Shown here in pieces: positions 1 to 36,366 of a DNA stretch of 36,366 nt. Origin of the DNA: Elusimicrobiales bacterium. GTDB taxonomy: Bacteria; Elusimicrobiota; Elusimicrobia; Elusimicrobiales; UBA9959. How positions within the stretch are numbered: the first letter of the stretch is position 1; each line of letters starts with the position of its first letter. The notes beneath the pieces were generated by a model that had not been told where the DNA came from, ran no database searches, and was given only the letters and a program-made list of their open reading frames with translations. The stretch spans positions 1-36,366 of the forward strand of contig JBMFKQ010000015.1 in the NCBI GenBank assembly GCA_049972095.1, in the 5' to 3' direction. A program made the position numbers and the translations under genes.

Positions 1-248
1 CTACTCACTGATCACTTTTTATTACTCTTTCTTGTATATTATAAACAAATTTTCCCAAAAAATCATGAAAAAATGATGAAAAAAATTCTGCGGTTGGATC
101 CTATTAGTTCTCTTATCTATCCGTAATAAATCAGCATCTACCTCTACACACAAGATAATCCTTCGGTTATTACTACTCGTTTCGTATTTTATTTATCAAC
201 CTTCAAATCCTTATAATTTACCTTCGTAGTTTTTTAATCTTCACAAGT

Positions 249-1250
249 CTAACCAAGAGTTGCAACCATAATTGCTTTGATGGTATGCACTCTGTTTTCT
301 GCCTGATCAAAAACTATTGATGCTGGTGATTCAAAAACATCCTCTGTAACCTCAATACCGTTTTTCAAACCAAAATTCTGGGCAATCTCTTTACCAATCT
401 TTGTTTCATCATTATGGAAAGAAGGAAGGCAATGCATAAATTTAACCTTCGGATTTTTTGTTTTTTTCATTAGCTGTAAATTTACCTGATAGGGTTTAAG
501 AAGTTTTATTCTCTGTTCCCAAACCTCCTTTGGTTCACCCATCGAAACCCAGACATCAGTATAAACAAAATCAACCCCTTTAACAGCTACAGCAGGATCC
601 GCAGTGATCGTTATCCTTGCAGATGATTTTTCAGACAATCTCTTTGCAATTTCAATAACATCAGCTGGTGGTTGTAATCCCTTTGGAGCACCAATCCTAA
701 CATCCATCCCAAGAAGTGCACCTGTAACAAGAAGCGATCTTCCCATATTGAATCTTGCATCCCCTACATAGGCATAGGATATCTGTTCTATAGGCTTAGA
801 TGAATGTTCAATCATCGTCATCATATCAGCAAGAGTTTGTGTGGGATGCCATTCATTTGTAAGCCCATTCCATACCGGAACACCGGCATATTTCGCAATC
901 TCCTCAACTATATCCTGACCAAAACCACGATACTCAATACCATCATACATCCTTCCTAAAACCCTTGCAGTGTCCTTTATTGATTCTTTATGCCCAAGCT
1001 GTGTTGAGTTTGGATCTATGTATGTGACATGTGCCCCCTGATCATATGCTGCAACCTCAAAGGCACATCTCGTTCTTGTGGATGTTTTCTCAAATATAAG
1101 GGCTATGTTTTTGCCTTTAAGTTTCGGTTGTTCAGTGCCAGCATATTTTGCTTTTTTGAGATCAAATGCAAGATCTATTAAAAACATAAACTCCTCTTTC
1201 GTAAAGTCTATCTCCTTGAGAAAATGCCTTCCTCGTAAGTTTATCGGCAT
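249..1250 (-). CDS. argF: Ornithine carbamoyltransferase
   Basis: STRTR carbamoyl-phosphate motif, HPTQ, DVWVSMG and HCLP motifs; SD GGAGG upstream. Anabolic vs catabolic (arcB) role cannot be decided here. Confidence 0.95.
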
Positions 1251-1282
1251 AAAACCCTCCTTGACTAAATATTACTAAAAAT

Positions 1283-1291
1283 ATTATAACA
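1283..1291 (-). promoter_or_regulatory. Extended -10 promoter (TGTTATAAT) for argF
   Basis: Perfect TGnTATAAT on the minus strand about 32 nt upstream of the ATG. Confidence 0.65.
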
Positions 1292-1349
1292 TTTTAAAAA
1301 TATACACTCATTCATTTTAAGAACTTATAAGATCATACACAAAAAACTT

Positions 1350-2819
1350 TTAAAATCTACATATAGAAGGAACAAGAACTAAAAGCGAGTGTGGACTTAC
1401 CTTGATTTTCCACGACTTTAGCTTTTTACCGCTTACATAATCTATGAAAATACATTTTTTTAGAAAATCAAGCTCACCCACATATTCCTTATCTGATTTG
1501 TTTAAAATAACAAAGACCTCCTTCTCATCCGTGAACCTTTTAAAAATAAGAAGATTATGCGAATAGCTTATTATCTTTTGTTTTCCATATCTTAAAGGCG
1601 GAAGTTTCTTTCTTAATTCGTTAAGCTTTTTTATGTGTTTGTAAAGAGGGGTTTTTCTTGCTTTTTCTATCCCATCAATGCCTAAGAATCTTCTGTTATC
1701 AGGGTCATCACCTCCCTCCATCATAACCTCTGTGCCATAATAGATGCATGGTATCCCTCTGACTGTAAAATAGAAGTTCAGCATATCAAGGTATTGTTTA
1801 TAATCAGCAGGACTTGATGGTGAATTGAACCTTGGTTTATCGTGATTGTCAGGATAGACAACAAGATAGGTTGGATCAGGGTATTTATAATCATTTTCAA
1901 ATATCTTTACAGCTTTTTCAAAACTCTCACCTTTAAAAACCTTTTCAAGAGGCCCCCACTCACCACCCATTGCAGAAAGAGGCATATCAAGAACACTTAT
2001 CGAACCATCACCCATCTTTGTGTATGATGAAAGGAGGTCAAAATCAGAGTTTGTCCATACTTCACCAAATATAAAAAAATCAGGTTTATCCTTTTTCATC
2101 TCATATGAAAACTCTCTAACAAAATCACTGCTTACCCACACAACACTATCCAGCCTAAAACCATCAACCCCCATATCACGCCAACCGCGATAAATATCAA
2201 TAAGCCATCTTCTTGTATCAGGATTTTTGTCATTGAAATCAAGAAGATCAAAAAGCACAGCCCCTTCCCTGGTAAACCAAGAATATGTGTCATTAAAATA
2301 ATCAAAAAACCTTCCAAGACCAAAAACCTTCCCTCTATCCTTATACCAATTAACACTAACATCAACATCACCGCCATGAGCATGATTTATGACAACATCC
2401 TGTATTATCTTGATACCCTTTTTATGTGCTCTCTCTATGAGATCCTTATATGTATAGCCTCGACTTTCAAGATGAGGATCAACCCTTGAAAGATCCCATC
2501 CCCAATAACCATGATAACCTGCTGCATCATATGTTTTTGATGAGTTTACATATCTCCCAGGTGGCTGCATCACAGGGGGGGTTATCCATATCGCATTAAA
2601 ACCCATTCCCTTTATATAGTCAAGGTTTTCTATAAGCCCTTTAAAATCACCTCCCTGATAATACCTCAGATTTCCCTTAATATACTCATCACCATATATG
2701 TTATTATTAGCCTCATCCCCATCAACAAATCTATCAGTGACAACAAAATATATGCTCATATCCCTTGGATCAGAGGCGTGAAGAAAAAGAAAAAAAACAA
2801 AAAACACTAAAATACCCAT
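1350..2819 (-). CDS. GH13 alpha-amylase family glycoside hydrolase, probably secreted
   Basis: TDRFVDGD, GGDFKG, YHGYW, DVVINH, GFRLD, GEVW, DNHD and IYYGTE motifs; catalytic D/E/D retained; hydrophobic N-terminus. Confidence 0.92.
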   Translation of the reverse strand: MGILVFFVFFLFLHASDPRDMSIYFVVTDRFVDGDEANNNIYGDEYIKGNLRYYQGGDFKGLIENLDYIKGMGFNAIWITPPVMQPPGRYVNSSKTYDAAGYHGYWGWDLSRVDPHLESRGYTYKDLIERAHKKGIKIIQDVVINHAHGGDVDVSVNWYKDRGKVFGLGRFFDYFNDTYSWFTREGAVLFDLLDFNDKNPDTRRWLIDIYRGWRDMGVDGFRLDSVVWVSSDFVREFSYEMKKDKPDFFIFGEVWTNSDFDLLSSYTKMGDGSISVLDMPLSAMGGEWGPLEKVFKGESFEKAVKIFENDYKYPDPTYLVVYPDNHDKPRFNSPSSPADYKQYLDMLNFYFTVRGIPCIYYGTEVMMEGGDDPDNRRFLGIDGIEKARKTPLYKHIKKLNELRKKLPPLRYGKQKIISYSHNLLIFKRFTDEKEVFVILNKSDKEYVGELDFLKKCIFIDYVSGKKLKSWKIKVSPHSLLVLVPSICRF

Positions 2820-2884
2820 AATTCATATTAAACAAAATTTACACTGAGAAGGAAAGCTTGCCAACTTTAACTCGCGAGTTTAGT

Positions 2885-2911
2885 TTCTTTGGGTGGCTAT
2901 GCCCCTTAAAC
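2885..2911 (+). repeat. Dispersed imperfect hairpin repeat, copy 1 (TTCTTTGGGTGGCTATGCCCCTTAAAC)
   Basis: Near-identical to 17984-18011; both copies fold into the same 10-position stem with a T.C mismatch. Confidence 0.7.
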
Positions 2912-2982
2912 TTTAAAAGGATTTTTATATCTCCTTTATGAACTTGAAAGATGCAAGCTTCAAATATTATAAAATCTTAGTT

Positions 2983-3651
2983 ATGGAAAAGTTTTACCCG
3001 CAAAGCCTTGATGAGAAAAGCTGCGAATACTTTATCTCACATATAAATTCTCAAGATAGAGTTTATGAAAAAATAAAATTAAAAGCAGAAAAACTCAACA
3101 TTAAAAACATATCATTATCCCCTTTCGATGCAGCAGTAGTCGGTATCCTCACATCAGCACTAAAACCTTTAAAAGCTATTGAAATAGGATGCTTTCTTGG
3201 TTATTCTGCAATAACCATTGCAAGAAATATGCCTGATGATGGAAGGTTATACACAATTGAAAAAGATGATACTTATGCAGACTCAGCTACTGAGATAATA
3301 AGAGAAGAAAAGCTTGATGAAAAAATAACTGTGATAAACGATGATGCAGAAAACTATCTTTCAAAACTCTCGAAAATATCAAAGTTTGAACTATGCTTTA
3401 TAGATGCTGATAAAGATAAATATCCTTTTTATCTCAAGTGGGCTTTAAAAAATATAAAAAGTGGTGGGATGATAATTGCCCACAATGTTTTTCTTAAAGG
3501 AAAGCTCTTCTATGATGGTGAAGACAAAGAACAAAACAAAAAATCAAGAGGAATGAAGGAATTTCTCTATATCTTCTTCAATAATGATAGCTTCTCATCA
3601 AGAGCTATCATTCCAACTCAAGATGGACTTGCAGTAGGTATTTTAAAATAA
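2983..3651 (+). CDS. Class I SAM-dependent O-methyltransferase (COMT/CCoAOMT/TrmR-like)
   Basis: EIGCFLGYS SAM motif, FIDADK..YP and C-terminal DGL. Start moved from 2938 to ATG 2983, which follows a TAAAAT box. Confidence 0.88.
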   Translation: MEKFYPQSLDEKSCEYFISHINSQDRVYEKIKLKAEKLNIKNISLSPFDAAVVGILTSALKPLKAIEIGCFLGYSAITIARNMPDDGRLYTIEKDDTYADSATEIIREEKLDEKITVINDDAENYLSKLSKISKFELCFIDADKDKYPFYLKWALKNIKSGGMIIAHNVFLKGKLFYDGEDKEQNKKSRGMKEFLYIFFNNDSFSSRAIIPTQDGLAVGILK

Positions 3652-4905
3652 GCCTTCTTCCTTGACTTTTATACCAAAATAATAACCATTTTCTTTCCTA
3701 AAGTAAAAATCAAAAGGCAGAAGATTGTCCCAGAAAAGATACTGAATCTTTCTATGACTGAAAGAAACATAAATAAGTTTTTCTGATATTTTTCTAAACT
3801 CACTGCGCATTGTAGCATACTTATCAAAGTAAGAATTCGCAAAATCTTCTTTTGAAAAATAATCTTTGATCGTGTTAATCTTTTTTTCTACATCGCTATA
3901 AAACCTAAGATGGAGTAGCTGTTTTGCTAAAAACTGAAAGATATAATCCATAAAACAACTGTATTTAAAATCAAAAAAACTCAGAATCTCATCTCTTTCA
4001 TTGACAAAAGAAACAAGATTAGACATCTCATCAATTTTTCCCCATAAATCAAAAACATCTTTTACAAAATCCCTATAGCTTTTGGTAGAAAGAGAAAGAA
4101 GATATGTGTCGTTTTCAAGACTTTTGTAGATTTCTATAAACTCAGTTTTTTTCATAAAGCTATTTTCATTCAATCTTAATTTAACAACAAGACTTTTAAG
4201 AATCAGATATCTCCTGAGATCTGAAATTGTAGAGAACAACCTTTTTATATTTTTTTCATCAACACCTTTTACATTCCTCAAGACAGAAGCATAGTTTGTA
4301 AACATAAGATAATATCTATCTGTTTTTTTAATGATATCCCCAAGATCTTTAATCTTATACTTAGAAAGATATTCCCAAGCCATCTTAACCATCAACACTT
4401 CATCATCAAGCGCCTTATGATTAACTGAATAGTAATCTATCTCTTTACCACTACTCTGCTTTGATGAATTAGAAATATCACCAACCACAACACCACCCTC
4501 AGAAGCAAAATTGGCATCAAAAAGAAGTGATGATATCTCCCTCACTTCCTCATAACTTACATCATCCTTAGCAGCAGTCTTCATTTTATCTATAAGTTTT
4601 TTAAACTCAGGATTGAGGTAATATTCATAGAGGGTTGCCTTAATTACAAAACGATTATTTTTTTTAACATATTGTTCGAAAAGATCACACGCTTTTTTGG
4701 GATTTTTTTCAATCCAGAATATAAGGCATGATCTCATTTGAGAATATGTTTGAGAAACACAACCAGCTTCTTCAACGATCGAAATCTCCTCTGCAAGGTT
4801 ATCTGCGACAATACCTCTGAAAAATTTATCTATAAGTATTTTGTTGCAGACATCCGTCTTTTCAAAACTCATAGCAAAAACAACAAAAATAGAAAGGATA
4901 ATCAT
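3643..4905 (-). CDS. Hypothetical protein with N-terminal signal-like peptide
   Basis: 420-aa ORF, translationally coupled (4-nt overlap) to the upstream cls-like gene; no recognisable motif. Confidence 0.7.
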   Translation of the reverse strand: MIILSIFVVFAMSFEKTDVCNKILIDKFFRGIVADNLAEEISIVEEAGCVSQTYSQMRSCLIFWIEKNPKKACDLFEQYVKKNNRFVIKATLYEYYLNPEFKKLIDKMKTAAKDDVSYEEVREISSLLFDANFASEGGVVVGDISNSSKQSSGKEIDYYSVNHKALDDEVLMVKMAWEYLSKYKIKDLGDIIKKTDRYYLMFTNYASVLRNVKGVDEKNIKRLFSTISDLRRYLILKSLVVKLRLNENSFMKKTEFIEIYKSLENDTYLLSLSTKSYRDFVKDVFDLWGKIDEMSNLVSFVNERDEILSFFDFKYSCFMDYIFQFLAKQLLHLRFYSDVEKKINTIKDYFSKEDFANSYFDKYATMRSEFRKISEKLIYVSFSHRKIQYLFWDNLLPFDFYFRKENGYYFGIKVKEEGLF

Positions 4906-6032
4906 AGAAAGTCTCTAAAAAAATATATGAGATAAGACATAGCTTTAAATGAGATCGGCATATTTTTTATATCACTTAGTGTAATCTCCTTAGAATTTAA
5001 AAGATCATTTTCAAATATCTCTTTCATCTCAAGCCCAATCTTCTCATCATATATATTTAGATTTAACTCAAGATTGTAGTGAAGACTTATGTGATCAAGA
5101 TTATGAGAGCCAAGAGAAATCCAAACTCCATCAACAACAGCACTTTTTGCATGAAGAACCTCACCCATCCATTCATAAACCTTAACTCCATGTTTTATTA
5201 GATCTTTAAGAACCATAAATGAAGCAAGTCTTACATAGGGATGATCTGTTTTATGAGGGACTATAATCCTTACATCAACTCCTCTCATAACAGCCCTTTT
5301 AAGGCATCTTGAAAGTGTTTTATCAGGTAAAAAATATGCATTTGTTATATATATGAAATCCTTAGCATTATCCATAGCATAACGATAAGCCCTTCTGACA
5401 GAATGTATGCTTGCAATTCCAAAATCATAAGCTATGCTTACAAGTATATTCCCCCCTTTAGCCTTATTAATCTCAAAATAATTCCCACCACATCTAACCC
5501 AGTTATCCCTGAAAATCTCACAAAGCCGTCCTACAACCTCTCCACAAAAGCTTATCCCCATATCCTTCCAGTTCCTGCCACCGATCTCTAAGGGTGCATA
5601 ATCAAGGCTTAGGTTAAACCCGCCAACAAGCGCTTTTGAAAAATCACTAACTATTATCTTTCTGTGATCTCTTCTAAACCACTTTCTGAGGGATGTAAAA
5701 AATCTTATAGGATTATATTCAATAACCTCAATACCATTTTGCTTAAATCTTTTCCAAAAATCCTTTGATGTGTTTTTGCTGCCTATACTATCATATATTA
5801 TTTTTACGCTGACACCTTGTTGTCTTTTTGATATAAGAGCATCCTGAATTTTTTTGCCAAGATTATCATCCGCAATCTCATAAAATTCAAGTAGAAGTAA
5901 GTCTTTTGAAGACTCTATCATCTCAAAAATTTCTCTGACAAACAAATCACTTCTATGCAGGATCTTTACATTTTCAGCCATCAAAAGGGTTGAGATATCA
6001 CAACAATATCTTTTTACATAATATTCATCCAT
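4902..6032 (-). CDS. Phospholipase D family / cardiolipin synthase (ClsB-like, no N-terminal TM)
   Basis: Two HKD motifs (RDHRKIIVSD, LHAKSAVVD); GGFN, NAYFLP and GSHNLD..S...N.E. Confidence 0.88.
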   Translation of the reverse strand: MDEYYVKRYCCDISTLLMAENVKILHRSDLFVREIFEMIESSKDLLLLEFYEIADDNLGKKIQDALISKRQQGVSVKIIYDSIGSKNTSKDFWKRFKQNGIEVIEYNPIRFFTSLRKWFRRDHRKIIVSDFSKALVGGFNLSLDYAPLEIGGRNWKDMGISFCGEVVGRLCEIFRDNWVRCGGNYFEINKAKGGNILVSIAYDFGIASIHSVRRAYRYAMDNAKDFIYITNAYFLPDKTLSRCLKRAVMRGVDVRIIVPHKTDHPYVRLASFMVLKDLIKHGVKVYEWMGEVLHAKSAVVDGVWISLGSHNLDHISLHYNLELNLNIYDEKIGLEMKEIFENDLLNSKEITLSDIKNMPISFKAMSYLIYFFRDFL

Positions 6033-6080
6033 AAAAGATATTTTAATAGTTATTGAATTCCTTCTTCAAATATTCAAATA

Positions 6081-6089
6081 TGTTATAAT
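6081..6089 (+). promoter_or_regulatory. Extended -10 promoter (TGTTATAAT) for purE
   Basis: Perfect TGnTATAAT, followed by an AGGGG SD before ATG 6122. Confidence 0.65.
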
Positions 6090-6121
6090 TTAAATATCAA
6101 TTAAGTCTTTAAGGGGATTAT

Positions 6122-6616
6122 ATGAAATCAAGCGTGAGAAAAACAAAAGTTGGAATTTTAGTAGGTAGTCATTCAGACTTGGAAATTATGAAAGATGCTG
6201 TAAGTATACTAAAAGAATTTAAGGTATCATATGAAATAAATGTTATCTCTGCCCATAGAATGCCACATAAACTTTTTGAATATGCTACAACTGCTGAATC
6301 AAGAGGACTTGAGGTAATAATAGCAGCAGCAGGGGGTGCAGCACATCTTCCAGGAATAACAGCTGCATTAACAACTATCCCCGTTATAGGAGTTCCGATA
6401 AAAAGTCAATCACTAAACGGCCTTGATTCACTTCTTTCCATAGTTCAGATGCCTAGTGGAATACCTGTCGCAACGGTCGCAATAAATGGTGCTAAAAATG
6501 CTGCGATACTTGCAATACAGATAATATCAATAAAACACCCTCAAATAAGACAAAAAATAAAAGATTTTAGAGAAAAGATGAGAAAAGAAATAGAATCAAA
6601 AAAGATAGAATTATAG
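6122..6616 (+). CDS. purE: N5-carboxyaminoimidazole ribonucleotide mutase
   Basis: [18 protein letters not shown] and [14 protein letters not shown] motifs. Confidence 0.97.
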
Positions 6617-6651
6617 TTGTTAATCCAGATATTTTTTTGTAAACTTTTAGT

Positions 6652-7488
6652 ATGTGTAGAATGTTTTTTATATCCTCTAAAAAAGTAATCACCCAAACCA
6701 CACTTTTCTATTATACCATTGAAGCTGAAAAGTCAATACTAAAACAATCACAATTCAATGAAAAAAGACTTCAAAAAGATGGTTGGGGTATAGGTTATTT
6801 TGAAGACAGCAATCCATATATACACAAAAGCTCAAACAGTATATACAGTGAAAAGGATAAGCTTAAAGATAAAATAAAGAAAATAAAAACGACTTCTTTT
6901 ATTATGCATATAAGAAGGGCTTCAAATCCAAGAAATCTTGAGATTAAAAAGCTTATATCAGAAGAAAATACACAGCCATATTGTGCAAACAACATCATAT
7001 TCACACATAATGGAACTCTCAATATAGTTGATGAGATATATGAAAACTTAGCAAAATACAAAAAGTTCGTCAAAGGGCTTAATGATAGTGAGGTTCTTTT
7101 CTGGCATATAATGAAAAATTTAGATGCATACGGCGACATTCCTCAAGCAATCAAAGCTGCAAGAAGGGAGATAAACACTGTCTGGATATCAGTCAAAAAT
7201 AACTACAAGCACTTTAAAGAACCTTACATTGGGCTTAATATATTCATCTATACTGAAAAAAATTTTTATGCTTTGTGTGATTTTAGGCTCAAAAAAGAAA
7301 CATACTCTATTATGACTCCGAGTTGGGAGTATGGAAGATACGCTATTAAAAAAGAAAAAGATATATTTATAATATCAAGTGAACCGCTTGATAATGAAAG
7401 ATGGCAAAAGATAAACCATAACTCACTCATTGAGTTTGACATAAAAGCATTCAAACTTAAAATATCAGATGCAGGAGGGACGATATGA
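6652..7488 (+). CDS. Class II glutamine amidotransferase (YafJ/EgtC-like Ntn hydrolase)
   Basis: N-terminal MCR nucleophile; DGWGIG, HIRRAS, NTQP, HNG, DSE and SEPL motifs. Confidence 0.9.
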   Translation: MCRMFFISSKKVITQTTLFYYTIEAEKSILKQSQFNEKRLQKDGWGIGYFEDSNPYIHKSSNSIYSEKDKLKDKIKKIKTTSFIMHIRRASNPRNLEIKKLISEENTQPYCANNIIFTHNGTLNIVDEIYENLAKYKKFVKGLNDSEVLFWHIMKNLDAYGDIPQAIKAARREINTVWISVKNNYKHFKEPYIGLNIFIYTEKNFYALCDFRLKKETYSIMTPSWEYGRYAIKKEKDIFIISSEPLDNERWQKINHNSLIEFDIKAFKLKISDAGGTI

Positions 7489-8120
7489 GAGGATTGTTTT
7501 TAATAGTTATATTTGTTGCAAGCGTTTATTTTTTTATAAGTCACCAAAAGCACAAACAACAAGAGCAAAAAAAAGTTGAAGAGGTGAAAAAAGTAATAAG
7601 GAAGGAGGAGTTTAAAAATATAGACCCTTCTCTGCCTGATTATATTACAAACGAATATATCTTGCAGTTTTCTAAAACAACAATAGAAACTCTCCGGAAA
7701 CTTGTTTACGATACAAATGAAAATGTAAGATTTGCAGCAATAGAGCTTCTCTGGCAGCTCAAGGATAGAGATATTCAAAAAATAATAAAAAAGGCACTTG
7801 ATACAGAAACTGAGGCAGAAATAAAAATAAAAATAATAGATATGCTGAGTAAAGAAAAGTCAAGGCTTTCGCTTCATCTCATAGCTCATGCATTAAATAA
7901 TTACGAGAAGGATGTTAGGGCAAGGGCATGTGAGGTTATGGGAGATTTCATAGATAGACAAACAATAGATCTTCTCACACCGGCTCTCAAGGATTATGAT
8001 GAAGATGTTAGAAAAAAGGCACTTGAATCTATAAAGAAGGTTAAATCTGCAATAGAGGAGAAGAGGGAAGAGAAGCTAAAAGAGATACTTGAACCAGAAC
8101 CAAAATTTATCACAAACTGA
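7485..8120 (+). CDS. Membrane-anchored HEAT-repeat protein
   Basis: N-terminal TM; repeats such as D.NENVRFAAIELL, EKDVRARACEVM and DEDVRKKALESI. Confidence 0.8.
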   Translation: MRGLFLIVIFVASVYFFISHQKHKQQEQKKVEEVKKVIRKEEFKNIDPSLPDYITNEYILQFSKTTIETLRKLVYDTNENVRFAAIELLWQLKDRDIQKIIKKALDTETEAEIKIKIIDMLSKEKSRLSLHLIAHALNNYEKDVRARACEVMGDFIDRQTIDLLTPALKDYDEDVRKKALESIKKVKSAIEEKREEKLKEILEPEPKFITN

Positions 8121-8920
8121 TGTTTAAAACTGATAACAAAAAGATTATATGTGGAATCTTAAACATAACTCCTGATTCTTTTTCAGATGGTGGACTTTAT
8201 CTTGAAAAAAAAGAAGCTTCAAAAAGGGCATGTGAGATGGTTGAACAGGGAGCATCATGGATTGATATAGGAGGACAGTCTACAAGGCCATTCTCTAATC
8301 CAGTTGACAGTAGAACTGAAAAAGAAAGAGTCATACCAGTTATAAAAGAACTTAAGAAGATTCTGCCATCAAACATAGTTATGTCTATTGATACATATTA
8401 TCCTGATGTTGCAGAAGAAGCAATACAGAATGGCGCTGATATTGTAAATGATGTAACAGGTTTGAGAAACAAAGAAATGATAAACATCATTGTTAAATAT
8501 AGAAAGCCTGTTGTTATAATGCATATGAAGGGGGATCAAAAAACAATGCAGCAAAATCCTTGCTATGATAATGTTATTAAAGAGATAAATGATTTTTTTA
8601 TATCAAAAATAAAGGAGCTTTCAAAATACAACTTTGATGATATAATACTTGATCCCGGAATAGGTTTTGGTAAAAATCTTGAACATAACCTAACAATACT
8701 GAAAAATCTATCATCATTTAAAAAACTTGGCTTTCCCATTATGATAGGTCCATCAAGAAAATCATTTATAGGCATGATAACTGGCGAGAAACTACCATCA
8801 AAAAGAGTAAGCGGGACCATTGCGGCGTGTCTTTATTCTTATTCATATGCTGACATATTCAGAGTTCATGATGTGTATGAGATAAATCAAGCCTTTGCAG
8901 TATGGAAAACGCTCTGTTAA
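8120..8920 (+). CDS. folP: Dihydropteroate synthase
   Basis: GILNITPDSFSDGG, DIGGQSTRP, DPGIGFGK, SRKSF and RVHDV motifs. Confidence 0.97.
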   Translation: MFKTDNKKIICGILNITPDSFSDGGLYLEKKEASKRACEMVEQGASWIDIGGQSTRPFSNPVDSRTEKERVIPVIKELKKILPSNIVMSIDTYYPDVAEEAIQNGADIVNDVTGLRNKEMINIIVKYRKPVVIMHMKGDQKTMQQNPCYDNVIKEINDFFISKIKELSKYNFDDIILDPGIGFGKNLEHNLTILKNLSSFKKLGFPIMIGPSRKSFIGMITGEKLPSKRVSGTIAACLYSYSYADIFRVHDVYEINQAFAVWKTLC

Positions 8921-8921
8921 A

Positions 8922-10562
8922 ATGGATGTATATCTTTCTTTAGGCTCAAACATAGGTTCAAGAATAGATAAAATAGAATCAGCAATTAAATGTATATCCA
9001 AAATATCAGAAATAAAAAAAATCTCCTCTTTTTATATAACACCCCCTATGTATTATGTTAACCAGCCATATTTTATAAACTGCGCATTAAAGATAAAAAC
9101 TGACATAGAACCCATACAACTTATAAAAAAAATCCTTCAAATTGAAAAAAATCTTGGAAGAATAAGAACCTTTAAAAATGGGCCAAGAATTATTGATATA
9201 GATATAGTCTATTATGGTAGCAAAGTTATAGACAAAAGCATTCTTCAGATTCCACATCCTAAAAGACTTGAGAGGACATTTGTTTTAAAACCCATAAGCG
9301 ATATAGAACCATCTCTTAAAGATCCCCTTACAAACAAAACAATATCTCAAATGCTCACTAATCTAAACACTCAAGAATTAATAAAACTGCCTGAAAACTA
9401 TAATGAAAGTTTAAAATTCCTCTCATCACTAAAACCAAGAAACAAAAATGATTTCAAAATAGACTATATGAAAGAAACACTTAAAGCAATTGGAAATCCT
9501 CAAGATAAAATAGGTAGAATAATACACATAACAGGTTCTGAAGGAAAAACATCAACCGCAATCTATATATCAAAAATATTACAAAAAAATGGATATAGAA
9601 CAGCCCTTTACACAAGCCCACACATAATTGATATAAGAGAGAGAATAAGATTCAATGGTAAAATGATATCCAAGAAAAATTTTCTCACAACACTGAGATA
9701 CGTTATTTCATCATCACCTCACATACATTCCGCTTTTGAGTATCTTACACTCGTGGCTTTAAAATACTTTTCACAGATATCTGCTGATTTTTCAATCATA
9801 GAGGTAGGCATGGGAGGAGTTAATGATGCAACGAATGTATTTGAAAAGAGCTATTGTGTATTTACTCATATAAGCAATGAGCATTCTAAATATCTTGGCA
9901 GAAGCATCAAAAAAATAGCAGAAAATAAAGCAGGCATAATAAAAGAAAACTCAAAGTGTTTTATATCAAACGCTAACTCAAGAGAGGTTATAAAAATCAT
10001 TGAGAAAAAAGCAAGAGAAAAAAATTGCTATATATATATCCAGCCAGATAAACTTGAATCAGACATCTATTATTCTAATCTTAACCTTGCAAAATGGATA
10101 TGCGAGAGGATACTTTATAGGAGAATAAAATACAAAGATATAAGAATAAAAATTCCTGCACGAAAACAGAAAATAAAATATAAGGGAAGAGAAATCATCC
10201 TTGATGGAGCACACACTCCATATTCCATAAAGAAAATAATGAGCAAAATAAATACAGAAAAATATAGGGTATGTTTGTGTGGATTTATGAGAGATAAAAA
10301 GGTTTACAGATGTCTTGGTGAAATAATAAAAAAAGGATTTAAAAAAATTATAATAACGCAATCACTTTCACCAAGAACAATGAGGGTTGAAGAAATAAAA
10401 ACAAATGAGAGAAAAATAGCTAAAATTAAACTGCTTAAAAAAGCTTTTTCAAAAGCTCTTAAATATGGCAATATCTGTGTTTTAGGAAGCCTTTATCTTT
10501 GTGGCGATATCATTTCCATTATAAAAGGCAAGAAAAGAATCTACCTTAATGAGCTTTACTGA
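8922..10562 (+). CDS. folK: FolK (HPPK)-FolC (dihydrofolate/folylpolyglutamate synthase) fusion
   Basis: N-terminal YLSLGSNIG, GPRIIDIDI and PHP...R.FVL (FolK). Then IHITGSEGKTST, YTSPH, EVGMGG..DATN, KAGIIK, LDGAH and GSLYL.G (FolC). ATG 8922 directly follows the folP stop. Confidence 0.9.
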   Translation: MDVYLSLGSNIGSRIDKIESAIKCISKISEIKKISSFYITPPMYYVNQPYFINCALKIKTDIEPIQLIKKILQIEKNLGRIRTFKNGPRIIDIDIVYYGSKVIDKSILQIPHPKRLERTFVLKPISDIEPSLKDPLTNKTISQMLTNLNTQELIKLPENYNESLKFLSSLKPRNKNDFKIDYMKETLKAIGNPQDKIGRIIHITGSEGKTSTAIYISKILQKNGYRTALYTSPHIIDIRERIRFNGKMISKKNFLTTLRYVISSSPHIHSAFEYLTLVALKYFSQISADFSIIEVGMGGVNDATNVFEKSYCVFTHISNEHSKYLGRSIKKIAENKAGIIKENSKCFISNANSREVIKIIEKKAREKNCYIYIQPDKLESDIYYSNLNLAKWICERILYRRIKYKDIRIKIPARKQKIKYKGREIILDGAHTPYSIKKIMSKINTEKYRVCLCGFMRDKKVYRCLGEIIKKGFKKIIITQSLSPRTMRVEEIKTNERKIAKIKLLKKAFSKALKYGNICVLGSLYLCGDIISIIKGKKRIYLNELY

Positions 10563-11556
10563 GCTCTCTGTATTTTCTATACACTGATTTTTCTTTTCTT
10601 TCAAAAACCGGCTCCTTTACAGGGAAATCAAAAGATATTGAAAAAAGATGCATATTTCCAAGATCACCCATAGATGTAAAAGCATAATCAACAGAAAGGA
10701 ATCTTATTAATGTCCCAAAACCGAAAGAAAAACCGCCAAGATCATTTCTTGAAGAAAGAGTTGAAAAACCACCTCTCAGAGCAAATGAAAAATCCTCTGC
10801 AATTTTGAGCTTAAGCTCTGAACCCAAGTTGATATAATAACTATCATTTTTAGGCCAGATAAAATCAAAGGCAAAAAGAAGTGAAGGAAAGGGATATACT
10901 GCTGTTGCTATCTTAAATTTCATAGGTATTGGAACTGACTCTATATCGTATCTAAGACCCTTACCAAGATTTTGAATAAGGAATGAAAGTTTATAAGGTA
11001 TATAAGTAAACTTGTAAACATTTATTCCCATATCAAAGGCGGTTGCCTTTGCAGTGTGGTATATCTTAGACTTTATATACTTATATCCTATTCCAATGGT
11101 AACATCAGTTTCTCTGTCTGAAAACTCAGTTATACCTCTTGAATATCCAATCGAAACTACACTATCAGAAGGGGAGAATTTGCCAAGAATGTTCTGATCT
11201 ATATCTGTGTGCTCTATTGTTCCTATATCTGTAGTAAACGCTGATAAAGCTATAACACCATCATAAGATATTCTCTGAGCATATGAGAGAAAATTGTAGT
11301 TTATATCCTCAACATACCTTGATCTTGCAAGAAAGATTGAAAAACTGTTTATCTCCATCAATCCAGCCGGATTTACTGCAATAGAAGAAGCGTCATCTGT
11401 AACAGATACATTAGCTCCACCCATAGCAAGAGCACGAGGATTTATTTCAAGATTCAAAAAATCTCCAGCTGTAATGCCTCTTGCCTTATCATTGAAGTAC
11501 TCAGTTGCACCTAAACTGAAACTAATAAAAATTAAGACAAAAAATACTATCCTCAT
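10546..11556 (-). CDS. PorV/PorQ (UPF0164)-like outer-membrane beta-barrel protein
   Basis: Signal peptide; FL.L...PRALAMGGA......D.SSI..NPAGL plug motif; amphipathic beta strands; DYAF...GDLG..H near the C-terminus. Confidence 0.8.
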   Translation of the reverse strand: MRIVFFVLIFISFSLGATEYFNDKARGITAGDFLNLEINPRALAMGGANVSVTDDASSIAVNPAGLMEINSFSIFLARSRYVEDINYNFLSYAQRISYDGVIALSAFTTDIGTIEHTDIDQNILGKFSPSDSVVSIGYSRGITEFSDRETDVTIGIGYKYIKSKIYHTAKATAFDMGINVYKFTYIPYKLSFLIQNLGKGLRYDIESVPIPMKFKIATAVYPFPSLLFAFDFIWPKNDSYYINLGSELKLKIAEDFSFALRGGFSTLSSRNDLGGFSFGFGTLIRFLSVDYAFTSMGDLGNMHLFSISFDFPVKEPVFERKEKSVYRKYRELSKAH

Positions 11557-14500
11557 CTTTCTATTGCCACCTTAAGTGTTTTACTTCCATATGAAGATTT
11601 TATAACACACATATAAACACCGCTTCCAACAGGCTGTCCTTTTGAGTTTTTACCATCCCAGTAAGCTGTGCCACCTGAATTAGCCTTTGTTTCATAAACC
11701 TTTGTCCCACTAAGTGTGTAAAATGTAAGTTTTGAATCATTAGGAAGATTTATGATGGTAATATGCCCCTGCCCAGCTCTATTTGGATAAAAAGGATTTG
11801 GAAAAACCTTTACCCCTGAAAGTGATGTTGCCGGGTTCATTACAATAAGCTGATATATGCTGAAATGGTTTATATAGGATGTTATCTCACCACCTATCCC
11901 TCCCCCCGAAACCTCTGTATTTATCTCTGTTTTAACAGGAAGACACTGACCTGTTTGAGGGTTATATCTTGCAAGTGTAACCCTTGCTTTGTTGGATGAT
12001 ATTCCATCAGAGCCATACGCCTCTGAAGAAAAATAATTGACTGTAAATTTTATTGGAATTTGAGGCTGCTCATTTGAATATATGCCAAAAGCAATTGTGC
12101 TCCCACCAAAACTATAACCACAGGGATTGCTTGAACCAACAAGACTGAATAGCTGTGATGGTGAAAGTGAAGAGAAGGCAATTGGAGTTGGTCTATCAAA
12201 TGTTCCTTTATAAAAGGTTAAAGTTGCAGTTCTTCCATCAACAAACACACCTTTTATCACTGTATCCTCATATGGATCAACAAGACCACCTGTTGAACCA
12301 AAAGGCACGCCTGTTATACCAGCAAGCGTAAATGTAGGCGTTGTTGTTTGCACTGGAAGCGTTCCAAAACCCTCCATATTTCTTGCTGCAACATCAAAAT
12401 AGTATGTTGTTTCTAACCATAAACCTGTTATAAAATATGAATTGCCAGTATAGCCCATACCAAAAGGAACAGGGGTTGAAACATAAGGTGATTCAAAACT
12501 TACACTTGTTGCTCTTACCTGATATATAGTATATGGTGGGTTATCCCCAGTAAGCCAGTCAAGCTTTACACCTTTTATAGTAATTGAACTTACTGAAACG
12601 CTCTGAGGCGGTTGAGCACGAGTATATCTTGAGCCAAGATAAGCAGGCGTTGGGTTCATTATTCCATCCTTGTTTATTGAGTAGACCCTTGCATAGTATC
12701 GTGTATTTGGAATAAGCTCACTGGCTACATAAGAAACAAATGGAAAGGTTGTTGGATCAGCCTCGACATTAACTGACTTATAATCGCTGAAGCTTTCATC
12801 AACAGATATATCAAGCCGATAAATGGTTGAGGTTGAATTTCCATTAGAATCCCAGGTTATTTTCATACTTCCAGTAGTTATCTCTGTAAAAACATTTGGT
12901 GATGCAGGCTTTGGTTCTATTGATAATGTGTGAACAATTGGTGATACAGCAAATGGACCATAAACTGTAGTTGTGCTACCATCAAAGTTATCTATCTTGA
13001 AAGACCTTACCTTAACCTGATAAGGCATATTTACTTTAAGCCCTGTCCATGTGTAGTAATTGTAAGGCGTTGTTGCAATAAGAACCGAAACATCTATCGT
13101 TGAGTGAAAGATTGGATCGTTTGGATCCTCAGCTATTTTATAATCATATACCTCATACCCATTAGCACCACCAGCAGGATTCCACATCCATTTTATTGAT
13201 GTTGTTGATAAAGCCATACCAAAAAGTCCAACTATATTTCCAACAGTTATTGTAGAAACAGGATTAGACTCCCTATCATAAGCTGTCTCAATACCATCCC
13301 CATTTCTTGCCTTAACCCTAAAATAATATCTCCAGTTAGGCTCAAGGTTTCTTATAGTTGCCTTTGTATCCGTATAGTTATTTGCAAAGTTTATAGCTAT
13401 AGAGCGTTTGTCGAAAGACTTATCAGTTGAAACCTCAAGCTGATATGCTGTATAGTTAGGTGTATTTCCATTTCCATCCCACTTAAGCTCAACTGTATCA
13501 AAGCTTGCATATGTTATCTCAAGGTCTTTTGGCGGCATAGCAAGCGTGTGTATTGTGCTTGCAGCAACAGCCCATGTGGTCTTATCAGAAAAACCACCTA
13601 TGTTATAACACCCAATCTTTAAAGCAGAAGGGGAGTTTGGACTTAAACCAGTAAGTGTAAAGGTAGTCACAGCAGTTATAGGTGTTGGAAACGGAACAGT
13701 TGAGATAAATATGTCAGATGATGAAAAGACAGCAAAGCCATTCGCAACTGTTCCTCCAGTGATATCGTCGTTAAGATTCCAACGCCAGCTCATTGAGGAA
13801 GTTCCAACGCTTGATGCTATGGCTGTTGGCTTTGATATATCACATATAGGCCTTGGTGTTGATATCTGTATTATATAAGGATCAGAGCATATAGACTCAA
13901 CACATAAATGCAGGTAATACCAACCGTATGGCATTCTGTTTCTGTCAGGGATTCTAACAGTTATACTTGAAAGGGTAGTTTGCCACGATGGATTATATGT
14001 CCTTACATAAAGCATCGTTGAAAGATTGACAACATAATCGCCATTAAGAGATGTTAAAACTATGTATGGTTTTGAAAAATCTGCGCTTCTTGAACTACTA
14101 CCACCACCTGATGCCTCAGTCATTGAGTGTAGATTAGAATATGTTGAGATGATTGTGAGAAAATCTCCGTTATCAGATATATATGTAGCGCTCGATATGA
14201 AGGGTTTCCTTGGTGTCTGAGATGAAAAAGAGTATTGGTCTGGGAGATTTCCTGAATAATATATAGTCTCAACATCATCAAGATAACTATTAAACCCATC
14301 AAAACCACCTGCTGATACAATATAATTCTTCTTAGTAAGAACTGCTGCAGTGCCTATCTTTCTTTTACCACTCCCATGCCCCCCAATAAAACCTGAATCA
14401 GCAAGAAGCCTCTCATTCATTGTCCTTACAACCCCTCGTGGATATATACTCTCGCCCCCTATATATGCTATTGTCTTATCAGGCAAAACAACAGCTTTAT

Positions 14501-17405
14501 GATTTGCCCTTCCAAGATAATCCTCAAAAGGTTTCCATCTTGACCCCGCCGGACTTGATGGATTAAAAACTTCTATTGTATATACAACCTGATCATTATT
14601 GCTGCCACCAAAAACAATAACAATTCCGCTGTCAAGAAGTGTTGCTGTATGAGCCTTTCTGGGAAAATTCATAGAATCAGTAGATGAAAAACTTCTTGTC
14701 TGAATATTAAAAATCTCACAACTACTCAAAACATTTCCAGAGCCGTTAAGACCACCTGTTATTAAAACACTGCCATTTGGAAGGAGTGTTGCTCTATGCT
14801 CACTTCTTGGCACTGAAAGCTGAGATGAAAGCTCTATAAATCTATTCTCTGTTGATATAAATATCTCAGCTGAGCTCAGGTATGTCGATGAGCTTACCCC
14901 ACCTGTAAAAAGAACATTTCCATCAGGAAGAAGGGTTGCAGTATGAAGTAGCCTTGCTCTATTCATCGGTGAGGTTTTAACTATTCTTCTAACCTCAGGA
15001 TAGAATATCTCAGCATTAGAAAGTGCTGCTGACTGTGTTGTTCTTCCTGATGTGCCACCCGCTATTAAAACAGTTCCGTTAGGAAGAAGTGTCGCTGTAT
15101 GATATGCCCTTGGAACTGTCATTGTTGCAACTACAACCCATTCACCAACATAATCATTGTATAGTTCGCATGTATCAAGAGTTTTTTCTCCATCAGTTCC
15201 ACCACATGCAAGAAGAGAGCCATCTGTTAAAAGAGTTAATGTATGAAATGCTCTTTTATTTTTCATCTTTGGAAAATCAGACCAGTTATCTGAAATAAAG
15301 AATGCATCAGTAAACATATCAATGTTTTGAGAAAAGGTAGTACTACTCCTTGTACATCCCGAAGGATTTACTTCACAATTCTCACCACCAATATAGTAAA
15401 TAGAGTTACTTCTTTGAATCAATGATGTGTGGTTAAGGATTGGTGTAGATAAAATCCCCATATGAGTCGCATCGTTCATATACAGTTCATTTTTCAGTGG
15501 ATAGTATCTTGATATATTTGAAAATATTGCATCTCTAACAACTATTGTTGATGAATCAACAGAAAACTGTTTATCCTCATAAAAATTTATTCGGTCAACT
15601 GTAAAGGACATATCAAAATTTATTTCAGTGAAATTACCATTTATGGAATATGGAAAACTGACATTATGATCGGTTGTGTTTTGAACAAGACCGGATATGT
15701 TTGTGAAGTTAACAGTCGTGTTTACAATTCCATTTGTTCCAATGGAAATATTTGTCATTTCTCCTGTTCCACCATTAAATGTTACCTTAATCTCATTATT
15801 TTCATAAGATGCTCTTTTAAGTGTTACAGTTGCACCTATTATGTTTGCTCCCCAATACTCTTGAGGCATCTGGAAGCTAAGTGTCAGGGTTGCTGTTGTT
15901 GTATCAAAAAGTGATGTGCTTTGTCCAGCTGGAAGTGGATCATCAGCACCTCGGAGACTTGCTGAACCAGTACCATTTTGGGCTTCAATACTCATAGGAT
16001 CAAACAGAACAAATGCCCCAGCACCAGGTCCTTGAAGTGGAACATTGACTCTTTCAAGCCAACCATATCCCCTACTCTCATCACCACCGACAAATACAGT
16101 GTCAAGCGTAGCCGTTGTTATGCCAAGATATACAGATGAGTTTGTAAACTGAACTGTAGGAGAGCCATCAGATTTTGGAGGTATAAACCAGTCAGATTCT
16201 ATTAATCGTCCAATAACATACCTTGAAAGACGAATATCTGGTATCTGAAGATTTATACTTGTGCTTGATATTGAGATTACTCTTTGACCTGTTGGATTAC
16301 TAACCTGAGGATTTGAAAGTGTTAAAAAAGAACGCTGAGAAGCAACAACTTGCGGATTTAGATAGGTAACAGGAATATTCCCCCTTCCACCCACTGTTAT
16401 AACACTTCCATCATTTAAAAGTACAGATGAATGATAAGCCATCCTATAAGGAAAAAGCTCAGATTTAATGCTACCATCTGAACCTGTGTTTATGTTATTT
16501 ATACCAACTGGGGCCCTTGCGCCATTCTGGTCAAACATCTCAACAAGCTCTACATATCCCATTGTAAACTGTCTTTGTTTCTCCTGCACCTTCTCCTCAT
16601 CTAATGAAAAAAGGTCATTACCATTCAGATTTCCGTTTTTGCCACCTATTATTAGGGTGTATCCATTTTGGAGTGTTATTGCTGTATGATATGCCCTTCC
16701 AACAAGAAGTGAGCTTTGAGGAACCATTGAGTTTGTTACAGGGTCATAAAGCTCTGTTGTGAGATGATAGACGTTATTATTTCGATCAAAGCCACCTGCA
16801 ATAAAGACCTTTCCGTTTGGAAGTAGATTTGCTGAATGTCCCTCCCTTGTTGATGTCATCGTTGGTCCAGGTTTGAAAGCGGTTGCTGATGTTATAAATA
16901 TCTCACATGAATTAAGGCTGTTAGAACCATCATATCCACCACATATAAGCACATTTCCTGCATCAGGGCCGTTCTTTAGAAGTGTAGCTGTATGCTCTGC
17001 CCTTGCAGAGATCATACTAACTGTTGTAATGGCTATTGAGCTCACATTATCATAATTGCTAAACGAAATTATATCAGCAGTAGCTAATGGAGTTCCTGTA
17101 GTCCTATAGCCACCTGCAACAAGAATCCTTCCATCAGGTAGAAGGGTCATGGTATGACCATATCTTGGTGATGAAAGAATATTAGGATAGGAATAACGAT
17201 CAGTTCCTATTGAAACACCATATTCATATGAGTAAATAAGATAACAATCATCACTTGCACTATCTGGGTTACTATTATCTCTGCCACCACATACAAGTAT
17301 ATGGGAGTTTGGAAGAAGAACTGCTCTTGAGTCTGCTTGAGGATAAATAAAGCGGGTTGGAAAAAGAAGAAGAAAAATTAAAAAAAGCTTTCTAAAATTT
17401 CCCAT
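11553..17405 (-). CDS. Giant secreted protein: about 14 kelch repeats, FN3-like repeats and C-terminal FlgD-Ig/T9SS-like sorting domain
   Basis: Signal peptide; repeated R..HTATLL..G.VL..GG; FN3 motifs (W..NGN...T.Y, L.PN..Y...V.A.N); C-terminal VFPNPF...YTLSG.KV...WDGKN..G..V.SGVY. Confidence 0.88.
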   Translation of the reverse strand: MGNFRKLFLIFLLLFPTRFIYPQADSRAVLLPNSHILVCGGRDNSNPDSASDDCYLIYSYEYGVSIGTDRYSYPNILSSPRYGHTMTLLPDGRILVAGGYRTTGTPLATADIISFSNYDNVSSIAITTVSMISARAEHTATLLKNGPDAGNVLICGGYDGSNSLNSCEIFITSATAFKPGPTMTSTREGHSANLLPNGKVFIAGGFDRNNNVYHLTTELYDPVTNSMVPQSSLLVGRAYHTAITLQNGYTLIIGGKNGNLNGNDLFSLDEEKVQEKQRQFTMGYVELVEMFDQNGARAPVGINNINTGSDGSIKSELFPYRMAYHSSVLLNDGSVITVGGRGNIPVTYLNPQVVASQRSFLTLSNPQVSNPTGQRVISISSTSINLQIPDIRLSRYVIGRLIESDWFIPPKSDGSPTVQFTNSSVYLGITTATLDTVFVGGDESRGYGWLERVNVPLQGPGAGAFVLFDPMSIEAQNGTGSASLRGADDPLPAGQSTSLFDTTTATLTLSFQMPQEYWGANIIGATVTLKRASYENNEIKVTFNGGTGEMTNISIGTNGIVNTTVNFTNISGLVQNTTDHNVSFPYSINGNFTEINFDMSFTVDRINFYEDKQFSVDSSTIVVRDAIFSNISRYYPLKNELYMNDATHMGILSTPILNHTSLIQRSNSIYYIGGENCEVNPSGCTRSSTTFSQNIDMFTDAFFISDNWSDFPKMKNKRAFHTLTLLTDGSLLACGGTDGEKTLDTCELYNDYVGEWVVVATMTVPRAYHTATLLPNGTVLIAGGTSGRTTQSAALSNAEIFYPEVRRIVKTSPMNRARLLHTATLLPDGNVLFTGGVSSSTYLSSAEIFISTENRFIELSSQLSVPRSEHRATLLPNGSVLITGGLNGSGNVLSSCEIFNIQTRSFSSTDSMNFPRKAHTATLLDSGIVIVFGGSNNDQVVYTIEVFNPSSPAGSRWKPFEDYLGRANHKAVVLPDKTIAYIGGESIYPRGVVRTMNERLLADSGFIGGHGSGKRKIGTAAVLTKKNYIVSAGGFDGFNSYLDDVETIYYSGNLPDQYSFSSQTPRKPFISSATYISDNGDFLTIISTYSNLHSMTEASGGGSSSRSADFSKPYIVLTSLNGDYVVNLSTMLYVRTYNPSWQTTLSSITVRIPDRNRMPYGWYYLHLCVESICSDPYIIQISTPRPICDISKPTAIASSVGTSSMSWRWNLNDDITGGTVANGFAVFSSSDIFISTVPFPTPITAVTTFTLTGLSPNSPSALKIGCYNIGGFSDKTTWAVAASTIHTLAMPPKDLEITYASFDTVELKWDGNGNTPNYTAYQLEVSTDKSFDKRSIAINFANNYTDTKATIRNLEPNWRYYFRVKARNGDGIETAYDRESNPVSTITVGNIVGLFGMALSTTSIKWMWNPAGGANGYEVYDYKIAEDPNDPIFHSTIDVSVLIATTPYNYYTWTGLKVNMPYQVKVRSFKIDNFDGSTTTVYGPFAVSPIVHTLSIEPKPASPNVFTEITTGSMKITWDSNGNSTSTIYRLDISVDESFSDYKSVNVEADPTTFPFVSYVASELIPNTRYYARVYSINKDGIMNPTPAYLGSRYTRAQPPQSVSVSSITIKGVKLDWLTGDNPPYTIYQVRATSVSFESPYVSTPVPFGMGYTGNSYFITGLWLETTYYFDVAARNMEGFGTLPVQTTTPTFTLAGITGVPFGSTGGLVDPYEDTVIKGVFVDGRTATLTFYKGTFDRPTPIAFSSLSPSQLFSLVGSSNPCGYSFGGSTIAFGIYSNEQPQIPIKFTVNYFSSEAYGSDGISSNKARVTLARYNPQTGQCLPVKTEINTEVSGGGIGGEITSYINHFSIYQLIVMNPATSLSGVKVFPNPFYPNRAGQGHITIINLPNDSKLTFYTLSGTKVYETKANSGGTAYWDGKNSKGQPVGSGVYMCVIKSSYGSKTLKVAIER

Positions 17406-17406
17406 C

Positions 17407-17925
17407 CTACTTTACCTCAAAAAATGAAAAACTCCCATCATCAGTCTTTTTTGCCTTAGGGTCAAGCACCTTTTTACCATCAACAACAAAATAATATTTG
17501 TAAATCCCCTTATCATTCAGAATTAGCTCCTCCTCCCATACCCCGGAAGCTATTTTTTTCATATCTTTTTGCTTCCATACATAAAAGCTTCCGCTAAGTT
17601 TAACACTTTTAGCCCTCTTGTTCTCATAGCGAAGAGTTACCTTGTATTTTTTACTACCTGCAGAAGATGAGGCAGAAACACTCTGGGTTGATGATTCCAT
17701 CTCAGAAGCAGATTGCTGAGGTGAGAGTGAATTTGAATTCGAGGAATTTGGTGGCTCGGTATCCTCTAAAACAGATGAGATGTTATGGGATGCTTGTTGA
17801 GAAACTGCTTTTGAACTATGATGCTTTGGATAGAGATAAAGGTTAAGTTTATCGTATACCTTCTTTACAGAAAAAATAAAAACAGCAAGGGCTATAATTA
17901 AAACAACTGTATATCTTGTTTTCAT
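17407..17925 (-). CDS. Membrane-anchored CBM48/AMPK-type glycogen-binding domain protein
   Basis: N-terminal TM, Ser-rich linker, then AKSVKLSGSF..W...GVW...G.YKY.FVVDG...DP. Confidence 0.8.
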   Translation of the reverse strand: MKTRYTVVLIIALAVFIFSVKKVYDKLNLYLYPKHHSSKAVSQQASHNISSVLEDTEPPNSSNSNSLSPQQSASEMESSTQSVSASSSAGSKKYKVTLRYENKRAKSVKLSGSFYVWKQKDMKKIASGVWEEELILNDKGIYKYYFVVDGKKVLDPKAKKTDDGSFSFFEVK

Positions 17926-17951
17926 TTCACATGTCTTAAATAATATCCTTA

Positions 17952-17960
17952 ATTATAACA
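17952..17960 (-). promoter_or_regulatory. Extended -10 promoter (TGTTATAAT) for the CBM48-kelch-PorV operon
   Basis: Perfect TGnTATAAT 26 nt upstream of ATG 17925. Confidence 0.6.
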
Positions 17961-17983
17961 AAGTTGATAATTCAAATCAACTA

Positions 17984-18011
17984 TTCTTTGAGTGGCTATT
18001 GCTCCTCAAAC
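17984..18011 (+). repeat. Dispersed imperfect hairpin repeat, copy 2 (TTCTTTGAGTGGCTATTGCTCCTCAAAC)
   Basis: Matches 2885-2911 with three substitutions and one loop insertion, all preserving the pairing. Confidence 0.7.
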
Positions 18012-18157
18012 GGTGCAATCTCGCTGATGGCTTTTTAGCCACAAAATTTTAAGGAAATTCCTTTTTTATTAAGGAACTTTCATTAATAGAGCAACACAAG
18101 CTCTCACCACTGCGGGCTTTCGATTCCCACGAAATGCTATTCGCATTTCTTAGCACC
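18012..18157. ncRNA. Candidate structured RNA/DNA element: GGTGC/GCACC closing stem enclosing five hairpins
   Basis: TGGCT/AGCCA, TTCCTT/AAGGAA, AGAGC/GCTCT, GGG/CCC and GAAATGC/GCATTTC stems, found by eye. No known family recognised. Confidence 0.4.
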
Positions 18158-18161
18158 AGCA

Positions 18162-18232
18162 AGCGGGCGATGGGAATCGAACCCACGTCTAAAGCTTGGG
18201 AAGCTTTCATTCTACCATTGAACTACGCCCGC
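18162..18232 (-). tRNA. tRNA-Gly (CCC), CCA end not encoded
   Basis: GCGGGCG/CGCCCGC acceptor stem, D arm GTTCAATGGTAGAAT, anticodon arm AAAGC-TTCCCAA-GCTTT, T arm GTGGG-TTCGATT-CCCAT, U discriminator. Confidence 0.97.
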
Positions 18233-18258
18233 CTTGTATATATAAGAGAACTATCTAA

Positions 18259-18267
18259 ATTATATCA
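18259..18267 (-). promoter_or_regulatory. Extended -10 promoter (TGATATAAT) for tRNA-Gly
   Basis: TGnTATAAT 26 nt upstream of the tRNA 5' end. Confidence 0.6.
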
Positions 18268-18274
18268 AATTTTA

Positions 18275-18823
18275 TCAGCCCTTTATAAGATTAAAAAACT
18301 CAACTCTTACCCTCTCATCCTTTTCAAAACATCCAAGCATTGAGCTTGTTATAGCCAATGATGTTGTGTTTTTCACCCCTCTTGATGTCATACACATATG
18401 CTGTGCCTCAACAACAACACCAACACCCCTTGGTTTAATCTTTTCATAAATAGTTTTTGATATTTGAACAGTCATCCTTTCCTGTAATTGAAGCCTTTTT
18501 GAAAAGACCTCAACAAGTCTTGGAAGCTTAGAAAGCCCAATTATAACACCATTCGGTATATAAGCTATATGAACCTTACCAAAAAAAGGAAGGATATGAT
18601 GCTCACACATAGAATAAAAGCTTATATCCTTAACAATAATCATCTCTTTATAATCAACATTAAAAAAAGCTCCATTTAAAACCTTATCAATATCCATAGA
18701 ATAACCAGCAAAAAGCTCCTTAAAAGCAGAGTCAACCCTAAAAGGTGTTTTTTTAAGACCCTCTCTTTCTGTATCCTCACCGATCTTTTTTAAAATCTTG
18801 TGTATCTCCTTTTCTATACTCAT
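18275..18823 (-). CDS. folE: GTP cyclohydrolase I
   Basis: REGL..TP.RV, SMCEHH.LPF.G, GLSK..R, RLQLQER and HMCM..RGV motifs. Confidence 0.97.
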   Translation of the reverse strand: MSIEKEIHKILKKIGEDTEREGLKKTPFRVDSAFKELFAGYSMDIDKVLNGAFFNVDYKEMIIVKDISFYSMCEHHILPFFGKVHIAYIPNGVIIGLSKLPRLVEVFSKRLQLQERMTVQISKTIYEKIKPRGVGVVVEAQHMCMTSRGVKNTTSLAITSSMLGCFEKDERVRVEFFNLIKG

Positions 18824-18939
18824 AATTTCTATTTTAGCATAATTTTTAAACTATTCCCTAAGGTCCCAATTCAAAAGTGGGCAGAAAGAAACTTAACCTT
18901 TTAGCACTTTTTTATTAAAATATAAATGGAGGTAAGCTT

Positions 18940-19356
18940 ATGATAAGAAACCTTATCGTTTTAACAGCAATAATAGTTGCCTTCACTACGGCGATAAAAG
19001 CTGAGGAAGATGACTTAAAAGCAGATATTCTTATAACAAAGCTTGCAGAGATAGACTCTAAAATAGATCTGGCAATATTAAAGAAGAATTACGATGAGAT
19101 TGAAAGAATTGACTTTACAATCTTAAAAAAAGAGATAGAAGAACTTTTTTTAAACAGTAAGATTTCTCAATCAAAAGCAAAAATGATATGGATGTATTCT
19201 GGGAAGATATATTTGAAAACCAAAAAACTTTTTTCATACAATTCAAAAGATTTTAGACTTGCACCCTCAGATTATCAAAATCCATCACCAAAGCTTGAAG
19301 ATATTAAAAAGGTATTTTTAGTTTCTAAATGGCTTTATATATCATCAAAGAGATAA
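18940..19356 (+). CDS. Hypothetical secreted protein
   Basis: GGAGG SD; signal peptide ending A-I-K-A; predicted helical. Confidence 0.7.
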   Translation: MIRNLIVLTAIIVAFTTAIKAEEDDLKADILITKLAEIDSKIDLAILKKNYDEIERIDFTILKKEIEELFLNSKISQSKAKMIWMYSGKIYLKTKKLFSYNSKDFRLAPSDYQNPSPKLEDIKKVFLVSKWLYISSKR

Positions 19357-20814
19357 GCTTTTAAAAAAATTTCTTACATACTCAGCTGCTTTCTCTTTTG
19401 TTGTGATCTTACCCTCAAGTTGAAGATTTATAAGCCTCTTCTTTATCTTTCCAACAAGAGGGGAAGGAGGTATTGAAAGCAATTTCATTATATCATTGCC
19501 ATCAAGAAGTGGTTTTATATCAAGAGCAAAACTGAAATTATTATAATTTTTTATCATAAGATTTACAACCTGCATAAATCTAATAGTTTTCCTCAAACCA
19601 GTTTTAGAAAGCTTTTTTACAAGTGGTTGCGGTGTTTTTTTAATCTTATCAACTATACTTAAAAGCTTTGATTTTTTTATATGACTTGCATAATCTGCCC
19701 ATGAAAGCACAAGAAGCCCAAGAGTATATTGTTTCACATCATAAAAAACCCTAAGCAAAGCCTTTTTTGTAAGCGGATCATTTGAAGCAATACTACCAAT
19801 TCTAAGATGATGCTTGATTATTGATAAGATGTAGTCAATCTCCTTATTTGAGAATCTAAATCTTTCAAGATATTCTTTTGTTATCTCAACACCTTTTTGC
19901 TCATGACCAAAGAACCTCAACCTTCCATCTATAACACGAGCTGTGTGAGGTTTTGCTATATCATGAAAAAGTCCTGCTATTTTTATAAGATACCTTTCTT
20001 CTTCAAGCCTTTGAATAAGTGATGGAGGGATATCTGTATATCTTTGTGGCTTTTCAAAATACATATCAAGCCTTTCTATAACACTTAAGGTATGTTTTAT
20101 GACACCATCCTTCCCGTAATAGACATTAGCACAACCAACCTGCTTTTTAAGATCAGTAAAAAGCTCAAAAAGTACTTCTGTATCAAGCATAAGCTTTGAT
20201 GCGGTAAAAAACCTATCAGTTGATGCCATCTTTACAATCTCATCCCTTATCCTTTCAGCTGCAACTATATGAATAAGCTTTTTCTTTTTACATATGAGTT
20301 TTTTAGTGCTTGGGCAAATCCTTAGGTTAAACTGACTAGCCAACCTAAAAGCCCTTAGAATCCTTAAAGGATCTTCATCAAAAACCTTTTCAGTTATATG
20401 TCTTACAACTCCATCACTGATATCCTTAAAACCTTTTTTAGTTAAGTCTAATATCTTTTTATCCGAAAACCTAAACAAAAAAGTTTCTTTTTTTATCCTG
20501 ATATCAACATCTCCAATTTTAATAGCAAGTGAGTTAATGGTAAAATCCCTTCTTATTATGTCTGAAAACAAATCATCGGCTCTTGAAATATCAATCGTAA
20601 GACCTTTTCCCAAAGTAACCCTCCATATATCTCTTTCCTTATCAAGCGCAAAAAGAGTAAATCTTTTTGAAGCCCTTTTGATTATATCTTTGAAATCATC
20701 ACAACAAGCTATGCATACAATATCAATGTCCTTTATATCACCCTTTGAAAGAAGACAATCCCTTATACATCCACCAACAATATAAGAATTTGATCCAAAG
20801 ATTTTACTAAACAT
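19345..20814 (-). CDS. cca: CCA tRNA nucleotidyltransferase / poly(A) polymerase family protein with HD domain
   Basis: VGGCIRD.LL...DID, RRDFTIN, EDPLRILRAFR, ERI.DE, HDIAKP, F.GH and C-terminal L.G.D.M..L...P.P.VG motifs. Confidence 0.85.
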   Translation of the reverse strand: MFSKIFGSNSYIVGGCIRDCLLSKGDIKDIDIVCIACCDDFKDIIKRASKRFTLFALDKERDIWRVTLGKGLTIDISRADDLFSDIIRRDFTINSLAIKIGDVDIRIKKETFLFRFSDKKILDLTKKGFKDISDGVVRHITEKVFDEDPLRILRAFRLASQFNLRICPSTKKLICKKKKLIHIVAAERIRDEIVKMASTDRFFTASKLMLDTEVLFELFTDLKKQVGCANVYYGKDGVIKHTLSVIERLDMYFEKPQRYTDIPPSLIQRLEEERYLIKIAGLFHDIAKPHTARVIDGRLRFFGHEQKGVEITKEYLERFRFSNKEIDYILSIIKHHLRIGSIASNDPLTKKALLRVFYDVKQYTLGLLVLSWADYASHIKKSKLLSIVDKIKKTPQPLVKKLSKTGLRKTIRFMQVVNLMIKNYNNFSFALDIKPLLDGNDIMKLLSIPPSPLVGKIKKRLINLQLEGKITTKEKAAEYVRNFFKSLSL

Positions 20815-20840
20815 AAATAAATTTTATCATTTTGGCAAAA

Positions 20841-21707
20841 TTAGCGTATTCTTGGATCAAAAACATCACGCACCGACTCACCTATAAGATTAAAGCCCAG
20901 AACAAAGAAGAATATGAATGCTGAGGGAATAAAGATAGTATGAGCATATAAAAGGGGATCTGAAAAGCTTGATATTATCCAGTTTCTTGACATTGAAATA
21001 ATCTGACCCCAATCAGCATAACCCTCCGGACTACCTATTCCAAGAAAGCTTAATGATGAGGCAATCAGAACAACATTTGCTATATCAAGAGATGCCATAA
21101 CAAGAACGGTATATATTGAATTCGGTATTATGTGTTTTGAAAATATCCAAAAAGAGCTTGCCCCTAATATCTTTGAATATGTTATAAAATCAGAGTTTTT
21201 TATCCTAATCACCTCACTCCTGAAAATCCTGGCATAGCCAGGCCACCAGACACAACTAACAGCTATTATTATGTTGTTTATCCCAGGGCCTAAAACCGTT
21301 GCAATAACCATAGCAAGGACGAGTGAGGGCATTGACATCACAGTATCTGTAAATCTCATAATAATCTCATCAACAAATCCACCATAATATCCTGAAACCC
21401 CACCAAGAAGAAGGCCTATAATAAACGAGATAAAAACAACTGCTATGCTTATTTTAACTGCAAGTCTTGTTCCCCATATCATTGCATAGAATATATCATA
21501 CTGATTTTGTGTAGTTCCAAATGGATATTTAAGAGAGGGTTTTTTTGGTTGAATATCAAAGCCATGCTGCTTAACGATATAAGGGTCTGAACTGATAGGT
21601 GGAGCAATAATAGGAGCAAGCAAGGCAATAGCAAAATAAAAGGCTACAATAATCAATCCTATCTTTGAGGTTCGGTTTGAAAGGATTTTTTTAACAATAT
21701 CATTCAT
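20841..21707 (-). CDS. oppC: Oligopeptide/dipeptide ABC transporter permease
   Basis: PS..YPFGT....DI, GG..DE..MR..D, SLSFLG.G and GFNL.GE..RD..DPR motifs. Start moved to ATG 21707 with a GAGGA SD. Confidence 0.88.
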   Translation of the reverse strand: MNDIVKKILSNRTSKIGLIIVAFYFAIALLAPIIAPPISSDPYIVKQHGFDIQPKKPSLKYPFGTTQNQYDIFYAMIWGTRLAVKISIAVVFISFIIGLLLGGVSGYYGGFVDEIIMRFTDTVMSMPSLVLAMVIATVLGPGINNIIIAVSCVWWPGYARIFRSEVIRIKNSDFITYSKILGASSFWIFSKHIIPNSIYTVLVMASLDIANVVLIASSLSFLGIGSPEGYADWGQIISMSRNWIISSFSDPLLYAHTIFIPSAFIFFFVLGFNLIGESVRDVFDPRIR

Positions 21708-22731
21708 ATCTAATCCTCGGATCAACATAAGCATAAAGAATATCAACAATAAGATTTCCGATAAGAAAAAGCAGAGCAACAAGCATTGAAAAACCCATTA
21801 TACCGCTTATATCAAGCTGCCGTGCAGATTTAACACCCCAGCTTCCTATACCAGGCCAGTCAAAGACTGTTTCAACTATCACAACACCACTTAGAAGTCT
21901 TATAAGCTGAAGACCACCAACAGTTATTTGAGGAATCAATATATTCTTCCTAATGTGTTCTCTCATTATATAATCTTCCTCAAGCCCCTTTGCTTTTAGG
22001 GTTCTTACATAATCCTTTCCAAGCTCATCAAGCGTTGAAATTCTTGTTATTTTTATAAAGACAGCAGAGGTCCCAATGAAGATAGCAAGCGAAGGACCAA
22101 GGATATGGAAAAGACAATCTATAAGGACTTTAAAGTTTAAATTAAGTATGCTGTCTAAAATCATAAATCCACTATATCTTACAAACTGCCCTGTTGATAT
22201 GAGTATCTCAGTTTCAACAGAGTATCTCTGAGGTTTAAAAACCCCTAAGATACCATAAAAGATATACAGAAGAATTATCCCTATCACAAAAGATGGCAGT
22301 GAATAAAAGAATGTAGATGTTGATTGAACAACCTTATCAAAAAGACTTCCTTTTTTAAGAGCACTTCTTAAGCCAAGCCAGTTTCCTATTATAAAAATAG
22401 GTATAACTGCAAAAAGAGCAAGCTCAAATGTAGCAGGGAGATAAACCCTAAATGCATCCACAACACTCATCTTTGCAGCATGAGAATATCCTAAATCTCC
22501 TTTAAATGCCCTTGAAAACCATGATATATATCTTGAAACAAAACCCTTATCAAGTCCATATCTCTTAATTATATTCTCGATCTCCTGTTTTGATAGCTCT
22601 TTATCGGAGCTTGTGTATGCTGTTGCAAGTATCTGAGCAGGTAGGAGATTGACAGCAGAAAAGATTATAAAAGTTATTCCAAAAAATGTTAAAGGTATAA
22701 ATATAATCCTTTTAAAAATGTATCTTCTCAT
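21700..22731 (-). CDS. oppB: Oligopeptide/dipeptide ABC transporter permease
   Basis: YGLDK, GDLG.S, PAT.EL, DYVRT..AKGL, ETVF.WPGIG and DILYA.VDPRIR motifs. Confidence 0.9.
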   Translation of the reverse strand: MRRYIFKRIIFIPLTFFGITFIIFSAVNLLPAQILATAYTSSDKELSKQEIENIIKRYGLDKGFVSRYISWFSRAFKGDLGYSHAAKMSVVDAFRVYLPATFELALFAVIPIFIIGNWLGLRSALKKGSLFDKVVQSTSTFFYSLPSFVIGIILLYIFYGILGVFKPQRYSVETEILISTGQFVRYSGFMILDSILNLNFKVLIDCLFHILGPSLAIFIGTSAVFIKITRISTLDELGKDYVRTLKAKGLEEDYIMREHIRKNILIPQITVGGLQLIRLLSGVVIVETVFDWPGIGSWGVKSARQLDISGIMGFSMLVALLFLIGNLIVDILYAYVDPRIRYE

Positions 22732-23624
22732 AAATCCTTATACCTCACACAGCTGACATAATGTGCATCTTGAACCAAAAACAATCTTCCATTATAATAA
22801 CTGCAGATCCGCCAGATATAAGGGCATCTATAAGAAAAAGGACAGGGAGATTTAATCTCACAAGACTTCTTATCAAAGAAACCTCGTTTTTTTGTGCCAA
22901 TAGAAAGTATTGAAGAAATAAGAAGCTTTGTGTAAGGATGAGCAGGTTTTTCTATTATGGAAGATGTTGGACCAATCTCTGCTATTTCACCCTTAAGAAA
23001 AACAACAGTTTTCTCTGTAAGATAATACACAAATGATATATCATGGGAAACAAATATCATAGCAAAACCATACTTCTTTTGAAGATCATCAAGAAGATTT
23101 AAAACCTGACCAGCAACAGATACATCAAGTCCAGAGACAGGCTCATCACATATTAAAAGATCAGGCTGAAGTGTAAGTGCCCTGGCTATTGATACTCTTT
23201 GTCTCTGACCCCCTGATATCTGATGAGGGTATTTTGAGCCAAGAGTAGGGTTCAGACCAACATCCATCATAACCCTTTCAAAAATATCACCCAAATCATT
23301 TTTCTTAAAACCTTTTATAACAAGAGGCTCTGTAACTATATCAAAAACCCTCATCCTTGGATTAAGGCTTGAGGCAGGGTCCTGAAACACAAACTGTATA
23401 TTTCTTTTTGGACTCCTCCATAAAACCTGACCTTCATTTTTCTCAATTTGAGCTATAACCCTGCAAAGAGTTGTTTTACCACTGCCTGATTGACCCAAAA
23501 TTCCTATTCTTTCACCTCTTCTGATATTGATACTTACATTCCTTAAAGCATAAAAATCTCCATACTTAACGCTGACATTTACAAGCTCAAGGATATTATC
23601 TGTTCCAACAACGGTAATATCCAT
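22728..23624 (-). CDS. oppF: Oligopeptide ABC transporter ATP-binding protein
   Basis: GQSGSGKT, FQDP..SLNPR, SGGQRQR, CDEPVS.LD, HPYT and Cys-rich tail. Likely start ATG 23624. Confidence 0.88.
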   Translation of the reverse strand: MDITVVGTDNILELVNVSVKYGDFYALRNVSINIRRGERIGILGQSGSGKTTLCRVIAQIEKNEGQVLWRSPKRNIQFVFQDPASSLNPRMRVFDIVTEPLVIKGFKKNDLGDIFERVMMDVGLNPTLGSKYPHQISGGQRQRVSIARALTLQPDLLICDEPVSGLDVSVAGQVLNLLDDLQKKYGFAMIFVSHDISFVYYLTEKTVVFLKGEIAEIGPTSSIIEKPAHPYTKLLISSILSIGTKKRGFFDKKSCEIKSPCPFSYRCPYIWRICSYYNGRLFLVQDAHYVSCVRYKDL

Positions 23625-24543
23625 CCTTTCTTTCCTTAAGTGGAGGTTTTTCATTATAACAGTTATCTGTTGCAAAAGGACATCTTCCATAAAATCTACA
23701 CCCATCATTAATATCCTTTATCTCAGGTGGAAGCCCTTCAATAGGTTTTATTCTTTCTTTTAAGCCAAGCTTTATAACAGATGAGAGAAGTGCAGAGGTA
23801 TATGGATGAGCTGGATTTTCTATGACTGAATCAGTCTTTCCCTCCTCAACAATCTGTCCAAGATACATCACATAAACATAATCTGAGTAGTTGTAAACAA
23901 CGCTTATATTATGAGAGATAAGAACAAAAGAAATTTTTCTTTCTCTTGAGAGTCTTTCAAGAAGATTTAGTATCTCTATCTGCGTTACAACATCAAGGGA
24001 TGTAGTAGGTTCATCTGCTATAACAAGATCTGGATTTGAAAGAAGAGCCATTGCTATGAGTATCCTTTGTCTTTGACCTCCTGAAAAATTATGTGGATAT
24101 AGGTTAATCTTAAAAGGATCTATTCCTACATCAACAAGAGATTTTTCAGCCATCTCACAGGCCGTTTTATAATCGGCAATACCATGTTGTGTAAGAATCT
24201 CAGTCATTTGTTTTTTTATATTTACAACAGGATTTAAAGCAGTCATTGGCTCCTGAAAAATAAATGATATCTTTCTCCCACGAATTTTTCTTAACTCACT
24301 ATCACTTACTCTAAGAAGATCCTTTCCATCAAATACTATCATTCCAGACTCTATCTCAAATACCCAAGGTATAAGCCTTATTACTGAAAGAAAGGTTAGG
24401 GTTTTACCGCTTCCTGACTCACCAACAACAGCTGTAATCTTACCCTGCTCTACTTTCAAATCTATACCATCTATAACACTATATTTTTTAAATCCATCAA
24501 CAAGATTAACCCTTAGGTTTTTTATCTCAAGAGGATATCTCAT
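23596..24543 (-). CDS. oppD: Oligopeptide ABC transporter ATP-binding protein
   Basis: GESGSGKT, FQEPMTALNP, SGGQRQR, ADEPTT.LD, HPYT and GCRF..RC motifs. Confidence 0.9.
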   Translation of the reverse strand: MRYPLEIKNLRVNLVDGFKKYSVIDGIDLKVEQGKITAVVGESGSGKTLTFLSVIRLIPWVFEIESGMIVFDGKDLLRVSDSELRKIRGRKISFIFQEPMTALNPVVNIKKQMTEILTQHGIADYKTACEMAEKSLVDVGIDPFKINLYPHNFSGGQRQRILIAMALLSNPDLVIADEPTTSLDVVTQIEILNLLERLSRERKISFVLISHNISVVYNYSDYVYVMYLGQIVEEGKTDSVIENPAHPYTSALLSSVIKLGLKERIKPIEGLPPEIKDINDGCRFYGRCPFATDNCYNEKPPLKERKDGYYRCWNR

Positions 24544-24992
24544 CTAAGCTTTGAATCAATTATAACAGTAACAGGTCCATCGTTCATTATGCTTACAAGC
24601 ATATCTGCTTGGAAAACCCCTCTTTTTATTTTGGCAGGATTATAAAGGTTTGAAAGAATACTAATAAAGGCATCATAATATTCCCTTGCTTTTTCTTTTT
24701 CCATCGCCATAGTAAAATCTGGCCTTCTACCCTTTCTGACATCTCCAAGAAGCGTAAACTGTGAAACAACAAGGATCTCACCATCAATATCCTTAATTGA
24801 AAGGTCAAACCTTCCTTCTCTGTTTTCAAAAACCCTTAAGTTTATTATCTTATTTGCACTCCACAAAAGATCATTATGCGTATCATTCTTTGAAAACCCA
24901 CAGAGTATTACAAAGCCTTTTTTTATCTCTGAATATACATTACCTTCAACACAAACACTTCCACTTATAACCCTCTGAACAACGGATATCAC
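24540..24992 (-). CDS. dtd: D-aminoacyl-tRNA deacylase
   Basis: VQRV, LRVF, VSQFTL, KGRRP.F and NDGPVT motifs; GTG start. Confidence 0.96.
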   Translation of the reverse strand: MISVVQRVISGSVCVEGNVYSEIKKGFVILCGFSKNDTHNDLLWSANKIINLRVFENREGRFDLSIKDIDGEILVVSQFTLLGDVRKGRRPDFTMAMEKEKAREYYDAFISILSNLYNPAKIKRGVFQADMLVSIMNDGPVTVIIDSKLR

Positions 24993-25027
24993 TTTCTCAT
25001 CCTACTTTGAGGTGCAAGCCTCTTTGC

Positions 25028-26152
25028 TCAATCTTCAAATATCTCAACATTGGCTCTTGGAAGCTTAACCCGCACACCCCCCTCAAGCTCAACCTCAACT
25101 ATTCTTACATAGCTTTCTGTATCTATCATAGTGGGCTGGGGAGGAAGATCAGTAACCTTACCTATCTTTCCAAAGAAAGGTTCTCTTATTATTCTCACCT
25201 TATCTCCAATCTCCATCCATGTTCTCATCTCATCCCTTCTTTTGACATCCATATTTTTTGGAGCACCTGCAACTATTATCTCAGGCCTCATAACCCCAGC
25301 TCTTATCTGAGTTGCACCTGAAACAGAAGCCTTTTCACCCTCCCTTGCTTTAAGAAGCATAAAAGTAGAGTAAGCCATAGGAATATATCCAAATCCCTCC
25401 GTTACCACAATAGTTATTCCTATCTGTTCTGTTCCAGTAACAGCAACCCCTATATCATAGCCAAGAAGCTGCCTTAAATCCTTATCATGTATACCACCGA
25501 CAACAATAGCACTAACCCCAATCTTTATTGCCCTTTTAATAGTCTCAAGCCCTGCATGTTTTCCACCAACAATAACCTTCCCCTTATCACTCTCAAATAT
25601 ATGCTCAGGTAAAAGATCTTCATCACAAGTCTCTACAGCAACCCTAATCTCTCCATTTCTCTCTCCACCAATACCAAATATTCCTTGTATAAATGTTCCT
25701 TCAGTTTCTATCTCAACACCAAAATTCTTCTCAACCTTTATTACCTTACCTTTTATATAGGCTTTTAAAGGAAGTATTCTAGGAGGTTCTCGGAGAAGAA
25801 CCTGTCCTGTAACATCTGATATAGAATCAATCTTCCCCGTGATCGGTGACTCAACAGTAGATCTAAAAAACTTAATGAATGATTTGGTCTCAGCTATTAT
25901 CTCCCCTTTTTTAACATCATCTCCTTCCCTCTTAAGCATATAGCTTTTCAGCTCTGAAGCATCCACACCAAGACGATTTGCAACATTAACTGAGTGAACC
26001 TTTCCCGCAAGCTCAGCCTCTGCAACAACATCGTTTGAGTCAACCTCCTTACCAACATCTACTAAGACCTTGCCGGGTATTGGAAGAAGTCTCTTCTTTT
26101 TTATAAGAGTAAGTGGAAGAACCTTCAAACCCGCTGTATATGCATGAGCCAT
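25028..26152 (-). CDS. Conserved hypothetical protein with barrel-sandwich hybrid motifs and a C-terminal KOW-like domain
   Basis: GKVLVDVGKEV...DVVAE and KREGDDVKKGEIIAE...SPITGKI hybrid motifs; Gly-rich alpha/beta middle; IGDKVRIIREPFFGKIGKV KOW; GGAGG SD. Confidence 0.8.
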   Translation of the reverse strand: MAHAYTAGLKVLPLTLIKKKRLLPIPGKVLVDVGKEVDSNDVVAEAELAGKVHSVNVANRLGVDASELKSYMLKREGDDVKKGEIIAETKSFIKFFRSTVESPITGKIDSISDVTGQVLLREPPRILPLKAYIKGKVIKVEKNFGVEIETEGTFIQGIFGIGGERNGEIRVAVETCDEDLLPEHIFESDKGKVIVGGKHAGLETIKRAIKIGVSAIVVGGIHDKDLRQLLGYDIGVAVTGTEQIGITIVVTEGFGYIPMAYSTFMLLKAREGEKASVSGATQIRAGVMRPEIIVAGAPKNMDVKRRDEMRTWMEIGDKVRIIREPFFGKIGKVTDLPPQPTMIDTESYVRIVEVELEGGVRVKLPRANVEIFED

Positions 26153-26165
26153 TATATCCTCCCTA

Positions 26166-27962
26166 TCATTTTTTCGGATACATATTTACTCTTTCAAACC
26201 ACTTCAAAAGCATCTCAACCCTTTTTGATTCAGCTTTTGGAGGCTCAAAAGGCCTTCCTCTTCCATCAAAAAGTATTCCACCGACCCCACCCTGAATTTC
26301 CGCTCTTAGCTTAGAACCTTTCCCTCCACCAACATCAAAGTTTTTTGCAGGTTTAAGGATTATATTAGCCTTATCATCTCTAAACTCAACAATATAAATC
26401 TCACCATATCTTAACTCACCACTTATATTCCTCCCATCATCTGTTTTTATCTCCCACTCAAGAATAAGCTGTCCATCCTTGGCAAGACCTACGGGAGCCA
26501 CACAGCTTCCAAGTTTTATAAGGCAATCATGATAAAACACATCAAGAGCCGCTTTTTCACTTATCTGAGAAAGAACGCCAAGATGTGGCATCATAAATAT
26601 TGAGTCAACCGCAAGCATTGTAACACCCTCCAGCTGATATGCATCTGTCATAAGCATCATAGCTTGAACTCTTCTTGGTGAATGAGCAAGCACACCACCT
26701 GAACCTATAACATAGTCGAGTTTCATCATATCTATAAGAGACTGTCCCGTTAAAGTTTGCTCAAAAGCATCAGATATACTTCTTTCCTGCTGAACACCTT
26801 TAAGTCCAACTGCAAGCATTTTATGTTGTTCAAGAGCAAGTCTCAAAGCCTCTCTTGCAACAGCATGTTCAATCATCAAATCCTCTATTGTCTGAGGTAT
26901 TGTTGTAGGTCTTATCATCTTATTTTTAAGACGATTCCTTACATCCTGTTCATCTATCTTAAAAGGAAGCCATCTCATTATATTATGAACACCTGCCTCA
27001 GCCATAACATTAGAAACTGAGTAGCTCATACCAAGGTTTGCACTGACTGTTCTATTAAATACCCCATCAAAAACAGAAAAGACATCTGTTGTAGCTCCGC
27101 CTATATCAACAGCAAGGACATTATAACCCTTGGCTTTTGCAAACTTCTCAGTCATAAGCCCAACAGCCATAGGAGTTGGCATTATAGGAGCTCCAACCAT
27201 CTTCATAAGTTTAGGATATCCAGGTGCCTGCTGCATAACATGTTCAAGAAAAACATCATGTATTTTATGTCTTGCAGGCATAAGATTTTCCCTCTCAAGA
27301 ACAGGTCTTATATTATCAGTAATTATAAGTGCGGTCCTTTCTCCAAGTATCTCTTTTATCTTATCCCTTGCAAGTAGATTTCCAGCATAGATAACAGGCA
27401 GTTTATATGATGCTCCAAGCCTTGGTTTAGGATCTGCTGCTTTTATAAAATTAGCAAGTTCAACAACATGAGATATGGTGCCACCATCAGTTCCACCTGA
27501 AAGAAGTATCATATCAGGTCTAAGCTGCCTTATTCTTTCAATCTTTTCATGATCAGCCCTTCCATCATTTGATGCTATAACATCCATAACTATTGCACCA
27601 GCACCAAGAGCACATCTTTGAGCTGATTCACCTGTCATAGCTTTAACAGCACCTGCAACCATCATCTGAAGCCCACCACCAGCAGAGCTTGTTGATACAT
27701 AAACATCAACTCCTACATTCCCATTGTTTGGCGTTATGACCTTATCACCATCAAGAATCTTTCTTCCAGAAAGCTCTTCAACCTCAGTTATAGCATTTCT
27801 AACCCCATATGTCACATCCTCAAAAGGGGATTCAACTGTTGTTGGAGCTTCCCCTCTAAATGTCTGGCGATATGTATCACCCTTTTTTTCTATAAGTATA
27901 GCCTTGGTCGTAGTACTGCCACAATCAGTTGCAATTATCACATTTAAATCCTTCTCATCCAT
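26166..27962 (-). CDS. Glutamate mutase L (GlmL/MutL)-like ASKHA ATPase
   Basis: DCGSTTTK (phosphate 1), SSAGGGL, GGTDGG, VDIGGATTDV (phosphate 2), NLGM and GSGGVL motifs; GGAGG SD. Confidence 0.88.
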   Translation of the reverse strand: MDEKDLNVIIATDCGSTTTKAILIEKKGDTYRQTFRGEAPTTVESPFEDVTYGVRNAITEVEELSGRKILDGDKVITPNNGNVGVDVYVSTSSAGGGLQMMVAGAVKAMTGESAQRCALGAGAIVMDVIASNDGRADHEKIERIRQLRPDMILLSGGTDGGTISHVVELANFIKAADPKPRLGASYKLPVIYAGNLLARDKIKEILGERTALIITDNIRPVLERENLMPARHKIHDVFLEHVMQQAPGYPKLMKMVGAPIMPTPMAVGLMTEKFAKAKGYNVLAVDIGGATTDVFSVFDGVFNRTVSANLGMSYSVSNVMAEAGVHNIMRWLPFKIDEQDVRNRLKNKMIRPTTIPQTIEDLMIEHAVAREALRLALEQHKMLAVGLKGVQQERSISDAFEQTLTGQSLIDMMKLDYVIGSGGVLAHSPRRVQAMMLMTDAYQLEGVTMLAVDSIFMMPHLGVLSQISEKAALDVFYHDCLIKLGSCVAPVGLAKDGQLILEWEIKTDDGRNISGELRYGEIYIVEFRDDKANIILKPAKNFDVGGGKGSKLRAEIQGGVGGILFDGRGRPFEPPKAESKRVEMLLKWFERVNMYPKK

Positions 27963-28257
27963 TTTTATCCTCCCTAAGCTGTTGTTTAAAGAATTCTAAA
28001 CCATTTGGATTTTCAAGTATCTCAGCCAGCTTTGTCATCTCATCATTAGAAAATATAAACCCAAAAATTGGCTTTGAAAAATATATCAGATTTGCAGCAA
28101 GATTATGAATAGGCCTTGTCCCCTCAACAATAAGCAGTGCAATATCCTCAAGTTTTTTTCCCTTTATCTTTGATGCTATCTTAACAATGAATTCTATCTC
28201 ATCATTAGTAAGCTGTCTGGAATAACCTATCTTAAAAGCATTCCTCCAAATACTCAT
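27955..28257 (-). CDS. Small hypothetical protein coupled to the GlmL-like gene
   Basis: 100-aa helical ORF overlapping the GlmL-like start by 8 nt; TATAAT 7 nt upstream of its ATG. Confidence 0.8.
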   Translation of the reverse strand: MSIWRNAFKIGYSRQLTNDEIEFIVKIASKIKGKKLEDIALLIVEGTRPIHNLAANLIYFSKPIFGFIFSNDEMTKLAEILENPNGLEFFKQQLREDKNG

Positions 28258-28275
28258 TAACTAAATTATATTAAT

Positions 28276-28764
28276 TTAAACTTTGAAATTCAATTTATCT
28301 TTTTTAAAACATCTTATATCTATTTTATTTCCCTCTTTAAATCCAAAAAAATTGCTCATACCTGAACTTATCTCAACAACATATTTTGCACTTCCATGCA
28401 CTAATGGAATTTTATCATCAGGTTCATCAGGGTAAGATGCTCTTATACCAGAATAGATTGTGTTTATCCTAAAATCTGATGAGATAAATATGATATCAAG
28501 TGGGACAAATGTATTTTTCATCCAAAAAACCCTATCTCTCTCATCATCAAAAATAAAAAGCATACCTTTTTTAGGATCAAGGGCTTTGACAAACATAAGG
28601 CCTATTGTTCTTTTAGAAGGGGTATCTGCTATATCCAGCTCAATATAATCTCTTCCGTCAGAGATTAATGCTTTGCTACAATCCTTAAACTCATCATTTC
28701 TAAAAAATAGCAGGAAAAAGATAATAAAGAACGAACTCACTATAATAATTGACATTATTTTCAT
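28276..28764 (-). CDS. DUF192 family protein
   Basis: ADT...R..GLM, GMLF.F, FWMKNT..PLDIIFI and YVVE motifs; N-terminal TM. Confidence 0.92.
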   Translation of the reverse strand: MKIMSIIIVSSFFIIFFLLFFRNDEFKDCSKALISDGRDYIELDIADTPSKRTIGLMFVKALDPKKGMLFIFDDERDRVFWMKNTFVPLDIIFISSDFRINTIYSGIRASYPDEPDDKIPLVHGSAKYVVEISSGMSNFFGFKEGNKIDIRCFKKDKLNFKV

Positions 28765-29183
28765 TTTCTAAAATACCTGAAAACAATATCCTTAAGGGTT
28801 TTTCTATCATCATCTATATTCTCAACCATTTTCTTAAGCTTCAAACCCTTATATCTAAAAACCTTATAATTGCAATCATAATACTGAAGTATTTCAATAA
28901 GAGTTTTTTTCTTTTTAGAAACCTCAAGCGCAGAGTAATAACTCTTTTCCTTCTCGCATATGCATACAAGCGCCGATGCTATTTCGGATCTGGTAAGGTT
29001 ATTTTTTTTAAGATTTAAAAGAATACTGCTGCTATAAGTGCTTCTCATTACCTCACAGTCTGAAGAGGTAGTTGATATTAGTCCATTAAGATATCCTATA
29101 TCATAAAATGATTTTGAGATAAAAGAGGTTGTAGAAATCTCCTGGGCTGATAGATATGAAAAAACTAAAAAAATCAAAAGCAT
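28761..29183 (-). CDS. Hypothetical secreted protein
   Basis: Signal-like N-terminus; overlaps the genes on both sides (translational coupling). Confidence 0.7.
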   Translation of the reverse strand: MLLIFLVFSYLSAQEISTTSFISKSFYDIGYLNGLISTTSSDCEVMRSTYSSSILLNLKKNNLTRSEIASALVCICEKEKSYYSALEVSKKKKTLIEILQYYDCNYKVFRYKGLKLKKMVENIDDDRKTLKDIVFRYFRK

Positions 29184-29416
29184 CAGATAGATGTAGTGAC
29201 AAGTGTTTCGGTAGAAAGAACTCCTGGAATATTTCTTATCTCATTAACCACAACATGAGAAAGCTGTTCAAGATCATGAGTCTCCATATCAAGCACAAGA
29301 TCCCATCTTCCAAACACAGCTGACATATGCACAATCTCTTTGATCGCTCTAAGCTTAGGAAGAACCTGTTTTTCTTTCCCTGGAACAAGTTTTACAAGGA
29401 CAAGTCCTGTAACCAT
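29183..29416 (-). CDS. Stand-alone Lrp/AsnC ligand-binding (RAM) domain protein
   Basis: 77 aa; LV...PG, V.G.WD and IR.IPGV.STET motifs; no HTH; GAGG SD. Confidence 0.9.
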   Translation of the reverse strand: MVTGLVLVKLVPGKEKQVLPKLRAIKEIVHMSAVFGRWDLVLDMETHDLEQLSHVVVNEIRNIPGVLSTETLVTTSI

Positions 29417-29435
29417 ACACCCACCTCAATCTTAA

Positions 29436-30167
29436 TTAAACTCTTTTAAGTATCAATCTCTCTATAAAAAGGAAATAAATTGCAAGCCCTAATGCTATCC
29501 ATGCCGAGGCATAGAGGTATTCAGCCTTTGAATATTTTACAAGAAGATCAAACCTTCCATAAAGCAGTGAAAACCTTGCCATGACAGTGTTGCCAAAGGA
29601 TGCGCCAAAGTATATCATTAGAAAATAAATCCCAAGCCTGGATATCTTTTTTATGCCTCTGGTGTGTTCAACTGAAAAGAAAAAGTAAAAAAGAACAGAT
29701 ATAGCACCAATTAACATTATAACTGCATTTAAAAGTTGAAACCTACTAAGAGCTGATAAATTTGCAAAAGGCTCAACACTGCCAAGTATCTGATTAATAA
29801 AATCAGTGGTAAGCCCGGCGGGAAGAGCAAGACCTGCGGCATAACCCATCATAAATGTAAAGCCGTATCTGGATATCCAGGAATATCTTGGTATAAATTG
29901 TGTTATGAGAGAAAGACCAAGGATTGTTGGAATTATAACCATAACAACATCAAAGTAGTTACCATTATGTAGAGCCTTTATAAATGGTTCCCATATCTGC
30001 GGAATAAGAAGTTTATAAACAACTATCTGTATCTGCCATGCAAGTCCGACACCCATATAAAGATGCTCCGCAATTTTAAAAAAGGGATTATCCTTGTAGA
30101 GAAATGAGAATAAAAATAAGGTCAGTCCTGAAGCAATCCACACACCAAAGATTGTCATTACATCCAT
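29436..30167 (-). CDS. Uncharacterised multi-pass membrane protein (about 7 TM)
   Basis: TL..FSFLYKDNP.FK.AEH..G, YFFFS and FLM..FGA.FG.TVM.R motifs; AGGAG SD. Confidence 0.85.
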   Translation of the reverse strand: MDVMTIFGVWIASGLTLFLFSFLYKDNPFFKIAEHLYMGVGLAWQIQIVVYKLLIPQIWEPFIKALHNGNYFDVVMVIIPTILGLSLITQFIPRYSWISRYGFTFMMGYAAGLALPAGLTTDFINQILGSVEPFANLSALSRFQLLNAVIMLIGAISVLFYFFFSVEHTRGIKKISRLGIYFLMIYFGASFGNTVMARFSLLYGRFDLLVKYSKAEYLYASAWIALGLAIYFLFIERLILKRV

Positions 30168-30179
30168 AGGATCTCCTTG

Positions 30180-31016
30180 CTAAATAAACTTTAGAATCAA
30201 GATAACAATATTAGACATAACTATAAAAAATATTACAAGAAGCTGCGCTATATTGAGTGCATCTATCCCACTTGTCCCCTTCCATCTCTCAGATATTAGA
30301 TTTTCATACTCACTGGCCCCTTTCATTCCACCTATAAGACCTTTAAGCTGTCCCTTCTGAAGATAAGGTCCATATCCAACCTGGCTTATTGAAGTAACAC
30401 CACCCATAACAGGAACCCCATACTTATCTCCAACATAGACCATCCAGTAATCAAGCAGTGCTGTGCCTGTGATGCATATCACACCGGAGATATCACGATA
30501 ATTCTTAATCCTTTTCATCATCTCAAACTCATTTAGATCCCTTCCATCCTTATCAGTAGTGTAAAAAGCATGTATATTAGATGACATCTGAGTCATTGCT
30601 GCAAGCACATTTGGCATATAAGGCAAAACAACTATATCCTTACCATACTCCTTTGCGTACTTTGGTGGTATTGTTTTTACAAGCTCCTCTATAAGACCAC
30701 CCGAACCCGCAACGAATGTTATAACTATAATCTTAAGGTTCTTTTTAAATGCATGCTTCATAATAGCTGCTGCTTGAGGATGAAGCTCAGGAGCAGTTGA
30801 AGGGTCATAATCAAGTGAAAGCATTATAACTGAGCCCTCGGGAAGAGATTCTATAAAATCATATATACTCTTAACATATGGTGAAACCGATTTAGAAAGT
30901 ATTCCAAGCGGCTTTACTATTGGTATAAGTATTGAAAGGGTAAGAAAAAGAAAAAGCCATCTTCTATCTATTCTAAGAAGTTTATTTATTCTTTCTTTAA
31001 AAGAGTTCTTATTCAT
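30180..31016 (-). CDS. Uncharacterised membrane protein (N- and C-terminal TM flanking an alpha/beta domain)
   Basis: DRRW + TM, DYDPS..PEL.P, PY...GQ..G..GG.KGA.EYE and a C-terminal TM. Start at ATG 31016 with a GGAGG SD. Confidence 0.85.
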   Translation of the reverse strand: MNKNSFKERINKLLRIDRRWLFLFLTLSILIPIVKPLGILSKSVSPYVKSIYDFIESLPEGSVIMLSLDYDPSTAPELHPQAAAIMKHAFKKNLKIIVITFVAGSGGLIEELVKTIPPKYAKEYGKDIVVLPYMPNVLAAMTQMSSNIHAFYTTDKDGRDLNEFEMMKRIKNYRDISGVICITGTALLDYWMVYVGDKYGVPVMGGVTSISQVGYGPYLQKGQLKGLIGGMKGASEYENLISERWKGTSGIDALNIAQLLVIFFIVMSNIVILILKFI

Positions 31017-31026
31017 CAACCCTCCA

Positions 31027-31701
31027 TCAATCCCTTCCCATATATCCACGTTCTATCCCAAATATTATCTTAAGCGATGTTACTGCCCCACCTATTGCTA
31101 CACCAATTAGGATCCCTCTTTTACCTGCAGCAGCAGGAACATTTATTATCCAGTTTTTTACATCACTTATCGTTGTTTTTGTCCAGCCAAAGAGTGAATC
31201 CCACCATCCCTCAGCAAGAGGCATATTTCCAAGTATTACCATAAAACCCGCAACAAATAACAGAAAAGCAGAAAAAGATTTTATCCTGAATGACCTATAA
31301 GCAGTGGATATGATAAAGAAGGCAAGTATTGAAAACATTGTGGCACTCAAAGGATTATATATATAAGTAAAAGCCCAACCAAGCCATGTTGTCTTGTTAT
31401 TATATGTAAGATTTCCACCGCTAAAATATGCTGCAAGAATCATTATCAGAAAACCGATATAGACAAAAAGGCTATATCCCCAACCATCAACCTTTCTTTG
31501 TATCTTTTTGTAGTGTGTATAGAAAAGGCTTATCATACCAAGAAAAAGGGCAAAAGCGGATACAATATTCTCCCATTTATTTATCCACTCAGTATAATAA
31601 TCAGATGTTTTGTGTGGGACATAGTATGTTGTAAGCGTTGCTATACCAAAGAGAAAAACTATAAAAAGAGGTATCTGTTTTTTAAATAGATTCATACTCA
31701 C
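31027..31701 (-). CDS. Uncharacterised multi-pass membrane protein (about 6 TM)
   Basis: PL.ATMFS.LAFFI.S.AYR.FR and A..RGI.IG...G....L....G.ER motifs. Start is GTG 31701 or ATG 31695. Confidence 0.85.
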   Translation of the reverse strand: MSMNLFKKQIPLFIVFLFGIATLTTYYVPHKTSDYYTEWINKWENIVSAFALFLGMISLFYTHYKKIQRKVDGWGYSLFVYIGFLIMILAAYFSGGNLTYNNKTTWLGWAFTYIYNPLSATMFSILAFFIISTAYRSFRIKSFSAFLLFVAGFMVILGNMPLAEGWWDSLFGWTKTTISDVKNWIINVPAAAGKRGILIGVAIGGAVTSLKIIFGIERGYMGRD

Positions 31702-32951
31702 CTCACCTTTAAAAAGTCTTTCAGGACATCTATAATGCCCAAGTATCCTGTTTTAGCAGAAATTACAAAAATCATGGTAAGCACAATAGCAAATATTATG
31801 AAAAGAAGCTTTCCAAAATCCTGAACTTTAAGGGCACTTACAAGCATCGGCTCTCTTGAAAGATATGCGCCTGCTGCATAAAGCTCCTCACCTATAAGAG
31901 TATAATCGCATGCTGTGACAAAAAACGGGAGTTGATGATCAACATCAGTCCCTGCTACCTGTATTGCACCAACCGATGAACCAACCTCAGCAAGGAGAAG
32001 TGACTCCGCCATAAAATATCCCATATAAAAACAGGCTGCAGGTTTTTCCCTTGTTATCATTCCATCAACTGCTGCAGCAAAAGCAAACTGATCTGATGTG
32101 ATGAAGATATTTATATCATCCCTGTAAGAGTCAGGTCTTCCAGCCTCTGTGTAAGCCTGTTTAACAGTTTCTTTTGCAACAGTAAATACCACCGGATCAT
32201 AATGAGGAACCTTAAGAAATGCATCGTATTGAGCTATTTTTTTTGATACCTCATTGAGTATAAAAACTGATGCTATAGTTGATATTCCAGACATTGAACC
32301 GATCCCTGGAACATACATAACAGGTTTTCCCATCTCTGTTGCTCTTCCAACCGCCTCATCTATCGCATCAAGCCCCGGTATTCTTCTTATAAAAAGGTGT
32401 CTCTTTTTAGCATGTGAAAGTATTATAAAAAAGGCGACAGATACTATGAGAAGAATTATAAGATGATTTATCCTGTCTGTTCTAAATATATTGCCTTTTA
32501 CATAACCAAAGACAACATCTGAAAAAAACTCCTTTTTATCAGGGCTAATCCCTTTTACTTTCGCATATATCTTCAGCCCCTTTATATAGTGTTTAAAATA
32601 TTCATCCTCATCCATATTCATTGCCTTAATGAGATCTATCTTAAATGAGTTTTTCTTCTCATCTCGCTTCCACATCCAAAACGGAAGATCAACCTGTTTT
32701 AGCGATGATACCTTTGCCCAGTTGCTCTGATCTGTTGACAAGTATATCTCATAAACAAAATCCTTCTGTGTTTCATCCTTTTCCCACTCAATAAGGGCTG
32801 CATCACCTTTATCAGAAGGATAGTCTTTAATAGAAAGATTTTTTATCTCGTAATTTAGCTTTGGCTCTGTTTTCCCTTTTACATTAGAAGACAGAGTATG
32901 TGAAACTCCTACTAAAAACAGGATTAACAAAAACAACAAACCTTTCTTCAT
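31698..32951 (-). CDS. DUF6754-like membrane protein with an N-terminal extracytoplasmic FN3-like domain
   Basis: Signal peptide; D.P.D.G....W FN3-like start; TM; IRRIPGLDAIDEAVGRATEMG.P; QLPFF...CDY.LIGEELYAAGAYL; C-terminal TM. Start moved to ATG 32951. The DUF number is from recall. Confidence 0.8.
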   Translation of the reverse strand: MKKGLLFLLILFLVGVSHTLSSNVKGKTEPKLNYEIKNLSIKDYPSDKGDAALIEWEKDETQKDFVYEIYLSTDQSNWAKVSSLKQVDLPFWMWKRDEKKNSFKIDLIKAMNMDEDEYFKHYIKGLKIYAKVKGISPDKKEFFSDVVFGYVKGNIFRTDRINHLIILLIVSVAFFIILSHAKKRHLFIRRIPGLDAIDEAVGRATEMGKPVMYVPGIGSMSGISTIASVFILNEVSKKIAQYDAFLKVPHYDPVVFTVAKETVKQAYTEAGRPDSYRDDINIFITSDQFAFAAAVDGMITREKPAACFYMGYFMAESLLLAEVGSSVGAIQVAGTDVDHQLPFFVTACDYTLIGEELYAAGAYLSREPMLVSALKVQDFGKLLFIIFAIVLTMIFVISAKTGYLGIIDVLKDFLKVR

Positions 32952-33009
32952 ATTAACTAATATAACATTTTTAACCTCTAAAATCAACAATCTTATGTCT
33001 TTTTAAGGT

Positions 33010-33726
33010 TTAGAAACCAAATGCCTTGAAGAAATCATCTTCCTTTGGCTGCTCTTCTTTTTGCGGTTTCTCCTCTTTCTTAGTAGTTTCTTGAGGTGGT
33101 GGTTGAGGTGGTTTTTGGCCTGGCAGCATCTTCATTTTCCCAAGTCCCTCACCCACAGGAGCTACAACAACACTTCTTACTCCTTCCCCAAATGCTAAAA
33201 AACCAGTATTAAGATTATAGTAAAGCCTAAATGGTGATTCTTTTATTTGAGGTTCATAGGTTTTACCAAGATTCTGCTTCTGCTGCTCCCATCCAGGGTT
33301 ATAAACCAGCTTACCTCTCACATCAACCTCATCATCTATAACAGGAACAGAAAATCTTATTTTATATATTCCCATACTGTCACTTATCCCGGGTGTAAAG
33401 CTGGTATTTATCTGGGATGTAATATTTTCCTCTATTATACTCTCCTCTTCTTTTTTAACACCCTCACTTACAGCCTTAACAGTTACTCCTTCTATTGGAT
33501 TACCATAATAATCTGTTATAAGACCAACTATTGAACCATCAAGGAATATCCCATACTTTGTCGTTGCAAAAAAAAGAAAATTTCTCTTTCCAATAACCTT
33601 CTTAGTAAGAGAAAGATCTGAGATGCGTCCATCAGTAAAATCCACAACCTTTATATTTGTCGTTGAAAAACATGAAGAAAGAAAAAGTAGAAAAATAAAA
33701 ATTATACTATTTCTCTTTAACAACAT
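33010..33726 (-). CDS. Lipoprotein with a carboxypeptidase-regulatory-like (prealbumin fold) segment and Pro/Glu/Lys-rich tail
   Basis: Lipobox LSSC; G.ITD..GNPIEGV.V and D..G.Y motifs; overlaps the motB stop by 20 nt. Confidence 0.75.
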   Translation of the reverse strand: MLLKRNSIIFIFLLFLSSCFSTTNIKVVDFTDGRISDLSLTKKVIGKRNFLFFATTKYGIFLDGSIVGLITDYYGNPIEGVTVKAVSEGVKKEEESIIEENITSQINTSFTPGISDSMGIYKIRFSVPVIDDEVDVRGKLVYNPGWEQQKQNLGKTYEPQIKESPFRLYYNLNTGFLAFGEGVRSVVVAPVGEGLGKMKMLPGQKPPQPPPQETTKKEEKPQKEEQPKEDDFFKAFGF

Positions 33727-34351
33727 CCTTGACCTTGCCAGTTAGAGTTTTAACAAAAAAAACAACCCTTCTGTTTTTCTGTCTGTTTTGAGGAGTATCA
33801 TTTGGCACAACGGGTCTGAACTCACCATAACCAATTGCAGAAATCTTTGAAGGATTGATTCCCTTAGCTATAAGGTATTTCACAACTGTGGTTGCCCTTG
33901 CTGTTGAAAGCTCCCAGTTTGATGCAAACTGAGCAGTGTTTATTGGCACATTATCAGTATGTCCCTCAACTATTATCTCATAATCCTGGGAAAGTTTTTT
34001 CAAACTTGGAAATATCTTGTCTATAACCTCAATCATTTCATCAGTAATATCAGCCTTTCCACTTTCAAAAAAGGGAAGATTACCCTGCTCCTCAAGCGTT
34101 ATTCTCAAACCCTCCCTATTTATCTCAACCTTACCTGCCATTTCACCCTTCTCCATCATCTGCTTTATCTCGTATGCTGCATTTTGAACATTCTTGTTTA
34201 AAGCAGCACTGAGTGCATAAAGAATTATAAAAAAACACACCATCTCAGTCATAAGATCAGCATAGTTAACCAGCCAAGGCGGTGCAGGATGACCTATAGA
34301 TGCAACCCTAGGATCATCCTCAGGAATCATATTCTTTGCTCTTACAGCCAT
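33707..34351 (-). CDS. motB: Flagellar-type stator protein MotB
   Basis: W...YAD TM with Asp32; OmpA-like domain with EGHTD..P, SNWELS.ARA, GYGE.RP and NRRV. Confidence 0.93.
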   Translation of the reverse strand: MAVRAKNMIPEDDPRVASIGHPAPPWLVNYADLMTEMVCFFIILYALSAALNKNVQNAAYEIKQMMEKGEMAGKVEINREGLRITLEEQGNLPFFESGKADITDEMIEVIDKIFPSLKKLSQDYEIIVEGHTDNVPINTAQFASNWELSTARATTVVKYLIAKGINPSKISAIGYGEFRPVVPNDTPQNRQKNRRVVFFVKTLTGKVKDVVKEK

Positions 34352-34364
34352 CTATTTTTCTCCT

Positions 34365-35150
34365 CTACCTTTCTCTTACTTCTCTAATAGCCTGCCTTTT
34401 TGCAGGTTCAAGATATGCTTTAAGATTTGCTTCAACTATTGATGGTGTTGCACCACTTTGTAGGAGGAGAACACCTCTTATTATGATCTCTTTTACAAAA
34501 AGCTCCTCATCAGATCTAAGCTTCAGCTTTCCTGCCATAGGAAGGAAAAGCCAGTAGCCTGAACCAAGCCCATAAAAGGCAGCAGCAAGAGCAAGAGCCA
34601 TTCTCCTTGGCACTTGTGCCACATCCTCTATTGTTGAAAGCATAAGTATCATACCAAGAACTGTACCGATGATACCAAAAGCTGGTGCATATGTTCCGAG
34701 AGCATTAAATATCTCTCTTCCAACCTTATGCCTTTCTCTTATAAAATCAAGCTCAGTCTCAAGCATATTTTTAATAAAATCGTGGTCTGCCCCGTCTATA
34801 ACAAGCTGAAGGGCTCTTTTCATAAAATCATCATCAAGCTTTTTAACATCCTCCTCAAGTGCAAGAAAACCCTCCTTTTTTGCTTTCTGTGAAAGAGCAA
34901 CAAATGTGCTAACTATCTTTGATGTATCCTCACCCTTTGATGTCATAACCTTTCGTAGAACCTTCCCCATCCTAATAACCTTGTGAATAGGAAAATGAAC
35001 AAGAAGAGCGCAAAATGTCCCACCCATAACAACAAGAAGCGCTTCCACATTCATAAAGGGTTTAAAACCGCTCAACCCCTCCTGAAGATACACTGCCCCA
35101 ACAACAAAACCTGCAAAAACAAGGATGCCACTAAATGTTGCTATATCCAT
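34365..35150 (-). CDS. motA: Flagellar-type stator protein MotA
   Basis: MD.AT..G, V.GGT, A.KEG.LALE, DG, APAFG.IGTV.G.I and FLP.A.KL motifs. Start at ATG 35150. Confidence 0.93.
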   Translation of the reverse strand: MDIATFSGILVFAGFVVGAVYLQEGLSGFKPFMNVEALLVVMGGTFCALLVHFPIHKVIRMGKVLRKVMTSKGEDTSKIVSTFVALSQKAKKEGFLALEEDVKKLDDDFMKRALQLVIDGADHDFIKNMLETELDFIRERHKVGREIFNALGTYAPAFGIIGTVLGMILMLSTIEDVAQVPRRMALALAAAFYGLGSGYWLFLPMAGKLKLRSDEELFVKEIIIRGVLLLQSGATPSIVEANLKAYLEPAKRQAIREVRER

Positions 35151-35157
35151 AAATCCC

Positions 35158-35382
35158 TCACCTCTTTTCAAAACCCTCAATGGGATTTATTATACTCCTT
35201 TGGGCATAAACCCTCTTTTTGTATTCAATAACAAGAGCCATAATCTCTTCTTTTGTCTCCCTAACTATAAATCTATTTCCTGTAACAAGATTTACCACGG
35301 TGTCAGGCGTAGTTTCAACACTCTCTATCAGCTCTGCATTTATTACTACCTCATTTCCATTGAGTTTATGAAGCAATACCAT
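35158..35382 (-). CDS. flbD: FlbD family protein
   Basis: M..L..LNG....N..LIE..E.TPDT...L..G....V.E signature; canonical position just upstream of motA. Confidence 0.9.
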   Translation of the reverse strand: MVLLHKLNGNEVVINAELIESVETTPDTVVNLVTGNRFIVRETKEEIMALVIEYKKRVYAQRSIINPIEGFEKR

Positions 35383-35407
35383 TCAATCTATATTATACAA
35401 AAACTAT

Positions 35408-36366
35408 TTATCCTTTTTTATCTATAATATCTTTAAGTCTTCTAATCTCCTCATCCTTTTTATTTATCTCAAGGCTCTGATCATAAAGCTGTTTCATAAG
35501 CTCGTCATACTCATTCTTTAGGACATTAAAATTTTCCTTAAGCTCATTTATCTCAGTGCTAAGCCTTGTTTTTGCTGATTTCTCAGACAAATATGCCTCT
35601 TTTAGTTTATCATACTCAGCTTTATATCTTGATATTATATCTCTATAGTTCGCTATCTCATTTGATACACTTGAAGAAGAAATCTCTTTATTCTTTGAAA
35701 TCTCCAATTCAAGCTCAACTATTCTCATCTCCCTTTCTGATAAGGCTTTCTTCATACTATCAATCTCCTTCTTTAGATTTTCTATCTCAGAGTCCTTTTC
35801 AATAAGATAAGTCTGATATTTCTTATTTTTACTTTTTATCTCTTCCATTTCAGCATTCAATGATTCCTTTTCTTTAATTAGACTCTCCATTTCAGCTTTA
35901 AGATTATTCATCTCTATGGAGAGCCTTTCATAATCAGATTTAATTCTCTGATTTTCCAAATTTTTTTCCTCAACCTCCTTCTTTAGATTTTCAATCTCTT
36001 CAAAATTCTTACTTTTTTCAGATATTTCCTGTTGATATCTCTCAAGCTCTAAAACAGCTTGTTCTTTTTCTTTTTCAACCTCTAAGATTCTTTCCTCATA
36101 GTCATGTTTAAGTTTATCAATCATATCATTGACCCTTCTATTTTCATCCTTAAGTTTGCTAATAGCTTTTTCATAATCATTTTTAATCCTTCCAATTTCA
36201 TTCTCATAAAATTTAATCTTTTCATCTCCAAAATCTTCCAACTGTCTTTTGTATTCCTCAATCTTCTCTTCATAAATCTTTCTTATTGCCTCATTTTCAA
36301 GTTCCTTTTTTTTAATTTCCCTACTGAGTACTATATTCTTCTCTTTAAGTTTGTTGTTTTCATCTT
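35408..36366 (-). CDS. Long coiled-coil protein (5'-truncated by the window edge)
   Basis: E/K-rich heptads; the frame stays open from 36241 to the window end. Confidence 0.85.
   Translation of the reverse strand, partial: DENNKLKEKNIVLSREIKKKELENEAIRKIYEEKIEEYKRQLEDFGDEKIKFYENEIGRIKNDYEKAISKLKDENRRVNDMIDKLKHDYEERILEVEKEKEQAVLELERYQQEISEKSKNFEEIENLKKEVEEKNLENQRIKSDYERLSIEMNNLKAEMESLIKEKESLNAEMEEIKSKNKKYQTYLIEKDSEIENLKKEIDSMKKALSEREMRIVELELEISKNKEISSSSVSNEIANYRDIISRYKAEYDKLKEAYLSEKSAKTRLSTEINELKENFNVLKNEYDELMKQLYDQSLEINKKDEEIRRLKDIIDKKG

Follow-up and report, generated by a model that had tools for sequence, protein, structure and literature searches.

Genes H, I and J together with genes A, B, C and D make up a widespread seven-gene system, of which one complete copy lies within the window, as we call the whole 36,366-nucleotide stretch of an Elusimicrobiales genome that was analyzed. 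A-B-C-D is a conserved membrane cassette, and the cytoplasmic set H, I and J, which includes an actin/Hsp70-fold (ASKHA) ATPase, is conserved as well; the two sets either adjoin in gene order or, when they do not, co-occur within a genome. The recurrence of this gene set, in the same order and in many phyla, is far beyond chance. We consider the best explanation, to which we give a probability of roughly 45%, to be an ATP-driven membrane machine in which H-I-J would power A-B-C-D, most likely for nutrient uptake. A preliminary description of this DNA had counted six core genes; the number is seven because the 100-aa protein H travels with I. Literature searches on DUF6754, PF13941, PF20539, TIGR01319, GlmL/ASKHA and glutamate mutase L yielded no account of it, and none of the ten proteins A-J matched a family among the PADLOC anti-phage models (0 families). 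A literature search for aminomutase in Elusimicrobium minutum also found nothing, and in PMC5597319 and PMC5167688, searched by term, glutamate mutase receives only a passing mention.

All of the ORFs named in the preliminary description proved to be real and to lie on the minus strand, as do all genes of the window given below. Their tight packing, and their continuation into the non-core neighbors dtd (24540-24992) and oppD, oppF, oppB and oppC (20841-24543), were confirmed from coordinates and profile matches. From A to oppD, adjacent genes overlap by 1-23 nt or are separated by gaps of 12-35 nt, with 8 nt shared by the end of H and the beginning of I. The genes originally listed are present, but two ORFs between E and H, here called F and G, had been omitted; E, F and G sit between the two halves of the system, A-B-C-D and H-I-J. 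A scan for promoters and terminators, in which counts were no higher than in shuffled sequence, found no terminator-like site on the minus strand from 34556 to 20000, and a terminator-free strand would be compatible with co-transcription across this interval.

The membrane cassette begins with A (31698-32990), a DUF6754 membrane protein. Its ORF extends to a TTG at 32990; the end originally placed at 32951 is the next ATG, and this is the likely start, judging from the signal-peptide-like N-terminus that it gives. Residues 165-411 match PF20539 (DUF6754) with 368 bits against a gathering cut-off of 27 (E 2.6e-110). The predicted order of elements in A is signal peptide, outward fibronectin type III (FN3) domain, transmembrane helix, inward Rossmann-like domain and C-terminal transmembrane helix. 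The N-terminal domain was identified as FN3 both by sequence (titin FN3, E 4.5e-13) and by fold (Z about 8.9), and FN3 was all that a sequence search of solved structures with A returned. In the structure model of A (pLDDT 80.7), a fold search found the inward domain (residues ~201-378) to be Rossmann-like, with a best Z of 9.3 and many matches tied. DUF6754 was C-terminal in 120/120 of the long A proteins listed. The N-terminal part before it, 291-1213 aa in length, is variable and holds FN3 repeats, PQQ-type beta-propellers or C-like segments, the last in the outward part of three of these proteins.

The other three cassette proteins had no known family in profile searches. B (31027-31701; 224 aa) is a polytopic protein with six hydrophobic segments by hydropathy, in agreement with the approximately six transmembrane segments first reported, and has no solved relative. 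C (30180-31049; 289 aa) consists, as described before, of two transmembrane helices around an alpha/beta domain; this domain of ~210 aa is predicted from positive-inside counts to face outward. D (29436-30167; 243 aa) is polytopic, and since crude hydropathy resolves 4-5 clear hydrophobic segments, the earlier figure of about seven was not confirmed. No relative was found for C in the PDB or for D among solved structures by sequence, and for both the ESM Atlas returned unnamed clusters only. The predicted topology has the FN3 domain of A and the domain of C outward and the Rossmann-like DUF6754 domain inward. We had considered that A/C and B/D might be two paralogous pairs; profile comparison gave probabilities of 0.5% and 0.4%, respectively, and the idea was dropped for lack of homology.

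The cytoplasmic set is centered on I (26166-27962), a 598-aa ASKHA ATPase of the 'MutL/GlmL' family. I matches profile positions 1-449 of the 450 in PF13941 (417.1 bits, gathering cut-off 27; E 1.1e-124) and aligns with 18 homologues from several phyla at 61-88% identity. The motifs DCGSTTTK (13-20), DIGGATTD (286-293) and GSGG (420-423), which we take to be the phosphate-1, phosphate-2 and adenosine motifs of ASKHA proteins, are invariant in the 19 sequences, and I keeps its ATP-binding motifs intact. I also carries a conserved C-terminal extension of ~120 aa. A sequence search of solved structures with the I profile gave no match at E <= 0.1. Directly upstream of I is H (27955-28257; 100 aa), for which profile searches found no family; H occupies this position in 17 loci, as well as in 5 WOR-3 loci in which I is separated from the cassettes. 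Four longer forms of H were matched, two with a URO-D family domain and none fused to I.

The partner protein J (25028-26152; 374 aa) combines barrel-sandwich hybrid, swivelling beta/beta/alpha and KOW/SH3-like domains, based on its structure model (pLDDT 86.2) and fold matches. By sequence, solved structures gave a weak KOW match only. The loops of J contain many invariant residues. A phospho-histidine relay in J was considered and rejected, there being no His-conserved column in the swivelling domain; the sole conserved histidine is His3, located in the N-terminal tail (20/20 tail-bearing sequences). A lipoylated or biotinylated lysine was likewise rejected, as position 90, which was picked by eye from the sequence pattern, is K in 16/21 sequences, R in 3, N in 1 and A in 1. 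The J family comprises 2,447 clusters in a library of 1.84 billion proteins. In many lineages I and J are joined in a single polypeptide: of the longer proteins matching J (82), all but one are fusions in the order I-J (81 protein clusters), and the other, a fusion in the order J-A, is a single sequence that may be a sequencing error. Foldseek searches with A and J gave partial, single-domain matches only, with low TM-scores, and interface prediction for J with residues 165-430 of A gave a score of 0.00, which speaks neither for nor against binding.

Linkage between the two sets was analyzed in 75 loci that had been fetched with A as the query, so that all 75 hold an A homologue. B follows A in 60 of these loci, C is present in 59, and D is present in 56, where it is last in the cassette every time; the full A-B-C-D cassette is found in 56/75, and 14/75 loci carry two or three cassettes in tandem. 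In 17 loci, which carry five phylum labels between them (Planctomycetota 6, Latescibacterota 4, and Armatimonadota, Gemmatimonadota and Methylomirabilota 1 each, the other 4 having no label), J is the gene immediately upstream of the first A. For ten cassette genomes without a nearby I, the ATPase is encoded elsewhere in nine: in 5/5 complete WOR-3 chromosomes and in 4/5 further genomes, the exception being G219, a possibly incomplete genome in which no I was found. These unlinked versions of I are mostly ~600-626 aa, with I in two pieces in one WOR-3 genome. PF20539 and PF13941 were found in an identical 11/201 genomes of one phylum sample and in the same 25/151 of a second, plus one I fragment at a contig end; because the positive genomes of each sample may be a single clade (those of the first belong to one family), this perfect co-occurrence represents few independent events. 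These data bear out the proposal that the ATPase/374-aa pair co-localizes or co-occurs with the membrane genes in other genomes. The preliminary description had also placed the gene set in amino-acid-fermenting anaerobes. It does recur widely in bacteria, but its carriers, labeled Nitrospirota, Planctomycetota, Gemmatimonadota, Acidobacteriota and Armatimonadota among others, are not solely amino-acid fermenters.

The genes between and around the two halves differ widely between lineages. E (29183-29416; 77 aa), originally listed alongside the membrane genes, is a lineage-specific accessory gene found in 7/75 loci, all labeled Elusimicrobia. It encodes a stand-alone AsnC/Lrp ligand-binding domain rather than a full AsnC/Lrp transcription factor, matching PF01037 over residues 6-75 only (E 5.7e-15) and having no helix-turn-helix. 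G (28276-28764), a DUF192 protein (PF02643 E 7.7e-26) whose N-terminal region includes a hydrophobic segment, is also a lineage-specific accessory gene, found in 7/75 loci that are all labeled Elusimicrobia. F (28761-29183; 140 aa) has no credible family match, and its homologues occur in 3/75 loci, closest relatives only. The dtd/opp neighbors are shared with L002 and L004, the closest relatives. The Opp set of the window is complete in two ATPases and two permeases and is separate from A-J; no binding-protein gene lies in the window. Opp/Dpp-type genes adjoin the system on the same strand in the window, L002 and L004. In L008 genes of this type immediately precede A, and in L017, L021 and L023 the cassettes are followed by a family-5 binding protein. 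Adjacency totals 8/75 loci, a number that could be due to chance since Opp genes are common in bacteria, and the link to peptide uptake that it offers is weak. Clustering of neighbors revealed no neighbor family that recurs across phyla.

We propose that I, J and H form a shared cytoplasmic ATP-driven module that would power the cassette. The outward domains, namely the alpha/beta domain of C and the variable N-terminal part of A (an FN3 domain in this window), would capture something extracellular, B and D would provide the path through the membrane, and docking or control may take place at the inward, Rossmann-like DUF6754 domain of A, which is highly conserved. The job would most likely be import of an external nutrient, which here could be peptide- or amino-acid-related because Opp genes and an amino-acid-sensor-type domain adjoin the system. 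The presence of several cassettes with a single I per genome would fit an arrangement of one motor and many cassettes. No protein of the set matched a transporter, channel or pump, either by family or among solved structures, no fold or family match points to a transport pathway, and transport is therefore something that we infer. Two further considerations weigh against this explanation: the relatives of I known to us are enzymes or enzyme helpers, never membrane motors, and FN3 and beta-propeller domains bind proteins or glycans more typically than small solutes. It is a tentative and somewhat doubtful extension of the proposal that the system represents the first class of primary transporter driven by an ASKHA ATPase, a modular one with one H-I-J per genome and one to several cassettes whose swappable outward domains would set the substrate.

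The family membership of I raises the alternative that it is a B12-mutase reactivase serving lysine 5,6-aminomutase, with the membrane genes as unrelated neighbors. In its favor, I belongs to PF13941 and has GlmL and Or-4 as best NCBIfam matches, and a lysine 5,6-aminomutase alpha and beta pair is encoded on another contig (C7) of the same genome; this mutase (PF09043) is also held by 7/11 of the I-holding genomes of a phylum sample. Against it, I falls below all three NCBIfam cut-offs, scoring 232.8 bits with NF040745 (GlmL equivalog; cut-off 475), 218.3 bits with NF040744 (Or-4, ornithine degradation; cut-off 600) and 167.1 bits with TIGR01319 (glmL_fam subfamily; cut-off 204.05). The C7 cluster has reactivase genes of its own between kamA and kamD, namely KamC (345.5 bits, over the cut-off of 300) and a KamB-like gene (89 bits, under the cut-off of 210). 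The mutase is missing from 4/11 I-holders, each 96-98% complete, as well as from all five I-bearing WOR-3 genomes (0/5), and three genomes of the phylum sample have the mutase without I. As to other mutases, no mutase gene, glmS and glmE included, lies in the window, in line with the preliminary description, glutamate mutase E (PF06368) was found in 0/21 genomes of the window's family, its own included, and methylmalonyl-CoA mutase was not found in the window's genome. I does not track PF09043 but tracks A exactly in both phylum samples, upholding the suggestion that co-occurrence is independent of B12 mutases. The reactivase reading is thus largely refuted and in our estimate highly improbable; I is not a B12-mutase helper.

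Other alternatives retain the link between the two sets. H-I-J could drive shape changes of A-D that act on partners outside the membrane, or take part in building or anchoring a surface polymer, so that the envelope machine would transport nothing; FtsEX and MacB-type systems are precedents for such mechanotransmission. The FN3 repeats and beta-propellers of the outward A domains, typical protein or glycan binders, are consistent with this, as are a gene for a 760-aa GT-C type glycosyltransferase (PMT_2) that either separates J from A or lies close upstream of A in six Elusimicrobia loci, a GT4 gene near the system in L011, and neighbors in other lineages that include ExbB/ExbD/TonB genes, a SurA-like PPIase and a T9SS-sorted protein. 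Such neighbors are however lineage-specific, none recurring across phyla, and the combination of one ATPase with tandem cassettes that differ in their outward domains suits nutrient capture at least equally, so we regard this as unlikely but credible. It is quite unlikely that I-J is instead an enzyme, a hydantoinase-like ATP-using kinase or ligase that modifies a substrate in transit (group translocation or coupled export). I does lie in the hydantoinase-related ASKHA branch, with weak matches to Hydantoinase_A and Hydant_A_N, many I-J fusions are annotated with PF01968, and the middle domain of J has the swivelling fold that acts as a mobile carrier in PTS enzyme I (Z 9.1) and rifampin phosphotransferase (Z 8.4); the many invariant loop residues of J also fit. 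The absence of a conserved His from this domain and the incompletely kept lysine at the lipoyl/biotinyl position argue against an enzyme, and no second catalytic subunit of the hydantoinase B type was found in the set. A transmembrane sensor, in which A-D would detect an outside signal and H-I-J act as a nucleotide-dependent switch, would account for an A protein that is variable outside and has a conserved, RCK/KTN-like Rossmann fold inside, for the histidine kinase genes that neighbor seven loci, and for the stand-alone AsnC-type domain that adjoins the system here. We consider it improbable, as the core has no output domain (DNA-binding, kinase or cyclase), ~17 membrane helices over four proteins are many for a sensor, and the level of identity of I across phyla is unusual for signaling parts.

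To our knowledge, all ATP-driven membrane transport depends on a handful of ATPase types, ABC, P-type and rotary among them. An ASKHA ATPase genetically locked to four membrane proteins without known relatives points to a large unexplored area of cell-envelope biology in numerous poorly studied phyla. The database name of I, 'glutamate mutase L', wrongly implies glutamate fermentation in metabolic reconstructions of the carriers.

Comparison with known systems indicates both shared parts and distinct arrangements. I resembles GlmL/MutL and Or-4 as a clear PF13941 member with ASKHA nucleotide-binding motifs, but differs in being ~140 aa longer, with its conserved C-terminal extension and its scores below the curated cut-offs, and in never adjoining a mutase in the loci examined, co-occurring with DUF6754 instead. 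DdrA/GdrA, the large subunit of the diol/glycerol dehydratase reactivase, contains an actin/Hsp70-fold ATPase and a swivelling beta/beta/alpha domain. I and J, often fused, have the same two types of part, with DdrA itself absent among the 50 fold matches listed for J; here, however, there is no B12 enzyme partner, the partners are membrane proteins, and J adds barrel-sandwich and KOW domains. Residues ~49-123 of J resemble the N-terminal domain of NqrA/RnfC in fold (4u9o, Z 7.8, rmsd 2.2 over 64 residues; 8ahx, Z 7.9, rmsd 2.5 over 64 residues) and, weakly by sequence, match PF13375 (RnfC_N barrel-sandwich, E 8.7e-06), but the remainder of J is unrelated and the Nqr/Rnf membrane subunits and cofactor sites are lacking. 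The inward domain of A is Rossmann-like in the manner of the RCK/KTN regulatory domains of the K+ transporters KtrA, TrkA and MthK (Z 8.4-9.3, rmsd 3.1-5.0), a generic match without sequence similarity that is tied with HAD hydrolases, methyltransferases and dehydrogenases. The pairing of one ATPase gene per genome with several cassettes that differ in their outward domains recalls ABC importers that share an ATPase, and ECF transporters, where one energizing module serves many substrate modules; A-J include no ABC ATPase, ABC permease or ECF part (no match to PF00005 or BPD_transp in a profile search), and the fold of the ATPase that would serve these cassettes is instead that of the ASKHA superfamily.

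From 20841 to 35180 all genes are encoded on the minus strand and packed tightly; from A to oppD, adjacent genes overlap by 1–23 nt or sit 12–35 nt apart. In transcription order the series begins with motA (34365–35180), motB (33707–34351) and a 238-aa lipoprotein-like ORF (33010–33726), followed by the cassette of four membrane-protein genes: A (31698–32990; DUF6754, PF20539, E 2.6e-110), B (31027–31701), C (30180–31049) and D (29436–30167). Next come E (29183–29416), an AsnC/Lrp ligand-binding domain standing alone; F (28761–29183), an ORF without a family; G (28276–28764; DUF192); H (27955–28257), also without a family; I (26166–27962), an ASKHA ATPase that passes the broad Pfam family PF13941 with 417 bits; and J (25028–26152), which has a weak RnfC_N match. 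The series runs on into dtd, oppD, oppF, oppB and oppC. ORFs, strand and tight packing agree with the preliminary description of the system. Its gene list was right for the ORFs that it named and omitted F and G; the approximately seven transmembrane segments given for D were not confirmed by a crude hydropathy scan.

Several further features of the window and its source genome (1.44 Mb, 58 contigs, 96.5% complete) were recorded. The motA, motB and lipoprotein-like ORFs directly upstream of A (33010–35180, minus strand) have no counterpart in the loci of the closest relatives, and the genome holds two further MotA/ExbB genes and two FliG_C matches. The Opp-type importer (20841–24543, minus strand) consists of two ATPases and two permeases, and no binding-protein gene for it was found anywhere in the window. 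A giant surface protein is probably encoded at 11553–17405 (minus strand), where an ORF of 1950 aa contains FN3 domains and many Kelch/beta-propeller repeats; next to it, at 17407–17925, an ORF of 172 aa contains a glycogen-binding (AMPK1_CBM) domain. The window also contains folate pathway genes (folP, 8120–8920; an HPPK-FolC fusion, 8895–10562; GTP cyclohydrolase I, 18275–18823) and purE (6122–6616).

A scan with protein A, using one genome per species, returned 454 relatives, for which 75 loci were fetched; a profile of each window protein was built on the ORFs of these loci and then mapped. Identity of A was 65–68% in the closest loci. At least one complete A-B-C-D cassette in the same order was present in 56 of the 75 loci, and 14 carried tandem arrays of two or three (WOR-3, TA06, Cloacimonadota, Planctomycetota and others). 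Among the 19 loci lacking a full cassette, three are truncated where the contig stops, one has no D by the criteria used, and 15, mostly from WOR-3 and bacteria without a phylum label, hold a lone A-like gene of approximately 365 aa with no B, C or D beside it (L038, L039, L041, L042, L044, L048, L049, L052, L055, L062, L066, L067, L069, L071 and L076). I or J was present in 26 of the 75 loci, so the proximity of membrane genes to the ATPase or J, on which the preliminary description had built, extends to other genomes. In 17 loci J immediately precedes the first A, so that the genes read (H)-I-J-A-B-C-D (six labeled Planctomycetota, four Latescibacterota, one each Armatimonadota, Gemmatimonadota and Methylomirabilota, and four other). 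Elusimicrobia show two orders: E-G-H-I-J, a gap and then A-B-C-D (L005–L007 and L010), or A-B-C-D-E-F-G-H-I-J (the window, L002 and L004). E and G are confined to seven loci, all from Elusimicrobia, and F to three, indicating that E, F and G are local additions. H and I are found together in 17 loci, which raises the core from the six genes originally claimed to seven. The gene set is conserved far beyond the lineage of the window.

The cassette and the ATPase are also coupled where they are not neighbors. Five complete WOR-3 chromosomes have cassettes without I within 10 kb, and PF13941 is encoded elsewhere in all five, in four as a single ORF of 609–612 aa and in one as two partial ORFs; in these WOR-3 genomes H is directly upstream of I. 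The two-piece I (G004, loci L087 and L088) comprises ORFs of 370 and 380 aa approximately 2 Mb apart, the first one behind H, and could reflect either a gene that is naturally split or faulty assembly. Five more genomes with other labels have cassettes but no nearby I; an I of 600–626 aa was found elsewhere in four, and no I was found in the fifth (G219). In a sample of 201 genomes from the window's phylum, the 11 genomes with PF20539 are also the 11 with PF13941; all belong to one family (0 of 190 outside it), and in four of them the two genes are on different contigs. In 151 genomes of a second phylum, Nitrospirota, PF20539 occurs in 25 and PF13941 in the same 25, one extra PF13941 match being a 66-position fragment at a contig end. 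These samples bear out the suggestion that membrane genes and ATPase co-occur in other genomes, with the perfect coincidence representing few independent events because the carriers may form one clade per phylum.

Conservation of I is very strong, with 61–88% identity between it and 18 homologues found in Elusimicrobia, Planctomycetota, Latescibacterota, Gemmatimonadota, Armatimonadota and WOR-3. Three motifs, DCGSTTTK, DIGGATTD and GSGG, which we take to be the ASKHA phosphate and adenosine motifs, are invariant throughout, and a C-terminal extension of about 120 aa is conserved; a sequence search with the I profile matched no solved structure at E ≤ 0.1. I and J probably function as a pair. 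Longer proteins matching J number 82, and in 81 of these I is fused ahead of J. About 50 of the fusions contain full-length J (39–49% identity), and about 30 form a diverged branch without the KOW domain. In this branch (P0052–P0082) I is approximately 37% identical and some members are annotated with a biotin/lipoyl or zinc-ribbon-type domain; it is probably a paralogous system with another partner. In the remaining protein (P0001, 707 aa) J precedes a DUF6754 protein, which may be a genuine fusion or the product of a sequencing error. A search of 1.84 billion representative proteins puts the size of the J family at 2,447 clusters with a threshold of E ≤ 0.001 and at 474 with E ≤ 1e-30.

The model of J, which is of good confidence (pLDDT 86.2, pTM 0.71), has three domains, whose structural matches lie in a range of Z values where a fold alone, not function, is shared: a barrel-sandwich hybrid domain resembling the N-terminus of NqrA and RnfC (Z 7.8–7.9, rmsd 2.2–2.5 over 64 residues), a swivelling beta/beta/alpha domain (PTS enzyme I, Z 9.1; RraA, 8.5; rifampin phosphotransferase, 8.4; pyruvate kinase C-terminal domain, 7.7; aconitase X, 7.3), and a KOW/SH3-like domain (Z 9.2, rmsd 1.2 over 51 residues). 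In the sequence alignment the swivelling domain has no conserved histidine, and the lipoyl-like lysine is kept in 16 of 21 sequences, making a role for J as a phosphohistidine or a lipoyl/biotinyl carrier unlikely. The sole conserved histidine is His3, which belongs to an N-terminal tail, MAHAYTPGL, that is almost invariant but was modelled poorly. H, a protein of 100 aa, has a conserved, semi-hydrophobic core, and at a guess it might be a membrane-facing adaptor.

The model of A (pLDDT 80.7) consists of a signal/anchor helix, an FN3 domain (residues 46–166; titin FN3 match, E 4.5e-13), a transmembrane helix, a Rossmann-like domain (residues 201–378) and a long C-terminal transmembrane helix. 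A run of basic residues behind the first transmembrane helix places the Rossmann-like domain in the cytoplasm. Matches to this domain are generic: the uncharacterised protein 1kjn (Z 9.3), RCK/KTN domains (Z 8.4–9.3) and, in the same range, HAD hydrolases, methyltransferases and dehydrogenases. DUF6754 is C-terminal in all 120 long A proteins listed from the 469 found, and the N-terminal 291–1213 residues of those listed vary, containing FN3 repeats, PQQ-type beta-propellers or unknown domains. Throughout its family C has basic residues at both termini, among them an almost invariant D-R-R immediately preceding the first helix, so the alpha/beta domain of C should face outward; three long A proteins have C-like segments in their outward N-terminal part, which fits with this orientation. 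B has six hydrophobic segments. No relationship was detectable between A and C or between B and D. Neither Pfam, NCBIfam, PADLOC nor solved structures gave a match to B, C or D, and in the Atlas C and D fall in unnamed clusters only.

Neighbors of the system differ among lineages. Elusimicrobia loci contain a SurA-like PPIase and MscS, and six of them a PMT_2 glycosyltransferase of GT-C type (approximately 760 aa), located between J and A in L005, L006, L007 and L009 and upstream of A in L011 and L012; in L011 a GT4 gene and two class-B radical SAM genes are likewise located upstream. ExbB/ExbD/TonB flank the DUF6754 genes in 6–8 WOR-3, Cloacimonadota and Stahlbacteria loci, and histidine kinases and ABC-F ATPases are found elsewhere. 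A '23S rRNA intervening sequence protein' gene (PF05635) lies inside the opp operon of L008 (5555–5962) and upstream of cassettes in seven WOR-3, Cloacimonadota or other loci, including L057 (5596–6159). The sole theme returning in separate lineages is Opp/Dpp-type peptide uptake, in 8 of 75 loci: J-dtd-oppDFBC in the window, L002 and L004; divergently oriented Opp genes in L005 and L006; a full opp operon leading directly into A-B-C-D in L008; and a family-5 binding protein behind the cassettes in L017, L021 and L023. Since Opp genes are common, this adjacency is a weak hint.

Full-text searches found no paper describing the system, and papers beyond the searched collection may exist. Our tentative reading, to which we assign a probability of about 0.45, is that H-I-J is a cytoplasmic ATP-driven module acting on A-B-C-D and that its job is uptake. 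The outward domains of A and C would capture something external, B and D would form the path through the membrane, the inward DUF6754 domain would serve as a docking or control site, and several cassettes in a genome would share one motor. Other roles can be proposed for the same proteins. They might form an envelope machine that transports nothing, which we consider unlikely; a system coupled to an enzyme seems somewhat less probable again, and a sensor would be the most doubtful of these three.

Databases would have I as a B12 reactivase, a reading that we regard as highly improbable. I scored well below the NCBIfam cut-offs for GlmL (233 vs 475 bits) and Or-4 (218 vs 600 bits), and below that of the glmL subfamily (167 vs 204 bits). 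In favor of that reading, the window genome does encode a lysine 5,6-aminomutase (PF09043, E 1.5e-248) with its B12-binding subunit adjoining, within a full lysine-fermentation cluster on contig C7 (approximately 15000–32000; L093) that comprises CoA-transferases, BKACE, a dehydrogenase, lysine 2,3-aminomutase, KamB-like, KamC, KamD, KamE, an aminotransferase and a thiolase. This cluster, however, includes reactivase genes of its own, which lie between kamA and kamD (KamC, 345.5 bits, above the cut-off of 300; KamB-like, 89 bits, below that of 210). No methylmalonyl-CoA mutase was found in the window genome, and glutamate mutase E was found in none of 21 genomes of its family. Lysine 5,6-aminomutase occurs in seven of the 11 genomes holding I, is absent from the other four, which are 96–98% complete, occurs without I in three genomes, and is found in none of the five WOR-3 genomes with I. 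The mutase and I thus do not track each other across genomes, and the gene set is independent of B12 mutases, as the preliminary description had supposed. I belongs to the same broad family as the reactivase-type ATPases defined by these models, and it is not a B12-mutase helper.
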